From positions 32,133-96,132 of the forward strand of contig CAZXAQ010000003.1 in the NCBI GenBank assembly GCA_964638635.1: DNA of 64,000 bases. The letters are read 5' to 3'. How positions within the stretch are numbered: position 1 is the stretch's first letter; each line of letters starts with the position of its first letter. Origin of the DNA: an uncultured Flavobacteriaceae bacterium. GTDB taxonomy: Bacteria > Pseudomonadota > Alphaproteobacteria > Micropepsales > Micropepsaceae. Position numbers and translations under genes: made by a program. Positions 1 to 64,000 of the stretch are shown piece by piece. The notes under the pieces were generated by a model, which made no database searches, was not told the DNA's origin, and was given only the letters and a program-made list of their open reading frames with translations.

Positions 1-1546
1 TGCCGATCGGAATCAACCGCTCGCCGTCGATCGAATGCGAAAGCCCGAGCGCCGACAACAGAATGAACAAATTCATCTCGGCAATGCCGAGTTCGATGTG
101 CTGACCTTTCGGGCCGAACTCCCACGCGAATGTCGAGGGGATGCGCTCTTGCTTGAATGTGTCCGCCAGCGTCTCGCGCGCGAACAGCCCGCGCCGGTTG
201 ACCCATGGGCCGAGATTCGTCGACACCGTAACGTCCGGCGAGCAAGTCACGATCCGCGCCGCAAGCTCGCTCTTATCGCGCCCCAGCTCGTTCAGCAGAT
301 TGCCGAAACCCGCCTGCGTGGATTGCTCGGCCGCCGCAGGAAAGGACAACGCCGCCGGCACTTCGATGCGCGGCGCGGCGAACCGCCGCCGCCCCGCGCG
401 CGCAAACGGCACTTGGCCGAGGAACCGCTCCAAAGCCCCCTCCGGCAGCGCCAAACCCTCGAACCGCTCCCACTCGCGCCCCTCGCGCACGTTCATCGCC
501 GCGCGCAATGCGGCCATCTGCGTCGGCGTCATGAGGCCCGCATGATTGTCCTTATGCCCCTGAAGCGGCAGTCCAAAACCCTTGATCGTGTAGGCGATGA
601 AACACGTCGGCCGATCGTGATCGACCGCCTCGAACGCATCGAGCAGCGACGGCAAATCGTGCCCACCCAGATTGGTCATCAAGGCCGCGAGCTCGGCATC
701 GCTCCGCTGCTCGATCAACCGCGTGACCACCCCTTGATCCCCAATGTCGTCCAACAGACGCTTCCGCCACGCAGCGCCGCCCTGATAGGTCAGAGCCGAA
801 TAAAGCTGGTTTGGGCACGCATCGATCCACGCGCGCAACCGGTCGCCGCCCGGCTCCCCAAACGCAGCCTCAAGCAAAGACCCGTACTTCAGAATGACGA
901 CATCCCACCCGAAGTTGCGGAACATCGCCTCGAACCGCGACCACAACCCCTCGCGCACGACCGCGTCCAAACTCTGCCGGTTGTAGTCGACGATCCACCA
1001 CGTGTTGCGGACACCGTGCTTCCATCCTTCAAGCAGTGCCTCGAAGATGTTCCCTTCGTCCATCTCCGCATCGCCGATGAGCGCAACCATCCGTCCCTCG
1101 GGCCGGTCCTTCGCCCAATCGTGCGCGCGCACATAGTCCTGCACCAGCGATGAAAACAGCGTCTGCGCCACGCCCAATCCCACCGACCCGGTCGAGAAGT
1201 CGACGTCGTCGGCATCTTTGGTCCGCGATGGATAACTCTGCGCACCCTTGTAGCCGCGAAAGTTCTGGAGCTTCTCGACCGTCTGCTGCCCGAGCAGATA
1301 TTGGATCGCGTGAAAATTCGGGCTCGCATGCGGCTTCACCGCAACCCGGTCCTGCGGGCGCAACACGGCGAAGTAGAGCGCTGTCATGATCGTGGCGAGC
1401 GATGCCGACGATGCCTGATGGCCCCCCACCTTCAAACCGTCCTGGTTATCGCGCAGGTGGTTCGCGTTGTGGATGATCCAGCTGGCAAGCCACAGGACCT
1501 TGCGCTCAAGCGCCTTCAGAACGTCCAGCAGCTCGTCGCGCGGCAT
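1..1546 (-). CDS. Homodimeric-type pyruvate dehydrogenase E1 / transketolase-family ThDP enzyme (AceE-like), N-terminal ~515 codons; gene continues past window start
   Basis: Absent from ORF track because there is no stop in the window. My translation of the minus strand from ATG at 1546 reads MPRDELLDVLKALERKVLWLASWIIHNANHLRDNQDGLKVGGHQASSASLATIMTALYF...ALIGDAEMDEGNIFEAL...WWIVDYNRQSLD. The GGHxAS and GDxEMDE..N ThDP-binding patterns match AceE-type E1. I did not translate the whole frame; the two stretches I read (about 1000-1546 and 1-60) contain no stop. Plus-strand ORF 35..1153 is its R-rich antisense shadow. Confidence 0.7.
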   Translation of the reverse strand, partial: MPRDELLDVLKALERKVLWLASWIIHNANHLRDNQDGLKVGGHQASSASLATIMTALYFAVLRPQDRVAVKPHASPNFHAIQYLLGQQTVEKLQNFRGYKGAQSYPSRTKDADDVDFSTGSVGLGVAQTLFSSLVQDYVRAHDWAKDRPEGRMVALIGDAEMDEGNIFEALLEGWKHGVRNTWWIVDYNRQSLDAVVREGLWSRFEAMFRNFGWDVVILKYGSLLEAAFGEPGGDRLRAWIDACPNQLYSALTYQGGAAWRKRLLDDIGDQGVVTRLIEQRSDAELAALMTNLGGHDLPSLLDAFEAVDHDRPTCFIAYTIKGFGLPLQGHKDNHAGLMTPTQMAALRAAMNVREGREWERFEGLALPEGALERFLGQVPFARAGRRRFAAPRIEVPAALSFPAAAEQSTQAGFGNLLNELGRDKSELAARIVTCSPDVTVSTNLGPWVNRRGLFARETLADTFKQERIPSTFAWEFGPKGQHIELGIAEMNLFILLSALGLSHSIDGERLIPIG

Positions 1547-1671
1547 CAAATCGAACCATTGTCGAACACATGGGGGACCGTACGGCGCCCCACCGAACCC
1601 GGCAAGGCATGGGGCGGGCCAGCGAATTCGCGCTGGATTACCGGCCACCCGCAGGCCTAAACTCGCGGCCC

Positions 1672-2556
1672 ATGGAAATGCACCAAGTCCGCTACTTCCT
1701 CGCCGTCTGCCGCACGCTGAACTTCACCAAGGCGGCCGAGGAATGCAACGTCGCTCAGCCCTCGCTGACCCGAGCCATCCAAAAGCTCGAGGAGGAGTTC
1801 GGCGGCCTGCTGTTCCACCGCGAACGCGCCAATACGCACCTGACCGACCTTGGCCGGGCCATGCACCCGCACCTGGAACGCACGTTCGAGGCGGCGCAGT
1901 CGGCCAAGCAACTCGCCACCTCCTACAAGAAGGGCGACGTCGTCCACTTGCGCCTCGGCATTTCGCCGACCGTGCCCGCGTCCACGGTCACTAACGTTCT
2001 CGGCAGCGTGCGCCAAGCCGTCCCTGCGTTCGAACTCACGCTCGACGGCGGCGCCGATGCGAAGCTCCTGGAAGATGCCGTCGCCGGCGAACTCGATCTC
2101 ATCGTCGTCGGCGACGACCAGGATCTGCCCGAGCGTGTGCGCGCCTGGTCGCTGCACCGCGAACCTCTGGTCGCCGTGATGCCGAGTGGACACAAGCTCG
2201 CGAGCCAAAAGTCCGTCGCCATCGCGGACCTGAACGATGTTGAGGTCATCCAACTTACGAACTGCCCGATTGCGGATCGGATTCGTCAGATGTGCGCATC
2301 GGCGGGCGTAACGCCGAAGTTCACCACGCGCGCCGCGAATTGCGACCAGATTATCTCGCTCGTGCGCGAAGGCCTGGGCATTGCGACCCTTCCCGAAAGC
2401 ATGGTGGCGGGCGCAGACCTGATAACGAAGCCCATCGAAGGCCTGAACATCGAGCGCTCGATCACGCTAGGCACGGTCGCCGGCCGCCGCTTCTCGCCGG
2501 CCAGCGACGCGTTCGTGAAGCTCGCGCGCGCCCGCGACTGGGGCAGAAGCGCTTAG
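1672..2556 (+). CDS. LysR-family transcriptional regulator
   Basis: MEMHQVRYFLAVCRTLNFTKAAEECNVAQPSLTRAIQKLEEEFG is a classic LysR wHTH N-terminus. ATG at 1672 chosen inside the longer track ORF 1570..2556. Divergent from the E1 gene. Confidence 0.9.
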   Translation: MEMHQVRYFLAVCRTLNFTKAAEECNVAQPSLTRAIQKLEEEFGGLLFHRERANTHLTDLGRAMHPHLERTFEAAQSAKQLATSYKKGDVVHLRLGISPTVPASTVTNVLGSVRQAVPAFELTLDGGADAKLLEDAVAGELDLIVVGDDQDLPERVRAWSLHREPLVAVMPSGHKLASQKSVAIADLNDVEVIQLTNCPIADRIRQMCASAGVTPKFTTRAANCDQIISLVREGLGIATLPESMVAGADLITKPIEGLNIERSITLGTVAGRRFSPASDAFVKLARARDWGRSA

Positions 2557-3200
2557 GGTATCAGCCCCAGCTTCTTGCAATCGTCGTCGACGTGACCGCT
2601 CATCGCACGCGCTTCGGCAAGGTCCTTGTCGCCGCCTTTGTCGTCGCCGTTGCGCTTCTTGGCGACGCCGCGCGCGAAAATCGCTTGGGAGTAGCCAGTC
2701 CGGTTCTTTGCGGCGTTGTCGAAGAACGACTGCGCCTCCGAAAAGCTTCCGCCATGATAAGAAATCAACCCGCGCATCATGTAACTCGGCGCAAATTTGG
2801 GCTTCAGCTGTATCGTGCGATCGAAGTCCGCCTTCGCTTCATCGGCCCCCTGCCGAGCCATGTATATGAGCCCGCGCTGGAAGTAGAACTCGGCCGCCTG
2901 CCGCACGGTCAAAGCTTTGTTTAAGTCCGCCAGCGCCTCGTCAAGCTTGCCGAGCGCCAGGTAAGCAGCCCCGCGGGTCGCGTAATAGTCCCCCGTGTAC
3001 GGGTGCTTCACGTTCCCTGACTTGATGATCTTGGTGCACGCCGGAACCTGCTCCTCAGGCGAGGAATTGTTGAGCCCCATGCAGGTGCGCAAGTCCGCCG
3101 TTGTAAGCTGCCCCGGCTTCGGCTTCACCGGCTTGGAGGCGGCGTTGGCCGGACCCACGGCCAGCGCCGCCGCCACCGCCAGCAAAACGATGCGGTTCAT
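2553..3200 (-). CDS. Secreted TPR-repeat protein
   Basis: Signal peptide MNRIVLLAVAAALAVGPANA. Repeated TPR-like A..Y..RG.AY...G....A..D..KAL blocks. Last gene of the csgG-like operon, 5 nt after the upstream gene. Confidence 0.8.
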   Translation of the reverse strand: MNRIVLLAVAAALAVGPANAASKPVKPKPGQLTTADLRTCMGLNNSSPEEQVPACTKIIKSGNVKHPYTGDYYATRGAAYLALGKLDEALADLNKALTVRQAAEFYFQRGLIYMARQGADEAKADFDRTIQLKPKFAPSYMMRGLISYHGGSFSEAQSFFDNAAKNRTGYSQAIFARGVAKKRNGDDKGGDKDLAEARAMSGHVDDDCKKLGLIP

Positions 3201-3205
3201 GAGAG

Positions 3206-3952
3206 CTAGCCTCCGGCTTTCTCAAGCTTCGCCAATTCGTCTTTCGCTTGGGTGTTTCCCGCGTCGATCGAGAGCACCGCCTGCATGTCCGACTTCGCCT
3301 TGGCCTTGTCGCCCTTGGCCGCGTAGAGTTTGCCGCGATTGAAGTAAGCGACCGACAACCTCGAATCCAGCTGAATTGCCTTGTTCAAATCGGCGAGCGC
3401 GCGCTCCTTGTCGCCGTTCGCGAGATAGGCGGACCCACGTGCTGAGTAGCCCTTCGCATCGCCCGGCTCCAACTCGATCGACTTCGTGAGATCGGCAATC
3501 GCCCGCGGAAAATCCTTCTTGCCGGCGTAGACCAAACCACGATTGCTGTAGGCCGCGGACGCTTTCGGATCGAGCGCGATCGCCTTGTTTAGGTCGGCCA
3601 ATGCCTGATCATACTTGTTCTGCCCGATCAAAATGCCGGCCCGCGATTGGAGTGCTCGCGAAAAATCGGGCTTCAACTTCAGCGCCGCATTGAAGTCGTC
3701 GAGCGCGTTCTTACCCCCGCCGAGACGTAAATATGCCGAGCCGCGATTATAGTAGGCGCCCGCCTTCGCGTCAGTCGACACTTTGGCGCCGATGATCGCC
3801 GTGCACGCATTGGCGAGCGTCACCCAATCCGCGGCGGCCTTGCCGAAGCACTGGTCCGCCGCCCGCTGCAGCTCCGCCTTCGACGCGGCAAAGGCGCCCG
3901 TCGAAGCGACCGCGAACACCGCGCCCGCAGCCATCAATCGTCCGAAACCCAT
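3206..3952 (-). CDS. Secreted TPR-repeat protein
   Basis: Start moved to MGFGRLMAAGAVFAVASTGAFA (ATG at 3952) because the upstream part of the track ORF is R-rich junk. Contains 5-6 TPR units (YYNRGSAYLRLGG..ALDDFNAALKLKPD, AYSNRGLVYAGKKDFPRAIADLTKSIELEP and others). Confidence 0.8.
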   Translation of the reverse strand: MGFGRLMAAGAVFAVASTGAFAASKAELQRAADQCFGKAAADWVTLANACTAIIGAKVSTDAKAGAYYNRGSAYLRLGGGKNALDDFNAALKLKPDFSRALQSRAGILIGQNKYDQALADLNKAIALDPKASAAYSNRGLVYAGKKDFPRAIADLTKSIELEPGDAKGYSARGSAYLANGDKERALADLNKAIQLDSRLSVAYFNRGKLYAAKGDKAKAKSDMQAVLSIDAGNTQAKDELAKLEKAGG

Positions 3953-3978
3953 CGATCTTCTCCCAAGTGACGTCGGCC

Positions 3979-4416
3979 TTAGAGGCCGCCCTGCTTGCCG
4001 CCGTTCAGAATGTCCGACACTTCGTCGATGCTGTGGTTCGTCGTCGACGAGGTCGAGTTCGCGTTGCTGTTCGACGACTGATTGCCGTTCGAATGCTGAT
4101 CGACGTCGACGATCGCGCCATCCGAGTTGTTGATGATGATGCAGTTGTTGTTCGCGGTTGCCGACGAGCCGCTGCCGACGGAGCCGTCGCCGCTGCCGCC
4201 GCTCGTGCCGCCGCAAACGATCGTCGTGCCGCCGCCGCTTCCGCCGCCGGCCTTATCCCCGTCCTCGGCTTGCTTGATCGCGATCGCGAGGCCGGCCCGG
4301 TTGACCGGCGTGAAATTCCACGGCTCTTTCCCACCGAGAGGATCGGCGCGCGTCGGCCCTGCCGTCAACGCTGCCAACAAAACCAACGGCACCGCAACCG
4401 TTCCAAATTTCCTCAT
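3979..4416 (-). CDS. Small secreted Gly/Ser/Asn-rich low-complexity protein (candidate fibre or nucleator subunit)
   Basis: ATG at 4416 preceded by GAAGGTGAG. Signal peptide MRKFGTVAVPLVLLAALTAGPTRA. Mature part contains GGGSGGGTTIVCGGTSGGSGDGSVGSGSSATANNNCIIINNSDGAIVDVDQHSNGNQSSNSNANSTSS. Confidence 0.6.
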   Translation of the reverse strand: MRKFGTVAVPLVLLAALTAGPTRADPLGGKEPWNFTPVNRAGLAIAIKQAEDGDKAGGGSGGGTTIVCGGTSGGSGDGSVGSGSSATANNNCIIINNSDGAIVDVDQHSNGNQSSNSNANSTSSTTNHSIDEVSDILNGGKQGGL

Positions 4417-4483
4417 GGCGCTCACCTTCGATTGATTGTTTGCAAAGAAGGCGGGAGCTTTCGCCCCCGCCGCCAGGCTTTGG

Positions 4484-5506
4484 TTATTCCGCCGGATCAG
4501 GCACGCCAACGGTGATGCTGACGTTGTTGCCCACCGCCGTCGCCACGGAGCTGACGATCGGGCGGCCAAGGGTCGCCGTCAGGTCGTCCGTGTTCGGAGA
4601 CAGGTTCCGGTAGTTGTCGAGCGACACGTCGCAGACATTCGACACCGCCGAAACATTCGCATACGCGAACTGGGTGATGTCGGCGATCAGGACATGGTTG
4701 CTCAACAAGCCCGGATCAAGCGGTCCCGGGGGGCCGCAACGACCGTCGGTGCAGGTCGCCAGACGATCCGAGTCGCCACCGGCCGTTCCGTCGACGTCCG
4801 ACTTCAGCGTGACGCTGATGTTGTTCGCCACGGCGGTCGCCGAGCTGTCGACCGTTGCGTTACGGATGTAGAAGACGTTCGACTCCGCCGAAATGTTGGC
4901 CGGAGTGATCACGCCTGCGATCGCGCCCAACGAGAACAGGAGCGCGAGATCCGTATGCAGATTGCCGGCCGCAGGACTGGCGGGGCCACCGCTAAGCGAA
5001 GCAGTGGAATCCGCCGGCATCGCGGCCCTCATCGTGCAAAGCCAATCGCAGCCATTGTCGCCGTTGAAGCGCGTGTTGGCTACGAATTGCCCGTCGTGCA
5101 GGAACACCGGAACATCCGAGGTGATGCTCTGGTTGTTTCCGACGGCGGTTGCCGCGCTGATCACCGACGGCAAGTCGACCGTGGCGTCAAACGCGTTGCA
5201 GATGATCACCGGGCGGCAATAGACCCATTGGATCTCGAAACCCGGGTTGTACTGATTGTTAACGATGCCATGCACGTTCGACTGTGCGGTCACGTTGCCG
5301 AAGAAGATTTGCAACTTCTCGACCTCGACAAGGCCCGTGGAGTTAACATTGATGTCGATGTCGACATCGATGTCGACGTGTTCGCGCACGTCTTTCGTCC
5401 ATGACCATCTCACGTTGTCGAACGCCATGGCAGGTGATGCCATTGCGCAGACTGTGAGCACGCCGAGGCTGACCGCTAGAGTCCTCATACTCTTTAGCGT
5501 TTTCAT
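4484..5506 (-). CDS. Secreted repeat protein (3x bipartite N[VI][ST]A.SNV ... [AS]ATAV[GA]NN.S[IV]T units), candidate CsgG-dependent cargo
   Basis: Signal peptide MKTLKSMRTLAVSLGVLTVCAMASPAMA. Its ATG overlaps the csgG-like stop (ATGA at 5503-5506). Repeat motifs are visible in the translation. Confidence 0.7.
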   Translation of the reverse strand: MKTLKSMRTLAVSLGVLTVCAMASPAMAFDNVRWSWTKDVREHVDIDVDIDINVNSTGLVEVEKLQIFFGNVTAQSNVHGIVNNQYNPGFEIQWVYCRPVIICNAFDATVDLPSVISAATAVGNNQSITSDVPVFLHDGQFVANTRFNGDNGCDWLCTMRAAMPADSTASLSGGPASPAAGNLHTDLALLFSLGAIAGVITPANISAESNVFYIRNATVDSSATAVANNISVTLKSDVDGTAGGDSDRLATCTDGRCGPPGPLDPGLLSNHVLIADITQFAYANVSAVSNVCDVSLDNYRNLSPNTDDLTATLGRPIVSSVATAVGNNVSITVGVPDPAE

Positions 5507-6354
5507 TTAGTGGTCTCCCCATTAGGTTTAAGCTGCTCGAGATAAGACGACACATGGTCGTTCTCTACGAGGGCGCAGCTCGGATCCCTCGGTAGCCGCA
5601 GGAAGTCGGTCATGATCTGGTAGACGGCCATCTCGGCGACGGTACGCACGCCGAGTTGAAGCGGCTCGTTGCGCACATGGCCCGCCTCGAGCTCGACCAG
5701 GGTCGAATCCCAGAAGCGGAAGATGTCGGCCTCGACTTCGTAGCCGTAGATCTGCTTTTGCAGTGAGGAAACGTACGACACCGCGAAGTTCTTCGAGTTG
5801 ATCACCCGAAGATCGAGCGCGACGTTCACCACCGCCATGCGCGCCCCGCCGCCCACGCCGGCAACGCGCAACCCCACACCCCCTGTTACGATATTGTAGT
5901 TGAGCTCCGTCAACGCCCCGACCACGATGAAGTCGGTCGCCGGCAGCTTGCCGAACGCGTCTGCCGGCCGGCTCAAACGGTTCTGCTCGGCCAGTTTCAC
6001 TTCGGCCAAAGGAATGCGCAGGTCATAACGCTCGACCAGATGCGCCTTCCCCGTCTTGTAGAGCGCGCTCATAACCATCTCGGCCGCGCCCTGGGTCAGG
6101 TTGTTGCCCGCCTTGTCGTAGTAGGACACCTGCCCGGTCTTGTCGGCGATCTCGCCCACCGCAAAGACGGGCAAGTTGCTGGCGGCCACGCTCTGCAGTT
6201 TCCGCAGGCATTGGCTGTACGGCGTGTCGTTCGTGGTCACCGGATAGACGATGAGCGGCTTCACGCCGCTCGCGTCGCCGGGGGCCAAGCCCGCACAAGA
6301 TGTCAGTGTTGTTGAGAGAAGAAGCCCAAGTCCTAGTGCCGAGAGGCGCGTCAT
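5503..6354 (-). CDS. csgG: CsgG/HfaB-family outer-membrane secretion lipoprotein
   Basis: Lipobox LLSTTLTSC. Block-wise similarity to E. coli CsgG: V..I.D.TGQ, TQGAAEMVMSAL, LVER, TGGVGLRV.GVGGG, VALDLRVIN, Q.YGYEVEADIFRF, NEPLQLGVR. Start could instead be 6393. Confidence 0.9.
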   Translation of the reverse strand: MTRLSALGLGLLLSTTLTSCAGLAPGDASGVKPLIVYPVTTNDTPYSQCLRKLQSVAASNLPVFAVGEIADKTGQVSYYDKAGNNLTQGAAEMVMSALYKTGKAHLVERYDLRIPLAEVKLAEQNRLSRPADAFGKLPATDFIVVGALTELNYNIVTGGVGLRVAGVGGGARMAVVNVALDLRVINSKNFAVSYVSSLQKQIYGYEVEADIFRFWDSTLVELEAGHVRNEPLQLGVRTVAEMAVYQIMTDFLRLPRDPSCALVENDHVSSYLEQLKPNGETTK

Positions 6355-6777
6355 CGGATCCACCCCAGTTCGCGCATCGGAGGAATCCATCACCTCGCTG
6401 CGCTGCTCGGGCGGGAAATTACTTGCAGTTCATCCATCTCTGCACTGGAGACAAAGGCTGAGACTTCCGCGTCATCCGAATTACCCCGCTGGCGCGCACT
6501 CCTGTCGAAACACGCAGTCAGTCAAAATCATCCCCATCGGGCGTACCCCCAATGCCGCGCCGCGATGCGTCGCTCACCGACCGTCTGGACGCGGCGAGTC
6601 TCGATCGCACGTGACAAGTGCAGCCATCGCGGCGCTTTTCCGATCCCATCTCACTTGAGAGCACGACCGCCTACTTAAGTGGTATACGCCAATGCTCGCT
6701 TCACGTGCCGCACTTCATTTGTCATGCTCACAAGGCGAGTCGCGACCACGCGGCCCTCTAAGCGTTTCGAGGACACA

Positions 6778-7338
6778 ATGAAAGCAGCACGCATCTTTGC
6801 GACGGCCGTCACAACGGCGACGCTCACGATCGCCACGGCAAGCATCGCCGCAGCCGGCGAGCAGTATGCTTTTCCAAGCACGAACGGTGTGCAGGTGTCG
6901 GCGGTCTCCGCGCCAACCTTTGTCCGCCTGCCGAACGTCGCTCCGGCCGGGGGCATGTTTGTCTATGGCCAATCTGGCTTCGGCAGGCACGAAGCGCCAC
7001 CGCTGCCGGCGTTCGCCTATGCTCCGCCGCAAGCCGCGCCCTACGCCGGACGTTTAATGAGCCATGCGCTGATGGTAGCGCCGTATGCAAATTACGCGGC
7101 CGATTACGCCCGTCTCTTCGCGCCAAACTACGCTGTGAACGCCTGGACGGATCGCGTATTCGGCATCATCGACGGTGGCTACGGGGCGGTCGACGGCTGG
7201 ACGGCCGCAGCCTACGGCCTGCCTAAACTGCGTGGGCCCCGGCGCCGCGGCGAAAGCACGCCGGATCTGTCAACCATGCCGACGCTCCGCACGCACCCGG
7301 AACTCGCCAGCCCGACGTTCAGAAGCCAGGGAAACTAA
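6778..7338 (+). CDS. Hypothetical secreted Ala/Tyr/Pro-rich protein
   Basis: ATG at 6778. Signal-like MKAARIFATAVTTATLTIATASIAAAG. No recognisable domain. Confidence 0.5.
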   Translation: MKAARIFATAVTTATLTIATASIAAAGEQYAFPSTNGVQVSAVSAPTFVRLPNVAPAGGMFVYGQSGFGRHEAPPLPAFAYAPPQAAPYAGRLMSHALMVAPYANYAADYARLFAPNYAVNAWTDRVFGIIDGGYGAVDGWTAAAYGLPKLRGPRRRGESTPDLSTMPTLRTHPELASPTFRSQGN

Positions 7339-7344
7339 ACGCGG

Positions 7345-8040
7345 CTAGGCCGGTTTCGCGCGACCGTTGCGCGCGCCATTGGAGAGGTTGGCAAGGCCGT
7401 GCTGCACCGCCCAAATCGCCACCTGCGTGCGGTTCGTCGCGCCGAGCTTGCGCAACACCGTCTTCAAGTGAACCTTCACAGTCGCTTCCGTGATCGCCAG
7501 TTCCTTCGCGATCGCCTTGTTCGAGTCGCCGTCCGCCAGTTGGCGGATGATGTCGAGTTCGCGCTGCGACAACGCCACATCGCCAACGCGCAAGCGTTCG
7601 TTCGTGCCGGCATGGTTTGTCCGCATGGCGCCAAGAAAGTCCGTCAGCATGCTGGGAAACACCTTTTCCCCGAGCGCAACCAAGCGCAGCGACTCGATCA
7701 GCGCGCTTGGCGTAATGCTCTTCAGCAAATAACCATCGGCACCGGCGCTGAACATGTCAGCCAGATGCGCAAGCTCCGCGGACTCGGCGAACACGACGGT
7801 GCGTGCCTGAGGTTGCGAGACTTTCAGCGCCGATACAGCTGCCGGCCCCTGCGTGAAATCGAGAATGATGATGTTCGGCGAGGGCCCGTGAGATCCGTTG
7901 CCGTTGATCTCTTCAACCGTTGCGGCCTCGGCGGCGACCTCGAAACCTTTGCCGTCCAATTGCGATCGCAAACCTGAGCGAAGCAACGGATGCGCATCGA
8001 TCAGCCAAATGACCGTATTTTCCACCAGTGCCCCCTGCAT
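7345..8040 (-). CDS. Response regulator, receiver + LuxR/FixJ-type HTH (NarL/CsgD class)
   Basis: Receiver domain with IIILDF and GYLLKS. C-terminal LSQRELDIIRQLADGDSNKAIAKELAITEATVKVHLKTVLRKLGATNRTQ is a LuxR HTH. Confidence 0.9.
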   Translation of the reverse strand: MQGALVENTVIWLIDAHPLLRSGLRSQLDGKGFEVAAEAATVEEINGNGSHGPSPNIIILDFTQGPAAVSALKVSQPQARTVVFAESAELAHLADMFSAGADGYLLKSITPSALIESLRLVALGEKVFPSMLTDFLGAMRTNHAGTNERLRVGDVALSQRELDIIRQLADGDSNKAIAKELAITEATVKVHLKTVLRKLGATNRTQVAIWAVQHGLANLSNGARNGRAKPA

Positions 8041-8241
8041 CGCGCATTCCTCTACGGCTACAAAGCCGCTGGAAAGTTCTCTGCTTCCGAATATGTTTCG
8101 GAGTACCCCCTAAATAGGGCCCAATTACTTTAGTTGTAAATCGCTCGTCAGTGTACGTCCGCGTGACGAGTGCAACACTTGGAATGAATTCCTGTGAGAT
8201 TAACCATGAAGCATATAATCCTGCGCGTCGGCAACCATCTT

Positions 8242-9099
8242 TCACACGTCTGTGACGAATTCACGGACCGCAAGCAGAACTGACTCAGGATCGTCACGAA
8301 ACGCCCCGTGTCCACAGTTTTCGAATACCCTGAGCGACGCGAAGCCCGCCTTGATGCAAGTCAATAACTCCGTCGCCAAATGCGGCGGCGTGATCGGATC
8401 TTCGGCGCCCGCCAGGACGAGCGTCGGGCATAGGATTTTGTTCAGGGCGGTTCGAAAATCCATCTTGTGGATTTCACGGCCGGGCAAAGAGAAATGCCGG
8501 TAGACCTCACGGCGCATGATGGCGCGAGCGCGGGCATCCTCGCCGTCGGCTCGGACCGTTGTGTTGTACAGCGGCATGCAAACGCGCATGTAAGTCTCGA
8601 ATTCCGCGTCGCTGCCCGACTCCCACATCCGCTTGGCCGACTCCAGAGCCGACGCACCGCCCTTGGCCTCGAAAATCTTCATACTGGCGGGAAAGTCCAT
8701 GCGCGCCGCCGTACTCGACAGAATAAGCGCGCGCGGATGGTCGGGATGCCGCGTCGCATAGGCTTGCGCGACCATGCCCCCGAACGACTGGCCCAGCACA
8801 ATCGGCTTCACGATCCCAAGCGCGTCGCAGAAGGCGCGCACGTCGTCGCCCCACTGCGCAAGCGTCCAGGTCGCCGGATCGCTCGGCACGCTGCGTCCGT
8901 TGCCGCGGTGGTCGATGTAGATCACCTGCGCGATGTCGGCGAGCCCATCGAAGTCGCCGCGCAATCCCGAGTGATCGAACCCCGGCCCGCCGTGCATCAC
9001 GATCAGCGTCAGCTTCTCGCGCATCCGCGGGCCGTCGGGTGCAAGCTTCGATCCTGCTACATCGAAGAAAATGCGTTGCCCGCCGACATCGACAAACAT
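8242..9099 (-). CDS. Alpha/beta hydrolase (proline iminopeptidase-like)
   Basis: HGGPG oxyanion motif and GQSFGG nucleophile elbow. Confidence 0.85.
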   Translation of the reverse strand: MFVDVGGQRIFFDVAGSKLAPDGPRMREKLTLIVMHGGPGFDHSGLRGDFDGLADIAQVIYIDHRGNGRSVPSDPATWTLAQWGDDVRAFCDALGIVKPIVLGQSFGGMVAQAYATRHPDHPRALILSSTAARMDFPASMKIFEAKGGASALESAKRMWESGSDAEFETYMRVCMPLYNTTVRADGEDARARAIMRREVYRHFSLPGREIHKMDFRTALNKILCPTLVLAGAEDPITPPHLATELLTCIKAGFASLRVFENCGHGAFRDDPESVLLAVREFVTDV

Positions 9100-9153
9100 G
9101 ATCCACCGCCCGCGAAATCCGGCGCTGCGTTTAGCGCACGGGACCTGAGCCGC

Positions 9154-10530
9154 CTAGCGGAACGTCAGTTGAACGGTGAAAACATCCACGTGTGAATCGG
9201 TCACACCGATCAAATTGCCCCGCGCCAAATTCTCCGGCGCGGCTGCCGTCAGTGCGATGGGCTCTTCGGGAATGAACAAGTGCCCGTAGCCCGCCTCAAA
9301 GCTCGTTCCGCCCTCGAAATCGTAGCGCGTGCTGACGGCAAGCCACGTGCGGTCCGCATCGGGAATGCGCGGATCGCGCGTCGCATCGCGCGTCGGACTT
9401 TGGTCGTACGCGACACCCATGCGCAGCGTCCAGTTATCGGCAAGGCGCCCCTTCACGCCCGCAGACGCAAACCATGTGTTCTTCCAGTCGTAGGTCTGAA
9501 ACACGTCGGCCTGCAGCGGATTGACGAATTTGATCCGCAGCTCTTCGAACGCGTTCCACCACGTGTAGCCGGCCTCGGCGAGCAGCGTGACCGCGGGCGT
9601 CACCGCGACGGAGAAACCCGCCGACGCGACCGCGGGCGTGGTCAACTTCGTCGACGCCGCCGAGTCCGCGAAGCTCCCGGTCGCCAGTGAGATCGCAGTG
9701 CCAACCCCCGCCGTGTCCAGCGTGAAATCGACATCGCCTTCAAGCGTGTGCCGGATTTCGGACCGGTACGACGCGCCGACGCTTACCTCCTGCGACGGCC
9801 GCCACAACGCGCCGAGCACGAAGCCGAAACCCCAATCTTCGACATTGAACTCCGCTTTGCCGTCTTGCAGCGTGGGGAGAGAACCCGGCACGGCGAACAG
9901 GGCCCCGATCGTGCCGAAGTCGACCGCGTTCGACAGCGTTCCCTTCGCGTACTGAATCTGCGCGCCCGCCGAAACGACAAACTCCGGCGCAATCTCGTAC
10001 GCCAGCGACGGAACCGCGTTGACGGTGATGAGCTTCGATTCAAGCGCGTAATAGCGCCCGACCCAACCGTCGTTGTAACGCGTGCTCAAGCCCCACGGTG
10101 CCGAAACCGACAACCCCGCCGTGAGGCCCTGCGCCAAGCGGTAACGCAGCTGCAGTCCGGGTTCGTACGCATCCTTGATGAATCCGTCGGGAGCGGCATT
10201 CCCGCCCGTCGGTGTGCCGAGCGCGTTGGTCGCAAGGCCGAACGCCGCCTCCGACGTCGGATAGATACCGTTGACGGTAAAGCTTGCGTCCCAATCCGAA
10301 ACACCCGCGCTCGTCGCCGGATTGTAGGTCAGGAAGCCGGGTTCGTCGGCCTGCGCGCTCGTACCGGCAAAGGCTGCACCCATGCCCGAGAGGCTGTACT
10401 CTTTGAGCGCATAACCGGCCGCGACCGCCGAAGACGGTAAAAGAATGCTTGCGACGAGCGCTGCCCCAACACCCCGGACAAACACAAAAGCCCCCAACGC
10501 ACCCGAAACTAAGATCACACTTGGCGCCAA
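9154..10530 (-). CDS. FadL/TodX-family outer-membrane hydrophobic-compound transporter
   Basis: Signal peptide, then AGYALKEYSLSGMGAAFAGTSAQADEPGFLTYNPA (FadL N-terminal hatch motif). Beta-strand-rich throughout. Confidence 0.85.
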   Translation of the reverse strand: MAPSVILVSGALGAFVFVRGVGAALVASILLPSSAVAAGYALKEYSLSGMGAAFAGTSAQADEPGFLTYNPATSAGVSDWDASFTVNGIYPTSEAAFGLATNALGTPTGGNAAPDGFIKDAYEPGLQLRYRLAQGLTAGLSVSAPWGLSTRYNDGWVGRYYALESKLITVNAVPSLAYEIAPEFVVSAGAQIQYAKGTLSNAVDFGTIGALFAVPGSLPTLQDGKAEFNVEDWGFGFVLGALWRPSQEVSVGASYRSEIRHTLEGDVDFTLDTAGVGTAISLATGSFADSAASTKLTTPAVASAGFSVAVTPAVTLLAEAGYTWWNAFEELRIKFVNPLQADVFQTYDWKNTWFASAGVKGRLADNWTLRMGVAYDQSPTRDATRDPRIPDADRTWLAVSTRYDFEGGTSFEAGYGHLFIPEEPIALTAAAPENLARGNLIGVTDSHVDVFTVQLTFR

Positions 10531-10645
10531 CGCAGGCGCGCGCGCAAGATAAAAAATTCCCTAACGCCGCCGCGCGATACCCAGACTTAACGGCCGCTGC
10601 GTTAGATTCCCGCTCTGGGTGAATTTATCTGCGTAGGCGAGCCAG

Positions 10646-12082
10646 GTGGACTCGACGGCCGAAAACGACGCGAAGCGGACCAGTCACAGCAATTTCGCGC
10701 TGAACCGTTTCCTGATGGTGTTTCGCGATCCGCAAATCGAAGCGGACTTCGCCGCCCACTCGCTCGCCCAATCGCTTCCGTTCATCCGCGCCTACTTGCT
10801 GGCTGCGATCGCGCTGTACGTTGCGTTCGGTTATCTCGATGCCCTGGTCGGCGGCGCCGCAGTCCAGACGATGTGGCTGATCCGCTACGGCGTCGTCGCG
10901 CCGATCATGCTAGCCGTGTTGAGCCTGACGTTTCAGCCGACATTCGTTCGCTTTATCCAGCCCGGGCTCGCCGTCGCGATGACGGCGTGCGGCCTCGGCA
11001 TCGCGGCGATGTGCGCCATCATGCCGGCGCCGTATCACAGCGCCTACTACGCTGGCTTGATCATGGTGACGGTCTACAGCGGCACGCTGCTCGGCATGCG
11101 CTTCGTCTACTCGACGTCGGTGACCGTCGGGCTGTTGCTCGCCTACCAAGTGGTGAGCCTCTGGCTGAACCCGGTCAGCACCACAGACTACATCTCGAAC
11201 AACTACTTCTTGATGATGGCCGTCGGCGTCGGCGTGTTCTCGAGTTACGTGCTCGAAACGCACGTCCGCAACAACTATGTTGCCCAGAAGATTATCGAGC
11301 AGAAAAACCACGTCATGAAGGCGCTGCTCGACGAAGCCGAAGCCGCCAATCGTGCGAAGAGCGAATTCCTGGCCGTGATGAGCCACGAACTCCGCACGCC
11401 GTTGAACGCGATCCTGGGCTTCTCGGAGATGTTCAAGCAGCAGATGATGGGTCCCCTGGGCTCGACGAAATACGTCGAATACGCCGGCGACATCCACAGC
11501 AGCGGCCAGCACCTGCTGTCCATCATCAACGACATTCTGGACTTGGCGAAAGCCGAGGCCGGCAAACTCGACCTCTCCGAAAGCGCGTTCGACATCAACG
11601 CCGTCGTCGACAAGACGCTACGCATGTGCGGTCAAAAAGCCGAGGAAGGAAAAGTCGCGCTCGTCTTCACCAAGGCCGCGGGCGATCACAACATCTACGC
11701 CGACGAGCGCCTGATCCGCCAAGTGACGCTGAACCTCGTAACGAACGCCATCAAGTTCACCCCGCCCGGCGGCCGCGTCGAAGTCAGCGCGCAAACCTCC
11801 CAAACGAACGGCATCGTGCTGAACGTCAAGGACTCAGGTATCGGTATCCCCGCCGGCGACATCGAGCGCGTTTTGCGTCCGTTCGAGCAAGTGGAAAGCG
11901 CGACCGCGCGCCGCCACGGCGGCACCGGCCTCGGCCTGCCCTACTCGAAGAAGATCATCGAGATCCACGGCGGCACGCTGAAACTGTCGAGCGAAGAGAA
12001 CATTGGCACGACGGTTCGCATCGACCTGCCCGCAACCCGCCTGCGCTTGGCCCAGCCGACGGAACTGCGCCAAGCGGGCTAG
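10646..12082 (+). CDS. Membrane sensor histidine kinase
   Basis: GTG start. About 6 predicted TM helices, then H-box FLAVMSHELRTPLNAILGFSE and HATPase N/G boxes (NLVTNAIKFTP, DSGIGI, GGTGLGL). Confidence 0.9.
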   Translation: MDSTAENDAKRTSHSNFALNRFLMVFRDPQIEADFAAHSLAQSLPFIRAYLLAAIALYVAFGYLDALVGGAAVQTMWLIRYGVVAPIMLAVLSLTFQPTFVRFIQPGLAVAMTACGLGIAAMCAIMPAPYHSAYYAGLIMVTVYSGTLLGMRFVYSTSVTVGLLLAYQVVSLWLNPVSTTDYISNNYFLMMAVGVGVFSSYVLETHVRNNYVAQKIIEQKNHVMKALLDEAEAANRAKSEFLAVMSHELRTPLNAILGFSEMFKQQMMGPLGSTKYVEYAGDIHSSGQHLLSIINDILDLAKAEAGKLDLSESAFDINAVVDKTLRMCGQKAEEGKVALVFTKAAGDHNIYADERLIRQVTLNLVTNAIKFTPPGGRVEVSAQTSQTNGIVLNVKDSGIGIPAGDIERVLRPFEQVESATARRHGGTGLGLPYSKKIIEIHGGTLKLSSEENIGTTVRIDLPATRLRLAQPTELRQAG

Positions 12083-12083
12083 A

Positions 12084-12683
12084 CTAGCGCAAGAGATCGC
12101 GCAGCTTCGCCTCCGCAGCCGCCGCATCCTCGCCGTAGGCGATCGTGCCGCGCAACGTGCCGTCCGCACCGACCAAGAAAACGCTCGCCGTGTGATCCAT
12201 CGTATAGTTGCCGCCCGCCTCGACGCGCGCGTAGTAGACGCCGAGCGGCCGCGTGATCGCCGCGATCTGATCGCCTGCCCCCGTCAACCCGCGAATGCGC
12301 GGATCGAACGACGCAAGATAGGCCTTCAAAACCGCCACCGTATCCCGCTCCGGATCGACGGTGACGAAATAGAAGCCGAGCCGGTCCGCATCCCGCCCGA
12401 GCCGTCCCAGCAACGCCGTCATCGACGCCAGCGTCGTCGGGCAAACGTCGGGGCAATTGGTGAAGCCGAAGAACATCACTGCCGGCCGCCCGAGCACCGC
12501 CTGCTCAGTCACCGCGGCGCCGTTCTGATCGACCAGCCGGAAGCTCCCGATCGCGGGCCCGCCGAACGACGGCGCCCGCGCCGGGCCGAACCAACCGAGC
12601 CCGGCCGCCGCCCACACCAGACCCGACACCAAGATCAGCCCGATCGCGACGATGCGAACCGTGCGAAGCGCAGCAACATTCAT
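12084..12683 (-). CDS. SCO1/SenC-family copper chaperone / thiol-disulfide oxidoreductase
   Basis: FGFTNCPDVCPTTL (CxxxC) motif. ATG at 12683 gives an N-terminal TM anchor. Confidence 0.9.
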   Translation of the reverse strand: MNVAALRTVRIVAIGLILVSGLVWAAAGLGWFGPARAPSFGGPAIGSFRLVDQNGAAVTEQAVLGRPAVMFFGFTNCPDVCPTTLASMTALLGRLGRDADRLGFYFVTVDPERDTVAVLKAYLASFDPRIRGLTGAGDQIAAITRPLGVYYARVEAGGNYTMDHTASVFLVGADGTLRGTIAYGEDAAAAEAKLRDLLR

Positions 12684-12819
12684 GCTTTCCGCCAAACCCT
12701 CTGGCACAACTGGCACAGCGGCACATGTGTGCCGCTTGTGCCGTTTCACGTGACGCGACAAGTCACAAGGCGCAAGAGATTTTCAGATAAGGTGCAGATA
12801 TAGAAAAGTCAAACCCGCC

Positions 12820-13296
12820 TCAGGGCGCGGCGAATTCGCCGCTCAACGTGTCGAGCGCTGCGCAGAACGCCCCAAGGTCCTTGGAGGTCTCGAACGCGGT
12901 TGCGGCCGCGTTCACCTTCTTCACGCGAGAGGCAAGCACCTCAATGGTGATCTTGCCCGCGGCCGCATCGGCTTGCATGGCGGAGGTCAACTCGGCAACG
13001 CGCGCCTCCACATCCGCGCGCTCGCCGCACGAGCGGCCGCCGGTGAAAGCGGCGAAGCCAAGCGCAAGCACAAGAACGCCCGCGCCGCCGAGCGCGAGCG
13101 CCCGCGTGCGCCCCGACGCAGCCGCCCACGCCGCCGCCGCGCGCGCGTAGGTCTGGCGCGCTATGGTAATGATCCGGTTCAGTTCTGGATCTCGCAAGTG
13201 ACCGTCGAGCCGATGGTAGCCGTCGCGGTCCCGCCCAGACCGTCGGAGATCGTGTAGGTGACGGAACCGACCTGCGTCTGCACCGCCGTTAGGCAC
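12820..13296 (-). CDS. Hypothetical membrane-anchored protein (start uncertain)
   Basis: One TM segment (ALALGGAGVLVLALGFAAF). The only upstream start (GTG at 13296) overlaps the 3' end of the cadherin-like gene by ~118 nt. No ATG/GTG/TTG lies between 13179 and the TM segment. Confidence 0.3.
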   Translation of the reverse strand: MPNGGADAGRFRHLHDLRRSGRDRDGYHRLDGHLRDPELNRIITIARQTYARAAAAWAAASGRTRALALGGAGVLVLALGFAAFTGGRSCGERADVEARVAELTSAMQADAAAGKITIEVLASRVKKVNAAATAFETSKDLGAFCAALDTLSGEFAAP

Positions 13297-14612
13297 ACAT
13301 TGTTGTGCGTGATCGTCACCGAGGTTCCGTTCGTGCTTGCTGAGCCGTTCGTGGGTTGGGTAACGTTGGTAATCGTAAGCGCATTGTTGTCCGGATCGTT
13401 GTCATTGACACGCGGGTCGAAGGTCGCGGTCGGCTGCGTACCGTTCACGCCGCCCGCCTCATAGGTTCCCACCAAATCCACGGTGTCGTTCACCGCCACG
13501 GGCGGCGAGTTCGCATTCTGAATAGTCACGTTGACGGTCGCGGTTGCCGTCATGCCATCCAGATCGGTAATCGTGTAGGTGAAGCTGTCCGCGCCCGTCT
13601 GGCCGGTGTTCGGCGTGTAGGTGACGGACGTGCCGCCGTTGATCACGACCGTACCCTTGGTTCCGTTCGTCTTGGCCGTGATCGTGATCGTGCCGCTATC
13701 GTCGCTGTCATTCGTGCGCGGATCCGTCGTGAAAGCGGTGTTGGTCAGGGTGGTCCTGCTGTCGTTGACGGCGACCGGCGGCAGAGTGCCGTGCGTCACG
13801 GTGACGTTGACGGTGGCCGTCGCTGTACCGCCGTCCACGTCGGTGACCGTATAGGTGAAGCTGTCGGGGCCGGTGTAGTTTGCCGTCGGCGTATAGGCCA
13901 GCAAAGTGCCACCGTTTACGATCGTCAGCACACCATGCGAGGGCGTCGACTTCGAGGTGATCGTAAAAGCATCGCCGCCGGGGTCGCTGTCGTTTACGCG
14001 CGGGTCGAACGAGAAAACGAAGGTGTTCTTCGCCGTTGAAGCCACATCGTTCACCGCGACCGGGTCCAGATTCGCCAGCGTGACCGTAACTTCGCCGGAG
14101 GCATCCATGCCCTGCCCGTCCGTAATCGTATAGACGACCTTGTCCGTCGCGTTGCGCTTGTATGTACTTGAGTACGTAACGGTCGTGTTGCCGCCGGAGA
14201 GGGCCGCCGTTCCATAAACACCGTTGCCGACACTGAACAACGTAAGCGGATTCCCATCGGGATCGCTGTCGTTCGTGCGCGGATTCAGCGTCAGCGAATT
14301 CTGATCCTCGGTCAGCGTCACCGCATCGCCGGCCGTGACCGGCTTCCGGTTTACCGTGGTCGCCGAAACGATGTGCTGCGTTCGGTTTCCGGCAGCATCA
14401 TATTTGTAGACGATCTGCTTTCCATCGTCGTAGCGCACCGAAATGATGCGCCCGAGCGAGTCATAAGAATATGTGGCACCCGCCAACGCCGACCCGGCGA
14501 GCACGCACGCCGCGCCCGCAAGCAACGCCGATCGTCGCACGGCAGGAAAACGCAAAACCGAGGAACGCAACGCCGGTACTGGAGGCTGTGCGAAACGCAT
14601 GCTGCTCTCCAT
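13179..14612 (-). CDS. Secreted protein: two N-terminal YD repeats + four ~95-aa cadherin-like (tandem-95 type) repeats
   Basis: Start at MESSMRF (14612; alternative 14600). ATYSYDSLGRIISVRYDDGKQIVYKYDAAGNR is a YD-repeat signature. Then 4x PVAVND...DPR.NDSDPDG..LTI...G...Y.P....G.DSFTYT..D..G..ATATVNVTV. Confidence 0.8.
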   Translation of the reverse strand: MESSMRFAQPPVPALRSSVLRFPAVRRSALLAGAACVLAGSALAGATYSYDSLGRIISVRYDDGKQIVYKYDAAGNRTQHIVSATTVNRKPVTAGDAVTLTEDQNSLTLNPRTNDSDPDGNPLTLFSVGNGVYGTAALSGGNTTVTYSSTYKRNATDKVVYTITDGQGMDASGEVTVTLANLDPVAVNDVASTAKNTFVFSFDPRVNDSDPGGDAFTITSKSTPSHGVLTIVNGGTLLAYTPTANYTGPDSFTYTVTDVDGGTATATVNVTVTHGTLPPVAVNDSRTTLTNTAFTTDPRTNDSDDSGTITITAKTNGTKGTVVINGGTSVTYTPNTGQTGADSFTYTITDLDGMTATATVNVTIQNANSPPVAVNDTVDLVGTYEAGGVNGTQPTATFDPRVNDNDPDNNALTITNVTQPTNGSASTNGTSVTITHNNVCLTAVQTQVGSVTYTISDGLGGTATATIGSTVTCEIQN

Positions 14613-15062
14613 GACGGATGCTGATCGATGATCGCGCACACTGTACGCGCGCAATTGCGAACTGTGAAGACGTCGCGCACACGACGTTGAAGATTTTCTT
14701 GCCGATGAAGTTGCGTTCGCAGTTGCTCGCTTATCGCTGCGCGCAATCAAACTTGTCGCGCGCAAAACACAATTGACATTGCGAAGAGTTGGCGCACACT
14801 CCGCCAATCGTACGCACGCATGCCGATGGCGTACGCTTCGCCTTCGTTCAGTTGCGTTTCAGTGTGTTTCCTTCGTTCTTTAAAGAGGTTCACGCATGAC
14901 GCCGGCACACGCTCACGGACATATCGCGACTTTCGTGCGGAAAAACACGTTCTCAAGTCCGCCATAGCCGCCTCTTTTCAAACGACCGGAACCAACAAGC
15001 GAGCGCGCACGACTGCGCCTCGCAACGAGCACCTTTGCGCATCAGCAACACAGAGCCGAACA

Positions 15063-18000
15063 ATGCCAACGCTCACATTCTCAAGGTTTTTCGCGATTTC
15101 CGCGCTCGTTCTCGCAGCCGCGAGTCCTGCGCACGCACTGCCGGAGATGAGCGTCGGCACAGGCTTCGCGGTCACCCCCGCGCAGGCGCTGACTTACTAT
15201 ACGAACCAAGGTCTTACGAGCCCCGCGTGGACGGAAGATCCGGAGCTCGACAGGCTGGCGACCGCGCTGGGCAACGATCCCGACAAGATTTACGAGTACG
15301 TCAGAAACGAAATCGACGTCGTTCCGCTCTTCGGCGTGCAAGCGGGCGCGCGCGGCTGCTACATCGACAAGGCTTGCACGCCGTTCGATCAAGCACAATT
15401 CATGGTCGAGCTGCTGCGCTCCGCCGGCGTGACCGCGAGCTATCAACTCGGCACCATCACGCTAACCGGCACACAGTTCGACCAGTGGTTCGGTCTCACG
15501 AACCCAACCGCCGCGCGCAAGTTGCTGGCCGACGGCGGCACGCCTTACACGATGACGGACAACGGCACGTCCGTGACGTCCGTCACAATGATGCATGTCT
15601 GGGTACGCGCGACGATCGGCGGCACGACCTACTCGTTCGACCCAGGGTTCAAGCCGCACACGGTGACGACCGGCATCAACCTTGACACCGCGATGGGCTT
15701 CAACAGCGCGACGTTCTGGTCGAACGCGATCAGCGGCGCCTCGACCTCGACCACCAATAACACACCACGCGTGAGCAACCTGCACCGCACGAACGTGCGG
15801 AACAACTTAGGCACCTACGCCACGAACCTGCTCAATTACATCACGGCCAACCTCCCCAACGGCTCGATGGACAACGTGATCGGCGGCCGGACGCTAACGC
15901 CGTACGCCGGCCCCGCGCTTCGCCAGACCACGCTGCCCTACCAAGCAAGCACAACGCAGCTGTTTACGGGCGACTTGCCCCTGGTGCTGCGCAAACGCGT
16001 GACGATCGTCGGCAGTTCGACGACGTACAACGCCCCGCTCGACGAGTTTTTTGGCAAGCAGATAACGTTCGAACTGAACAGGGAAAACCCACCCCCGGGT
16101 GGCTTCACACAATACCGATTCCTCATCGGCGAACAGGTCGTCACCAATTGGACGAACGGCACCGTTGGTGGTGCGGTCATTACCATCAACAACCCATACG
16201 CCGCCGGAAACAGCGCCGGTGTCTTCGATGGCGCCTACATGGATCGCGCCGTGCCGCTGACCGGCTCGAATACGACCGGCGTGCAACTCTTCGTCGCCGC
16301 CGGACGCGTGTCCGGAGACTATGGCGCCTATCAGGAGCGCGTCCACAGCGGACGCAGCGGTATCGTGATCTACCAGAAGGCCTGCTGTCACGAAGAGGGA
16401 CAGGGCCAGTGGGTTGAGCCGCAGCAGATCGCCCTGCGCCGGCGCATGGGCGCAACATTCATGTCGCAGTTCTGGGACATGACTCAACTCGTTGGCGGCG
16501 TCGGGAGTTCCATCGTTTTGGTGCACGATGTCGTGGGTATTGCCACGACCGCACGCGCTGAAGCCGGCGACTCGGAATCGCCTGTCGCCTCGTCGTTCAT
16601 GTTCAGCATGGAACCGGCAATCTCGGCACTCTCGAGAACCGGGATTACGACGCAGCCGCCGATCGTCGCTCGCACGGTCGCGATGATGCTATCCGCGCTT
16701 GAGGGTAGCGTGGCGCAGCAGGCTGGCGACTCGGTCTTTCCGGTGTCGGCTGTCGTCCAGCTCGATTGGGCCCACGCCGGACCGGCAGCCGCCGACCGTT
16801 GGTACTACTATGCCACCTCGGCAAACTGGAACTCGTTCGCCAGATCGCAGATTCTGCTCGATTACGACCCGAACCCAGGCCCCGGCACATCACCGATCCG
16901 CAATATCGCAGACGGTTACATCGCCGCGGGTTGGACGGTCATGATCCCGCGCTCCTCTTTCTTGGGCCCGGGCCTTGCGGAGCAGCAGTACTGTGTCCCC
17001 TACGAGGTGCAAGGACAGATGATGTCATGCAAGATCGCCGGACCGGATCGCGCCGGCGCTCTGATCGCCATAAACCCGACGACCGGTGCGGTCGCGCACA
17101 TCTCGGCACGCAACTATCTGTACGGCAAAGGCGGCGGCGGATCGACGGACGCCGAGACCAATCCGGCGCGCATTTTCACAATCGCCGAGGGCTTCCTCGA
17201 CAAGCAATTCTCCTCGCGCGCCGAAGCGCATAACGTCGACTTGAAGTCCGGCATGATGACCTATACCCCGCCGCCGGATATCACGGTCGGCAACGGCGGC
17301 TACCCTTACAGCCTGTCGTTTCAGAGGTCCTATCGCTATCAACACAACAGCGACGAGGACTACTGGGATGCTCAGAATCCAGCCAACCCAATGGAACCCC
17401 CAGATACGGTCGCTCGCGACGACATATTCACCACGACAGGGTGGACTTCAAACCTTCATCACTATGCGTCGATCACCTCAGACGGTGCGAAGGTATTCGG
17501 CCAAGACGACCCGCGCGTCGCCGTGCAAACGCTGGCGACGGCGAGGGTCTTGTTGTCGATCATGGGCAACGGCACGACCAATCTCGAAACCCTCCAGCGC
17601 CAGATCGTCGGCGCCTTTGCCGGCTTCTGGTGGACCGAGACGATTCTGATGAACACGGTCACGGTGAAGCAAGGTCATTCGAGCCGCAGCTTCACCAAAT
17701 TGCACGACGGCACGTTCACGGCCCGCGGGAGCGCGGAGACGGTGGAGGTTTTCGGCTCGCGCACGATTTATACTGGATTCACCGTGATGGGAGGCGGCGC
17801 ACCCAGGTGGGGGTACAATTTCTGCGTCCGCATAACGGGCGCCCAACGCGACGTCACGATCTACGGGAACTTCAACGGCACGAGCTGCAGCACGCCGCCC
17901 CCCAGCAACATCGTACCGAGCGGCGGCAATACCGGCGACATGATGTTCTCCACCCAGACGTTCCCCTACGGCATCACCGTTACGTACGACCGGTTTAACA

Positions 18001-21000
18001 AGAAGCTCTCGAACAATTTGGGCCGATGGATCAGTTTCTCGGGAGGACCCGCGACAGGTGGCGGCGCCATGGTCACGACGAGCGCCGGCGGTTTGGTGAC
18101 GTTTGCGGCGACCGAATCGGTGAACAACAGCGGCTATGTGCCATCGCTCACGGTCACCAATGGAGGCGTCTGGCAATACGTTGAAGACATGAACCGAACC
18201 TTCTTAGAGGTACGTCCGCCATCTACGCCGAATGCGCATTGGATGCGGTATGAGTATCAACCCGGCACGTTCGGCGTTGTCGAGAAAATCAAGGACGCGC
18301 TGAACCAGACGACGACGTACAATCTGGGCGGCGGCCGCGCCGCCTCGGTCGCCGACCCTCTCGGCAACACCACGAAGACGCTGCACGACAAGTTCGGCAA
18401 CGTCGTCCGGATTGAAGACCCGCTCGGGCGTGTCGCGAAGACGGAGTACGACAACTTCCGGCGCAAGGTGAAAGTCACGGCGCCCGAGGGGAACTACGCC
18501 ACGTACGCCTACGATGCGAAGTCGAACGTGCTGACAACGGCGGAGTTTGTGAAGCCTGGGTCGCCGACGCTGCCCTCATCGCGCACCGCAACGAAAACCT
18601 ATGACGCAGTGTGCAATGTCCCGCTGACGGAAACGGATTTCGGCGGCCGGACGACCACGATGGCGATCAATCAGACCACGTGCAAGGTCACGTCGGTGAC
18701 ACAGCCGCTCGTTGGCGGCGTGTCACCGGTTACGACCTACACCTACAACACGCTTGGTCAGGTGACCCAGAAGACGGACCCAACCGGCCTTGTCACGCAG
18801 ATGAACTACAACAGCCCACCGGGCTGCGGCACGTCGTGCACTTCGAACGGAAACTTGGAGAGTGTGATCGTGAACCCCGGCGCGGGCAATCTCGCGATCA
18901 CCACCCTGTTCGGCTACGACGCCTGGGGCAACATCACCACGGTCACCGATCCGCGCGGCTTCGTCCATACGGGCGAGTACGACGCGATGCGCCGTCTAAC
19001 GCAGTACACAGCCCCCACCGGCACGAACGCCGTCACGAAATGGACCTACGACGTCGACGGGCTCGTCTCGAAGATCGAGCGCGCGGCCAACGCCGCGAAC
19101 ACGGTCTGGGCGACGACGCAGTACAGCTACTACGCCACCGGCCGCGTCGCCTCGATGACCGACGCCGACGGGCGTGTCACGCGCTACACCTACGACGCGG
19201 CAAACCGGCTCGTCTTCACGATCGATCCAGAGGCGCGCCAGACGAAGAAAATCTACGACGCCGCAAGCCAAGTCATCGAAGAGCGCCGCGGCGTCGGCAC
19301 GCCGGACGAACAGGCCTATGCGACGTTCGCCTACACGCTGAACGGCAAGCAGTCCTGGATCAAGGACGCGAAGCTGAATCAGACGAGCTATACGTATGAC
19401 GGTTATGACCGGCTGACCCTCACCACGTTCCCCGACGCCACGCACGAAGACCTCGTTTACAACGTGACAGACAAGGTCACGTCAAAGCTCACGCGCGGCG
19501 GGCAACAGATCGTCAACACTTATGACGCGCTCGACCGGGAGGTGACGCATCTGGTGCCGCAACCGGGCGCGGCACCCGCAATCCTCACCACCACAACCTA
19601 CGACCTGGCCTCCCGCGTGACGAGCAAGAGCGACAACACCGGGCACAGCCTGACGTACGCCTTCGACACCGCGAAACGCCCGATCTCGGTGACGCAGGCC
19701 GCCCCCACGTTCGCCGGCACCCGCGTGGTCAGCTACCTGCTCGACCTCGCCGGCAACAAAACGCGCACAACCTGGGCCGACGGCTACTACGTGCAATACG
19801 CCTACGACGCCTTGAACCGGATGACGACGGCGACGGAGAACGGCACGTTCCTGCTCTCGACCTACATCTACGACACGCTGTCGCGGCGCACGAGCCTCAT
19901 CTATGGCAACGGCGCGAGCCAAGGGTACACTTACTCGACCCAGGGCGACCTGGTCACACTGGCAAGCACGCTGACCGGCGCAAGCAACACATACACCAAC
20001 ACCTTCTCGCTCGCGCATCAGTTGGCGAGCGAGGCGGCCAGTAACGCGGCCTGGCAATATGTCCCGGCAGCATTCCAAACGACCAACTACGCGGCCGCGA
20101 ACAACCTTAACCAGTACGTCAACATCACGGTGGGCCTGAACCCCACGGTCACGATGGCCTACGACGCGAACGGCAACTTGACCGGCGACGGCGTGTGGAC
20201 GTTCGCCTACGACGCGCAGAACATGCTACGCTCATCGACCAGTGCCGCGAGTACGAGCACCTATCAATACGACCCGCTCGGCCGGCGGCAGATGCTGACC
20301 GAGGGCGGCGTCACGACCACATTCCTGCACGACGGGGATGAGGAGATCGCGGACTACAGCGCTGCCGCCGCGGTGCTCAGGCGCTACGTGCCGGGGCCGG
20401 GCACGGACATGCCGATCGCGATGGTGACGCCGTCGGGCGGCAGCAACCTGCGAAAATACTTTCACACGAACCGCCAAGGCTCGACGATCGCGATGTCGGC
20501 CGACGACGGGACGATGGCCGAGGGGCCGTACACATACGACGCCTACGGCAATGGCGCACCGGCAACGGGCGTGCCGTTCAAGTACACGGGGCGCAGGTTG
20601 GATGCGGGGACGGGGTTGTACTATTACCGGGCGCGATATTACTCGGCGGCGCTTGGGCGGTTTCTGCAGGTTGATCCGGTGGGGTATGAGGATCAGATGA
20701 ATTTGTATGCCTACGTCGGGAATGACCCTCAGAACAAGAATGACCCCGATGGAGAGTTCGCCAACATATTGATTGGTGCGGCTGTTGGCGCAGCACTTGA
20801 GTATGGCAGCCAAGTTGTTGAGAATCTGGCGAAGGGTCAAAGCATCTCGGACGCGGCGCAGAATGTTGATTTGGCAAAGATCGGGATCTCGGCATTGTCT
20901 GGCGCAGTCGGCGCGGGGATAGCGAGCAAGGTAGAAAAACTAGGCAAAATGGCGCAGCTCGGCGCCGAGGCTCTCCAGAGTGCCGCAACAAAAGCCGCCA

Positions 21001-21305
21001 AGGGAGAGGAAATATCGATAGAAAGCGTTGGGGCTGACGTGTTGGGTGGCAAGGCACTAGCCCCTGTCGGCGCGAAGGTAGGGGCCAAACTGGCCGGGAA
21101 AAGTAACGTTGTCACCGATGAGGTGAAGAAGCGCGCGAAGTTTCCTGGCAGTGCCCGTGACAAAGCACGGCTAGAGGTCGGAGAAAAGATGGACGCCGAA
21201 AGAGCGGCTAAATATGGGGCGGGCGGCGGCGCTGTGGGATCAGGTATCGGATCGAGCGCGGCGGGCGTCAGTGTTAGCAGTGACAAAGAAAAACAAAACA
21301 AATGA
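15063..21305 (+). CDS. RHS/YD-repeat polymorphic-toxin-type protein with Sec signal peptide, N-terminal transglutaminase-like core and variable C-terminal domain
   Basis: ATG at 15063 ([25 protein letters not shown]). Transglutaminase-like Cys-His-Asp pattern: [21 protein letters not shown] ... MMHVWV ... YSFDP. Dense YD repeats from ~18.3 kb. RHS core end [47 protein letters not shown]. Confidence 0.95.
20760..21302 (+). other. RHS C-terminal variable (putative toxin) domain, 181 aa, glycine-zipper-like and Lys/Ala-rich
   Basis: Begins directly after DPDGEF: [16 protein letters not shown]...[16 protein letters not shown]...[24 protein letters not shown]...[21 protein letters not shown] here is visibly less GC-rich than the RHS core. 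Confidence 0.6.
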
Positions 21306-21321
21306 CAATCTTGGTGCGACG

Positions 21322-21663
21322 ATGCGGGATAATGTAATCGAGAAAGTCATACTCGCGATTCTATTTCTGGTGGTCGCATGGTCTATGGTTAGGCAGGGCG
21401 CCCCACAGGCGGTCGCTGTGTTCGCAGCCTTCCTTCTTCTGGCATACGGCACTGGAATGATAATTTGGTCACCGAAGCCTACGTCCGAGTGGCGCGGATG
21501 GTTGGCAATCGGAGGCGGCGCAACTATCGCACTGTATTTGCAGTCAACGACGGTTGCGCTCTATGCGGGACTGGCGCTGGTAGGGCAACTGGTTGCTCGA
21601 TTGTTAGGAATTTGGCTCTTTCCACGCGAAGCTAGAGATGACACCGACGAAGATAAAGAATAG
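21322..21663 (+). CDS. Small polytopic membrane protein, candidate cognate immunity protein
   Basis: ATG at 21322, 16 nt after the RHS stop. About 4 hydrophobic helices (VILAILFLVVAWSMV, AVAVFAAFLLLAYGTGMIIW, WLAIGGGATIALYL, ALYAGLALVGQLVARLLGIWLF). Same low-GC composition as the RHS C-terminal domain. Confidence 0.6.
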   Translation: MRDNVIEKVILAILFLVVAWSMVRQGAPQAVAVFAAFLLLAYGTGMIIWSPKPTSEWRGWLAIGGGATIALYLQSTTVALYAGLALVGQLVARLLGIWLFPREARDDTDEDKE

Positions 21664-21748
21664 AAGAAGCACGAATATGTTCTATCTTTGAGCGCGACCG
21701 CGCAAGAATTCCGAGGGACGCGACTGCTACGCGCCCCTCTGCACAGAG

Positions 21749-21878
21749 GCGGAGGAATCGGGGTCAGAGCGGAGGAATCGCGGGGTCAGAGCGGAGGAAT
21801 CGGGGTCAGAGTAGATTTTGCTCACTCAATACCGAGACAAAATGAACCCCCTACCCCTGGAAGGAATCGGGGTCAGAG
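21749..21878. repeat. Tandem direct repeats of GCGGAGGAATCG(CG)GGGTCAGA (3 adjacent copies) plus a 4th copy 50 nt downstream
   Basis: Copies at 21749-21768, 21769-21790 (2-nt insertion), 21791-21810 and 21859-21878 (GGAAGGAATCGGGGTCAGAG). An AT-rich imperfect hairpin ATTTTGCTC..GAGACAAAAT lies between copies 3 and 4. Confidence 0.8.
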
Positions 21879-21905
21879 TCGACTAGCTACGGATGCACCA
21901 GCCCC

Positions 21906-22409
21906 CTACCCCTGCTTCCGCACAAACAACAACCGCACGCGCCCCGTCGGGTCCGTTTCCGTCCACGCGTCGCCGCCGCGCATGCCTTCGGCCCAGCCCA
22001 GCATGTCCTTCTCCGTGCGGTAGAACAGGTGCCAGTCGCAGATGAACTCCATCGGCCACAGATTGCTGAGCTCGGTCTCGTTCATGTTGCCCACGATCAA
22101 GAGCCCGCCGGGCGCCAGCCGCTCGTAGAGCCGCGCCGACAGCGCGCGTGCGCGCCGGTCGATCAAATAGTCGATCAAGCTCACCGAATAGATCATGTCC
22201 TGCGGCCCCGCCTCGTCGAGCCATGACCCGCCGCGCAGCACGTCGCTGAACGACACGTTGATCGGCTTGACCTTCGCCCCGGGCTTGGCCTTCAGGGTCA
22301 GCGGATGCGCGTGATCGAACGCATAAGCCAGCGCCGCCTGCTCCTGGTCGATCAGCGTGAATTCCGCAGGCCCCGCTGGCGCCGCCGGATCCTTCGGCAA
22401 ACGCATCAC
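21906..22409 (-). pseudogene. Truncated paralogue (C-terminal ~165 aa only) of the PilZ-like/SAM-methyltransferase gene at 23783..25231
   Basis: FTLIDQEQAALAYAFDHAHPLTLK...GGLLIVGNMNETELSNLWPMEFICDWHLFYRTEKDMLGW...TETDPTGRVRLLFVRKQG aligns residue-for-residue with the C-terminus of the 544-aa ORF. It lacks the LGCGSA SAM motif and everything N-terminal to it. Confidence 0.7.
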
Positions 22410-22610
22410 ACACGGCCTGGTGGCGCCCTGGCGAACAGCAGAACGAGGGTTTTTGGCGGATTTCTCGGTCAGCCATTGTTGCGCGCGGGACGCAGGTGTC
22501 TGGAATCATGCACGTTAAAGTGGGTCTTGGGTCGGCATTTCTTGACAGTTTCGGTGCGGCGAGTGAACTAAAGGCGGATGCAGGGTGGGGGCCCTGCCGT
22601 AGGGGGAAAT

Positions 22611-23630
22611 ATGCGTAAGATTATGGCTTTGGCGGCGGCTGCCGCTTTCGTGGTGCCTACGGCAGCTCTTGCCGATGGGGAAGAGGCGGCAAGCGCCCGT
22701 CCGTACTTCGGCGGGTTCTATGTTGGACAAACCGCGATGGACATGCCGGTCCACGCGAACTCGGCGATGCAATTCGATTTCGGCGGCGGACTGACGTCGA
22801 CGGAACTTGCCGCCAACGTTGACGGTCTCACCTACGGCCTCGGGATCGGGAAAAATCTCGACAGCGGTTGGCGCGTGATCCTCACCGGCAGCTATTTCGA
22901 CGGCGAAGGCGATGCTCGAGACAGCTATACCATCGCGAATGCGACGCCCTTTAGGTATGGCCCGCTCACTGGCGGCACGCCGCCCGGTTTCGCGGACGTG
23001 TTCTTCGGTCCATATGGATGCCCCGGAACGCCGTGTAACGCGGTCGAAAACCTCACGACGGGTGTGCGTGAACTGACCGGTGCTTTGGCGGTTGGTCGCC
23101 AGTTGTTCGACATGGTGCACAGCGATATCGTGTTGACCTATACGTCGGGTGAGAGCGAGTACAATAATCTGCGGACGGTAACGGGCACGGGCTTCACGGA
23201 TACGCATTTGACGCAAACCGATTTCTCGGAAAGCCAAGTGGATCTTGCGCTACGCCTGTCGCTCGACTTCGGTCTGGCGGACAGCATTTCGGTCGGCGTC
23301 GGCGGTTCGGCCGGCTACGGCTACAGCCACGCTCACATGATTGCGAGACAGCGCAACACGTTCAGCATCGGTCCAAGCGTGTATAACGTCTCGTCGCTTG
23401 CCTTCGAAGACGGCGAGTACGGCTTCGTCGGCCGGGTGGATGCGAACATTGCCTGGGCGATCACCGACCGGATCAACCTTGCCGTCGTGGGTAACTACGA
23501 AAGCGACAGCATGGTTCCGGTCTACAGCGCTGCGGACGCGCCGGACCTGGTCGCTCACACGCGGGCCCAGTTCCACTTCGAAACGCAGTCGAACACAAGC
23601 TACGGCGTGCGCCTGGTCACGGCCTGGTAA
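22611..23630 (+). CDS. Outer-membrane beta-barrel protein (porin / OMP-barrel like)
   Basis: ATG at 22611 after AGGGGGAAAT. Signal peptide MRKIMALAAAAAFVVPTAALA. Alternating beta-strand pattern and C-terminal aromatic residue ...YGVRLVTAW. Confidence 0.7.
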   Translation: MRKIMALAAAAAFVVPTAALADGEEAASARPYFGGFYVGQTAMDMPVHANSAMQFDFGGGLTSTELAANVDGLTYGLGIGKNLDSGWRVILTGSYFDGEGDARDSYTIANATPFRYGPLTGGTPPGFADVFFGPYGCPGTPCNAVENLTTGVRELTGALAVGRQLFDMVHSDIVLTYTSGESEYNNLRTVTGTGFTDTHLTQTDFSESQVDLALRLSLDFGLADSISVGVGGSAGYGYSHAHMIARQRNTFSIGPSVYNVSSLAFEDGEYGFVGRVDANIAWAITDRINLAVVGNYESDSMVPVYSAADAPDLVAHTRAQFHFETQSNTSYGVRLVTAW

Positions 23631-23782
23631 ACGTCTGAGCGTTGGAATTCGATCGGGCGCCCGGCAACGGGCGCCCGTTTTGCTTGTGCGCCGGAAATCG
23701 GCCCGAAAATCGGCCACGCCTGCGCGCCCGCCCGGATCGTCATCGGTAGTGCGGTGGAGGCAGAAAGAGCGCGGCCTAGCGC

Positions 23783-25231
23783 CTACGCCGGCTTGCGCGC
23801 GAACAGCAACCGCACGCGGCCCGTCGGGTCCGTCTCCGTCCACGCATGCGCGCCCGGCATCCCCTCGACCCACCCCAGCATGTCCTTCTCGCTGCGGTAA
23901 TAGAGGTGCCAATCGCAGATGAACTCCATCGGCCACAGATTGCTGAGTTCGGTTTCGTTCATATTGCCGATGATGAGCAGTCCGCCCGGCGCAAGCCGCT
24001 CATAGAGCCGCTGCCCGAGCGTCCGTGCGCGCCGGTCGATCAAATAGTCGATGAGCCCGACGGAATAGATCATGTCCTGCGGCCCGGCGTCGTCGAGCCA
24101 CGCACCGCCGCGCAACACATCGGTGAACGACACGTTGATCGGCCGCACGCTTGCCTGCGGCTTCATTTTCAGCGTCAGCGGATGCGCGCGATCGAACGCG
24201 TAGGCTAGCGCCGCCTGCTCCTGATCGATCAGCGTGAAAGCGACCCGGCCTTGCGGCGCGTTCGGGTCCTTCAGATGCAGCTCCACCTCGCGCGCCGAAC
24301 CGCAGCCGAGGCTCATGATCCGCGCCGGCGTGCCGTTCGCGCGCGAACGCACCACGTCGTCGATCACCTTCTTCACCACATGCATGCGCGTGCCGATGCA
24401 CTCCGCCACGTCGAGCCCGACGCGGTGCATCAGCTGCGAATAGACGTCGCCGCCTTCGCGCTGCCAATCGTAGACATAGTTCATGATCTCGAAGTCGCCG
24501 GGATACCCCGCCGGCTTGAAATAGCTGCGCCACCACACGGGGCCGTGGTTCAACTCCGGTGTCAGGACGAGCTCGGTGTATTCCTTCACCGCTTCGAGCC
24601 GCTTCTTGTCTTCCATCACCGGCGCGACCAGCTGATTGCCCGCGCGCCACAGGCTGCGCCACTGCGGAATGATCCGCTCCGCGCACATCTCGTAGGCTTC
24701 GTCGACGCTCAGGCCCGTCGACTGATGCGGAAACGGTTTCACGCTGGTCTCGACCACCGACCGGTAGGCGCGCAGGAAGCGCAACACATCGGCGCAATGC
24801 GCCCGGTACTCTGCCGGCACCAGCCCGCTCACATGCGGATCAAGCGTCGCCAGCTGCTGCGAAATCCGCGCCTGCGCGTTGCGCCGCAAGAGGGAGTGAA
24901 AATCCACGACGTCGTCGATGAGATTGAGCGCGACTTTCGGCCCGAACACCGACCGCTCCGTGCGCACGACCTTGGCCTTGCCCTCAAGGATCGAAAGCCC
25001 CGCTTGCTTGACCGCGATCGGCACGATCTCGCCGGTTTCGACCGCCACATCGACAGTCTGATTGGCGTTGACGCAAATGCCGGTCAGGCTGATGTCGCCA
25101 AGCCGGAAGGCCGCCCCTTTGACGTAAACCTTCGGCGGCGTACCGGAAAACAGCTCAGCCGCGTCGTAGCGTTTCGGCCGGAAAAAGATCTGTCGGCCGC
25201 TTGCGCCCTTCAGCTCCTCATACGCCAGCAT
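23783..25231 (-). CDS. PilZ-like N-terminal domain fused to class I SAM-dependent methyltransferase
   Basis: N-terminus ...RQIFFRPKRYD...(24 aa)...RLGDISLTGI has DxSxxG present but an imperfect RxxxR half. C-terminal half has IMSLGCGSAREVE (motif I) and GGLLIIGNM. Start could be ATG 25231 or an upstream TTG/GTG. Confidence 0.75.
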   Translation of the reverse strand: MLAYEELKGASGRQIFFRPKRYDAAELFSGTPPKVYVKGAAFRLGDISLTGICVNANQTVDVAVETGEIVPIAVKQAGLSILEGKAKVVRTERSVFGPKVALNLIDDVVDFHSLLRRNAQARISQQLATLDPHVSGLVPAEYRAHCADVLRFLRAYRSVVETSVKPFPHQSTGLSVDEAYEMCAERIIPQWRSLWRAGNQLVAPVMEDKKRLEAVKEYTELVLTPELNHGPVWWRSYFKPAGYPGDFEIMNYVYDWQREGGDVYSQLMHRVGLDVAECIGTRMHVVKKVIDDVVRSRANGTPARIMSLGCGSAREVELHLKDPNAPQGRVAFTLIDQEQAALAYAFDRAHPLTLKMKPQASVRPINVSFTDVLRGGAWLDDAGPQDMIYSVGLIDYLIDRRARTLGQRLYERLAPGGLLIIGNMNETELSNLWPMEFICDWHLYYRSEKDMLGWVEGMPGAHAWTETDPTGRVRLLFARKPA

Positions 25232-25404
25232 ATTCCCCTCGCGCGCGAATTTCACTTGTTCGCTCAATGAAGTAGGCTCCTTCCTATAGCGATGATCCGT
25301 GTGCTGAGAAAGAGACGCGCGCGCATTTCGCAACCAATCGTAAACTGTGGTCTGCCACGGTAAACGCCGTCTTAACCTCGAACCTGCCGCTAGTGTCACG
25401 TTCC

Positions 25405-25815
25405 ATGAGCCAACCAAAGCTGACCGTCGATGCCGTCGTCTTCGACAGGACCGGTCGGTTGCTCCTCATCAAGCGCAAGTCGCCGCCGTTCAAAGGTTGC
25501 TACGCGCTGCCGGGAGGCTTCGTGGAGCACGGCGAAACCGTGGAAGAAGCCGCGCGCCGCGAACTGAAAGAGGAAACCGGCGTGACCGTAGAGTCACAGC
25601 GCTTGGTCGGTGTTTACTCTGACCCCGGTCGCGACCCGCGCGGCCAAGTCGTCTCGATCGCCTTCCTCATGAAAGCGCGCGCGGCCAGGCCCACCGCCGG
25701 CGACGATGCCGCGGCCGCCGAATTTGTGGCCGACTGGCGCTCGAAGCCGCTCGCGTTCGATCACGCCAAGATCGTCGCGGACGCGATCGCGCTTTTGCCA
25801 AAGAAGGCCCGATGA
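25405..25815 (+). CDS. NUDIX hydrolase
   Basis: Nudix box GGFVEHGETVEEAARRELKEETGV. Confidence 0.9.
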   Translation: MSQPKLTVDAVVFDRTGRLLLIKRKSPPFKGCYALPGGFVEHGETVEEAARRELKEETGVTVESQRLVGVYSDPGRDPRGQVVSIAFLMKARAARPTAGDDAAAAEFVADWRSKPLAFDHAKIVADAIALLPKKAR

Positions 25816-25886
25816 CCCGTATCGAGACGCGCCGCCCGCGATCGGCCATCGCGTCCCCCTCCCCTTTCGGCTAAAGGTCGCACGCC

Positions 25887-27152
25887 ATGCAAGAGCCCGC
25901 CGCCGAACCCAAGGCCTCCACACCGAGCCGTGCGGCAGTCTCGTTTATCTTCGTCACGTTGATGCTCGACGTCCTGGCGATGGGCGTCGTGATCCCCGTC
26001 CTGCCGAAGCTCATCGCGGAACTCTCGCACGACGGCCCGGCCGATGCCGTTCGCTTGGGCGGCTGGATCGCGCTCACCTGGGCAATCGCGCAGTTCATCA
26101 TGACGCCGGTCCAAGGCGCGCTGTCGGATCGCTTCGGCCGCCGCCCCGTTCTGCTCGTCTCGATGACGGGCCTCGGCCTCGACTATGTGCTGACCGCGCT
26201 CGCGCCGAGCATCCTCTGGCTCTTCATCGCGCGCGCCATCTCGGGCGCGACAGCGGCAAGCTTCTCGACCGCCAACGCCTACATTGCCGACACGACCCCG
26301 CCGGAAAAGCGCCCGCAAGCCTTCGGCCTCATGGGCGCGGCCTTCGGCATCGGCTTCGTGATCGGCCCGGCCTTGGGCGGCGTGGCCGGCGCATACGATC
26401 CGCGCCTGCCGTTTTGGGTCGCGGCCGGGCTGACGCTCTTAAACGCACTCTACGGCTACTTCGTGCTGCCGGAATCGTTGCCGCCCGAACGGCGCTCGAA
26501 AAGCTTCAGCCTCGCGAACGCGAACTTCATCGCCTCGCTGCGCTTGCTCGGCTCGAACGCGCAGCTTGCGGGACTCGGTACAGCGCATTTCTTCTACGCC
26601 GTCGCGCACAACGTTTATCCCGCCGTGTTCATCTGGTTCACGATGTACCGCTACGGCTGGAGCGAGACGACGAACGGCCTTGCGCTCGCCGCTGTCGGCG
26701 TCGCCAGCATCATCGTACAGGCAGGCCTCATCGGCCCGGTGGTCAAAGCGCTCGGGCCCCGCCGCTCGATGATCGCGGGCCTCTCGTTCGGCATCCTCGG
26801 CTTCTTGATCTACGCCGTCGGCCCGGGCGACATCTCGGTCTGGGTCGCCATCCCGATCGCCGCCCTCTGGGGCTTCTACACGCCCGCCGCGCAAACCATC
26901 ATGACGCAGCGCGTCGACCCAAGCCAGCAAGGCCAACTGCAGGGTGCGTTGGGCGCCATGATGGGCATCGCCGCCATCATCTCGCCGCCGCTCTACACGA
27001 ACGCGTTCGCGCTCGCGATCGACGCAAAGGCGTCATTGGAGCCATTGCCGATACTCGGCGCACCGTTCTTCGTCGCGGCCGCCTTGCTCTTCTGCGCGCT
27101 GATTGCAGCGATGCGCGCCACAAGACCGGACCCGGTGGCGCGCGCCACTTAG
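25887..27152 (+). CDS. MFS transporter (TetA/TCR-like drug:H+ antiporter family)
   Basis: 12 TM-like segments and GALSDRFGRRPVLL motif A. Confidence 0.9.
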   Translation: MQEPAAEPKASTPSRAAVSFIFVTLMLDVLAMGVVIPVLPKLIAELSHDGPADAVRLGGWIALTWAIAQFIMTPVQGALSDRFGRRPVLLVSMTGLGLDYVLTALAPSILWLFIARAISGATAASFSTANAYIADTTPPEKRPQAFGLMGAAFGIGFVIGPALGGVAGAYDPRLPFWVAAGLTLLNALYGYFVLPESLPPERRSKSFSLANANFIASLRLLGSNAQLAGLGTAHFFYAVAHNVYPAVFIWFTMYRYGWSETTNGLALAAVGVASIIVQAGLIGPVVKALGPRRSMIAGLSFGILGFLIYAVGPGDISVWVAIPIAALWGFYTPAAQTIMTQRVDPSQQGQLQGALGAMMGIAAIISPPLYTNAFALAIDAKASLEPLPILGAPFFVAAALLFCALIAAMRATRPDPVARAT

Positions 27153-27206
27153 AGCAGGTTCGTCTGACTTTGAATCGATGGCGAGACAGCCTCAAGCAAA
27201 CTCGCA

Positions 27207-27737
27207 CTAGGAACTCCGCAGCTCCAGCCACTGCCACTCGGTGGAGTGTTGCACGGCGCCGACGCCCGGCACCTTCCCCACCTCGGGGATCGAATGCACG
27301 ATCAGGAAAATGATCTGTCCGCGCCCTCGGCTGTCGTCGAACACCGGAAACCCCGTATACTCGACCGTGATCTTCGAGCCGTCGGCCATGCGCACCGGCG
27401 TGATCTGCCACAGACCGCAAGGCCGCGACAGCATCAGAAAGCCGCTATCGAAAGCCTCGCCCTTGATCGCGGGATCGACAAGCTCGAGATAATCGAACCC
27501 GATCGCCTCGCGCCCGACCAGCTTCACAATGCCGGCACCCGCGCGCGTGAACCTCAGCGTCAGCGAAGCCTTGTCGGGGTCGATCACGGCGATCCAAGGC
27601 ACCAGATCGCGGATGTTGCTGTAGTCGACATCGGCCAGCCGCGGCATCACCCCCGGCACCGGCGACCGCACGGCCTGCTCGAAGCGCAAGCTCTGCGCGG
27701 AACGCTTCGTGCGCGGGATGGTGGTTTCGTCTGCCAC
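27207..27737 (-). CDS. Hypothetical protein (possible PAS-like fold)
   Basis: 176-aa ORF with coding-like composition. No diagnostic motif recognised. Confidence 0.5.
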   Translation of the reverse strand: MADETTIPRTKRSAQSLRFEQAVRSPVPGVMPRLADVDYSNIRDLVPWIAVIDPDKASLTLRFTRAGAGIVKLVGREAIGFDYLELVDPAIKGEAFDSGFLMLSRPCGLWQITPVRMADGSKITVEYTGFPVFDDSRGRGQIIFLIVHSIPEVGKVPGVGAVQHSTEWQWLELRSS

Positions 27738-27842
27738 GGTGCCGGTTCGTATTGCGCGATCGATCGTTCATCGAGTATCCGAAGACGGCAGCGCACTCAA
27801 TTTGCCGAAGACGGCAACGTTGACGCACCGGGAGAGACGGCG

Positions 27843-28265
27843 ATGGCGGAAGCCAAGACGAAACCGACAAAACAAACCGTGGCCGCGTTCCTCAAGAGTG
27901 TGACGGACGACCAAAAACGCGAAGATGCCGCCAGAGTCATCGACCTGATGCGCGCCGCAACCAAGTGCGAGCCCGTCATGTGGGGCACGAGCATCATCGG
28001 CTTCGGCACATACAGCTACAAATACGAAAGCGGCCGTGAGGGCGACTGGCCGATCGTAGGCTTGAGCCCCCGCAAACAGAACCTCACGATCTACATCATG
28101 CCTGGTTTTTCGGAGTACAAAGACCTGCTCGCGAAACTGGGCCCGCACACAACCGGCGCATCGTGCCTCTACATCAAACGCTTGTCGGACATCGACATGC
28201 CCACGCTGAAGACGCTCATCACCCGCTCCGTCGCAGCCATGAAGAAGAAGCACAAAACCGGTTGA
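27843..28265 (+). CDS. DUF1801/YdhG-like domain protein
   Basis: MAEAKTKPTKQTVAAFLKSV...MWGTSIIGFGTYSYKYESGREGDWPIVGLSPRKQNLTIYI is typical of YdhG-like proteins. The upstream part of the track ORF is an antisense artefact. Confidence 0.65.
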   Translation: MAEAKTKPTKQTVAAFLKSVTDDQKREDAARVIDLMRAATKCEPVMWGTSIIGFGTYSYKYESGREGDWPIVGLSPRKQNLTIYIMPGFSEYKDLLAKLGPHTTGASCLYIKRLSDIDMPTLKTLITRSVAAMKKKHKTG

Positions 28266-28476
28266 CCGGTGATGCGGGAAAAACGCAACGCAGCGCACAT
28301 TTGCTGGCGCACCAAACGTTGTGCGACAGCGCCATACGCTCTTTCATGCCCTTAGCAAAGGAAGCTTCAGGCTGATCTCAGCATGACGACTGCCACACCA
28401 TGCAACGATCTCCGGTTGCCCCCGCCGAACCGCATTATAATTCGCGAATCACCTGGTGCGTTTCGAGGGGGTTACC

Positions 28477-28932
28477 ATGTCGCGCTATCGCGAGCGTAAG
28501 ATCCGGCTGAAGTCGTCGTCGCCGACGTTCGACGTTTTCCCGCTGCTGCTGCTGCCGATGCTCTACTTCAACTTCATGGCGATTTTCGTCTACGGGATGG
28601 ACACGGTCGCCGTGAACACCTGGCTCGCCAGCCCGGCATTCCAACTGACAATGTTCTCCGGCGCCGTCTGGTCGATGACGCAGGCCGACGTCATCATCGC
28701 CGCCGGTATGGGCTTGCTCTTCATCGAAGTGTTGAAGTCGATCGGCTCGCCGATGCTCAGCCTCGTCAACCACGGCATCGCCGTCATGACGCTGCTGATC
28801 TACGTGGTCCAGTTCATCTCGTTCCCGGCCTTCACGGTCTCGACGTTCTTCCTGCTGGCGCTGATGCAACTGATCGACGTCATCGCCGGCTACACGATCA
28901 CAATCGTCGCGAGCCGCGGGTTGACTCGCTGA
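28477..28932 (+). CDS. Hypothetical integral membrane protein
   Basis: ATG at 28477 after GAGGGGG. About 4 TM helices. Confidence 0.55.
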   Translation: MSRYRERKIRLKSSSPTFDVFPLLLLPMLYFNFMAIFVYGMDTVAVNTWLASPAFQLTMFSGAVWSMTQADVIIAAGMGLLFIEVLKSIGSPMLSLVNHGIAVMTLLIYVVQFISFPAFTVSTFFLLALMQLIDVIAGYTITIVASRGLTR

Positions 28933-29027
28933 TCGAGCGTTCGAACTAGTTCATCGCATGCGAGGTGCCAGTGGTGGCGTCGGCCACCGCTGGCATTGTC
29001 GTCTAACGGTCTATACGATGGCGACGC

Positions 29028-29822
29028 ATGAGACCCGACCTCGCCCGCATGATCGCCGAGGCCTATCGCTGGCAACGCCGCTTGGGAAACGTCCAAATCG
29101 CGGCGCCGCACTGCCACATTGTCGCCGACCCCGCCCACCCGGACGTCTGGGACTCCAACCACGCCGACGAGGTGACGGCGCAAACCAAAGCCGAAATCGA
29201 CGCGGTGTTCCGCGCGATGGACACACACCTCGCGCACACGCGCTGGCGCATCGTCCACAGCGACTGCTTCACGCCGGACGCATTCCTGGCACGGCTCGCT
29301 CTTGATGGCTTCGAAGAACGTCCGGTCACGATCCAAATGGCGCTGCAGGGCGACGTCGCCGATCGCGGCGCCGCGATCGCCTTGCATCCGGTCGCAAGCG
29401 AAGCCGATTGGGCTGCGTTGCTCCGGCTCGTGCTCGCAGACCACGCCGAGGGCAAGCGAACAAGCGGCCTCGATGTCTCGCCGGAGGTGAGCGCCGGCAT
29501 CGTTGCAGGCTACCGCACCAAGTGCCCCACCTACCGGTTCTATCTGGCGATGCAGCATGGCGCGCCCACCGCCTACGGCGCCTGCGCAGCCGCCCCAAAC
29601 GGTGCCGGGATGATCGAGGACTTGTTCACACTGCAACCAGCGCGCCGCAAGGGCATCGCCACAGCCTTGATCGCCGCCTTCACCGATCGGCTCCGCGGCG
29701 CCGGCTGCCACACGGTCTTTCTGGGTGCGCTGGCCACGGAACCGGCGAAGCACCTCTACGCGCGTCTGGGCTTTCGCCCCGTCATGCTCGCCCGCACATG
29801 GGCGCGGGAACTGCCCGCCTGA
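29028..29822 (+). CDS. GNAT-family N-acetyltransferase
   Basis: C-terminal acetyl-CoA binding pattern LQPARRKGIATALIAAF...LYARLGFRP. Confidence 0.8.
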   Translation: MRPDLARMIAEAYRWQRRLGNVQIAAPHCHIVADPAHPDVWDSNHADEVTAQTKAEIDAVFRAMDTHLAHTRWRIVHSDCFTPDAFLARLALDGFEERPVTIQMALQGDVADRGAAIALHPVASEADWAALLRLVLADHAEGKRTSGLDVSPEVSAGIVAGYRTKCPTYRFYLAMQHGAPTAYGACAAAPNGAGMIEDLFTLQPARRKGIATALIAAFTDRLRGAGCHTVFLGALATEPAKHLYARLGFRPVMLARTWARELPA

Positions 29823-29930
29823 GGCTGCATCGTGCCACCGGAACCGGTCGAACTCCGGCGAAATTCGGCTTATGATCGGAGCCCTCGGGTCCGGCTCCCG
29901 GACCCGGCCCGCGAAAACAGGAGGAAATTC

Positions 29931-30161
29931 ATGGCGAAGAAATCAGGCGTCGACACCGGCGTCTATCGCGTCACCGAAGTCATCGGCACCAGCCGCGTCT
30001 CATGGGAAGAGGCCGCCAAGAACGCGGTCGAACTCGCGTCCCACTCCTTGCGCGATCTGCGCATCGCCGAAGTCACGAAACTCGACATGCGCCTCGACGA
30101 CAAAGGCAAAGTCGTCGCCTACCGCGCCCGCGTCTCGCTCTCGTTCAAATACGCGCCTTAG
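29931..30161 (+). CDS. Dodecin-family flavin-binding protein
   Basis: ATG at 29931 after GGAGGAAATTC. GVYRVTEVIGTSRVSWEEAAKNAV...VVAYRARVSLSFKY resembles the dodecin fold signature. Confidence 0.8.
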   Translation: MAKKSGVDTGVYRVTEVIGTSRVSWEEAAKNAVELASHSLRDLRIAEVTKLDMRLDDKGKVVAYRARVSLSFKYAP

Positions 30162-30182
30162 ACGACACCATACATAAACTCG

Positions 30183-30240
30183 TCATGGCCGGGCTTGCCT
30201 GCCCGCCGAAGCCTCCGGCGGAGGCGGGACCCGGCCATGA
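30183..30240. repeat. GC-rich extended hairpin (REP-like), shares the CGTCATGGCCGGG core with the 53096 element
   Basis: TCATGGCCGGG at 30183-30193 pairs with CCCGGCCATGA at 30230-30240. Inner CCCGCC/GGCGGG pairing. No U-tract follows. Confidence 0.7.
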
Positions 30241-30272
30241 ATAACTCTCTCCGCGAAATGGATGAACTGTCG

Positions 30273-30683
30273 ATGCGTGTCGCAATTGCGCTTGCACTCA
30301 CTCTCGGGACACTGTTACCGGCACACGCCTACCCCGCAAAGGAAACCGAAATCCTCTCGACAACCAGCTACGCCGTCGCCACCGCGGGCCAAAAGAACCG
30401 GAAAGGCGCCGAAGCATACTGCCGCCAAGCCAAGGCGACGCTGACCAAGAAGCCGGAAGACGCCTACCTCTTCGCGTACATCGAACGCTGCTTCGCACTC
30501 GTCGCCGACGCGTCGAATGACAAGAAGACCGCGTGCAAGCGCTTCAAGACCGCGCTCGACATCTGGACGCGCACGCCCCCGCCGAACGACCACCCGCAAT
30601 CCGTGGCAAGCCGCACGGCATTGCGCACCAGCATGGAACAGTATCGCGCCACGAACTGCGGCGCGAAACCGGCCACCCCTTGA
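30273..30683 (+). CDS. Hypothetical secreted protein
   Basis: MRVAIALALTLGTLLPAHA signal peptide. Start could be 30237. Confidence 0.5.
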   Translation: MRVAIALALTLGTLLPAHAYPAKETEILSTTSYAVATAGQKNRKGAEAYCRQAKATLTKKPEDAYLFAYIERCFALVADASNDKKTACKRFKTALDIWTRTPPPNDHPQSVASRTALRTSMEQYRATNCGAKPATP

Positions 30684-30693
30684 GGCGGAGCGC

Positions 30694-31455
30694 ATGGCCT
30701 ATCTTGAGCTACCCGCGAGCAGTCCGACAGCACGATTTGTACAGGCATTCTGGCAATCGACGGAAACGATCGTCGCACCGGTAGAGCGGCGCGTATTGCC
30801 CGACGGATGCGCCGATTTCGTTTTCGACTTTTCGCCACAGACGAGCGAGGCTGATTGCGCCGGGCTCGTGGGCACGATGACACGACCACTGCTCCTCGAC
30901 GCAGCCGGCAAGCGTGACTTCTTCGGCATTCGTTTCCGACCGGGAGCGCCCTTCTTGCTGTGGCGGCTGCCGATGAAAAGCCTAACTGACACCCGAGAAG
31001 CGCTCTACGACGTGGTCGCTGGTGCCCGGCCGCTTACCGGTCAGCTCGCCAGAGCACGAACATTACGCGAGCGCGCTGCAATTGCGGAACGTTGGATTGA
31101 GACGCGGCTGCGCGAGACGTGTGTGACCACGAGAGAGCTCGAAACCCTGTCCGCCCTCAACGCGCATATGGCAGCGGGCAAACGACCGGGCGATTTCGCC
31201 GAACGGAGCGGCTGGAACGAACGCAAGCTGCAGCGCTATTTCGACAGCGCCTTCGGCACGTCCCCCGCGACAATGCATTGCTTCTGGCGTTTCGAGCGCA
31301 CCCGCCGAGTGCTTAGCGAAGCACGGCACTGCCGGTTGAACGACCTTGCGCTCGCTCAAGGCTATTCCGACCAAGCCCATATGGCGCGCGAATTCCGTCG
31401 CTTCTCGGGTCTGACGATCACCGCTTGGTGCGCCGAAGCGGACCTTGCCCCCTAG
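30694..31455 (+). CDS. AraC-family transcriptional regulator
   Basis: C-terminal AraC HTH: NDLALAQGYSDQAHMAREFRRFSGLT. Confidence 0.85.
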   Translation: MAYLELPASSPTARFVQAFWQSTETIVAPVERRVLPDGCADFVFDFSPQTSEADCAGLVGTMTRPLLLDAAGKRDFFGIRFRPGAPFLLWRLPMKSLTDTREALYDVVAGARPLTGQLARARTLRERAAIAERWIETRLRETCVTTRELETLSALNAHMAAGKRPGDFAERSGWNERKLQRYFDSAFGTSPATMHCFWRFERTRRVLSEARHCRLNDLALAQGYSDQAHMAREFRRFSGLTITAWCAEADLAP

Positions 31456-31525
31456 TGTCGGATTTCTTCAAGACACTGAGATCGCGACGCCTTAGATTCG
31501 CCGGATAAGCCACAAACGGAATCCC

Positions 31526-31912
31526 ATGATCACCAAAGCGACCGCCGTACTGTTCGTCGAAACGATCGAAACGAGCGCACCGTTCTTCGAAGCAGCGGGA
31601 TTCAAGCGTACCGTCGAAGTCCCACACGAAGACAAGCTCGGCTTCATCATTCTCGAAAGCGGCACCGCCGAAGTGATGCTGCAGTCCTACGCCAGCGCGA
31701 CGGCCGACGTGACCACTTTGAATCCGCAGGACATTCGGGCCTCGCGCACCTATCTCTTCGTCGAGATCGACGAACTCGAGAAAGTCGAAAGCGCACTCGC
31801 GCCCTACCCCATCGTCATACCGCGCCGCCAGACGCCCTACGGCGCCACCGAAACCGGCTACCGCGAACCCGGGGGCCACTTCGTGACGTTCGCTCAATTC
31901 AATCGCGCCTAA
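31526..31912 (+). CDS. VOC/glyoxalase-bleomycin-resistance family protein
   Basis: Size and beta-alpha-beta-beta-beta-like pattern. Ends ...YGATETGYREPGGHFVTF. Confidence 0.7.
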   Translation: MITKATAVLFVETIETSAPFFEAAGFKRTVEVPHEDKLGFIILESGTAEVMLQSYASATADVTTLNPQDIRASRTYLFVEIDELEKVESALAPYPIVIPRRQTPYGATETGYREPGGHFVTFAQFNRA

Positions 31913-32004
31913 ACCACGCGACGCAACCCAAACACTGCACGCATCTCGTCAAGCGTGGCCGCGGCGCCCTCACGCGTCCCGGCCACAGATCAAGCCTGAC
32001 CTGC

Positions 32005-34224
32005 CTAGAACCCCGGCGCGAACTTGCCGTTCTTTGGCCAACCTTTCGGCGCCAGGCGCCCGGCCTGCGCGCGTTCGCCGCGATAGTCGGAGAGCTCGCT
32101 CTTCTCCCACGTCCGCCCATTGTAGTCGCGCAAGCCGTCCGCATAGACGAACGACGTCGCATCGACGAGCCCGCCATCCTTATACTTCTGCAAGGCAACG
32201 CCTTTGCCCTTCGCCATCTCCGGCACGTCGGCGAGCTTGAAGATCACCATCTTCCGGTTCTCGCCGATGAACGCCACGTGATCGCCGGACGCGGGCGTGC
32301 AAACCTTCGCCTCCTCCAGCGGGTCGACGTTCATCACCTGCTTGCCGCCCTTCTTCTGCGCGATCACTTCGTCCTCCGGCACGACGAAGCCGCGACCCGC
32401 CGAGGAGGCGATCAGCAGTTTGCGCCCCGGCTCGTGCACGAACAACGCCACGATATCCTGATCGTTCTCCAGATCGCACATCAGCCGCACCGGCTCGCCA
32501 TGCCCGCGCCCGCCCGGCAGGTCCTTGCACTCCAGCGTGAAGAACCGCCCGTTCGTCGAGAACAGCACAAGCTTGTCCGTCGTCTGCGCCTTCACCCAGA
32601 ACCGGCCCTTGTCGCCTTCCTTAAACTTCACGTCGTCGTTCGGCTCGACGTGCCCCTTCATGGCACGGATCCAACCCTTGTCGGAGCAGAGAACGGTAAT
32701 CGGCTCCTTCTCGACCAGCGCGTCCATCGGCACGTCTTCGATCGCCGGCGCATCGGCCAGAACCGAACGGCGCTTGCCGAGCACCGTCTTCGCGCCGAAC
32801 TTCGCACGCAGCTCCTGGAAGCTCGCCTTCAAGCGCTCGTTCTGCTTCTCCTCCGACTTCACCAGCGTCTTCAACTCCTTCTGCTCGGCCTGCAGCGACG
32901 TGTGCTCTTGCCGGATCTCAATCTCTTCCAGCTTGCGCAAACTACGCAAACGCATGTTCAGGATCGCCTCGGCCTGCAGATCTGTCAGCTTGAATGCTTT
33001 GATCAACTCGGCCTTCGGATCGTCCGACGTGCGGATGATCTTGATCACCTTGTCGATGTTGAGGAACACCGACAGGAAGCCTTCCAGAATCTCCAACCGC
33101 TCGGCGATCTTCGCCAACCGGTGGCTTGCGCGCCGGATCAGCACGTCGCGTTGATGATCGAGGAATGCGACCAGCGCCTGTTTCAGGCTCATCACGCGCG
33201 GCGTCAGCGTCGCGTCCAGCACCGTCATATTAAGCGAGAAGCGCGTCTCGAGCGCCGTCGTGCGGAACAGCTGCTCCATCATCACGTCCGGTTCGATGTT
33301 GCGGCTCTTCGGCACCAGCACGACGCGAATGTCTTCCGCCGACTCGTCGCGAATGTCGTCCAAGAACGGCAACTTCTTGTCGACGATCATGTCGGCGATG
33401 TCTTTGATCAGCTTGCCTTTCGCGACCTGATAAGGAATCTCGGTCACGATCACGACCCACGTGCCGCGCGCGCCTTCCTCCTTGTGCCACTTTGCACGCA
33501 GGCGGAACCCGCCTTTGCCGGTGCGATAGGCTTCTGCAATCGACTCCGCCGGTTCCACCACAATGCCGCCGGTCGGGAAATCGGGTCCCTTGATGTACTG
33601 CAACAACGTGTCGTCGCGCGCATTCGGCGCGCCGACGAGATGGATCAGCGCCTGCGCGATCTCATCCAAATTGTGGGGTGGAATGTTCGTCGCCATGCCG
33701 ACGGCGATGCCCGACGACCCGTTCGCCAGCAGGTTCGGGAAGCCGCCGGGCAGAACCGCCGGTTCGCTTTCCTTGCCGTCGTAGGTAGGGCGGTAGTCCG
33801 TACCGCCGTCGTCAAGCCCGTCCAACAGAAGCTCGCCGATGACGGTCAACCGGCTTTCCGTGTAGCGCATCGCGGCGGGGTTGTCGCCGTCGACATTCCC
33901 GAAATTGCCCTGCCCGTCGATCAGCGGGTAGCGCAGCGAAAAGGTCTGCACCAAGCGCACCAGCGCATCGTAGATCGACTGGTCGCCATGCGGATGGAAC
34001 TTGCCCATAACGTCGCCGACAACGCGCGCCGACTTCGAGAAGCTCCCCGTTGGGTCCAGCCTCAACCGCTGCATCGAAAACAGCAGCCGCCGATGGACCG
34101 GCTTCATCCCGTCGCGCACGTCCGGCAGCGCACGCTGCATGATCGTCGAGAGCGCATAGGCGAGGTAACGCTCGCCCAGCGCGTCCTTGAGGTCGACGTC
34201 GCGTATCAGGTCCTCAAGCGCCAT
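32005..34224 (-). CDS. parC: DNA topoisomerase IV subunit A
   Basis: YLAYALSTIMQRALPDVRDGMKPVHRRLLF, catalytic AAMRYTE region. The 739-aa length is typical of ParC rather than GyrA. Confidence 0.93.
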   Translation of the reverse strand: MALEDLIRDVDLKDALGERYLAYALSTIMQRALPDVRDGMKPVHRRLLFSMQRLRLDPTGSFSKSARVVGDVMGKFHPHGDQSIYDALVRLVQTFSLRYPLIDGQGNFGNVDGDNPAAMRYTESRLTVIGELLLDGLDDGGTDYRPTYDGKESEPAVLPGGFPNLLANGSSGIAVGMATNIPPHNLDEIAQALIHLVGAPNARDDTLLQYIKGPDFPTGGIVVEPAESIAEAYRTGKGGFRLRAKWHKEEGARGTWVVIVTEIPYQVAKGKLIKDIADMIVDKKLPFLDDIRDESAEDIRVVLVPKSRNIEPDVMMEQLFRTTALETRFSLNMTVLDATLTPRVMSLKQALVAFLDHQRDVLIRRASHRLAKIAERLEILEGFLSVFLNIDKVIKIIRTSDDPKAELIKAFKLTDLQAEAILNMRLRSLRKLEEIEIRQEHTSLQAEQKELKTLVKSEEKQNERLKASFQELRAKFGAKTVLGKRRSVLADAPAIEDVPMDALVEKEPITVLCSDKGWIRAMKGHVEPNDDVKFKEGDKGRFWVKAQTTDKLVLFSTNGRFFTLECKDLPGGRGHGEPVRLMCDLENDQDIVALFVHEPGRKLLIASSAGRGFVVPEDEVIAQKKGGKQVMNVDPLEEAKVCTPASGDHVAFIGENRKMVIFKLADVPEMAKGKGVALQKYKDGGLVDATSFVYADGLRDYNGRTWEKSELSDYRGERAQAGRLAPKGWPKNGKFAPGF

Positions 34225-34258
34225 AACGAATCCTCATCGATACTGGAGAGGCGTCTGA

Positions 34259-34996
34259 CTACCGGCCTGACCCCTGGCCCGCAAGCCGCTCGGCAAACCG
34301 CGCCCGCGCCTGTGGAACCGTGGCGCCGTGTTCCAGCGCCACCCGCTCCAGGAAAAACCCCGTCAGCGCCAATCCATCCACAAGATCGTTGGGTGCACCC
34401 GCCCCGTCGTCTGGCGTTAAAAACCGCGGCAATTTCAACAGCCGGTCGCGATAGGGCTCGGCCGCACCCGCACTCACGGCGCGTCCCGTTTTCGGCGACA
34501 CGAAACGAAGATCGTCTGTGGTCCCCGTCACCGCGCATTGCGACAGGTCGAGCCCGAACCCCAAATCCTCAAGCAGCATCAACTCGAAGCGCACATAGTC
34601 GCCAACCCACGCCGGTGACGCATGCGCCGTGATCGACTGAAGCAGCGCGTCGAGCGCATCGAACACACGCACATGCAACTCGCGTTCGGGTAGCGTCGCC
34701 GCACAAACGGCGCAAGCCGAACTCAACCCCGCAAGCTTCAACGCATCGTCGAAGAACTGCGCAGCGCGCGCAGCCGCGAGCTCAATCGTGTAGCTGCCCA
34801 GCTGCTGATCGAGCCGCCCCCGCCAGTGCAGCTTCACGGCGTTGCCGGCCTCAAGCGCCCCCCTCAACCGCTTCGACATCGCCCCGCGCACAAGCCCCAA
34901 ATGCCGCCCGTGCTCGCGCGTCAAAGCCTCAAGTATCGCCCCGTTCTCGCCAAACGGCCGCAAGCCCAAAACGATCCCGTCGTCGGTCCACTCCAT
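34259..34996 (-). CDS. recO: DNA repair protein RecO
   Basis: MEWTDDGIVLGLRPFGENGAILEALTREHGRH... is a typical RecO OB-fold N-terminus. ATG at 34996. Confidence 0.9.
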   Translation of the reverse strand: MEWTDDGIVLGLRPFGENGAILEALTREHGRHLGLVRGAMSKRLRGALEAGNAVKLHWRGRLDQQLGSYTIELAAARAAQFFDDALKLAGLSSACAVCAATLPERELHVRVFDALDALLQSITAHASPAWVGDYVRFELMLLEDLGFGLDLSQCAVTGTTDDLRFVSPKTGRAVSAGAAEPYRDRLLKLPRFLTPDDGAGAPNDLVDGLALTGFFLERVALEHGATVPQARARFAERLAGQGSGR

Positions 34997-35142
34997 GACA
35001 CCACGCATTGCACACCGCATGCGCGTGTCAAGGGAATTGGCGTGAGTGCAACGACCAGCGGTATCGTTGACGCACCGTAGCCGGCTGTTACGGTTCAAAT
35101 CCCCGCAACCCACACGGCCCTTAACAGGGGCTTGGAGCAATC

Positions 35143-35784
35143 ATGCGCCTCCTCACCATGACGGCCGCGGCACTGGCGCTCGCCGGTCTGTCGAGTTCTG
35201 CTTTCGCCGCGGAACCGCCGATCACCAATCCGAACCAGCTCGTCGAAAACGTGACGGCCGAGAGTATCGGCCAACTCGTGACCGAACTCGGCGGACAAAA
35301 CGTTCAGATCGTCGACACCGGAACGACGAAAGTAGTCACGTTCCAAGACGGCGGCTCGCCCTACAACTTCACGCCGACGGGATGCGATCAAAACGTCTGT
35401 ACCGGCCTTTCGCTGCTTGTCGTCGTCGACAATTCGACGGCCAACCTTCCCGCCGAAACGCTCGTCAATGCCGCCAAGGAGAATCCGTTGCTGAGTTTCT
35501 TCAAGGTCGACAACACCAAGTTCGCGGTCGGCCGCATCGCCCTCGTCCGGGGCGGCGTGACCAAGAAACACCTCGCCTACGAACTCTCGCTCTTCGTGGT
35601 CGCCTATCGCGAAGCCAGAGAGAAGCTCGCGTCGGCGCTCATCACAAACTTCGTCCAGCCTGGCCCGTTCCAGCGCGCAAGCTTCGGGAACGGCACGCTG
35701 CGTGCGATCCGTGTACCGCCGGCCTTGGTGGAGCAACTCGTCCGCAACATGCCGCGCGACGAGCGGCCTGGCTTCCGGCGCTAA
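35143..35784 (+). CDS. Hypothetical secreted protein (YbjN-like?)
   Basis: Signal peptide MRLLTMTAAALALAGLSSSAFA. Lies between recO and era on the opposite strand. Confidence 0.55.
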   Translation: MRLLTMTAAALALAGLSSSAFAAEPPITNPNQLVENVTAESIGQLVTELGGQNVQIVDTGTTKVVTFQDGGSPYNFTPTGCDQNVCTGLSLLVVVDNSTANLPAETLVNAAKENPLLSFFKVDNTKFAVGRIALVRGGVTKKHLAYELSLFVVAYREAREKLASALITNFVQPGPFQRASFGNGTLRAIRVPPALVEQLVRNMPRDERPGFRR

Positions 35785-36707
35785 GACTTCGGGCGCTCCA
35801 GCCCCATTTCACGATAGTGCGCGGGATCGTCGGCCCAGTTCTCGCGCACCTTCACATGCAGGAAGAGATGCACCTTGTGCCCGAACAGGGCCTCCATCTC
35901 CGCGCGCGCCGATGAGCCCAGTTCCTTGATCGACGCGCCGCCCTTGCCGAGTACGATGGCCTTCTGCCCGTCGCGCTCCACGAAGATCGTCTGCTCGACA
36001 CGCGCAGACCCGTCCTTCATTTCGGTCCATTGCTCCGTCACGACCGTGGTCGCGTAAGGCAGTTCCTGATGCAGTCGGTCGTAGATCCGCTCCCGCGTGA
36101 TCTCCGCCGCAAGCAGGCGCAGCGGAATGTCGGACGCCTGGTCCTCGGGATAGGCCCAAGGCCCGGCCGGCACATGGGTGGCCAGATAGCGCACCAAGTC
36201 CGCGGTGCCGTCGCCCTTCTCAGCCGAGATCATGAACACGGCGTCGAACGCCGTCTCCGCGCGGAACCGGTCGACCAACGGCAGCAGCAGGTCGCGCTTC
36301 ACCGCATCGACCTTGTTCACGACCAACACCGCCGAGCGCTTCGTGTCCTTCAACCCCCGCACGATGCGCGCCGTATCCTTCGCCGAAAACCCGTTCGGCT
36401 CGCGCAGCAGTTCCGGTGCGTCCACGATGAGGCAAACGAGATCGGCATCCGCCGCTCCCGCCCACGCGGCCTCGACCATCGCCTTGTCGAGATTCCGCTT
36501 CGGCTCGAAGATGCCCGGCGTGTCGACCAGTACGATTTGGGACTGAGCTTCGATCACCACCCCGCGCACGCGCATGCGGGTCGTTTGCACCTTGCGGCTG
36601 ACGATCGAAACCTTTGACCCGACGAGGCGATTGACCAGCGTGGACTTGCCCGCGTTCGGCGCACCGATGATCGCAACGAAACCGCAGCGTGTTCCCGCCG
36701 CGCTCAC
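35781..36707 (-). CDS. era: GTPase Era
   Basis: G1 motif GAPNAGKSTL, DTPG, NKVD, and a C-terminal KH domain. Confidence 0.97.
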   Translation of the reverse strand: MSAAGTRCGFVAIIGAPNAGKSTLVNRLVGSKVSIVSRKVQTTRMRVRGVVIEAQSQIVLVDTPGIFEPKRNLDKAMVEAAWAGAADADLVCLIVDAPELLREPNGFSAKDTARIVRGLKDTKRSAVLVVNKVDAVKRDLLLPLVDRFRAETAFDAVFMISAEKGDGTADLVRYLATHVPAGPWAYPEDQASDIPLRLLAAEITRERIYDRLHQELPYATTVVTEQWTEMKDGSARVEQTIFVERDGQKAIVLGKGGASIKELGSSARAEMEALFGHKVHLFLHVKVRENWADDPAHYREMGLERPKS

Positions 36708-37453
36708 GCGCTCAGCCTTTGCATCAAGGCGCGCGCCGCCGCCTGCTCCGCCGAGCGTAAACTCAAGCCCTCACCCATCGCCGAATCGTGCCCCTTGACC
36801 GAAACCTCGACGGTGAAGCGCGGCGCGTGATCCGGTCCCTCGCGCCGCGACACCCGATAGGTCGGCGTGCCTAGCTTGCGCCCTTGCGCCCATTCCTGCA
36901 ACGCGTTCTTCGGATCGCGCAAATCGCCCGTGACTTCGCTCATCAAGGGCTGCCAGTGCTTCACGACGAACTTGCGCGCCGCCTCGATGCCGCCGTCGAG
37001 GTAAAGCGCGCCGATCACCGCCTCGCACGCATCGCCCAGGATCGCGGCCTTCTTGCGCCCGCCGGAGCGTTCCTCCGACGGTGCGAGGATGAGCTCCCGG
37101 TCGATGCCGGCAAGTTCCGCCACCCGCGCGCAGGTTTCCATCCGGACGAGCGCGTTCAGCTTCAGCGCCAGCGACCCTTCCTTCTCGTGCGGAAACTGCT
37201 CGATCAAAAGCTCCGAGATGATGAGCCCAAGCACGCGGTCGCCCAGGAACTCCAGCCGCTCGTTGTCCGCGCCGCCCGCGCTCGAATGCGTGAGCGCGCG
37301 CGTCAGCAGGCCCGCGCTCTTGAAGCGGCGCCCGAAGCGAACCGTGTTGGCCTTGCCGTCGCTCTTGCGCGCCTTAGCCGATGCTGTGGAAGAAGCGCCC
37401 GTAGCGGATTGCCGCCGGCCACTTCCAGAATTCCCAGATTTGCGCGCTACCAT
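36704..37453 (-). CDS. rnc: Ribonuclease III
   Basis: ERLEFLGDRVLGL catalytic signature plus a dsRBD. ATG at 37453 is the only ATG/GTG/TTG available. Confidence 0.95.
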   Translation of the reverse strand: MVARKSGNSGSGRRQSATGASSTASAKARKSDGKANTVRFGRRFKSAGLLTRALTHSSAGGADNERLEFLGDRVLGLIISELLIEQFPHEKEGSLALKLNALVRMETCARVAELAGIDRELILAPSEERSGGRKKAAILGDACEAVIGALYLDGGIEAARKFVVKHWQPLMSEVTGDLRDPKNALQEWAQGRKLGTPTYRVSRREGPDHAPRFTVEVSVKGHDSAMGEGLSLRSAEQAAARALMQRLSA

Positions 37454-38141
37454 CGGTCGAGAAAAAGATCATGTCGGCCCGGCCGACGAGGTTTTCTGCG
37501 GGAACAAATCCGACGCCGCTGTCCGGGATACGGCTGTCGTTCGAATTATCGCGGTTGTCGCCCATCATAAAGTAGTGGCCGGGCGGAACAACGAATTCCT
37601 GCGTGTTGTCCGCGCCCGGCTTATCGGGCTCGCGGTCCAAGATATAGTGCTGAACGCCGTTCGGCAGCGTCTCGCGATAGCGCGGTACGCGCTCCTCGCC
37701 GTAGGGCGTTTCCTGCACGAAATCGTCGACGCGCTCCAGCTTGCACGGCGAACCATTGATGTGCAGCACGCCGTCGATCATCTGAATACGGTCGCCGGGC
37801 AAGCCGACCACGCGCTTGATGTAGTCCTCCCACGGCCGCGCCGGCAGACGAAACACCGCGACGTCGCCGCGTTCGGGCTCCGCCGCCCACACGCGGCCGG
37901 AGAACATCTCGGGCGAGTACGGGAACGAGTGCTTGGAATAGCCGTACGAGAACTTCGTCACGAACAGATAGTCGCCGACCAGCAACGTGTCCTCCATCGA
38001 GGTGGAGGGAATGTTGAAGGGCTGAAACAGAAACGTCCGGATGATCACCGCAATCAGCAGCGCATAGGCGACGGTTTTAAGCGCCTCGAAAGGCCACGAC
38101 GCGCCCAGCCGTTCGTTGTCCATCAGGTCCCCTTCACGCAT
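37374..38141 (-). CDS. lepB: Signal peptidase I (copy 1)
   Basis: IPSTSMEDTL (catalytic Ser) and YIKRVVGLPGD (catalytic Lys). Confidence 0.95.
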   Translation of the reverse strand: MREGDLMDNERLGASWPFEALKTVAYALLIAVIIRTFLFQPFNIPSTSMEDTLLVGDYLFVTKFSYGYSKHSFPYSPEMFSGRVWAAEPERGDVAVFRLPARPWEDYIKRVVGLPGDRIQMIDGVLHINGSPCKLERVDDFVQETPYGEERVPRYRETLPNGVQHYILDREPDKPGADNTQEFVVPPGHYFMMGDNRDNSNDSRIPDSGVGFVPAENLVGRADMIFFSTDGSAQIWEFWKWPAAIRYGRFFHSIG

Positions 38142-38166
38142 CGGTCCAGGACCGCAGCAGCCGCGC

Positions 38167-38934
38167 TCAGTCGATCAGATTCAGCATGCGGCTGTAGCGG
38201 ATGGCGAACGGCCACTTCCACACTTCCCACAGCTGCGCCGACCCGTCGTGCGAAAAGAACACCAACTCCGCGCGCCCGACCAGATTCTGCTCCGGCACGA
38301 AGCCCACGCTGCCGCGGCTGTCGTTCGAGTTGTCGCGGTTGTCGCCCATCATGAAGTATTTCCCGGGCGGCACTTTGAACTCTTCCGTCTCGTCCATCTG
38401 TCCGACTTCGTCACGCTTTAGGATGATATGCTTCACCCCGTTGGGTAGCGTTTCGTAGAAGCGCCGGACATGAACTTCGCTGCCGTCCTCCGCGATCTCC
38501 ACGCGGTCGTCCGTCCGTTCCAACTTCACCGGCGCGCCGTTGATGTGCAGCAGGCCGTCGATCATCTGAACGCGATCGCCCGGCAACCCGATGACGCGCT
38601 TGATGTAGTCCTGGGTCGGATCGGGCGGGTAGCGGAACACGACGACGTCGCCGCGCTCGGCCGGCCGGTCCATCACGCGGCCCGCAAACGCGACTGGCGT
38701 GAAGAACGGAAACGAATACTGCGAATAGCCGTATGTGAACTTCGACACGAACAGGTAGTCGCCGATTTCGAGCGTGCCTTCCATCGACGACGACGGAATG
38801 CGGAACGGCTGAAACAGCAGCGTCGGCATGAACAGAAAGAAGAACGCCGCGATGCCGAGCGTCTTGTAGGTCTCGACAGCCACGTTCGTGCGCCACCACG
38901 GCTTCTCAGTCTCGGACGTCATACGCGTTCCCAT
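38167..38934 (-). CDS. lepB: Signal peptidase I (copy 2, tandem paralogue)
   Basis: IPSSSMEGTL and YIKRVIGLPGD. Start uncertain (TTG 38982, ATG 38934 or ATG 38922). Confidence 0.93.
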   Translation of the reverse strand: MGTRMTSETEKPWWRTNVAVETYKTLGIAAFFFLFMPTLLFQPFRIPSSSMEGTLEIGDYLFVSKFTYGYSQYSFPFFTPVAFAGRVMDRPAERGDVVVFRYPPDPTQDYIKRVIGLPGDRVQMIDGLLHINGAPVKLERTDDRVEIAEDGSEVHVRRFYETLPNGVKHIILKRDEVGQMDETEEFKVPPGKYFMMGDNRDNSNDSRGSVGFVPEQNLVGRAELVFFSHDGSAQLWEVWKWPFAIRYSRMLNLID

Positions 38935-39037
38935 GCAAAACTCGAGCCCATCAGAGATGAGGTTTCGGCGCAAAACTGTCAATTCGCCAGGTGTTACAGC
39001 CCGTTAACAACCGCACGGATAACCGCCGAAAACGGCG

Positions 39038-39448
39038 TCACTGAGGCAAATCTGCCGGGACCGCCGAAATGATCACAATCGCTTGGGCCAGCGGGAAATC
39101 GTCCGTAATCGACAGGTCGATCTGCGCCCGCATGCCCTTTGGTGTTATCTCCGCCAGCCGCGCCGCCGCCCCACCCGTCAGCGCCATCGTGGGCTTGCCC
39201 GAGCGCATATTCACGACGCCCAGGTCGCGCCAATAGACGCTTTTGCGAAAACCGGTGCCCAACGCCTTGGAACACGCCTCCTTCGCCGCAAAGCGCTTCG
39301 CATAGGACGCCGCGCGATTCTTCCGCCCCTCCGACTTGCGCTGCTCGACCTCGGTGAACAACCGCTGCACGAATCTGTCGCCGAACTTCTCCAGTGTGGC
39401 TTCGATGCGCCGGATGTCGATCAAGTCGCTGCCGATACCGATGATCAT
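39038..39448 (-). CDS. acpS: Holo-[acyl-carrier-protein] synthase
   Basis: [16 protein letters not shown]...[18 protein letters not shown] at 39448 overlaps the pdxJ stop. Confidence 0.92.
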
Positions 39449-40209
39449 GCGAACTGCGCCCCGCCACCGCCGCGCGCTTCGTCCATCAACTGCCGCATCC
39501 GCCGGATCGACGCGTCGAATCCGGTGAAGATCGCCTCGCCGACCAGGAAGTGCCCGATGTTGAGTTCGACGATTTCCGGGATCGCCGCAACCGGCCCAAC
39601 CGTCTCGAAACTGAGCCCATGTCCCGCATGCACTTCGAGCCCCAACCGCACCGCTTCCTTCGCACCCGCTTTCAACCGCGCCAAAATCTTGTCCCGCTCG
39701 GCGAAGTCGCCATGCGCATGCGCCTCGCAATAGGCACCGGTGTGCAACTCGACGACATGCGCGCCAAGCGCCTTCGCGACCGCAAGCTGCACGGGGTTCG
39801 CTTCCACAAACAGCGACACACGAATTTTCGCCGCAGCGAGTTCACGCACGAACGGCGCCAAGTGATTGTGCCCCGCCGCAACGTCGAGCCCGCCCTCCGT
39901 CGTGCGCTCCTCGCGCCGTTCCGGCACCAGACACACCGCATGCGGCTTGTGCCTGAGCGCGATCGTCAGCATCTCCTCCGTCGCCGCCATCTCGAGATTG
40001 AGTGGCTTGTCGATCTCGCGCGCCAGCCGCTCGATATCCTCGTCGCTAATGTGCCGCCGGTCCTCGCGCAGATGCGCCGTGATGCCGTCAGCGCCGGCAC
40101 CCACCGCCATCTGCGCCGCGCGGAGCGGATCGGGATGCTTGCCGCCACGCGCATTCCGGATGGTCGCGACGTGGTCGATGTTCACGCCAAGGCGCAGGTG
40201 CCGGCTCAT
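39445..40209 (-). CDS. pdxJ: Pyridoxine 5'-phosphate synthase
   Basis: [21 protein letters not shown] and the HLREDRRHI motif. Confidence 0.95.
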
Positions 40210-40796
40210 TTCAATCCCCTACTCCCGGGCTTCACCGCCGGCGTCCCCGCGAGATGCTTCGGCAGCTTGTCCGCTTCCCACGACGCTACCTTAATGCGCG
40301 CGAGTGGAATGAACGGCACATCGAACTTCGCCGCACCGCCGGACCGGTCGATCAGCGCCGCCAACGCCAACACCTTCGCGCCGGTCTTCTGCACCGCCTC
40401 GATGCACTCACGCGACGACAGCCCCGTGGACACGACGTCCTCGACGATCACCACATTCATCGTCTCATCGAGATGAAAATTTCGGCGAAGCTGAAACACG
40501 CCGTCCTGCCGCTCGACGAACATCGCGGGCAATCCCAGATGCCGCGCCGTCTCGTAGCCCGGAATAATCCCGCCGACCGCGGGCGAGACGATCGCATCAA
40601 CGCGCTTCTTCACCTTCGTCTTGATCAACCCGGCCAGCGCCTTGCACAGCTTCGCCGTCCGCTTCGGATACTGAAACACCAACGCCTTCTGCAGAAACGT
40701 GTCCGAGTGCCGGCCCGACGAGAGAATAAAATGTCCTTTGAGCAGTGCGCCCGCTTTCTGAAATTCGCCAAGCACTTGTTCAGGCGTCATGAGCAA
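40206..40796 (-). CDS. pyrE: Orotate phosphoribosyltransferase
   Basis: PRPP-binding loop [15 protein letters not shown]-terminal [12 protein letters not shown]. Confidence 0.88.
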
Positions 40797-42948
40797 TCAG
40801 TTCTCCGTGTGGCCGGTCGACGGCGTTGATGGAAGGCGAGGCACGCAAGCCCGTCACGATGTCGGCCAAATGCTTCGCATCCCGCACCTCGACATCGACG
40901 AGCATGTCGAACACCAACGGCGCACGTCCCACGATCTTCAAGTTCGTGATGTTGCCGCCATGCTGCGCGATCGAGTTGCACATATTGGCGAGCGCCCCGG
41001 CCTCGTTGTTGACGGCGACTTTCAGCCGCCCGACCTGCACCTCGTTCGCCGCATCGGGCGACCATTTGAGGTCGAGCCATCGGTCCAAATGCTCCTGCTG
41101 AGCCGCAAGCTGGTCGCAATCGATCGTGTGCACCACAACGCCCTGGCCCTGCGTAATCACGCCGACAATGCGGTCGCCGACGAGCGGCTGGCAGCACGGC
41201 GCCAAATGATAGCCGAGCCCCGCAGCCAGGCCTTCGATCGGAATCGCGTTACGCTTCGACGGTTTGCGCGTGATCCAGCTTGTCCAGCTGGTGAGTGGCG
41301 ACTCGTCCCCTTTGAGACCGGGAAACACCGCCTTCACGACGTCCGCCGCGCTGACCAAACCTTCTGCCAGATGCGCATAGACATCCTCGGCCTTCGCGAG
41401 CTTCAGCTTCTTCAGCGCCGCCGTCAGCGACTTCTCCGAGAACTCCTGCCCCGCATCGCGGAACGCCTTCTCCAGGATCGCGCGGCCCATCCGCTGATGT
41501 TCGAGCTTCTCGGCGTTCTTCAAGAACCGCCGGATCGCCGAACGCGCCTTGCCGGTCACGACCATCTGCTCCCAAACCGCAGACGGTCCCTGCTTCGGCG
41601 AGCGGATGATCTCGACGCTGTTGCCGTTCTTGAGCTTCGTCGACAGCGGCACGTGCCGCCCGTCGATCTTCGCACCCACGCACGTGTCGCCGACGTCGGT
41701 GTGCACCGCGTAGGCAAAGTCGATCGGCGTCGCGCCCCGCGGCAGCGCGATGAGCGCACCCTTCGGCGTGAAACAGAACACCTGATCGTGGAAGAGCTCA
41801 AGCCGCGTGTGAAGCAAAAACTCTTCCGGCGTATCGCCCACCTTTAGCGATTCGATCAGCGACCGCAGCGACTCATAGGCATCGATACTCGCAAGCGGCT
41901 GCCCGCTGTTCAGCTTGTCCTTATAGCTCCAATGCGCCGCAATCCCGCGCTCGGCGATTTCGTGCATTTCCTCGGTACGGATTTGCAACTCGATACGCTG
42001 GTTCTCCGGCCCCACGATCTCGGTGTGCAGCGAACGGTAATTGTTCGTCTTGGGGAGCGAAATGTAATCCTTGAACCGCCCCGGCACATGCCGCCACGTG
42101 GAGTGAATAACGCCGAGCGCCCGGTAGCAGTCCTCGACCGAGTTCACGACGACCCGTAGCGCGAAAATGTCGGAGAGCTGATCGAACGTCTGCTCCTTCT
42201 CCTCCATCTTGCGCCAAATCGAGTACGGCTTCTTCTCCCGCCCGCTAACCTCGGCCTCGATCCCATATTCGGACAGCTTGCGCTTCAGCGTTTGCGACAG
42301 GCGCTCGGTCACAGCGCTGGTCTTCTTGCGGAACTCGGCCAGCCGGTTCATCACCGACATGCGCATATCGGGATTGATTTCCTCGAAGGCAAGATCTTCG
42401 AGTTCGTCGCGGAAATTCTGCATCCCCATGCGGCCCGCTAGCGGCGCGTAGATTTCCATCGTCTCGGTCGCAATGCGTTTGCGCCGGTCTTCCTTCTTTA
42501 TCGACTTCAACGTGCGCATGTTGTGCAGACGGTCGGCGAGCTTGACGAGCAGCACCCGCACGTCGTGGCTCATCGCCAGCATGAACTTGCGGAAATTCTC
42601 CGCCTGCTTCGTCTCTTCCGATTGAATCTCAAGCTTCGAAAGCTTCGTGACGCCGTCGACGAGACCCGCGATCTCACGCCCGAACTGCTTCTCGATCTCT
42701 TCGAACGTGGCGCCCGTGTCCTCGATCGTGTCGTGCAGCAGCGCGGTGACGATCGTGGCTTCGTCCAAATTGAGGTCGGTCAGAATGCCGGCGACCTCCA
42801 GCGGATGCGAAAAATACGGATCGCCCGAGTCGCGCTTCTGATTGCCGTGCGCCTTGATGCCGAACACGTAAGCGCGGTTCAGCAAATCCTCGTCCGCATC
42901 GGGCGAGTACGCTTTGACCCGTTCGACGAGTTCGAACTGCCGCATCAT
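40780..42948 (-). CDS. spoT: Bifunctional (p)ppGpp synthetase/hydrolase (RelA/SpoT homologue)
   Basis: HD domain (HPLEVAGIL..LHDTIEDT), synthetase YRSLHT, and TGS and ACT regions. Confidence 0.95.
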   Translation of the reverse strand: MMRQFELVERVKAYSPDADEDLLNRAYVFGIKAHGNQKRDSGDPYFSHPLEVAGILTDLNLDEATIVTALLHDTIEDTGATFEEIEKQFGREIAGLVDGVTKLSKLEIQSEETKQAENFRKFMLAMSHDVRVLLVKLADRLHNMRTLKSIKKEDRRKRIATETMEIYAPLAGRMGMQNFRDELEDLAFEEINPDMRMSVMNRLAEFRKKTSAVTERLSQTLKRKLSEYGIEAEVSGREKKPYSIWRKMEEKEQTFDQLSDIFALRVVVNSVEDCYRALGVIHSTWRHVPGRFKDYISLPKTNNYRSLHTEIVGPENQRIELQIRTEEMHEIAERGIAAHWSYKDKLNSGQPLASIDAYESLRSLIESLKVGDTPEEFLLHTRLELFHDQVFCFTPKGALIALPRGATPIDFAYAVHTDVGDTCVGAKIDGRHVPLSTKLKNGNSVEIIRSPKQGPSAVWEQMVVTGKARSAIRRFLKNAEKLEHQRMGRAILEKAFRDAGQEFSEKSLTAALKKLKLAKAEDVYAHLAEGLVSAADVVKAVFPGLKGDESPLTSWTSWITRKPSKRNAIPIEGLAAGLGYHLAPCCQPLVGDRIVGVITQGQGVVVHTIDCDQLAAQQEHLDRWLDLKWSPDAANEVQVGRLKVAVNNEAGALANMCNSIAQHGGNITNLKIVGRAPLVFDMLVDVEVRDAKHLADIVTGLRASPSINAVDRPHGELIAHDA

Positions 42949-43035
42949 GGGACGAAACTCCTCATGACGCGGCGCATATCTTGGAGAACCGAAAGCCGCC
43001 CCTTCGGCGGCACAAGGACAGCCAGCTTGCCTGGT

Positions 43036-43422
43036 TTAAACGTCCCCTTCGTCAACCTCTTCCACCACCTCTGGCCGCTTCACGTCGGAGTCGGCGCGCA
43101 TCGCGCGCGCGTATTCGGCCTCAGAAATGTTCGAGAATTCCGGAGCGTCGGCGGCTTCTGCCATCGCGGCCTTCTCGGCCTCCGGCTCGTCGGTTTCGAT
43201 GTGGCGTTGCAGGCTGAGCAGGAACTCTTCGCGAAGTCCCTCGGGCTTCATCTTCGTCGCCGCAATTTCGCGCAGCGCGACGACCGGGTTCTTGTCGTTG
43301 TCGCGGTCGACGGTCAGCGCCGAACCCGACGTGATCGAACGGGCACGATGCGCGGCCAACAGAACCAGCTCAAAGCGGTTCGGGATTTTGTCGACGCAAT
43401 CTTCAACGGTAACGCGAGCCAT
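43036..43422 (-). CDS. rpoZ: DNA-directed RNA polymerase subunit omega
   Basis: [28 protein letters not shown]. Confidence 0.95.
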
Positions 43423-43504
43423 CGGGCGCGAGAGTCCTTCGCATGAGGGTGAGAAAGAAAATTAGCGTGCTGCGCCTGCGAAAACAAGGGCAAAACCGCA
43501 GATT

Positions 43505-43996
43505 TCAGGCCTCTTCGAGCCGTTCGAGCCCCGCCTCCCCAACATTTCCGAGGAGCGCGAGTACGCCCTCCCCCGTGTCAGGATGTCGCCAGGAAGGCGC
43601 GATGTCCGCCAGCGGCCTCAACACGAACGCCCGCTCGTGCAGCCTGGGATGCGGCAACATCAACTGCTCCACGTCGCTCGCGAGGCCGCCATAGTCGATC
43701 AGATCGAGGTCGAGCGTGCGCGGCTCATTGCGCGATTTGCGCACCCGCCCAAACGCCTTCTCGATCGCCATCAACGCCTTCAAGAGTTCGCCCGGTAACA
43801 GCTGCGTCTTAACCTCGGCAACCGCGTTCACGAACGGCGGATCGGCCGGATTGGGCCACGCCGGCGTCCGATAGAACGGCGACACCGCCACGACCTCGAT
43901 CCCATGCCGCGGCATTACCGCGAGCGCGCGCCGCAGTGTCACCGCGGGCGGTCCCACGGGGGAGGGCATGTTCGCGCCCAAAGCCAGGTAAATCAT
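43505..43996 (-). CDS. folK: 2-amino-4-hydroxy-6-hydroxymethyldihydropteridine diphosphokinase
   Basis: IYLALGAN...RTLDLDLI...LPHPRLHERAFVL. Confidence 0.9.
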   Translation of the reverse strand: MIYLALGANMPSPVGPPAVTLRRALAVMPRHGIEVVAVSPFYRTPAWPNPADPPFVNAVAEVKTQLLPGELLKALMAIEKAFGRVRKSRNEPRTLDLDLIDYGGLASDVEQLMLPHPRLHERAFVLRPLADIAPSWRHPDTGEGVLALLGNVGEAGLERLEEA

Positions 43997-44089
43997 GGGT
44001 TTGCTTTCACCATAGTGTGTGGATTCAAGCGATTTTCACTCGGACTGGAAAGTGCAATAGTTAGGGCGGGGGACCTTGGGGGACATCAC

Positions 44090-45496
44090 TTGATCAACGC
44101 ACGCGTTCTAGCTGCCTGTTTAGCGGCTGCCTTGCTAGTCACCGGCTGCGCCACGACGGCCGCGGAAACACCCGCCGTTACGCGGCCGAAACTCGACCCC
44201 AAGGCCGACGCCAATCCGTTCCCGTCGACGTACAAGCCGCTCCCATCGACGCCGACCGCCTTCGTCGGCGCGACGATCTTCACCGGCACCGGCGACAAGA
44301 TCGAGAACGGCACGCTGCTGATGAAAGACGGCAAGATCGAAGCCGTCGGCGCGAACGTCGCCGTCCCGGCGGGCTACACGGTGATCGACGCCAAGGGCAA
44401 ATACATAACGCCGGGCATCATCGACGCGCACTCGCACTTGGGCGTCTACGCACAGCCGGGCGGTCAAGCGCTCTCCGACGGCAACGAAGCGACCAGTCCG
44501 AACACCGCCGAAGTCTGGGCCGAACACTCGATCTGGCCGCAGGACGAAGGCTTCAACGCCGTGCGCCGCGGCGGCGTGACGTCGATGCTGATTTTGCCGG
44601 GCTCGGCGAACCTGTTCGGCGGCCGCTCGGTCACGCTGAAAAACGTGCCGTCGACCACGATGCAAGGCATGAAGTTTCCCGGCGCCCCCTACGGCCTCAA
44701 AATGGCCTGTGGCGAAAACCCGAAACGGGTCTACGGCACCAAGAATCAGCAACCGTCGACGCGCATGGGTAACGTCGCGGGCTATCGCAAAGCGTGGCTT
44801 GAAGCGGCGAAATACGCGAAGAAGTGGGAGGCCTATTACGCCAGCGAAGGCAAAGGCGAAGCGCCCGACCGCGACCTGAAACTCGACACGCTGGCCGGCG
44901 TTTTGAACGGCGAGATCCTGGTCGAGAACCATTGCTACCGCGCCGACGAAATGGCGATCATGATCGATATCGCCAAGGAGTTCGGCTACAAGATCGCGGC
45001 CTTCCACCACGGTTCCGAGGCCTACAAGGTCGCCGACCTTCTGGCAAAAGAGGGCATCTGCGTCGCCACCTGGGCGGGCTGGTGGGGCTTCAAGATGGAA
45101 TCGATCGACGGCATCGAAGAAAATGCAGCCCTCGTGCACGCGGCCGGCGGCTGTGCGGTCATTCACTCCGACGACCCGATCCTCTCACAGCGCCTGAACC
45201 AGGAAGCGGCGGCCGCGCTCGCGGCCGGCCGGCGCCACGGGCTCAACATCTCCGACGCCGAAGCGATCAAATGGATCACCGCCAATCCGGCGAAGATGAT
45301 GGGCATCGCCGATAAGACCGGCTCGCTCGAAGCCGGCAAAATGGCGGACGTCGTTTTGTGGAACGCAAACCCGCTCTCGATCTATGCGAAGACCGAGAAA
45401 GTCTTTATCGACGGCGCGCTGATGTACGACCGCAACGACAAGAAATACCAACCGAAATCCGACTTCATGCTCGGCCAACCGAAGGGAGGCGAATAA
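44090..45496 (+). CDS. Amidohydrolase-family lipoprotein
   Basis: TTG at 44090 gives the lipobox LLVTGC. Metal-binding GIIDAHSH. The longer track ORF start overlaps folK and was rejected. Confidence 0.8.
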   Translation: MINARVLAACLAAALLVTGCATTAAETPAVTRPKLDPKADANPFPSTYKPLPSTPTAFVGATIFTGTGDKIENGTLLMKDGKIEAVGANVAVPAGYTVIDAKGKYITPGIIDAHSHLGVYAQPGGQALSDGNEATSPNTAEVWAEHSIWPQDEGFNAVRRGGVTSMLILPGSANLFGGRSVTLKNVPSTTMQGMKFPGAPYGLKMACGENPKRVYGTKNQQPSTRMGNVAGYRKAWLEAAKYAKKWEAYYASEGKGEAPDRDLKLDTLAGVLNGEILVENHCYRADEMAIMIDIAKEFGYKIAAFHHGSEAYKVADLLAKEGICVATWAGWWGFKMESIDGIEENAALVHAAGGCAVIHSDDPILSQRLNQEAAAALAAGRRHGLNISDAEAIKWITANPAKMMGIADKTGSLEAGKMADVVLWNANPLSIYAKTEKVFIDGALMYDRNDKKYQPKSDFMLGQPKGGE

Positions 45497-46779
45497 TGAC
45501 CCGCTTCGCCATCCTCAGCCTTGTCGCCCTGATCTTCGCGCAGGCCGCCGCGGCCGACACTGTCGCGATCACGAACGCACGCATCCACACGATGAGCCGC
45601 GCCGGCGACGTTCAAGGCACCGTGCTCATCCACAACGGCTGGGTCGCCCAAGTCGGCCCCCGCGTGCGCGTCCCCGCAAACGCGACCGTGATCGACGCGA
45701 AGGGCGGCGAGGTCACGCCGGGCTTCTTCGTGGTCGGCACGAACTTGGGCGCGGTCGAAGTCGACCTCGTCAAGGAAACGAACGACAACGCGACCGCGAA
45801 CTCGAGCTTGAGCGCCGCGTTCAACATCGCCTACGGCATCGACCCGAACTCCGTCGTCATTCCCGTCGCCCGCCTCGGCGGCGTGACGCGCGCACTGGTG
45901 ACGCCGTCCTACGCCGATGGCGAAGACCGCGAACTCCTGTTCGCGGGCCAAGCCGCCGTCATCACGCTGGCGGAAGGCGCAAACCCGGTGACACGCGCGC
46001 GCGTCGCACAAGTGCTCGAACTGGGTGAGAGTGGTGCCGCCCGCGCCGGCGGCGGCCGCGGCTCCGCGATCACGGCTCTGCGCGCCGACCTCGACGACGT
46101 GCGCTGGTACGCGCGCCGCCGTGGCGCCTACAACAGCGGCGGCACCCGCGAACTGCGCTTCACAAAGGCCGACCTCGACGCGCTCGTCCCCGTCGTGCGC
46201 GGCCGCATGCCGCTGATCGTCGGCGTCCACCGCGCCGCCGACATCCGCGAAGTGCTGAAACTCGCGCGCGAGTACCGCCTGAAGATCGTGCTCGCCGGCG
46301 CCGAGGAAGGCTGGATGGTGGCCGATGAAATCGCCCGCGCCCGCGTGCCGGCGCTGCTGAACCCGACCGCGAACCTGCCGTCGAGCTTCGAAGCCCGCGG
46401 CTCGACCATGGAAAACGCCGCAAGGCTGCACGCCGCCGGCGTCACGATCGCAATCGCCAACGGCGACGGCGGCCACCGCGCCCGCGAGGCGCGCTACAAC
46501 GCCGGCAACGCAGTGGCCCACGGCCTACCGCACAACGCGGCCCTGGCCGCGCTCACGATCAACCCCGCCCGCATCTTCGGTGAAACCAAAGTGGGCTCCA
46601 TCGAACGCGGCAGGCAGGCCGACATCGTCGTGTGGACCGGCGACCCGCTCGAACCCGCGAGCCAACCGATCGCGATCCTGATCAAAGGCGCGCTGCAGCC
46701 GATGGACTCCCGCGCCGAGGAACTGGCAAAGCGCTACCGCACCCTGGGCACTCCCTACCCGCCTGCATATCGAGATTAG
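45496..46779 (+). CDS. Amidohydrolase-family protein (secreted)
   Basis: ATG at 45496 overlaps the upstream stop (TAATG). Signal peptide MTRFAILSLVALIFAQAAAA. Confidence 0.8.
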   Translation: MTRFAILSLVALIFAQAAAADTVAITNARIHTMSRAGDVQGTVLIHNGWVAQVGPRVRVPANATVIDAKGGEVTPGFFVVGTNLGAVEVDLVKETNDNATANSSLSAAFNIAYGIDPNSVVIPVARLGGVTRALVTPSYADGEDRELLFAGQAAVITLAEGANPVTRARVAQVLELGESGAARAGGGRGSAITALRADLDDVRWYARRRGAYNSGGTRELRFTKADLDALVPVVRGRMPLIVGVHRAADIREVLKLAREYRLKIVLAGAEEGWMVADEIARARVPALLNPTANLPSSFEARGSTMENAARLHAAGVTIAIANGDGGHRAREARYNAGNAVAHGLPHNAALAALTINPARIFGETKVGSIERGRQADIVVWTGDPLEPASQPIAILIKGALQPMDSRAEELAKRYRTLGTPYPPAYRD

Positions 46780-46858
46780 CCTCGCCCAAACAAAATCTTC
46801 ATGGACGGGCTTGACCCAGCCATGACGCCTTTTGAGGTCGAGGGTTATGTCCCCACGA

Positions 46859-47298
46859 TTAATTCAGTGCATACGCAACATGCACCTTCATGCGCCGATC
46901 CGCGGGAAGCTTCGCCACATCCGCCGGCGCATAGCGCCACTGGCGCACGGCCTCAGCCGTCACCTGCTCGAACACGCCCTTCGGCTCGCTCTCGAGCACG
47001 CAGGCGGAGGCAAGCCGGCCATCGGCCTCCAACGAAACCAAGAGATCGACGGAGCCTCCGGCCGCAGTTTTGACGGCCGGGTCCTTCGGGATCACGAACA
47101 CGCTCGGATTGAACGTGGATGCCGCCTCATCGCGAAACGCCGCGCGCTCCGCGTCCGTGCACCACAACGCGTCGTCAGCGCTCGCGGACAACGCCGCGAA
47201 CACCAACGCGCTCAGTGATAACGAAAACGCCCTCAGTGCCCGCTCGACGGATAGGCAAACCGCCGCCAGGTCGAAACGTTGCGGTCGAACGGCGCCCA
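46859..47298 (-). CDS. TonB C-terminal-domain-like protein (start uncertain)
   Basis: C-terminal ...GRLASACVLESEPKGVFEQVTAEAVRQWRYAP resembles a TonB_C domain. ATG at 47298 overlaps the upstream gene. Confidence 0.5.
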
Positions 47299-48090
47299 TT
47301 CCTTCTCGGGTAGCGCCAACCGGTCGGCGACGGCGAAGAACACGGCCGGGTTCACGCCGAGGCCGCAATGGCTCACCGTGTTGTAGACCTCGATGTTGTC
47401 CGTGTGCTTCGATTTCTTCTCGACGCACATCTGCCAAGCGACAACGCCGTCGCCCTTGGAGTAAATCGCGGTCGTGGGAATGCCCTTCGGCGCTTCGGAA
47501 AGATTGTCGAACGCCTCTTGCATCGTTTGCGGGTCGAGCTCCTGGCCCGTTACCGCTTGATAGATGCGCCACACATGATTGGCGCGCGGATTGGCGCCGA
47601 ACGGCGAGCCCAACGTGATCACCTGGCGCACGTATTTCGGATACCGCTTGGCGAGCTCGCGCGACATGATTCCGCCAAGGCTCCAGCCCACAAGGCTGAC
47701 CTTGCGCTTCGACTTGCGGTAAATCGACTCAAGCCGCTGGCCGAGCAACTCGCCTTCGGGCCCAATCGCGTGCGGCCCCAAATTGCGGCCGAGGCCCCAA
47801 CAATGCGTGTCGTAGCTCTTGCCGGTCAGGAACCGCCGCAACGGCGCTGTCGTCCCACCGCCTGCCAAAAACCCGGGCAGCACCATGACCGGATGTCCGT
47901 CACCCGATGGCGCGAAACTGAGCAGTGGGGAGGCCCCCTGCAGGCTCAGGAAATCGCCAACCGCCCGTCCGGCCTCAGTGAGGGCCAGAACAAGGGAAGG
48001 CGGCTTGATCCTCTCAACGCCAAGCGATGCAGCGTCTACAACGGCCATCTTTAAGCCCCCGCTACCTGTGCGAGTCATGACACTCGACAC
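47233..48090 (-). CDS. Alpha/beta hydrolase (esterase/lipase-like)
   Basis: GWSLGG nucleophile elbow. Confidence 0.75.
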   Translation of the reverse strand: MSSVMTRTGSGGLKMAVVDAASLGVERIKPPSLVLALTEAGRAVGDFLSLQGASPLLSFAPSGDGHPVMVLPGFLAGGGTTAPLRRFLTGKSYDTHCWGLGRNLGPHAIGPEGELLGQRLESIYRKSKRKVSLVGWSLGGIMSRELAKRYPKYVRQVITLGSPFGANPRANHVWRIYQAVTGQELDPQTMQEAFDNLSEAPKGIPTTAIYSKGDGVVAWQMCVEKKSKHTDNIEVYNTVSHCGLGVNPAVFFAVADRLALPEKEWAPFDRNVSTWRRFAYPSSGH

Positions 48091-48240
48091 ACTCTAGACG
48101 CTAGGGTCAATCGGGGGCACTTGCCAAGCCCGCCTGGCGAAACAAGCAGCGGTAAATCAAAGGGTTGCATGGAGTACAATCGCCCCGCTAGAGTCGTCTC
48201 TATCGTTAGAGATAGGGTGCAGTTTGTGCGGCTGCGAGGG

Positions 48241-48906
48241 ATGGTTTCGATGTCGGACGGCTATGAGACCGCCGAAGCACGCCGCGGGGCTTGGGAAAAC
48301 CGCATGTCGAGGCGTGAACGCAAAAAGCTAGAAACCCGCCGGCGCATCCTCGATGCGGCCCTGCGGCTGATGGCAGACAAGCCTTACGATCAGGTCCGTA
48401 TCGAAGACATTTGCACCGAAGCGGATGTCGCAAATGCTACGTTTTTCCTACACTTTCCGAACAAATCGGCCCTTGTGCTCGCCTACAACGAAGACGTCGC
48501 GGCAAAGGTCGAAGAGAAGCTTGCGAGCGACGGCCTCGACGCATCGGGACGGCTGCAGATGCTGCTGAAGGTCTATCTGGCCGAGTGGGGCACGCACAGC
48601 CATCTGATGCGCCAAATCGTCCTGGAACTGATCTCCCAGCCAGCCTCTGGCGCCACGTTCAACGAGGTCTCCCCGGGCCTCCTGGCGCTCGTGGGCGACA
48701 TCGTACGCGATGGTCAAAAATCAGGCGAGTTCAGCAAGAAAATTGGGCCAGAAACTGCTGCTCTGGCGCTCATTGCTGCCTGGAATGCACTCGCCATCAC
48801 CTGGGCGAAAACCGGCGACACCAAGCACACCGCCGAGGCACATTGGCAGACGCTGGAGGTCTTTTTGAACGGTCTCCGGGTGCGCGACGGACTGTCGCGC
48901 CAGTAA
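48241..48906 (+). CDS. TetR-family transcriptional regulator
   Basis: RRRILDAALRLMADKPYDQVRIEDICTEADVANATFFLHFPNKSALV (TetR HTH). Confidence 0.85.
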   Translation: MVSMSDGYETAEARRGAWENRMSRRERKKLETRRRILDAALRLMADKPYDQVRIEDICTEADVANATFFLHFPNKSALVLAYNEDVAAKVEEKLASDGLDASGRLQMLLKVYLAEWGTHSHLMRQIVLELISQPASGATFNEVSPGLLALVGDIVRDGQKSGEFSKKIGPETAALALIAAWNALAITWAKTGDTKHTAEAHWQTLEVFLNGLRVRDGLSRQ

Positions 48907-48953
48907 CTCTAGTCAGTTTCCATCAGAGAATAATCAATGTTTTTCGCAGAAAT

Positions 48954-48980
48954 TGAACGGTGACGGAATGTCACCGATCA
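48954..48980. promoter_or_regulatory. Candidate TetR operator: TGAACGGTGAC-ggaat-GTCACCGATCA
   Basis: 7-bp perfect arms (48958-48976), extendable to 11-bp arms with one mismatch. Lies in an AT-richer spacer between tetR and the WS/DGAT gene. A second palindrome GTGCAaTGCAC is at 48986-48996. Confidence 0.4.
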
Positions 48981-49165
48981 CTTTTGTGCAATGCACCATT
49001 GAACCTCACTCCATTTTCTTATATGCACCTGCGAAGAGACGAAAGCGGGAAACAACCCGCACCGTCTGGCGTTAACCCGGCGATGGCGTGAGAATTTCTC
49101 CGGGGCTGATGAGTCAATTTGGCAACAGGCCTAACGGACGAACAAAAGAATCAAAGGGCAGGAAA

Positions 49166-50710
49166 ATGGAACAACTCTCACCGATGGACACGGGGTTCCT
49201 CTACCTCGAAACGCCGCGCACGCCGATGCATATCGGCTCCATTGCCATCTACGACCCGTCGACCGCGCCGAACAGCTTCGTGCGCTTCAAGGACATTCTG
49301 GGCCACATTGAAGAACGCCTGCATTTGGCGAAGAGCTTTCGCCGCAAGCTCGCGAACGTTCCGCTGAGCCTCGATTATCCGTATTGGGTCGACGATCCCG
49401 ACTTCGACCTCGAATATCATGTACGCCACATCGCACTTCCCCAACCGGGCGACTGGCGCCAGCTCTGCATCCAAGCCGCACGTTTGCACTCGCGCCCGAT
49501 GGATCTCTCGAAGCCCCTCTGGGAATTCACGGTCATCGAAGGGCTGAACAACATTCCGGGTGTGCCGAAGGGCTCCTACGCGATCGTCTCGAAGATTCAC
49601 CACGCCGCGATCGACGGCGTCTCCGGCGTCGACATCATGAACGCCGTGCACAGCCTTGATCCGGTCGGTGCGGTGAACCCGCCCGACCGCCCCTGGATTC
49701 CTGAGCGCACGCCGACCTCGGTCGAGTTGCTCGCCCGCGCGCAGATCAACACGCTCGCGACGCCCGTTCGCCTCGCGCGCCTCGCCGGCGACGTGGCACC
49801 CGGTCTCGTGAAGTCGGCCTTGGGCCTCATCCGTGGCAACTTCCGCACCTCGATCGGCCGCGTGCCGCGCACGCGCTTCAACGGCTCGGTGACGCAGAAC
49901 CGCGTCGTCGACGGCCGCGACTTCTCGCTGGGCGACATCAAGGACATCCGCGCCCGCTGGCAAGGTGCCACCGTCAACGACGCGATCGTCGCGATCTGCG
50001 GCGGCGCAATGCGCAAATACCTCAAGGGTAAGAGCGAGCTTCCCTCGGAATCGCTGGTCGCCATGGCCCCGATCTCCGTCCGCGCCAAAGACGAACGCGG
50101 CGCGCTCGGCAACCAAGTTGCCGCGATGACGATCCCGATCGGCACGCACATCGCCGACCCGTTCGGCCGCATGCAATACGTGCACGAGGAAGCGGAAAAC
50201 TCGAAGGCGCTGACGAACGCCGCCGGCGCGCGTCAGATGACCGAGTACGCCCGCCTGATGCCCTCGACGCTGTCGGGCCTCGCCGCGCGCCTCTATGTGC
50301 GCCTCGGCATGGCGAACCGCATCGCCCCGATGTTCAACACGGTGATCACGAACATCCCGGGCCCGCCGATCCCGCTCTATATGAATGGCGCGCGCCTCGT
50401 CGCGCAGTTCGGCTTAGGTCCGGTGTTCGAAGGCATGGGCATCATCCACCCGGTCTTCAGCTACTGCGGCCGCATCTCGGTGGCGTTCACCTCCGACCGC
50501 TCGATCATGCCGGATCCGGAGAACTACGCGAACTGCCTGCAGGAATCGTTCGAAGAACTGAAAGCGGCCGCGCTGAAGAAGCCGATCCCCGCGCCAAAGG
50601 TCGAACCGGTTCCGGTCGCGATCGTCTCCGAAACGCCGGGGCCCGCCAAGAAGAAATCGAAGCCCCGTAAGCGCAAGCCGAAGCTCACCATCGTTTCGGC
50701 CGCCGAGTAA
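49166..50710 (+). CDS. Wax ester synthase / acyl-CoA:diacylglycerol acyltransferase (WS/DGAT)
   Basis: MEQLSPMDTGFLYLE N-terminus and catalytic HHAAIDGVSG (HHxxxDG). Unusual Lys/Pro-rich C-terminal tail. Confidence 0.9.
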   Translation: MEQLSPMDTGFLYLETPRTPMHIGSIAIYDPSTAPNSFVRFKDILGHIEERLHLAKSFRRKLANVPLSLDYPYWVDDPDFDLEYHVRHIALPQPGDWRQLCIQAARLHSRPMDLSKPLWEFTVIEGLNNIPGVPKGSYAIVSKIHHAAIDGVSGVDIMNAVHSLDPVGAVNPPDRPWIPERTPTSVELLARAQINTLATPVRLARLAGDVAPGLVKSALGLIRGNFRTSIGRVPRTRFNGSVTQNRVVDGRDFSLGDIKDIRARWQGATVNDAIVAICGGAMRKYLKGKSELPSESLVAMAPISVRAKDERGALGNQVAAMTIPIGTHIADPFGRMQYVHEEAENSKALTNAAGARQMTEYARLMPSTLSGLAARLYVRLGMANRIAPMFNTVITNIPGPPIPLYMNGARLVAQFGLGPVFEGMGIIHPVFSYCGRISVAFTSDRSIMPDPENYANCLQESFEELKAAALKKPIPAPKVEPVPVAIVSETPGPAKKKSKPRKRKPKLTIVSAAE

Positions 50711-50716
50711 GCACGC

Positions 50717-51625
50717 ATGCCGCAAGTCAAAGCCAACACCCTGACGATCGAGTACGAGGACATGGGGCCGAAGGACGGCCCCGTGATTCTCCTCGTCATG
50801 GGACTTGCGGCGCAAATGACGTTCTGGCCGGACGCGATGTTGAAGGCGTTCACGGATGCGGGCTTCCGCGTCATCCGCTTCGACAACCGCGACATCGGCC
50901 TGACCTCGAAGCTGCACGGCAAGCGCGCGCCGAACCCGATCGTGCAAACGGCGGCGCGCGTCATCGGGTTCACGGGCCTCGCACCCTACACGCTGCACGA
51001 TATGGTGAAAGACACCGTCGGCCTTTTGGACGCGCTCAAGATCAAGAAGGCCCACCTCGTCGGCGTCTCGATGGGCGGCATGATCTCGCAGCTGATGGCG
51101 GGCACGCATCCGGACCGCGTCGCCTCCTTGACTTCGATCATGTCGGGCACGCTGAACCCGCGTCTGCCGGGCCCGAGCGCACGCATCACAATGCCGCTGT
51201 TCCTAAACCGCCCGAAATCGACCACACGCGACGACATCATTAAGCGCACCGTCGAGATGTGGAGCCTGATCCGCACCGAAGGCGACGATCACAGCGAAAT
51301 CGAAGCGAAGCTCGCGCACGCGTTCGATCGCTCGTACTATCCGGCCGGCGTACGGCGGCAACTCGCCGCAATTATTGCAACGGGCGACATTCGACCCCAC
51401 CTGAAGAAGATCACGGCGCCCACGCTCGTGATTCACGGCTCGAAGGACCCCTTGGCGCCGCTTGAAGGCGGCAAAGACTCGGCGCGCACGATTCCCGGCG
51501 CCCGGCTCGAAATCATCGAAGGCATGGCGCACGACCTGCCGAAAAAGTTTCTCCCGCGGATCACCGCGCTGATCGTCGATCACGCGAAGTCCGCGGAGAA
51601 AGCCGTCGCAAAACGCGCGGCATAG
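50717..51625 (+). CDS. Alpha/beta hydrolase
   Basis: GVSMGG nucleophile elbow. 6 nt after the WS/DGAT gene. Confidence 0.85.
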   Translation: MPQVKANTLTIEYEDMGPKDGPVILLVMGLAAQMTFWPDAMLKAFTDAGFRVIRFDNRDIGLTSKLHGKRAPNPIVQTAARVIGFTGLAPYTLHDMVKDTVGLLDALKIKKAHLVGVSMGGMISQLMAGTHPDRVASLTSIMSGTLNPRLPGPSARITMPLFLNRPKSTTRDDIIKRTVEMWSLIRTEGDDHSEIEAKLAHAFDRSYYPAGVRRQLAAIIATGDIRPHLKKITAPTLVIHGSKDPLAPLEGGKDSARTIPGARLEIIEGMAHDLPKKFLPRITALIVDHAKSAEKAVAKRAA

Positions 51626-51666
51626 ACTGACCTTGAAACCCTGGTTGAAGACGGAGACGAAAGACA

Positions 51667-52095
51667 ATGACGAAAGCGAAAAAGAAGGCGAACGGCCGCA
51701 CGAAGGCCCAGCCGAAGTTCGAGACGTTTGCCGACATGAACGGCGTGCGCAACCAAGCGACGCACTTCGTCGCCCGCGTGCAGGACGGTCTGCGCGACGC
51801 CGGCGAAGCGTTCCGCGAAGCGGGCGAAGCGCTCAGCCACGAAGGCCGCAAGGTCGCGCTGAAGCTCGTCGACAACACGCAAGACAACGTTGTGTGGAGC
51901 TTCGAAGCTCTGCGCGACACGCTCCAGGCTGAGACCTTCGCCGATGCGGTGAAGATTCAACAGCACGCCGTGACGGAGCTCTTCCGCCGCTCGATCCGCC
52001 AGATCCGCGAAGTCAGCGAGATCGTCGGCTCCAGCGGTCAGAAGACCATCAAGCCGATCACGAAGTTCGTCGCTTCAGTCCGCCGCGCGGCCTAA
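51667..52095 (+). CDS. Phasin-family (granule or lipid-body associated) protein
   Basis: Helical, phasin-like region ...NVVWSFEALRDTLQAETFADAVKIQQHAVTELFRRSIRQ. Basic N-terminus. Confidence 0.6.
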   Translation: MTKAKKKANGRTKAQPKFETFADMNGVRNQATHFVARVQDGLRDAGEAFREAGEALSHEGRKVALKLVDNTQDNVVWSFEALRDTLQAETFADAVKIQQHAVTELFRRSIRQIREVSEIVGSSGQKTIKPITKFVASVRRAA

Positions 52096-52186
52096 GCGAA
52101 AAAGGGGCTCCGTCTAAACCACTCCCCCGTGCGGACAACCGCGCGGGGGAGCTTTGCGGAAGGCCCAAAAAAAGGGGATGCGTTCG

Positions 52187-53047
52187 ATGCCCCGTGCCAA
52201 GAAAAAGGCCGCACCGAAAAAGCCGACGCTCATGGGCGAGCGTGAGTTGGGCCGCGTGCTCATCACCGGCGCCTCCGCCGGCATCGGTGCCGAACTCGCC
52301 CGCGAATTCGCCAAACACGGACACCATCTGGTTCTCGTCGCCCGTAGCGAAGACAAGCTGATGGCGCTTGCCGGCGAACTGAACGCCGGCCACGACACCG
52401 ACGCCCTCGTTATTGCAGCCGATCTTGCAACGCCCGAGGGCCCCAAAGCCATCGTCGAAACGCTGCACGATCACGGCGTCGAGATCGACATCCTGGTCAA
52501 CAACGCGGGCATCATCGACGTCGGCCCGTTCTCGGACACGGATGCGGAGAAATTCCAGCAGATGGTCGCGCTGAATATTGGTGCGCTGACGACGCTGACT
52601 TCGCTGCTGTTACCGCACATGCTGGAACGCCGCTTCGGCCGCATTCTGAACGTGGCCTCGCTGGCCGCCTTCCAACCGATTCCCTCGATGGCAGTCTACG
52701 CCGCCAGCAAAGCCTACGTGCTCTCGCTCACGGAATCGCTGAGCGAAGAACTGCGCGGCACCGGCGTGCGCGTGACCGCGCTCTGCCCCGGCCTCACCGA
52801 TACGAACATGGTGGCGGAAGTGAAAGCGCAATCCGAAACCGCGCAAGCGATGCCGTCGTTCCTGATCTCGAACCCCAAAGAAGTCGCCGCCCAAGCCTAC
52901 AAAGCGACGATGTCGGGCCAAACGATCCTGGTCCCCGGCCTCCCCAACCAACTCGCGGCCGCCTGGGCCCAAGTGAACCCACGCTGGGTCGTCCGCACCG
53001 TGACGGGCTTCTGGGCAAGACAAACGGATTGGATGAAGGCGAAGTAA
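52187..53047 (+). CDS. SDR-family oxidoreductase
   Basis: TGASAGIG cofactor motif, NNAG, YAASKAY catalytic motif. Start uncertain (52154, 52178, 52187 or a later Met). Confidence 0.9.
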   Translation: MPRAKKKAAPKKPTLMGERELGRVLITGASAGIGAELAREFAKHGHHLVLVARSEDKLMALAGELNAGHDTDALVIAADLATPEGPKAIVETLHDHGVEIDILVNNAGIIDVGPFSDTDAEKFQQMVALNIGALTTLTSLLLPHMLERRFGRILNVASLAAFQPIPSMAVYAASKAYVLSLTESLSEELRGTGVRVTALCPGLTDTNMVAEVKAQSETAQAMPSFLISNPKEVAAQAYKATMSGQTILVPGLPNQLAAAWAQVNPRWVVRTVTGFWARQTDWMKAK

Positions 53048-53095
53048 GTCAAAGAGTCGACTGCGCAGCTCTGCGTCGCCCCACCGCCCCCCAAC

Positions 53096-53412
53096 ATCGT
53101 CATGGCCGGGCAAGCGAAGCGCGACCCGGCCACCCAGGGTCCGCGCACATGCGTCAAAGCCGAAACGTTCCTTCGAAGCAGTCGCCGCGGCGATTCAAGG
53201 CGTCTCACGCGAAGCCGCGAAGAAACACCCGAAGCGCCAATCCTAACTTCGCATCCTTCGCGGCTTCGCGTGAGACATTTCTTTCTGACGTCAACGCCTC
53301 ATCCGACCGCGCGACACGGCACCAGCATCTTGGCGCCCTTGGCGTTTCTGTCACGACTTTGCCCGCGACCCTGGGTGGCCGGGTCGCGCTTCGCTTGCCC
53401 GGCCATGACGAT
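53096..53412. repeat. Non-coding element with nested perfect inverted repeats (46-bp outer, 21-bp inner); MITE/REP-like or structured RNA
   Basis: 53096-53141 is the exact reverse complement of 53367-53412. 53202-53222 is the exact reverse complement of 53256-53276. Each outer arm also contains its own GGCCGGG..CCCGGCC hairpin. Lies between convergent gene ends. Confidence 0.85.
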
Positions 53413-53448
53413 TCATTTCCCGCTGTGGCGAACGTTCCGCCGAAACGC

Positions 53449-53832
53449 TCATCCCGGCGCCCGGTGACACACCGCCTGAATCTTGTTCCCGTCCGGATCG
53501 CGCACATACGCGCCGTAGTAGTTCTTGTGGTAGTGCGGCCGCGGACCCGGTGCACCTTCGTCCGTTCCGCCACTCGCGAGCGCCGCCGCATGGAACGCGT
53601 CGACCGTGGCGCGATCTTGCGCGAGGAACGCGACGTGCACGCCGTTGCCGGACCGCGCCGGCTTGCCGTCGAACGGCGGCACGATGAACACCTTCGGTCC
53701 CGTCGGCGTGCCGTAAGCGGCGGTTCCACCCGCCTTGAACATCACCGGATGGCCGAGCACCGCCATCACCGCATCGTAAAACGCCTCCGCCCTCGCATAG
53801 TCGTTCGTTCCCAACGTCACGTGACTGAACAT
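53449..53832 (-). CDS. VOC/glyoxalase-family protein
   Basis: MFSHVTLGTNDYARAEAFYDAV...VHVAF...YGAYVRDPDGNKI. ATG at 53832. Confidence 0.8.
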   Translation of the reverse strand: MFSHVTLGTNDYARAEAFYDAVMAVLGHPVMFKAGGTAAYGTPTGPKVFIVPPFDGKPARSGNGVHVAFLAQDRATVDAFHAAALASGGTDEGAPGPRPHYHKNYYGAYVRDPDGNKIQAVCHRAPG

Positions 53833-53951
53833 CGCTCGTCTCCAATTCCCGGCAATCCACTTTGCACAAAGGCCATCCGATCCGCTACTACACACGCGAC
53901 ACCGGAGCGACGAATGCTTCTTCTGCACGCCAACAGCCGCGACCAAGCCTG

Positions 53952-54611
53952 ATGCGCGGCGCTCAAAGCGCTGCACTGCGCGCCATGGAAGAACCACCAC
54001 GCGACTGCGCGCTCTGCCCGCGCCTCGCAAAATACCGCGCCGACAACGCGAAGAAGGAGCCGACCTGGTTCAACGCCCCGGTCCCAAGCTTCGGCAAAGC
54101 GGACGCGCGCCTCCTGATCGTGGGCCTCGCCCCCGGCGTCGGCGGCGCCAACCGCACCGGCCGCCCGTTTACCGGCGACTACGCCGGCGAGCTGCTCTAC
54201 GGCACGCTGCTCAAATACGGCTTCGCGCGCGGCAAATATCTCGCACGCCCCGACGACGGCCTCGAACTCGTCGACTGCCGCATCACGAACGCCGTCCGCT
54301 GCGTGCCCCCCGAAAACAAACCGACCCCCGAAGAAGCCACGACCTGCCGCGTCTTCCTCACCGCCACCCTCGAAGGCATGCCGAACCTCAAAGCGATCGT
54401 GGCCTTGGGCCGCGTCGCCCACGATGCCACACTGCGCGCCTTCGCCCGCAAACTCAGCGCCCACACCTTCGCCCACAACGCCAAACACGACCTCGGCCGC
54501 GTCACGCTGATCGATAGCTTCCACTGCTCCCGCTACAACACGAACACCGGCAAGCTCACGACCGAGATGTTCGAGGCCGTTTTCGCAGACGCGCACGCCC
54601 TTCTCCGCTGA
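53952..54611 (+). CDS. Uracil-DNA glycosylase superfamily protein (family 4/5-like)
   Basis: CxLCPRL cluster and GLAPGVGGANRTGRPFTGD motif. Start 53952 or 53985. Confidence 0.8.
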   Translation: MRGAQSAALRAMEEPPRDCALCPRLAKYRADNAKKEPTWFNAPVPSFGKADARLLIVGLAPGVGGANRTGRPFTGDYAGELLYGTLLKYGFARGKYLARPDDGLELVDCRITNAVRCVPPENKPTPEEATTCRVFLTATLEGMPNLKAIVALGRVAHDATLRAFARKLSAHTFAHNAKHDLGRVTLIDSFHCSRYNTNTGKLTTEMFEAVFADAHALLR

Positions 54612-54681
54612 ATGCGACGGCCGTCACAGAGCCCGTCAAGATCTCGAACGGTGCGTTGACAAAAATCCGCCGCAGGTGGAT

Positions 54682-54703
54682 TGTGAGTGAGTACTCACTC
54701 ACA
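54682..54703. promoter_or_regulatory. 22-bp perfect palindrome TGTGAGTGAGTACTCACTCACA, candidate operator for the co-transcribed TetR
   Basis: Lies between a TTGACA hexamer (54656-54661) and the GGAGA RBS (54706-54710) of the desaturase gene. Confidence 0.5.
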
Positions 54704-54716
54704 CCGGAGACGCCCC

Positions 54717-55850
54717 ATGTCCGCCCAAGTGACGTACCCACAACAGAGCGCCGCGCCGCGTACTTTGGCCGCGACTCTACCCCAGACACGCATCCACTTC
54801 GACCCCGTTTCCGAAAACGGCTTCTATGTGAAATTGAAGGAGCGGGTTGATGCCTACATGAAGGACAAGCACCCCGACGGCGGCTTCTTCGTCGCGGGCA
54901 AAGCCGCAGCCTATCTGGCGTTCGCGATCGCGCTCTACCTGCTCGTTCTCTTCGGCCAATTTTCCGGCGCCATCACCCTCGCGCTCGCCATCGCCGCTGG
55001 TGTTTCGACGATCCTGATGGCGATCAACGCCGGCCACGATGGCGCGCACAACATTGTCTCGCGCCATCGCTGGCTGAACCAAGCGGCGCTAAACGCATCG
55101 TTCACGCTCGTCGGCGTCGATCCCGATCTCTGGCAGCTCCGCCACGCGAAATCGCACCACATCTTTCCGAACGTGAACGGCTGCGACATCGATATCGACA
55201 GCAACATGTTCCTGCGCCTATCGCCGAACCACCCGCGCCGCTGGTATCAGCGCTGGCAGCACATCTATGCGCCCGTCCTCTATGCGATCGTGGGCTTCCA
55301 CTCGGCATTCATCCAGGACTTTCAATACCTGTTCAAGACCGAGCTCGCGAACCTGAAGAACATCAAGCACAAGCCCGGCTTCTACGTCGCCTTCGTCCTG
55401 CGCAAAATCGTCTACGCGACACTCGTGTTCGCAATCCCCCTGATGGTTCTGCCGTTTGCCTGGTGGCAAATCGTCCTCGGCGCGTTGCTGATGAACGCCG
55501 TCGCCTCGTTCGTCTTCGTCAGCATGTTGATCGGCACGCATTTCGCCGAAGAGGTGACGTTCCCGCATCCCGACGAGACCGGCGCGCTCGGCCACGACTT
55601 CGCGACCCACGCGCTAGAAACATCGCTCGACTGGAACCCGCAAAGCCGCCTGGCGCAGATCGTAGCCGGCGGCGCGAACGCGCACGCGGCGCACCACCTC
55701 TTCCCGCACGTCTCGCACCGGCACTACGTCCCTATCTCGAAAATGATCGAGGAAACCGCGCGCGAATTCGGCATCCGCTACAATCGCACGACGTTCTTCG
55801 GTCTGATACGCTCCCACTTCACGTTCTTAAGGCGCATGGGAGCCGGATGA
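54717..55850 (+). CDS. Membrane fatty-acid desaturase
   Basis: Three His boxes: HDGAH, HAKSHHIFPN, HAAHHLFPHVSH. Four or more TM segments. Confidence 0.85.
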   Translation: MSAQVTYPQQSAAPRTLAATLPQTRIHFDPVSENGFYVKLKERVDAYMKDKHPDGGFFVAGKAAAYLAFAIALYLLVLFGQFSGAITLALAIAAGVSTILMAINAGHDGAHNIVSRHRWLNQAALNASFTLVGVDPDLWQLRHAKSHHIFPNVNGCDIDIDSNMFLRLSPNHPRRWYQRWQHIYAPVLYAIVGFHSAFIQDFQYLFKTELANLKNIKHKPGFYVAFVLRKIVYATLVFAIPLMVLPFAWWQIVLGALLMNAVASFVFVSMLIGTHFAEEVTFPHPDETGALGHDFATHALETSLDWNPQSRLAQIVAGGANAHAAHHLFPHVSHRHYVPISKMIEETAREFGIRYNRTTFFGLIRSHFTFLRRMGAG

Positions 55851-56407
55851 CGCATTCCACCAAGACCCGGATCGTGGAGGCCGCGCTCGGCCTCTTCGTC
55901 CGCAAGGGCGTGATCCAAACCACGACGAAGGACATCGCCGCTGCCGCCGGCATCGCGGAAGGCACGATCTATCGCCACTTCGAAAGCAAGGACGAACTGG
56001 TGGAACACCTGTTCGTCGCGAACTACGTCCCACTCGCCAAAACACTCGACACGATTCAGCGCCACAGCGCGACGACGATGCGCAAGCTCGAATCGATCGT
56101 CCGCCACCTCTACAAGACGTTCGACGAAGACCCGACGCTCTTCACGTTCATGCTGATCACCCAGCACGACGCCGTCGACAAGGTGCCGGTCGGCACGACG
56201 ACACCCGTCGCCGTCGTGCGCAAAATCATCAAGGAAGGCATGAAGCAAGGTTCCGTCCGCACGATGGACGCGCAAACGGCAACCCACCTCGCCGTCGGTC
56301 TGATCCTGCAGCCCGCCTCCGCCCACATTCACGGCGAACTCGCGGGCCCCTTGACCCAACGCGCAACCGACGTGGTCGCGGCGCTCGACCGTCTACTTCG
56401 CCCCTGA
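55847..56407 (+). CDS. TetR-family transcriptional regulator
   Basis: ATG overlaps the desaturase stop (ATGA). RIVEAALGLFVRKGVIQTTTKDIAAAAGIAEGTIYRHFESKDELV. Confidence 0.9.
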   Translation: MTHSTKTRIVEAALGLFVRKGVIQTTTKDIAAAAGIAEGTIYRHFESKDELVEHLFVANYVPLAKTLDTIQRHSATTMRKLESIVRHLYKTFDEDPTLFTFMLITQHDAVDKVPVGTTTPVAVVRKIIKEGMKQGSVRTMDAQTATHLAVGLILQPASAHIHGELAGPLTQRATDVVAALDRLLRP

Positions 56408-57688
56408 CGCGGGTTCAACCGGCGCCAACGCGTCGGTCACGACCTTCCCGTCGACCGGTTTGCCCGGCTCGATCCCCAACAGATGCATCACCGTCGGATG
56501 CACGTCGATAATGTCGAGCTGCGGTATCTCCTTGCCCTGCGCCACCCCCGCGCCCCATGCGTAGAACACGCCGTGCATCTCCGGGATCGCCGGATCGTAC
56601 CCGTGCGACGCCTTCAACCCGCCGAGGTTGCCCGGCACGAAAATGTCCGACCAGAACCACGTCATCCCCATCAGATGCGCGTACCAGGGCAGGCTGCTCG
56701 ACGGCGCGATGTAGTACGGCGGCTTCGCAACCAGCATGAGATCGCCGACGCGCGCGCCGTTGCCCAGATGCGAAAACGCCGGATGCTTGGCCGTGCGATA
56801 CACCGTGAACGCATCTTTGTACTGTGACAGTGCGGTCTCGACGCGCTCGATGCTCTCGCCCTTGTCGAGATAGAGATATGCGTTCCCGCCGTCGCCCGCG
56901 TCGCGCACATAGAGCCAGTGCCGGTTGATGATGCGCCCGAGATTGACCACCGGATCGACCGCGATCATGCCGTGATCCGTGCCGACGATGAGCGCCGCTT
57001 CGCGATCCGCCGGCAACGCCTTGATCCCCGCCATCAGTTTGCCCACGATCGCGTCCGCCTTGCGCACTTCGGCGAGCGTCTGCGGCGCGGTCACGCCGTT
57101 CACATGCGCCTCGTGATCGGGCCCACGAAAATAAAGCGCGATCAATCGCGGCCGCTTCGCATCCGTGCTGTTCAACAGCTGAAGCCCGCGTGCGAGCGTC
57201 TCGTCGTCCGAAGGCGCTTGTTCCCACGGCACATAAGGATTGATCACGCCGGCAAGCGCCACCTTCTTCTTGACGTCCCATCGGTTCGCGAAATTGAGTG
57301 CCGCGGCCGGAACACCCTGCCGCTCCGCCGCCTGCCACGCCGGCTCGCAGCCCGAAAGCCACCCCGCATCGCCATTCTCGTCGTACGGCGCGCCGCGATC
57401 GGGATCGAAGAACTTGTTCTGAACAATGCCGTGATGCGCCGGCCAGCACCCGGTCGCGAAGCTCGTGTGATTGGGCAGCGACATCGTCGGATAGACCGGC
57501 ACCAAATGCCGCGACCAAGCGCCTTCCTTCTTGATGCGATCGAGGTTCGGCGTCGCTGTCGCGTCCGCCATCGCCGGCGCGAACCCGTCGAACATCACGA
57601 GCACGACGGTACGCTCCGCAGCATGCGCACCGCCGAAGGCCAAAACCCAAACCACCATGGCAAGTGTCCACAAACGACCCTTGTTCAT
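56393..57688 (-). CDS. Secreted nucleotide pyrophosphatase/phosphodiesterase (alkaline-phosphatase superfamily, NPP-like)
   Basis: Signal peptide MNKGRLWTLAMVVWVLAFGGAHA. VMFDGF...YPTMSLPNHTSFATG (catalytic Thr/Ser region), GTDHGM. Confidence 0.85.
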   Translation of the reverse strand: MNKGRLWTLAMVVWVLAFGGAHAAERTVVLVMFDGFAPAMADATATPNLDRIKKEGAWSRHLVPVYPTMSLPNHTSFATGCWPAHHGIVQNKFFDPDRGAPYDENGDAGWLSGCEPAWQAAERQGVPAAALNFANRWDVKKKVALAGVINPYVPWEQAPSDDETLARGLQLLNSTDAKRPRLIALYFRGPDHEAHVNGVTAPQTLAEVRKADAIVGKLMAGIKALPADREAALIVGTDHGMIAVDPVVNLGRIINRHWLYVRDAGDGGNAYLYLDKGESIERVETALSQYKDAFTVYRTAKHPAFSHLGNGARVGDLMLVAKPPYYIAPSSSLPWYAHLMGMTWFWSDIFVPGNLGGLKASHGYDPAIPEMHGVFYAWGAGVAQGKEIPQLDIIDVHPTVMHLLGIEPGKPVDGKVVTDALAPVEPASGAK

Positions 57689-57764
57689 CACACCTTCCCG
57701 ATTGGCACAGCCTCGATCCACGTTATCATGTCCCGGAGTGATGGCCAGCAGGGAAAGGCGCATC

Positions 57765-58226
57765 ATGCTACTCGACCGCATCTTCGGCGCGATATCCGCC
57801 ACAGCCGTGCTGCTTGGCTTCGCATGTCAGGCCACGTGGCTGACTGGAATCGTAGCGCCGTCGCGACAAGACGATATGACGATGGCGTTCTTCGGTGCGG
57901 CGATCGTCCCGCTCATCTACCTGGTCGCCTACGCCGGGCACCGCGACCGCTTGCCCTACGACGCCGAAGGCAGCCTTGAGCTCCGCCCCATTATTCGTGC
58001 CCTTCCCGGCTGGGCGCAGACCGTCGCCGTGATTCTCTTCATCTACGCGTTCGCTCTCGTCGGAATTGCACTCGTTCCCGCGATCCCGAAGCTCGCCGGC
58101 GACGCTTGCGGCGCAGGCGATTGCCTATCGTGGCCCCACCTCATTACGGCGATGATCGCGATGTTCACGGCCATGTCGTTCGTCGACGCCGTGTACCTCT
58201 GGCGGACTCACGCTGCCAGCGCCTGA
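57765..58226 (+). CDS. Hypothetical integral membrane protein
   Basis: ATG at 57765. Four hydrophobic helices. Confidence 0.5.
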   Translation: MLLDRIFGAISATAVLLGFACQATWLTGIVAPSRQDDMTMAFFGAAIVPLIYLVAYAGHRDRLPYDAEGSLELRPIIRALPGWAQTVAVILFIYAFALVGIALVPAIPKLAGDACGAGDCLSWPHLITAMIAMFTAMSFVDAVYLWRTHAASA

Positions 58227-59347
58227 TACACCGGCATGATCATCTGAAACGCCCGCAGGTCGCCGGTCGTGCCTTCGCCCATCTTGTTCATCACGTAAGC
58301 ACAGCATACGCGCTTGTCCAAATCGGCGATAACCAGCGAACCGCCCCACCCGCCCCAGAAACACGTGTTCGGGCTGGGCAGCGGCATCGCCTGCCCGGGC
58401 AGTCCGTAACCCATCCCATGCCGCACCGGCAGCCCGAGCACCATGTCGAGCCCTTCGATCTGCGGCTCCAGCGCGCGCCGTGTCCCCTGATCCGACATGA
58501 TGCGCTTGCCCTTCGACACCCCGCGATTGGCGAGCACGGTCTGCACCTCCGCAACCGCGCGCGCATTGCCGAAGCCGCCCGCCGCCGGAATCTCGGCGGC
58601 CCGCCAAGCCCGCGTGCGCGGCTCAAGCGCGGTCAGCACCGGATTGTCCAACGTGCGCCCCGCAATCGACTGCGGATCGCGACCTTTGCCCATGCCGTCC
58701 TTCGGCGGAAGCAACTCACCGACGCGCGCATCGTGCGCTGGCGCCAAACCTATATGAAAGTCTGCACCGAGCGGCCCGGCGATCTCCTCGCGAAACACCG
58801 TGCCCACGGTCTTACCCGACGCACGCCGGATCACCTCACCGACCAGAAAACCCTGCGTGACCGCGTGGTACCCAACCTTCTCGCCGGGCGTCCACCACGG
58901 CGCCTGCGCCGCAAGCAACCCGCAAATCCGCTCCCAATCGTAAAGGTCCTCCGCCTTCAGCCGCGCGTCCCACCCCGAAAGTCCCGCCGAGTGCGAAAGC
59001 AGATGACTGACCTTCACCGCGCCTTTCCCGTTCGCCGCGAACTCAGGCCAATAGCGCACGACGGGCGCCTGCAAATCGAGCACCCCGCGATCGGCCAGCA
59101 GCAGCGCCGTCAACGCCGTCATCGTCTTCGTCGTCGAGTAGACGTTGACGATCGTATCGCGCACCCAAGGCCGCGACCGCGCCTCGTCCGCCCAACCACC
59201 CCAGAGATCGACGACGGTCTCGCCCTCAACCGTCACCGCAAACGAGGCGCCGTGATCGAGCCCGCTCGCGAGGTTGCTCGCAAACACGTCACGCACGGCG
59301 GCAAACCGTGCATCGCAGTATCCATGAACTGAAGCATCGGCCATCAT
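58208..59347 (-). CDS. Serine hydrolase (class C beta-lactamase / esterase family)
   Basis: SxxK motif in NVYSTTKTMTALTALLL. ATG at 59347 overlaps the stop of the upstream MBL gene. Confidence 0.85.
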   Translation of the reverse strand: MMADASVHGYCDARFAAVRDVFASNLASGLDHGASFAVTVEGETVVDLWGGWADEARSRPWVRDTIVNVYSTTKTMTALTALLLADRGVLDLQAPVVRYWPEFAANGKGAVKVSHLLSHSAGLSGWDARLKAEDLYDWERICGLLAAQAPWWTPGEKVGYHAVTQGFLVGEVIRRASGKTVGTVFREEIAGPLGADFHIGLAPAHDARVGELLPPKDGMGKGRDPQSIAGRTLDNPVLTALEPRTRAWRAAEIPAAGGFGNARAVAEVQTVLANRGVSKGKRIMSDQGTRRALEPQIEGLDMVLGLPVRHGMGYGLPGQAMPLPSPNTCFWGGWGGSLVIADLDKRVCCAYVMNKMGEGTTGDLRAFQMIMPVYQALAA

Positions 59348-60369
59348 TTGTCCTTCGAGTGAGCAAACGTTGTTCCAGCAGCGGCACTTTCCGGCGGCGG
59401 AAACGGATCGGTCTTGCGCCAAGCGCGCGGAAGAACCACCTGGACGCCAGTGTCCCGTTCCTTCCGCTTGAGGTATTTCATTGCCGCGTCGAAATTGTGC
59501 GCTGGCGGCCGGAAGGGTCTCAATTCCTCCTCGCCGATCTCAAGTCGGTCGAACATGTAGTCCCAATGAATCGGAAAGACGCGCTTTGCGCCGACGGTCG
59601 TTACGACTTCATTCCAGTAGGCGTCGCGCTCTTCGTCTTTCATATCGCCCAGAGGGACGATTCCCAAGTAAACGACATCTGCTTTGAAGCCCTTTAGCGC
59701 ACCCTGAAGGTATCCCGCGCTGCTGTGCACCAACACCGTTCGCCCGCTCTCCAAAAACTCGATGAAGATCGAGAAGCACCCGCCTTCCTTGTATTTCGTG
59801 AAGAACACCGGTGGGACCAGTTTCTCCTTGATCTCGCTTTCGTCGCTGAACGGCGTATCGCCGTGTTTCGAGCGTATTGTCGTCACCCTGAAAACCGGGT
59901 TCTTTTCCGGAACCAGAAATGTCGTCGGTTTCGCAGGGTGGATCAGTCGAAACGACCCTGGAAACTCGACACCTTCGGCGATGAATTGGGTCGATCGGGA
60001 CCCGATCAACGTGGCGTCTTGCGACTCCGCAAGGACAGGCGCATCCATCGCGTGATCATAGTGCGAATGCGTGGTGATGACCGCGTCCAACTTTGATGCG
60101 ATCTTCACCGCTTTCCAAATGCGATCGATCTCCACCTTGTCCGGCTCGACCCTAATCAAGTCGATCGCATCGGGGCGCGAAAAGAAGCCGTCCGTCGCGA
60201 TCGCATGCCCCCTATATTCGAACACGAGAGTCGAAACGCCGAGAAAGGTGGCGTTGACGCCGTCTTGGGGTGCAGCCGCGGGATAGGAATCGCCATACCA
60301 ATCCTTGGAAGCGCATCCACCCAACACGGCAAGCATCGTTGCCGCGATCAGCGCTCGGAAGATATGCAT
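59344..60369 (-). CDS. MBL-fold metallo-hydrolase lipoprotein
   Basis: Lipobox LAVLGGC and THSHYDH metal motif. Confidence 0.8.
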   Translation of the reverse strand: MHIFRALIAATMLAVLGGCASKDWYGDSYPAAAPQDGVNATFLGVSTLVFEYRGHAIATDGFFSRPDAIDLIRVEPDKVEIDRIWKAVKIASKLDAVITTHSHYDHAMDAPVLAESQDATLIGSRSTQFIAEGVEFPGSFRLIHPAKPTTFLVPEKNPVFRVTTIRSKHGDTPFSDESEIKEKLVPPVFFTKYKEGGCFSIFIEFLESGRTVLVHSSAGYLQGALKGFKADVVYLGIVPLGDMKDEERDAYWNEVVTTVGAKRVFPIHWDYMFDRLEIGEEELRPFRPPAHNFDAAMKYLKRKERDTGVQVVLPRAWRKTDPFPPPESAAAGTTFAHSKDK

Positions 60370-60459
60370 TTCCCCTCTCCTCGACTGTCCGGCATGGCGC
60401 CGCCTGCTCGATCTTCATATGATGTCCAAGTAACGGTTACGTCGCAACTAGGCTCCACC

Positions 60460-61335
60460 TTGCTCCAAAACGGCGCACCGCCCGAATCCCGAACAATCTT
60501 GCTGACCGGAGTCGCGATGATCGCGTTCGCGGCGAACTCGCTGCTCTGCCGCAAGGCACTCGGCGCGGACTTGATCGACGCCGGCAGCTTCGCCGCGCTC
60601 CGCACGGCGGCAGGCGCGTTGACACTCGGCGCCATCCTCGCCGCACGCGGAAACCTGCGCGCGCTCAAAGCCGACCACTGGCGCACCGGCGCGATGCTGT
60701 TCACCTACATGGTCTTCTTCACCTTCGCCTACCGGACGCTAAGCGCGGGCACGGGCGCGCTGATCCTGTTCGGCGCGGTGCAGCTCACGATGTTCGTCGC
60801 CGCACTACGCAGCGGTGAGACATTCTCCACGCTCTCATGGGGCGGGCTCGCGCTCGCCGTCGCGGGCCTCGTTTATCTGGTCTCGCCGGGCCTCAGCGCG
60901 CCCGATCCGCTCGGCGCGCTACTGATGGCGATCGCAGGCGTTGCCTGGGGCCTCTACTCGCTGCTCGGCCGCTCCGCCAGCGACCCACTCGGCGCAACAG
61001 CCGGCGCCTTCGTCGCGGCGTTGCCTGCGGTCCTTTTGGTCAGTGCCGGCGCCGGCGCGTTGAACGGATTTCACATCGACATGACCGGCGCTACGCTGGC
61101 AATCGCCTCGGGCGCCATCGCCTCCGGCTGCGGCTACGTCGTCTGGTACGCCGCCCTGCGCGGTCTCAGCGCGGCGCGCGCCGCCATCGTCCAGCTCTCG
61201 GTTCCCGTGATCGCGGCGTTCGGCGGCGTCCTCTTCCTCGCCGAGGACATCACGCTGCGCCTGATCGTGGCCTCGATCGCGACACTCGGCGGCGTCGCCA
61301 TCGTGCTCGCGCAACGCACGGCCAAGCGCATCTAG
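60460..61335 (+). CDS. EamA/DMT-family transporter
   Basis: 10 TM-like segments with a two-fold repeat architecture. Start uncertain (TTG 60460 or ATG 60517). The track start 60205 overlaps the divergent MBL gene. Confidence 0.8.
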   Translation: MLQNGAPPESRTILLTGVAMIAFAANSLLCRKALGADLIDAGSFAALRTAAGALTLGAILAARGNLRALKADHWRTGAMLFTYMVFFTFAYRTLSAGTGALILFGAVQLTMFVAALRSGETFSTLSWGGLALAVAGLVYLVSPGLSAPDPLGALLMAIAGVAWGLYSLLGRSASDPLGATAGAFVAALPAVLLVSAGAGALNGFHIDMTGATLAIASGAIASGCGYVVWYAALRGLSAARAAIVQLSVPVIAAFGGVLFLAEDITLRLIVASIATLGGVAIVLAQRTAKRI

Positions 61336-62102
61336 CTCTGGTTCCGCGGCCGGTCGCTCACCACGACCATCGGCCCCAACGGATAGTCCGCATCGCGCCG
61401 CCCGCTCGACGGCACCCACAAACTCGACACCGCGCCGTCCAAATAAAGCGCATCCTCGCATTTCAACGCGTCGCGAAAGAACCGCGCGAACTTCCCGAAC
61501 GAAACCGGCTCGTCGCTGATCACGAAATAGGCGACCTCTTCATGCACGCCGACGCCGTTGCGTGTATAGCGCGAGGCGCCGTCCTGCCCGAACTGCGCAT
61601 TCAGCCGCCCCGCGATGACAAGCATCGGCCCCGATTGCGTCGCCCAGACAGGCTTCGCGCCACTGCTCGCATAGTCCGCCGTGGTCAACACGTGCGGCTG
61701 GCGTTTGTCGTCGACGAAGAACACACCGTTCGGCTGCATATAGAAATTGCCGGACCCCGTTTGCTGGTTCAGCGCACGATCCTCGCGCCCGTTCGCGACG
61801 AAGAGGCCGACCGGCCCGCCGCCCGGATCGAACATGCCGGCGTTCATTGCAAAGACCACGCGCCGCGCATCCACCAGCCCGCTCGCCGCCAGCGCCTCGA
61901 AACTGCCGAGCGCATGCCCCTGCCCGTCCGCCCAAACGAGGGTGACCTCCTGCCGGCCCGGCCGGTAGACGCAAACGCTGAACGTGCTGCCCTCGAACGC
62001 GCGCGGCTCGCACACCGTCGTGCGCATCGTCATGCGATAGGCAAGCACGCCCGCGACGAGAAGCGCGAAGACCGCCAGATACCGGAAAGCCGTACTGCGC
62101 AT
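61332..62102 (-). CDS. Phosphodiester glycosidase-like (DUF2233) protein with N-terminal membrane anchor
   Basis: FAMNAGMF, NFYMQPNGVF, TQSGPMLV, RNGVGV, ALYLDGAVSS are blocks typical of this family. Confidence 0.7.
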   Translation of the reverse strand: MRSTAFRYLAVFALLVAGVLAYRMTMRTTVCEPRAFEGSTFSVCVYRPGRQEVTLVWADGQGHALGSFEALAASGLVDARRVVFAMNAGMFDPGGGPVGLFVANGREDRALNQQTGSGNFYMQPNGVFFVDDKRQPHVLTTADYASSGAKPVWATQSGPMLVIAGRLNAQFGQDGASRYTRNGVGVHEEVAYFVISDEPVSFGKFARFFRDALKCEDALYLDGAVSSLWVPSSGRRDADYPLGPMVVVSDRPRNQS

Positions 62103-62106
62103 GCGC

Positions 62107-62754
62107 CTACTCGTACCGCTCTTCAAGCCACGGATCGCCGACATTGTGATAGCCGCGCACTTCCCAATAACCCGGCTTGTCGTCGCGACTGAATTCCATG
62201 CGCTTCACCCACTTCGCGCTCTTCCAGAAGTAATAGCGCGGAATGACGATCCGAACCGGCCCACCATGCTGACGCGTGATCGGATAACCCTCCCACGAAT
62301 GCGCGATCATCACGTCGTCCGCCGTGAACGCCTCAAGCGCGACATTCGTCGTGTAGCCGTCATAGGCGTGAAAGATCACGTGGCCCGCCTCCGCCTTCGG
62401 CCGCACGAGCGCGATCAAATCGCGCGCCGAAACGCCAACCCAATGATTGTCGTAACGGCTCCACTTCGTGACGCAATGAATGTCGGAAACACTCTCCGTC
62501 TGCGGCAGCGCCGTGAGCTGCGCATAGGTGAGCGAAGTCGGGTTCTCGACCAGCCCGTCAACAGACAGTTTCCAATCGTCCCTTGTGACATCCGGCTGAA
62601 GCCCCAAATCGAGCACCGGCCAGTTCGCCACCAGCCGCTGCCCCGGCGGCAACCGGTTCACCCGCTCCGGATCCGTCACGCCCGTAATGTTCCGTGCCGC
62701 CTTGGCCCAGCGCATCTTCGCGGCCAAGAGCTTCTCGTTGATGTCGTCGCTCAT
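62107..62754 (-). CDS. Sulfite-oxidase-like molybdopterin oxidoreductase (small, cytoplasmic type)
   Basis: DIHCVTKWS (Mo-ligand Cys region), GGPVRIVIP.YYFWKSAKWV. Confidence 0.8.
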   Translation of the reverse strand: MSDDINEKLLAAKMRWAKAARNITGVTDPERVNRLPPGQRLVANWPVLDLGLQPDVTRDDWKLSVDGLVENPTSLTYAQLTALPQTESVSDIHCVTKWSRYDNHWVGVSARDLIALVRPKAEAGHVIFHAYDGYTTNVALEAFTADDVMIAHSWEGYPITRQHGGPVRIVIPRYYFWKSAKWVKRMEFSRDDKPGYWEVRGYHNVGDPWLEERYE

Positions 62755-62761
62755 GAAGCGC

Positions 62762-63241
62762 TCACCCCTTCTGCCGCATCAAGCGCCCCTTCTCGCGCTC
62801 CCAATCGCGCTTTTTCTCCGTGTCGCGTTTGTCGTGCAGCTTCTTGCCCTTGGCGAGGCCAAGCTCCACCTTCGCGCGGCCCTTTGCGTTGAAGATGATT
62901 TTGAGCGGCACCAGCGTCATGCCTTCGCGCTCGACCGCTTGGCTGAGCTTCGCGATCTGGTTCTTCCGGAGCAGCAGCTTCCGCACGCGCCTGGGCTCGT
63001 GATTGAACCGGTTCCCTTCCGTGTATTCGGGAATGTACGAATTCACGAGGAAGATCTCCCCGCCCTTCGGATGCGCGTAGGACTCACCAATCGTGGCCTT
63101 GCCGCCGCGCAGCGACTTCACCTCCGTGCCGGTCAGCATGATGCCGGCCTCCACCACCTCTTCGATGAAGTAGTTGTGCCGCGCCTTGCGGTTGTCCGCC
63201 GCGATCTTGACCCCGGCGTCCTTGTCTTTTTTCGCAGCCAT
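62762..63241 (-). CDS. smpB: SsrA-binding protein
   Basis: [25 protein letters not shown]; C-terminal basic tail. Confidence 0.95.
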
Positions 63242-63250
63242 GGGGTCCGA

Positions 63251-64000
63251 TCAGTTCAGCAGGCCAACCTTCGTCATCGCCGCCCGCACTTTCGCCTTCG
63301 ACGTCTCGCTAAGCGGCGCCAGCGGCAGGCGCACCGTTTCTTCGCACTTTGCCAACAGACTCACTGCGTACTTCACCGGAGCGGGGCTCGTCTCGCAGAA
63401 CAGCGTATCGTGCAGCGGCATCAACCGCTCATGTAACTCGCGCGCCGTCGCGAAGTCGCCCCGCGCGCACGCCACCTGAAACTCGGAGCACAGCCGCGGC
63501 GCCACATTCGCCGTCACCGAGATGCAGCCCACGCCGCCATGCGCGTTGAAGCCCAGCGCCGTGCCGTCCTCACCCGAAATCTGCAAGAACTTCGGTCCGC
63601 AAAGCGCACGCTGCTGCGTCGCCCGCGCGACGTCGGCTGTCGCATCCTTCACGCCCACGATATTGGCGATCTTGGCAAGCCGCCCCATCGTGTCCGGCGC
63701 GATGTCCGACGACGTCCGCTTCGGCACGTTGTAGAGCAGGATCGGCAAACGGGTCGCCTTCGCGATCGCCTCGAAGTGCAGGTACATCCCATCCTGCGTC
63801 GGCCTGTTGTAATAAGGCGCCACCACCAGCGCCGCATCCGCGCCCAACTTCTGCGCGAGTTGGGTCAGTTCAATCGCGTGCGCCGTGGAGTTCGAGCCGG
63901 TCCCGGCGATCACCGGCACCCTACCCTTCGCGGCCTTGACCGCCGCACCCACAACTGCTGCGAACTCGTCCTCCGACAAAGTTGGGGATTCCCCCGTCGT
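63251..64000 (-). CDS. dapA: 4-hydroxy-tetrahydrodipicolinate synthase (3' ~250 codons; N-terminus beyond window end)
   Basis: VIAGTGSNST, APYYNRPTQDGMY.HF, PILLYNVPKRT, GVKDAT. The frame is open to base 64000, so the track start at 63979 is an internal Met. Confidence 0.93.
   Translation of the reverse strand, partial: TTGESPTLSEDEFAAVVGAAVKAAKGRVPVIAGTGSNSTAHAIELTQLAQKLGADAALVVAPYYNRPTQDGMYLHFEAIAKATRLPILLYNVPKRTSSDIAPDTMGRLAKIANIVGVKDATADVARATQQRALCGPKFLQISGEDGTALGFNAHGGVGCISVTANVAPRLCSEFQVACARGDFATARELHERLMPLHDTLFCETSPAPVKYAVSLLAKCEETVRLPLAPLSETSKAKVRAAMTKVGLLN

Follow-up and report, generated by a model that had tools for sequence, protein, structure and literature searches.

A Sec-exported Rhs toxin gene and its divergent mini-YD partner: candidate components of a T6SS-independent toxin system

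Introduction

How a toxin built on a Rhs/YD shell and exported by Sec leaves a diderm cell, and by which route it reaches its target, is the question raised by the locus described here, which lies in a window of 64,000 nucleotides (the whole stretch of DNA that was analysed). Rhs effectors of Gram-negative bacteria are mostly T6SS cargo. The sequence-only reading of this window had pointed to a giant Rhs protein with a signal peptide and a protease/transglutaminase-like head, and had proposed for it a different delivery route, for example surface display as with WapA or a Tc-toxin-like mechanism. The combination of signal peptide, transglutaminase and RHS repeats is not novel and has been known since 2012; the window encodes an ordinary representative of that catalogued architecture, so the finding as first framed adds little. 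For bacterial teneurin-like proteins, a preprint of 2025 (bioRxiv 10.1101/2025.11.11.687626) called the delivery mechanism unknown. What appears to be new is, on the one hand, a near-obligatory gene for a mini-YD partner next to the Rhs gene and, on the other hand, the repeated linkage of this pair to T2SS genes; a concrete two-component model can be built from these two regularities.

Domain organization of the Rhs protein

The features of the Rhs gene and of its downstream neighbour are the following:

15063-21305, plus strand: Rhs polymorphic toxin gene, an open reading frame of 2080 aa plus stop with matches to RHS_repeat (E 1.5e-46), YD_repeat_2x and Rhs_assc_core
15063-15137, plus strand: Sec/SPI-type signal peptide, residues 1-25, predicted to be cleaved between AHA and LP (read from the sequence by eye)
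15234-15662, plus strand: transglutaminase-like (papain-fold) domain, residues ~58-200, with C105, H178 and D193
15663-17222, plus strand: conserved alpha/beta region, residues ~201-720, with the motifs NHPYAA...GxYMD, LEGS and KGGGG and family-wide conservation
17223-20534, plus strand: Rhs/YD shell, residues ~721-1824, opening with a DUF6531-like motif and including a helical plug-like segment (~808-861)
20535-20753, plus strand: Rhs-associated core (autoproteolysis module), residues 1825-1897, TIGR03696 E 3.3e-21
20754-21302, plus strand: C-terminal toxin tail of 183 aa, rich in Gly/Ala/Ser (44%), amphipathic, with GxxxG motifs
21322-21663, plus strand: candidate immunity gene, 113 aa with 3-4 transmembrane helices (hydropathy), starting 16 nt past the Rhs stop

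The stop-to-stop frame extends from 14709 to 21305 and its longest ATG-initiated version starts at 14820, and the ATG at 15063 is the best supported start: an independent gene call on a metagenome (Logan) contig has the identical start and 2080 aa, and alignments of the homologues begin with the product of this ATG, where a signal-like segment particular to each homologue precedes a conserved LPxxxxG. A true start further upstream, which would add a PAAR or another T6SS adaptor, was looked for, and no PAAR-like sequence was seen by eye in the 81 codons at 14820-15062, which fall inside the intergenic region common to the Rhs gene and its divergent partner. The signal peptide itself, read by eye, shows a single basic residue, a hydrophobic core, AHA at -3/-1 and the mature end LPE, with neither a lipobox nor a twin-arginine motif in its sequence, and all full-length homologues present an equivalent hydrophobic N-terminus. 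The proposal that this frame starts with a signal peptide in place of a PAAR or VgrG-adaptor region was therefore borne out: no match to PAAR/DUF4150 was obtained, and the domain search that retrieved the RHS repeats (PF05593, in 8 stretches; TIGR01643, 5.2e-27) found no PAAR, prePAAR or VgrG-binding domain in the protein.

One claim on the anatomy had to be revised. The YD-repeat shell is present and begins earlier than said, near residue 720, where a DUF6531-like motif (VDLKSG..., by eye; DUF6531 is matched by Pfam in 3 of 15 relatives) marks its start, and the unassigned stretch consequently measures about 520 aa (residues ~200-720) instead of the ~870 aa announced; RHS_core and YD repeats span residues 1178-1496 and beyond. 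A T6SS adaptor domain was looked for in the region ~201-720 with Pfam, which returned no match of any kind, and its model (residues 195-730, pLDDT 64.9) retrieved nothing from the PDB with Foldseek, where the best E was 0.29 at a probability of 0.03. Structure prediction of residues 1-1100, suggested as a way to find a plug or a receptor-binding domain, matched a transglutaminase-like fold and the Rhs shells 8cp6, 7pq5 and 8qjc (Foldseek probability 0.95-0.97), with the plug-like helical segment already listed. Ahead of the tail, a PxxxxDPxG motif is predicted to be the cleavage site, and this core-end motif is also found in 24 full-length relatives.

The predicted toxin tail and its downstream neighbour

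Beyond the core, the tail has no Pfam match and no homologue among 5.8 billion proteins, the tails of the 24 relatives are mutually unrelated, and the local GC content drops to 0.595. From its sequence, the tail is predicted to be membrane-active. The position of the small membrane protein encoded at 21322-21663 suggests an immunity role; a longer frame at the same place (21214-21663) has no Pfam match. Polymorphic tails, a core-end motif, an adjoining membrane ORF and integrase-flanked copies are the hallmarks of a toxin/immunity cassette.

The partner gene and the mini-YD module

On the other side of the Rhs gene, the following features are found:

14601-15062, no strand: divergent intergenic region, 462 bp between the partner and Rhs genes
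13179-14600, minus strand: divergent partner gene, 473 aa with a signal peptide, one double-YD module and four Big_9/cadherin-like domains
14376-14477, minus strand: mini-YD module ATYSYDSLGRIISVRYDDGKQIVYKYDAAGNRTQ, starting where the mature partner protein is predicted to begin, module HMM score 65.9 bits
12820-13197, minus strand: possible third component, a small protein whose gene overlaps the partner stop codon (TTG start assumed)

The partner matches Big_9 (1.5e-63), Cadherin_4, Cadherin_5 and a single RHS_repeat in Pfam, and a 473-aa partner gene was also called on the Logan contig. An equivalent gene adjoins the Rhs gene in 60 of the 62 related loci with upstream DNA, L026 and L032 being the two from which it is absent. 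Only 0-3 residues separate the AxA cleavage site from the start of the module in nearly all of the 61 partners, and in 13 of the 61 the mature protein is little more than this module, so that the module itself must bear the conserved function. The long partners are more elaborate: Big_9/cadherin domains occur in 33 of 46, and the others present fn3, Calx-beta or PKD domains. The mini-YD HMM is not fully specific, since it also gives 30-44 bits to repeats inside some Rhs proteins, the partners scoring 41-72 bits. No fusion of the module to a Rhs N-terminus was found among 162 representatives. A common regulation of the two genes, instead of binding between their products, could also account for the conserved adjacency. 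A promoter scan of the 462-bp intergenic region gave matches at background level only.

The product of the small gene at 12820-13197 combines one TM helix with a helical periplasmic part of ~70 aa containing a conserved Cys, and has no Pfam match. Homologues of it were seen immediately downstream of the partner in six related loci (L007, L008, L009, L012, L016 and L017, the last with two copies).

Secretion genes around the locus

A Pfam scan of ~60 ORFs, covering the likely genes of the window, retrieved none of the VgrG, Hcp, PAAR, TpsB or TcA-type families, which confirms the claim that no vgrG, hcp, PAAR, tcA-like or two-partner-secretion gene occurs in these 64 kb. Likewise, tblastn with 13 E. 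coli T6SS proteins gave nothing in the window and, over 66 related loci, a single match, to ClpV in L022, which, all the other T6SS queries having failed at that locus, we attribute to a general Clp/Hsp100 ATPase; the N-terminus of E. coli RhsC, used as a query, had no match. T6SS core genes were not found within 10 kb in the 66 relatives (tblastn) or in four Pfam-annotated homologue contexts, nor was there any linkage to vgrG, hcp, an Eag chaperone or tss in the window, the four contexts and the 66 loci, and two-partner-secretion and Tc genes were equally missing from the window and the related loci. Since no T6SS gene is present in the window or in the 66 related loci, and the protein has a Sec signal and no adaptor, a non-T6SS route is the sensible reading, and that part of the earlier proposal stands; the Tc-toxin-like mechanism finds no support, no TcA, SpvB or beta-propeller component having been found.

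T2SS genes are also absent from the 64-kb window. They are nevertheless found at most 10 kb from the gene pair in 8 of the 66 related loci, belonging to alpha- and gammaproteobacteria. In L030 the Rhs gene is followed on one strand by gspE-F-G-J, in L037 and L050 it is the partner that is followed on one strand by gspE and gspG, and in L004, L023 and L068 gspE lies 0.2-1.5 kb upstream of the partner.

A proposed two-component model and the surface-display alternative

The reading that we favour, with somewhat better than even confidence, is that the locus is a T6SS-independent Rhs toxin system of the class "signal peptide + inactive-type transglutaminase + RHS". It would comprise a minimum of three components, the Rhs toxin (15063-21305), the membrane immunity candidate (21322-21663) and the divergent secreted partner (13179-14600). 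The Rhs protein and the partner would be exported across the inner membrane by Sec, with removal of their signal peptides. This would expose the new N-terminus of the partner, a single double-YD hairpin, which may then dock at one of two sites of the Rhs protein: the conserved transglutaminase-like cleft, Cys-less in most members, or the YD shell, by beta-strand addition. The docked partner would supply the toxin with a cadherin/Ig-like stalk or adhesin. The complex of the folded ~200-kDa Rhs shell and the partner would exit, presumably also in this organism, through the secretin of a T2SS. The aspartyl-protease core of the Rhs protein would release the encapsulated 183-aa tail, which is predicted to damage the target membrane, and the downstream protein with its 3-4 TM helices would shield the producer.

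More tentatively, and with clearly less confidence than in the system as a whole, we propose that the mini-YD is the docking tag of a two-component, T2SS-exported Rhs toxin, in which an interchangeable partner (a cadherin, fn3 or Calx-beta array, or a bare peptide) sets attachment or target recognition. If true, this would be a new way to mount or deliver Rhs toxins in diderms, different from T6SS spikes, Tc translocators and Gram-positive wall anchoring. The beta-sheets of TcB and TcC are continuous with each other and thus offer a precedent for providing a YD element in trans. As in the Tc toxins, where the TcB-TcC cocoon docks on TcA, the RHS cocoon would be made from more than one polypeptide, but the window locus has no TcA, SpvB or beta-propeller, its partner adds only one double-YD hairpin and its export route is another one. 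The model is genetically testable because cultured carriers exist, Caulobacter vibrioides T5M6 (L047) and Phenylobacterium sp. LjRoot97 (L041).

For the T2SS step, the closest comparison, made by description, is Bcn-A from Xanthomonas perforans, another Gram-negative antibacterial protein of the RHS family, whose activity in the supernatant is lost in a T2SS (xpsD) mutant and which requires accessory ORFs and has an immunity gene downstream (PMC7259588). Bcn-A differs from the window protein by its size (1398 aa) and by its accessory ORFs, which lie downstream and have no described mini-YD, and no transglutaminase-like head was reported for it.

Alternatively, the Rhs protein might stay on the envelope of the producer after Sec export, as a surface-displayed, contact-dependent toxin resembling WapA: its Cys-less transglutaminase-like domain would bind an envelope peptide, the partner would be an independent adhesin or stalk, and killing would occur by cell contact, not by T2SS release. 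We regard this as rather unlikely. It is consistent with the peptide-anchoring hypothesis published by Zhang et al. (PMC3482391), who proposed that inactive transglutaminase domains bind peptides and thereby anchor toxins; with the T2SS-free window; with the adhesin-type Big_9/cadherin domains of the partner; and with the small membrane-anchored protein conserved beside the partner in the clade of the window, which could be an anchor. A diderm would however still have to move the protein across the outer membrane, and no gene for such a step lies close by: the neighbouring OMPs are limited to FadL (9154-10530) and a weak OMP-like ORF (22578-23630), neither of which is conserved in related loci. 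Moreover, neither the Rhs protein nor the partner has a lipobox, a beta-barrel or a sorting signal, and the closely linked T2SS clusters of the eight relatives as well as the activity of Bcn-A in the supernatant argue for release. WapA (Bacillus/Streptococcus suis) and the bacterial teneurin-like proteins (PMC12704120; bioRxiv 10.1101/2025.11.11.687626) are, like the window protein, Sec-exported YD-shell toxins with N-terminal adhesion or anchoring modules, but they rely on cell-wall-binding domains, S-layer domains or lipoprotein anchors. Teneurin-like proteins also carry TTR, FN-plug and an NHL propeller, none of which was detected in the window protein: it has no NHL or TTR match in Pfam, and its Foldseek matches to teneurins concern the shell only and are weak (E 0.05-0.09).

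The transglutaminase-like head

In the model of a secreted partner that docks onto the toxin, the head is one of two candidate docking sites; the sequence-only reading had described it as protease/transglutaminase-like. The three residues it had named, C105 (codon 15375-15377, TGC), H178 and D193, are indeed at these positions. The Pfam family Transglut_core (PF01841) is matched below threshold in the window protein (E 0.0067, 17.1 bits versus a cut-off of 23), but 11 of 15 relatives do give a hit, the best E being 2.8e-7. The AlphaFold2 model of the head (pLDDT ~90) resembles transglutaminase-like cysteine proteases, with 3isr as a match at Foldseek probability 1.00 and the five matches 3isr, 9crn, 3kd4, 7pjo and 4fgp ranging from 0.44 to 1.00.

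On proper alignment, the triad is complete in the window protein, which makes it a minority member, and most of the family has lost the Cys: among 158 representatives, the position of the nucleophile is occupied by Gly in 148, Cys in 7 and Ala in 3, H178 being retained in 153 and D193 in 157. The Cys is still there in 9 of 66 loci; in the nearest homologue, of 70% identity, Gly takes its place. Family-wide conservation of Cys-His-Asp, of the LapG/BTLCP, CPR-C4 or PeiP type, is thus not what is observed, the similarity to these being in the fold alone, and a catalytic head cannot be upheld as a family feature. The alignment indicates a cleft conserved across the family without its nucleophile, and given the Gly that replaces the "catalytic" Cys in 148 of the 158, the head is, judged from these sequences, a conserved binding module in most members and not a family-wide enzyme.

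In the clade of the window the N-terminal domain might still be a working cysteine protease or transglutaminase, which would process or cross-link for instance an envelope component or the mini-YD module of the partner, in which Lys/Gln are conserved; we consider this improbable. In its favour, the model places C105 immediately ahead of helix 107-120, H178 within strand 171-185 and D193 past the end of strand 188-192, which can be read as a papain-fold arrangement, the Foldseek matches include the active enzymes LapG, PeiP and CPR-C4, and some loci have kept the Cys. Against it, besides the sub-threshold Pfam score, the partner modules look alike (by eye) in Cys-bearing and Gly-bearing loci, and in ~94% of the family, including the 70%-identical homologue, Cys is replaced by Gly with architecture and partner otherwise unchanged; the conserved function therefore cannot need a thiol.

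Comparison with known systems

The class to which the docking model refers was described by Zhang et al. (Biol Direct 7:18; PMC3482391): an inactive transglutaminase lies right after the signal peptide and is followed by RHS repeats, in a Sec/T2SS class. The window protein has the domain order of that class (signal peptide 1-25, transglutaminase-like domain ~58-200, shell from ~720, variable toxin), and its family shares with it the loss of catalytic residues in most members and the associated Ig-type domains. Loss of one or more triad residues, a trait of the class, is present in the family and absent from the window protein, which keeps C, H and D, and the window locus has its Ig/cadherin domains on a separate polypeptide. 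The part of their text drawn on here does not mention the ~520-aa region, a separate mini-YD partner gene or linkage to T2SS clusters, and its examples are from Firmicutes, Bacteroidetes and beta-proteobacteria, whereas the family of the window is alpha/gamma-proteobacterial and was matched to the class by architecture.

The T6SS Rhs effectors Tse5 (8cp6), Photorhabdus Rhs (7pq5) and Salmonella bongori Rhs (8qjc) share the shell fold, and these effectors, including RhsA of P. protegens, also share the core-end autoproteolysis motif and an encapsulated polymorphic toxin; Tse5 also has a glycine-zipper pore-forming tail (PMC10684867). The two ends of the comparison diverge at the N-terminus, since T6SS Rhs effectors have PAAR or prePAAR/VgrG-binding regions and no signal peptide, and the window protein is the opposite; they also adjoin vgrG and chaperone genes, which the window locus lacks.

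In Bdellovibrio bacteriovorus, the RHS-repeat protein Bd0109, encoded beside pilus genes, is exported by Sec and binds Bd0108, a small protein that is likewise exported (PMC3818213). By analogy, the YD protein of the window might not be primarily a toxin and, in the periplasm, might regulate a pilus- or T2SS-like machine together with its small partner, which we judge very improbable. The family of the window does pair with a small exported protein, at times next to T2SS genes, but the canonical Rhs core-end cleavage motif, the hypervariable tails in 24 relatives, the small membrane ORF directly downstream of the Rhs gene and the copies in integrase-flanked islands speak against it, and Bd0109, of 550 aa with no toxin cassette and a regulatory role, is likened to the window protein by description, not by homology. 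Least probable of all, and scarcely credible, is orphan T6SS or Tc-type cargo with a VgrG/PAAR spike or TcA-like translocator encoded elsewhere in the genome, of which the window covers 64 kb: a cleavable Sec signal leads to the periplasm and misfits cytoplasmic loading on a T6SS spike, the protein has no PAAR, prePAAR, VgrG-binding, SpvB or beta-propeller domain, and the surroundings of its relatives are free of T6SS core genes as described above.

The family to which the Rhs protein belongs comprises at least 551 cluster-50 representatives (clusters at 50% identity) at E<=1e-30, typically of 1900-2450 aa, and its carriers are mostly Caulobacterales, Micropepsales, Hyphomonadaceae and Steroidobacteraceae. 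Some copies of the Rhs gene, such as that of L002, lie inside integrase-flanked islands.

Start and predicted signal peptide of the Rhs gene

The 2080-aa protein encoded at 15063-21305 (plus strand) is very probably a Sec-dependent, T6SS-independent polymorphic Rhs toxin of a known class. Its gene lies in a stop-to-stop ORF of the plus strand (14709-21305), of which the longest ATG version begins at 14820. The strongest support is for the start at 15063: an independently called gene on a Logan metagenome contig has the identical start and 2080-aa product, and 14 homologues align from residue 1, each with a signal-like segment and then a conserved LPxxxxG motif. The observation that this very long ORF is a real gene was borne out by the ORF itself, by this independent gene call and by the homologue alignment. 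The 81 additional codons of the 14820 start fall in a 462-bp region shared with the divergent gene and, by eye, hold no PAAR-like sequence. Inspection and conservation also agree with the sequence-only reading in predicting an N-terminal Sec-type signal peptide of 25 residues, cleaved ahead of LPEMSVG; by eye, a single basic residue and a hydrophobic core are recognizable, with AHA at -3/-1, and neither a lipobox nor a twin arginine was seen in the N-terminus.

Domain organization of the Rhs protein

Pfam matched RHS_repeat in the protein with an E-value of 1.5e-46, and NCBIfam matched YD_repeat_2x and the Rhs-associated core (residues 1825-1897). The terminal stretch of the core, 40 residues followed by E, is the usual Rhs autoproteolysis motif and leaves a C-terminal tail of 183 aa. 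At the other end of the protein, Transglut_core gave a sub-threshold Pfam match at residues 73-188 (E 0.0067, 17.1 bits vs a cut-off of 23). An AlphaFold2 model of residues 1-1100 was built from 15 aligned sequences (pLDDT 71.7, pTM 0.75, with confidence of about 90 across residues 30-340), and its comparison to the PDB by Foldseek returned two groups of structures: Rhs shells (Tse5 8cp6, 7pq5 and 8qjc; probability 0.95-0.97) and transglutaminase-like cysteine proteases (3isr with a probability of 1.00, TglA 9crn, 3kd4, CPR-C4, PeiP and LapG). The Foldseek E-values were all weak, the best being 3.5e-3, which we attribute in part to the long, multidomain query. PDB sequence searches with residues 1-1100 and 26-246 gave nothing meaningful.

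By eye, the shell starts near residue 720 with a DUF6531-type motif opening on VDLKSG, and the Pfam family DUF6531 matched 3 of 15 relatives. The unassigned part, put at about 870 aa when the sequence was read alone, is therefore really about 520 aa (residues ~200-720). This region is conserved family-wide, with the motifs NHPYAA...GxYMD, LEGS and KGGGG, and a Pfam search of it gave no match. Residues 195-730 modelled separately showed no credible PDB fold by Foldseek (best E 0.29, probability 0.03), in a model of only moderate quality (pLDDT 64.9) with which a known fold could be missed.

Transglutaminase-like head

The residues C105 (TGC at 15375-15377), H178 and D193 stand at the positions where the sequence-only reading had put them. 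In the model, C105 is just ahead of helix 107-120, H178 on strand 171-185 and D193 after strand 188-192, a predicted placement that can be read as a papain-fold arrangement. PF01841 was matched by 11 of the 15 relatives (best E 2.8e-7), and the assignment of a transglutaminase-like fold is sound. What did not survive is the catalytic head as a feature of the family. In a first alignment, 4 sequences had Cys at the nucleophile position and the remainder, including the closest homologue (70% identity), had Gly. Among 158 cluster representatives collected by protein homology, it is Gly in 148, Cys in just 7 and Ala in 3; near-invariant in the same set are H178 (153/158), D193 (157/158), D109 (157/158) and Q110 (154/158). 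Loci fetched by a DNA pattern gave 57 Gly and 9 Cys, a biased count, as the pattern could retrieve no residue other than G or C there. A cleft preserved in shape but devoid of its thiol points to a putative binding module in the family. The window protein is one of the few members in which the whole triad is retained, and enzymatic activity may be found in its clade.

The architecture is already catalogued. In the passages of Zhang et al. [quoted passage not shown]

Toxin tail and immunity candidate

The tails of 24 full-length relatives measure 154-226 aa and are essentially unrelated to each other, which is, as far as sequence comparison goes, the signature of polymorphic toxins. The 183-aa tail of the window protein gave no Pfam match and no homologue at E<=1e-3; it is amphipathic, contains 44% Gly/Ala/Ser and presents GxxxG motifs. 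The Rhs gene is followed by:

21322-21663, plus strand: immunity candidate, 113 aa, 3-4 TM helices, 16 nt past the Rhs stop

A reasonable reading is that of a putative membrane-acting toxin and a putative membrane immunity protein. In 20000-22000, the GC content goes down to ~0.595-0.60 and the GC skew becomes positive across the tail, the immunity candidate and ~600 bp beyond it, which fits a recombined toxin/immunity cassette. An ORF of 167 aa at 21906-22409 (minus strand; GC3 0.85) is convergent with the immunity candidate; it has no Pfam match and is not conserved in the related loci.

Distribution of the family and absence of T6SS genes

The Rhs family is large: exhaustive phmmer with residues 26-720 retrieved 3174 cluster-50 representatives with E<=1e-3, of which 551 reach E<=1e-30, where a word-indexed search had returned just 18 relatives, and typical lengths are 1900-2450 aa. 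The scan of GTDB species representatives yielded 63 loci, mostly from Caulobacterales, Micropepsales (Rhizomicrobium), Hyphomonadaceae, Steroidobacteraceae and Hydrocarboniphaga, with Caulobacter vibrioides T5M6 (locus L047) and Phenylobacterium sp. LjRoot97 (locus L041) as cultured carriers.

About 60 ORFs spanning the 64 kb of the window were scanned against Pfam. Its genes are ordinary chromosomal ones (ParC, RecO, Era, RNase III, two LepB, PdxJ, SpoT, RpoZ, FolK, SmpB, DapA, FadL, a histidine kinase, SCO1 and others), and such a gene content resembles that of an alphaproteobacterial chromosome. The Rhs protein and PdxJ of the window were matched only on short Logan metagenome contigs (SRR8797211/14/15/19), and its ParC gave no match on record. 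The scan found no VgrG, Hcp, PAAR, Tss, TpsB/POTRA or TcA/SpvB family, in agreement with the sequence-only reading, and no T2SS family either; 13 T6SS proteins of E. coli Sakai (query set L069) gave zero tblastn matches in the window. Within 10 kb of the homologous Rhs genes, no T6SS core protein was detected by tblastn across 66 loci, nor in four Pfam-annotated contexts. A ClpV match in one related locus, L022, was taken for a general Clp/Hsp100 ATPase, given that every other T6SS query was unmatched there. The earlier suggestion of a route other than the T6SS is supported by this absence, and the Tc-like mechanism suggested with it is not supported, no TcA/SpvB family having been found in the window.

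A mini-YD partner, predicted to be secreted

A second gene accompanies the Rhs gene, and its first sign was RHS_repeat matches to small ORFs located upstream in unrelated contigs. Searched by regex and then by HMM, this partner was found in 60 of the 62 loci with upstream DNA, and was missing at the two others (L026 and L032). It adjoins the Rhs gene, mostly divergently and at times co-directionally, and its product presents a signal peptide followed directly by one double-YD module, the mini-YD module (consensus TYxYDxLGRLxxVxYDxGxxIxYTYDAAGNRTQ). In nearly all of the 61 partners, this module begins 0-3 residues past the site where AxA cleavage is predicted. The module HMM scored the partners at 41-72 bits vs 14-28 bits for other YD repeats of the same loci, and is not fully specific, as internal repeats of some Rhs proteins score 30-44 bits. 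In the window, the features are:

13179-14600, minus strand: partner gene, 473 aa, four Big_9/cadherin domains, with equivalents among the related loci L002 and L004-L068
14376-14477, minus strand: mini-YD module of the partner
~12820-13197, minus strand: small gene 3' of the partner, one TM helix, a conserved Cys and a helical part of ~70 aa

Thirteen of the 61 partners are module-only, with 0-35 residues after the module, and the remaining ones extend 69-806 residues beyond it. Where >150 residues follow the module (46 partners), Big_9/cadherin-like domains occur in 33; the others contain fn3, Calx-beta, PKD or Gly-rich segments. A comparison of Rhs length with module-only partners comprised just 2 full-length cases. 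No fusion of the mini-YD module to the Rhs N-terminus was seen among 162 representatives. A GspH match in the partner of locus L044 (E 6.5e-7, with no single stretch passing and an overlap with Big_9) was rejected as a pseudopilus link and is likely an Ig-fold cross-match.

The small gene lies directly downstream of the partner, overlaps its stop codon and is conserved in the window's clade only (equivalents at L007:7431-7637, L008:7577-7765, L009:2248-2442, L012:7640-7828 and L016:7449-7646, and two copies in L017, at 7402-7602 and 7900-8097); it has no Pfam match.

Linkage to T2SS genes

Eight related loci, from alpha- and gammaproteobacteria, carry T2SS genes (gspD/E/F/G/J/M and PilN-like) no more than 10 kb away from the Rhs/partner pair.

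T2SS genes beside the Rhs/partner pair
L004:1-7114: gspE 0.2-1.5 kb upstream of the partner, opposite strand
L023:~1580-8283: gspE 0.2-1.5 kb upstream of the partner, opposite strand
L068:45-5885: gspE 0.2-1.5 kb upstream of the partner, opposite strand
L030:17005-22875: Rhs gene, then gspE-F-G-J, same strand
L037:4838-6931: partner, then gspE and gspG, same strand
L050:4528-6543: partner, then gspE and gspG, same strand
L017:4055-6512: weaker match
L054:12-2303: weaker match

By our estimate, chance alone would place a cluster of ~12 kb inside any randomly chosen 20-kb stretch of a 4-5-Mb genome in <1% of cases; because the loci are not phylogenetically independent, we regard the recurrent linkage as suggestive.

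Proposed delivery mechanism

These data can be assembled into a scenario in which Sec would export both the Rhs protein and its partner, and the mature N-terminal YD hairpin of the partner would dock on the Rhs protein. Docking could occur through strand addition to the shell, with a precedent in TcB-TcC, in which the sheet runs on from one protein to the other. Alternatively, the hairpin could occupy the conserved Cys-less cleft, which would fit the peptide-binding proposal of Zhang et al. The complex would then exit through a T2SS. Taken together, docking and T2SS export are a tentative proposal, to which we give somewhat less than an even chance. Once outside, the Ig/cadherin array of the partner would mediate attachment, the Rhs core would free the tail, the tail would attack the membrane and the downstream membrane protein would shield the producer.

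Several exported RHS proteins offer points of comparison. The activity of Bcn-A, an RHS-family bacteriocin from Xanthomonas perforans, is found in the supernatant, is abolished in an xpsD mutant and requires accessory ORFs (PMC7259588). Bacterial teneurin-like proteins are Sec-exported YD-shell toxins, whose delivery mechanism is called unknown in a 2025 preprint (bioRxiv 10.1101/2025.11.11.687626). A loose parallel exists in Bdellovibrio, where Bd0108/Bd0109 associate an exported RHS-repeat protein and a small exported partner beside pilus genes (PMC3818213). The partner gene is not mentioned in the passages of Zhang et al. (PMC3482391) cited here, and no earlier description seems to exist of either the near-universal mini-YD partner or the repeated linkage to T2SS genes, two regularities that make the delivery question testable.

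Variation among the loci and other genes of the window

In locus L002, tyrosine integrases and a Toprim-domain protein (L002:7053-8402 and 18241-21911) border the Rhs/partner pair on both sides, and therefore the module sometimes rides on an integrative element. The Rhs gene was called as two overlapping ORFs in two metagenome contigs (L004:10001-16343, 1514+607 aa; L002:10001-16448, 1551+614 aa), and the cause may be a frameshift, a misassembly or a genuine split. Locus L030 (1-7369, minus strand, and 7915-9906, plus strand) contains two fn3-containing mini-YD partner genes, of 607 and 610 aa counted from the module, together with an additional large RHS-like ORF that runs on the opposite strand. 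This arrangement suggests that duplicated systems share a single T2SS operon.

In the window itself, the FadL, SCO1, OMP-like (22578-23630), 544-aa (23783-25417) and MFS genes are not conserved beside the pair in related loci and were therefore not counted as components of the system. Across 13000-22600, promoter and terminator matches were no more frequent than background. A cluster on the minus strand at 2553-6393, apparently a separate envelope system, encodes a CsgG-like lipoprotein (5503-6393), a 340-aa protein without Pfam match (4484-5506) and two TPR proteins (2553-3200 and 3206-4216). Finally, two tandem signal peptidase I genes (LepB, Peptidase_S26) are present at 37374-38141 and 38167-38982, both on the minus strand, beside rnc and era.

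Follow-up and report, generated by a model that had tools for sequence, protein, structure and literature searches.

The window, i.e. the whole stretch of 64,000 nucleotides that was analysed, carries on its forward strand a large RHS gene (nt 14820-21305; 2161 aa as listed) followed by a short ORF for a candidate membrane protein. The RHS gene was assigned from the ORF list and its translation together with Pfam and NCBIfam searches. Pfam RHS_repeat matched in eight stretches (E 1.2e-46). The NCBIfam matches were RHS_core, YD_repeat_2x and Rhs_assc_core; TIGR01643 was found in seven stretches, and a weak match to Pfam Transglut_core covered aa 154-269. Rhs_assc_core (TIGR03696) extended from aa 1906 to 1978 (E 3.7e-21) and ended at NDPDGEF. 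The protein has shell repeats, a core with a DPxG-(18)-DPxG signature and a variable tip, as is the case in YD/RHS-repeat polymorphic toxins. Its true start is likely the internal Met82 (nt 15063), and the letters from there on read as a putative Sec signal peptide. Pfam detected no PAAR domain in the RHS ORF. No Hcp, VgrG or Tss genes were present among the window ORFs scanned, i.e. the neighbours of the RHS gene and the other large ORFs, which are housekeeping genes. Neither the PAAR-like N-terminus nor the VgrG partner of T6SS delivery was thus detected in these scans; this concerns the RHS carrier and not its tip.

The C-terminal tail and the downstream ORF

The RHS core ends with a two-aspartate autoprotease motif, DPVGY-(18)-DPDGEF (nt 20673-20759, forward strand), placed by the end of the TIGR03696 match and the translation. 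The cleavage motif of Tse5 is DPXGL-(18)-DPXGL, and the mutations D1141A and D1164A abolish cleavage (PMC9637101, PMC10684867). By analogy, the motif in the window suggests that the tip may be released by autoproteolysis after DPDGEF. Past this point the reading frame stays open over exactly 181 aa (nt 20760-21302; the stop codon is at 21303-21305); length and position of the tail were as given in the original prediction.

The tail consists of two modules. Module A (tail aa 1-58; nt 20760-20933, forward strand), as delimited by AlphaFold2, family alignments and a module-A HMM, is a helix-loop-helix hairpin with many small-xxx-small motifs. AlphaFold2 placed its helices at residues 2-24 and 38-55, with block-mean pLDDT values of 76-93 over aa 1-50. 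Both are moderately hydrophobic (mean 0.9 and 1.5), and the family alignments identified G6, G10, [D/E]14, Q18, D37, S44, G48 and G53 as conserved. Module B (tail aa 59-181 plus stop; nt 20934-21305, forward strand) was delimited by alignment, a module-B HMM, hydropathy and AlphaFold2. It comprises amphipathic helices, in which the motif GE.[IV]....V.DV.GG..G is conserved, and a hydrophilic, basic helical region of R..R.A.N..R type, together with a segment rich in Gly and Ser and an end of the KEK type; it contains 21 K+R versus 15 D+E. Overall the tail model had a pLDDT of 57, and module B was all helical at low confidence. Over residues 106-150, where hydropathy averages -1 to -1.9 in the family, the tail is basic and hydrophilic. 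Most of the tail outside module A is thus not membrane-like, which corrects the original reading.

By itself the tail had no match in Pfam or NCBIfam, and a single-sequence phmmer search of the PDB returned nothing at E<=10. In these searches no enzymatic motif was recognised, as had been claimed. Foldseek of the tail model, which is of low confidence outside module A, against the PDB gave no match at E<1 (best E 4.2).

The four Gly/Ala-rich stretches that had been quoted as glycine zippers were all found in the tail. The pattern [GAS]xxx[GAS]xxx[GAS] occurred 22 times versus 14.7 +/- 3.6 in composition-preserving shuffles (P ~0.03), whereas strict GxxxG occurred 5 times versus 3.8, which was not significant. 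The tail contains 44% G+A+S, and its 'zippers' come mostly from this composition. Despite the composition effect, G6, G10, G48 and G53 are invariant or nearly so throughout the family. None of the Pfam glycine-zipper families matched the tail.

Sixteen nucleotides past the tail stop an ATG at nt 21322 opens a 113-aa ORF (nt 21322-21663, forward strand) which, by its homologues and AlphaFold2, is a candidate immunity gene for a protein with four hydrophobic helices and an acidic C-terminal tail. The AlphaFold2 helices span residues 2-24, 28-49, 53-72 and 78-99 (mean pLDDT 63), in agreement with the original call of about four TM helices; a Kyte-Doolittle scan picked three of them. Both reading frames, tail and ORF, are intact. 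Homologues of the ORF with the start codon kept were P0002 (100%), P0003 (79%) and P0004 (54%). Orphan copies of the gene without an upstream toxin also exist, which is usual for immunity genes. The 113-aa protein belongs to no Pfam or NCBIfam family, and ten candidate immunity proteins likewise had no match in these databases. A DUF3592-type identity of the downstream ORFs was unsupported by Pfam.

A low-GC, probable toxin/immunity cassette at the 3' end of the RHS gene

Tail and ORF lie in a low-GC island (nt 20622-21900), as defined by GC and by a change-point in third-position GC (GC3). It includes the last 46 core codons, the tail, the candidate immunity gene and a repeat-bearing spacer. 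The cassette (nt 20760-21663) has a GC content of 55.6% versus a window mean of 62.8% (SD 2.6). This is within the lowest 0.16% of 904-bp windows, and tail and ORF lie where the window is poorest in GC. GC3 was 57% in the tail and 54% in the 113-aa ORF versus 81% in the RHS core. That both are less GC-rich than the RHS core and the flanks was thus correctly predicted. The GC3 change-point mapped to about nt 20622, where GC3 drops from 0.88 to 0.59 (log-likelihood ratio 28), inside the conserved core-end motif YYYRARYY and 46 codons upstream of the tail. Beyond about nt 21900 the GC content is back at 0.60 or above. At the distal edge of the island is a spacer (nt 21745-21880, forward strand) in which the 16-mer GGAATCGGGGTCAGAG occurs three times unaltered, against 0.05 expected, and once as a variant.

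In metagenomes, the RHS core ends most similar to that of the window (73-83% identity) bear unrelated tails, and 83 related tails fell into 58 clusters. The pair of tail and ORF was found again on an independent contig (L023), where a 32%-identical homologue of the 113-aa ORF follows a 51%-identical tail (P0005). The identical cassette was on one contig only, of 1.9 kb. Contigs with an identical MFS gene end before the RHS tip, which left the orthologous locus of related strains unrecovered. The compositional break, the unrelated tips on the closest cores and the recurring tail/ORF pair support the original proposal that a tip was swapped together with its cognate immunity gene. On the best reading, the 3' end of the RHS gene is a toxin/immunity cassette that was exchanged horizontally; as a polymorphic-toxin cassette, the locus is an ordinary one. 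Its position in the same island and the pair in L023 mark the 113-aa ORF as the candidate cognate immunity gene.

The tail family and its relation to Tse5-CT

A word-indexed protein search with the tail returned one weak match. The family set stems from an exhaustive HMMER search, which yielded 84 related clusters at 50% identity. The alignments span aa 4-178, and conservation is position-specific over the whole 181 aa. In every complete sequence with visible preceding residues the family match directly follows a DPxG-type RHS end. The module-A HMM matched 120 of 123 family proteins and the module-B HMM 84, 81 of these together with module A. In over 100 protein clusters module A comes after the RHS cleavage motif, and in about two thirds of them it is joined to module B. 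Elsewhere it is fused to an HNH nuclease (P0019) or to several other C-termini that are not module B, some of which look REase-like when read by eye. Because module A is common to HNH-nuclease and other tips, glycine zippers alone are no sign of a pore former. The N-terminal zipper hairpin was the main cue of the original reading, but the same hairpin precedes the HNH nuclease and other C-termini with soluble neighbours.

With a narrower hairpin alignment 11 genome loci were obtained, all from Bacteroidota. The species of the window is apparently absent from the genome representatives, since its EYGSQVVEN fits the scanned pattern. Neither Pfam nor NCBIfam holds a curated model for the tail, the family members or Tse5-CT beyond the RHS models, and the roughly 120 related clusters have no Pfam/NCBIfam label except 'RHS repeat-associated'. 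An SseC identity for P0076 (E 5e-4) was below the cut-off and was dismissed as compositional.

A profile of 30 family tails was run against all PDB sequences. The C-terminal fragment of Tse5, Tse5-CT (8cp6_C), was the sole match below E=1 (E=0.018). In the PDB searches only the family profile, not the single-sequence search, reached Tse5-CT. Against the module-A HMM Tse5-CT scored 26.2 bits, while none of 5000 shuffles of matched composition exceeded 12.4. The resemblance of its C-terminal half to module B was weak (10.9 bits, attained by 4 of 5000 shuffles). An hhalign comparison with Tse5-CT gave E 2e-4 at a probability of 46%, and BLASTP gave 28% identity over 87 columns (E 5e-4). Tse5-CT keeps G6, G10, Q18, S44, G48 and G53; position 14 is Glu in both Tse5-CT and the window tail. 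This indicates that the tail is a remote homologue of Tse5-CT, solidly so for module A and suggestively for the C-terminal half. The label 'uncharacterised family' is thus apt in that no curated model exists, but not with respect to experiment: Tse5-CT was shown to form ion-selective pores, to insert into lipid monolayers and to depolarise cells, an effect that the two-TM membrane protein Tsi5 reverses (PMC9637101, PMC10684867). However, since module A also precedes HNH and other C-termini, homology in module A alone does not transfer the pore function.

The neighbouring genes were compared between tips with and without module B. In ten of ten module-B loci (module B at E<1e-3; TM segments called by a simple hydropathy scan) the gene next to the tail encodes a small protein for which TM segments are predicted. 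The neighbours of five module-A tips with an enzyme-like or other C-terminus are devoid of TM helices. For the resulting table, 10/0 versus 0/5, we calculated a Fisher exact P of ~3e-4. The immunity proteins beside different family members are mutually non-homologous. Membrane-protein immunity is a known pattern for membrane-acting toxins, e.g. Tsi5 and the CdiI proteins of CDI ionophores (PMC11630599).

Mode of action and comparison with known systems

We consider it probable, on balance, that the cassette encodes an RHS-encapsulated, autocleaved, membrane-depolarising toxin and a cognate membrane immunity protein. A membrane-targeting effector, as originally proposed, is also the best reading of the remote homology to Tse5-CT and of the membrane neighbours at all ten module-B loci. 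The 181-aa C-terminal fragment would be held in the RHS shell and cut after DPDGE/F by the aspartyl-protease motif of the shell. Once delivered, it may resemble its distant relative Tse5-CT in attacking the cytoplasmic membrane of the target: the hairpin of module A and the amphipathic module-B helices would enter the bilayer, form ion-conducting pores and thereby collapse the membrane potential. The 113-aa four-helix protein in the inner membrane would shield the producer, probably through intramembrane binding of the toxin.

Unlikely, yet deserving serious attention, is that module A is a delivery device only, serving for anchoring in the cage, for release or, as a hairpin comparable to the Tde1 zipper or the CdiA-CT entry domains, for membrane translocation. 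Basic module B would then be toxic on a specific membrane-associated or cytoplasmic target without a pore, and the membrane immunity protein would intercept it. This would agree with the presence of module A on the HNH nuclease, on other C-termini and on tips with soluble immunity-like neighbours, and with the hydrophilic, basic character of module B and its conserved R..R.A.N..R motif. Further, the first 27 residues of Tse5-CT, with the start of module A, are its sole ordered part inside the Tse5 shell (PMC10684867), and the Tde1 glycine zipper, which permeabilises the inner membrane, is needed for entry and translocation and not for killing (PMC10240207). Yet Tse5-CT combines module A with a short, basic half resembling module B, and is a pore former with no other known activity (PMC9637101). 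Moreover, a membrane protein is encoded downstream at each of the module-B loci, whereas no enzymatic or nucleic-acid-binding family was detected in module B.

It is very improbable that the tip represents low-complexity sequence, either decayed or without toxicity, beside an unrelated small membrane protein: the G+A+S content, the unenriched strict GxxxG, the low AlphaFold2 confidence over two thirds of the tail and the lack of a curated family could be so read, but 84 related clusters with position-specific conservation along the full 181 aa, the tail/ORF pair kept at 51% and 32% identity, ORF homologues with a conserved start and the intact frames speak against it. Equally hard to credit is an RHS protein whose targets are eukaryotic cells, as with TccC (Tc-toxin) or teneurin-like proteins, and not bacteria; the putative Sec signal peptide, the missing PAAR, the lack of T6SS genes among the window ORFs scanned and the TccC and teneurin-like shells that the PDB contains as relatives of the core end would fit, but the homologue Tse5 is antibacterial (PMC9637101). 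An adjacent, co-transferred, conserved immunity-type gene and its orphan copies make sense only if the toxin is able to harm bacteria.

Beyond the probable membrane-depolarising toxin at this locus we tentatively propose, with somewhat more doubt than conviction, that Tse5-CT and the window tail belong to one uncurated superfamily of RHS tips with at least 120 clusters, mostly from Bacteroidota and some from Proteobacteria. The hairpin of about 58 aa would be a portable membrane-insertion or translocation module that forms a pore with module B and carries HNH or other nucleases across the target inner membrane. If true, RHS toxins possess a generic, self-contained entry device, and roles can be assigned to the parts of Tse5-CT. 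How RHS toxins enter or cross the inner membrane of the target is a poorly understood process. To our knowledge, Tse5 has so far been an isolated RHS pore former with no relatives described; the locus places Tse5-CT into a broad family with two separable modules. Because one hairpin is combined either with module B and membrane immunity or, at the loci examined, with HNH and other C-termini and soluble neighbours, the roles of hairpin and cargo are directly testable. For genome annotation, about 120 unlabelled clusters argue for a family model.

Among known systems, pore-forming colicins and pyocin S5 are likewise membrane-depolarising toxins countered by small inner-membrane proteins. In colicins the pore domain folds into a globule of ten helices and about 200 aa, inside which a hydrophobic hairpin is buried, an architecture unlike that of the window tail. 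Membership of the tail in the colicin type was rejected: Pfam had no match at E<=1, the PDB profile search no colicin match and Foldseek nothing better than E 4.2. For the originally drawn comparison with colicin pore formers no homology was thus found. Tde1, a T6SS DNase of Agrobacterium, shares with the module-A/HNH fusions a GxxxG-rich helical segment ahead of the nuclease. It is not an RHS protein and is likened to module A as a functional analogue. CDI ionophores (CdiA-CT EC93 family) have a comparable tip in two parts, in which a helical, membrane-active portion rich in small residues comes after an N-terminal module; their small immunity proteins, polytopic in the membrane, are pair-specific and highly polymorphic (PMC11630599). 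They differ in CdiA/CdiB delivery and VENN demarcation, whereas the window tip has an RHS cage; their ionophore domain is predicted to be a hydrophobic bundle of five helices, in contrast to the largely hydrophilic module B. No CdiA-CT-like sequence was among the Pfam and PDB search matches of the tail.

The closest known system is Tse5/Tsi5 (PA2684, P. aeruginosa). Differences are evident. Identity to Tse5-CT is only ~28%, over the hairpin. The window tail is 32 aa longer, and its GE.[IV]....V.DV.GG..G segment is unaligned with Tse5-CT. From the cleavage motif to the start of the hairpin the distance is 4 residues, compared with 15 in Tse5-CT. The candidate immunity protein has four helices versus two predicted TM regions in Tsi5. 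Finally, Tse5 has a PAAR-like N-terminus and is linked to VgrG1c and the H1-T6SS, whereas the window RHS protein has a putative Sec signal peptide and an N-terminal region of ~1100 aa. In common are the RHS shell, the DPxG autoprotease motif and a C-terminal fragment of 149-181 aa that is free of enzymatic motifs. This fragment has a homologous N-terminal hairpin with invariant G, G, D/E, Q, S, G and G, continues into a basic C-terminal half with weak resemblance to module B and has an acidic/Lys end. In both systems a small integral membrane immunity protein, a candidate in the window, is encoded adjacent to the toxin (PMC9637101).

The RHS tip and its downstream gene

The RHS gene is listed as an ORF of 2161 aa (14820–21305, forward strand). 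It contains eight RHS-repeat matches (Pfam) and an RHS-associated core domain whose last residue is aa 1978 (NCBIfam). Translation reproduced the predicted arrangement exactly. After the core end DPDGEF the reading frame continues for 181 aa (nt 20760–21302, forward strand; stop codon at 21303–21305), and 16 nt after the stop a 113-aa ORF starts on the same strand (ATG at 21322, end at 21663). In an AlphaFold2 model of the latter (mean pLDDT 63) helices span residues 2–24, 28–49, 53–72 and 78–99. All four are hydrophobic, in agreement with the approximately four transmembrane helices of the original prediction. For the tail, searches of Pfam, NCBIfam and, with the single sequence, the PDB were all empty, in keeping with the claim that it carries no recognisable enzymatic motif. 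Every Gly/Ala-rich stretch quoted from it was found. Small-xxx-small triplets were modestly enriched (22 vs 14.7 ± 3.6 in composition-matched shuffles, P ~0.03); strict GxxxG motifs were not (5 vs 3.8).

At the other end of the gene (14820–15140, read from the sequence) a Met located 81 codons inside the listed ORF is followed by a typical Sec signal peptide. This internal Met appears to be the real start of the RHS protein. The N-terminal region is long; a weak transglutaminase-like match is the only other N-terminal match (Pfam). Pfam detected no PAAR domain in the RHS protein, and no T6SS genes were present among the approximately 20 window ORFs scanned; the gene is surrounded by housekeeping genes. 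Its divergent neighbour (13179–14807, reverse strand) encodes a single RHS repeat and, after it, four Big_9/cadherin-like domains (Pfam E 1e-63). The product may be a partner of the RHS protein or an adhesin.

Exchange and borders of the cassette

Tail and 113-aa ORF together (20760–21663) have a GC content of 55.6% compared to a window mean of 62.8% (SD 2.6). This is within the lowest 0.16% of equal-length windows. At third codon positions the GC content is 57% for the tail, 54% for the 113-aa ORF and 81% for the RHS core, which bears out the lower GC content claimed for tail and partner. A likelihood change-point analysis placed the GC3 break at nt 20622, within the conserved YYYRARYY motif at the core end. 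Background GC is regained near 21900.

Comparison of related loci for replacement of the sequence after the core end as a unit yielded unrelated tails on related cores. In the metagenomic loci L025–L029 the last 287 core residues are 73–83% identical to those of the window RHS and the tails are unrelated. The 83 tails of related cores fell into 58 clusters; the N-terminal part of our tail (module A, aa 1–58) occurred in 4, the remainder (module B, aa 59–181) in none. Taken with the GC3 break, these unrelated tails support a cassette in which the final ~46 core codons, the tip and the putative immunity gene were exchanged jointly.

Among tail homologues P0005 is the closest (51% identity over aa 4–178). 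Directly downstream of it, in locus L023, lies a homologue of the 113-aa ORF with 32% identity over 65 aa, the length contained in the contig. Therefore, the pair is conserved as a unit. On the strength of the GC3 break, the unrelated tips on 73–83% identical cores and the pair in L023, the prediction of a swapped toxin tip with its cognate immunity gene stood; the locus is a real, typical polymorphic-toxin cassette. Metagenomic homologues of the 113-aa ORF with 100, 79 and 54% identity share its start. Those with 79% (L002, 170–523) and 54% identity (L003, 407–724) have no toxin tip upstream and are orphan immunity genes; the latter adjoins a gene for a ParE toxin as well as a small ORF upstream.

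At 21745–21880 the 16-mer GGAATCGGGGTCAGAG is present in three exact copies (0.05 expected) and one variant, in a spacer between the immunity gene and a truncated paralogue. These repeats may be a REP-like element at the distal cassette boundary. The paralogue, a 167-aa ORF just past the low-GC island (21906–22409, reverse strand), is 84% identical over 160 aa to the C-terminus of a 544-aa ORF located 1.4 kb beyond (23783–25417, reverse strand). Neither these two ORFs nor a 350-aa ORF between them had a Pfam match. Metagenome contigs with the neighbouring MFS gene end at the site of this paralogue pair, which is consistent with a repeat there.

A tail family of two modules

A word-indexed protein search with the tail retrieved one weak relative; an exhaustive HMMER search, covering 1.84 billion representatives, retrieved 84 clusters at E<=1e-3. 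In every complete sequence with visible preceding residues an RHS end of the DPxG type precedes the match by a few residues. Several matches are complete RHS proteins, 1358 to 3003 aa long. Module A has the consensus [IL][IV]GAxVGAxx[DE]YGxQVxxNLxxGxSxxDAxxNVDxxxIxISAxxGAVGxGIASK; G6, G10, D/E14, Q18, S44, G48 and G53 show no or almost no variation in the family alignments. AlphaFold2 modelled it as a helical hairpin (block-mean pLDDT 76–93 over aa 1–50). Module B opens with amphipathic helices which bear a conserved GE.[IV]....V.DV.GG..G segment, followed by a hydrophilic basic region (R..R.A.N..R type), a Gly/Ser-rich segment and a Lys/Glu end. Of the 123 proteins collected, 120 matched the module-A HMM, 84 the module-B HMM and 81 both.

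In the remaining module-A proteins other C-termini replace module B. In P0019 this is an HNH endonuclease (Pfam E 1.4e-7); further partners, in our reading of the sequences, appear to include REase-like and several unlabelled domains. Therefore, the glycine-zipper hairpin is a shared pre-toxin module and by itself no mark of a pore former. It was this hairpin that had originally drawn attention; the quoted stretches are real and the key glycines conserved.

Two further tip types were noted. In three metagenomic RHS loci (L048, L088, L104) module A is followed by a Gly/Ala-rich region and a Cys..Cys end (..DGSC). The module-B HMM did not recognise this type; each tip precedes a small ORF for which several TM segments are predicted. 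The tips of L012, L013 and L016 as well as P0013 and P0061 join module A to a conserved C-terminal domain (KFTKTTEVRPGxGxGQSRAVFxRVKNAxG..SYDxxNK) which has no Pfam match. A conserved soluble protein of ~110 aa comes directly after such tips, and the two are probably an unlabelled enzymatic toxin/immunity pair.

Neighbours of the tips were compared in family loci gathered from genomes and metagenomes, with TM calls by a simple hydropathy scan. In all ten module-B loci (E<1e-3; the window, L007, L008, L010, L011, L014, L015, L019, L023, L024) the next gene encodes a small protein for which TM segments are predicted, arranged either as two to four TM helices or as TM-beta-TM. In all five loci where module A is joined to an enzyme-like or some other C-terminus (L012, L013, L016, L018, L022) the next protein lacks TM helices (Fisher exact P ~3e-4, by our own arithmetic on these hydropathy-based calls). 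A lysine/asparagine-rich tip subtype (n = 4), not recognised by the module-B HMM, has neighbours with an N-terminal hydrophobic segment; that of L020 stayed below the hydropathy threshold of 1.6. The membrane neighbours of module B have no visible homology to each other and no Pfam family match. Such mutual dissimilarity is as expected for polymorphic immunity proteins. L024 (5001–7349), from a 2.5-Mb metagenome contig, carries an orphan tip with both modules (P0007), preceded by a transposase. Another orphan tip, which has an Ntox28 domain, comes after it, and genes for type IV secretion (TrbI, CagX) are nearby. The multi-TM ORF after P0007 (5636/5798–5989) is absent from the source annotation.

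Relation to the pore former Tse5-CT

All 177,635 distinct PDB sequences were searched with a profile built from 30 family tails. The sole match below E = 1 was 8CP6 chain C, the 149-aa toxin fragment Tse5-CT of Pseudomonas aeruginosa (E 0.018). G6, G10, Q18, S44, G48 and G53 are kept in the alignment, and acidic position 14 is Glu in both Tse5-CT and the window tail. The module-A HMM scored Tse5-CT with 26.2 bits (best of 5000 composition-matched shuffles, 12.4; reversed sequence, −3.0), the module-B HMM with 10.9 bits, a score equalled by 4 of 5000 shuffles. With hhalign, E was 2e-4 at a probability of 46%, the template being a single sequence; BLASTP of the window tail gave 28% identity over 87 columns (E 5e-4). 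At the level of sequence, homology of the two hairpins is well supported; for the basic C-terminal halves it is suggestive only.

In experiments, Tse5-CT is freed by the RHS aspartyl protease, inserts into lipid monolayers, forms ion-selective pores and depolarises cells without gross permeabilisation; Tsi5 is its inner-membrane immunity protein with two predicted TM regions (PMC9637101, PMC10684867). Relatives of Tse5-CT do not appear to be described in either publication, and Tse5-CT lacks a model in both Pfam and NCBIfam. Thus the label of an uncharacterised family holds for the databases, yet not for experiment because Tse5-CT has been characterised.

On balance we favour a membrane-depolarising, RHS-encased and autocleaved toxin with a four-helix immunity protein. 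The RHS shell would encase the 181-aa fragment, which would then be released by autocleavage. After delivery it would enter the cytoplasmic membrane of the target and abolish its potential in the manner of Tse5-CT. Neutralisation in the producer's membrane would fall to the four-helix protein. The pore reading has weak points. Homology to Tse5-CT is firm only for module A, which also fronts an HNH nuclease; module B is mostly hydrophilic and basic; and the AlphaFold2 tail model is poor past the hairpin, with no Foldseek match in the PDB. In the main rival reading, module A would serve only to anchor, release or translocate the tip, and module B would strike a different target, located at the membrane or behind it. 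What has been shown for the glycine zipper of Tde1 (PMC10240207), together with the entry domains known from CDI toxins (PMC11630599), makes this a serious, if rather unlikely, alternative to depolarisation by the tail.

The family picture is more interesting than the locus itself. Tse5-CT is no orphan, and its N-terminal hairpin is a portable module, found in front of an HNH nuclease and further C-termini as well; the module architecture merits a curated family model. Compared to Tse5, the carrier RHS protein differs by its Sec-type signal peptide, a long N-terminal region and the lack of PAAR, and the putative four-helix immunity protein looks unrelated. The tail itself is best regarded as a relative, distant and longer, of the pore former Tse5-CT.
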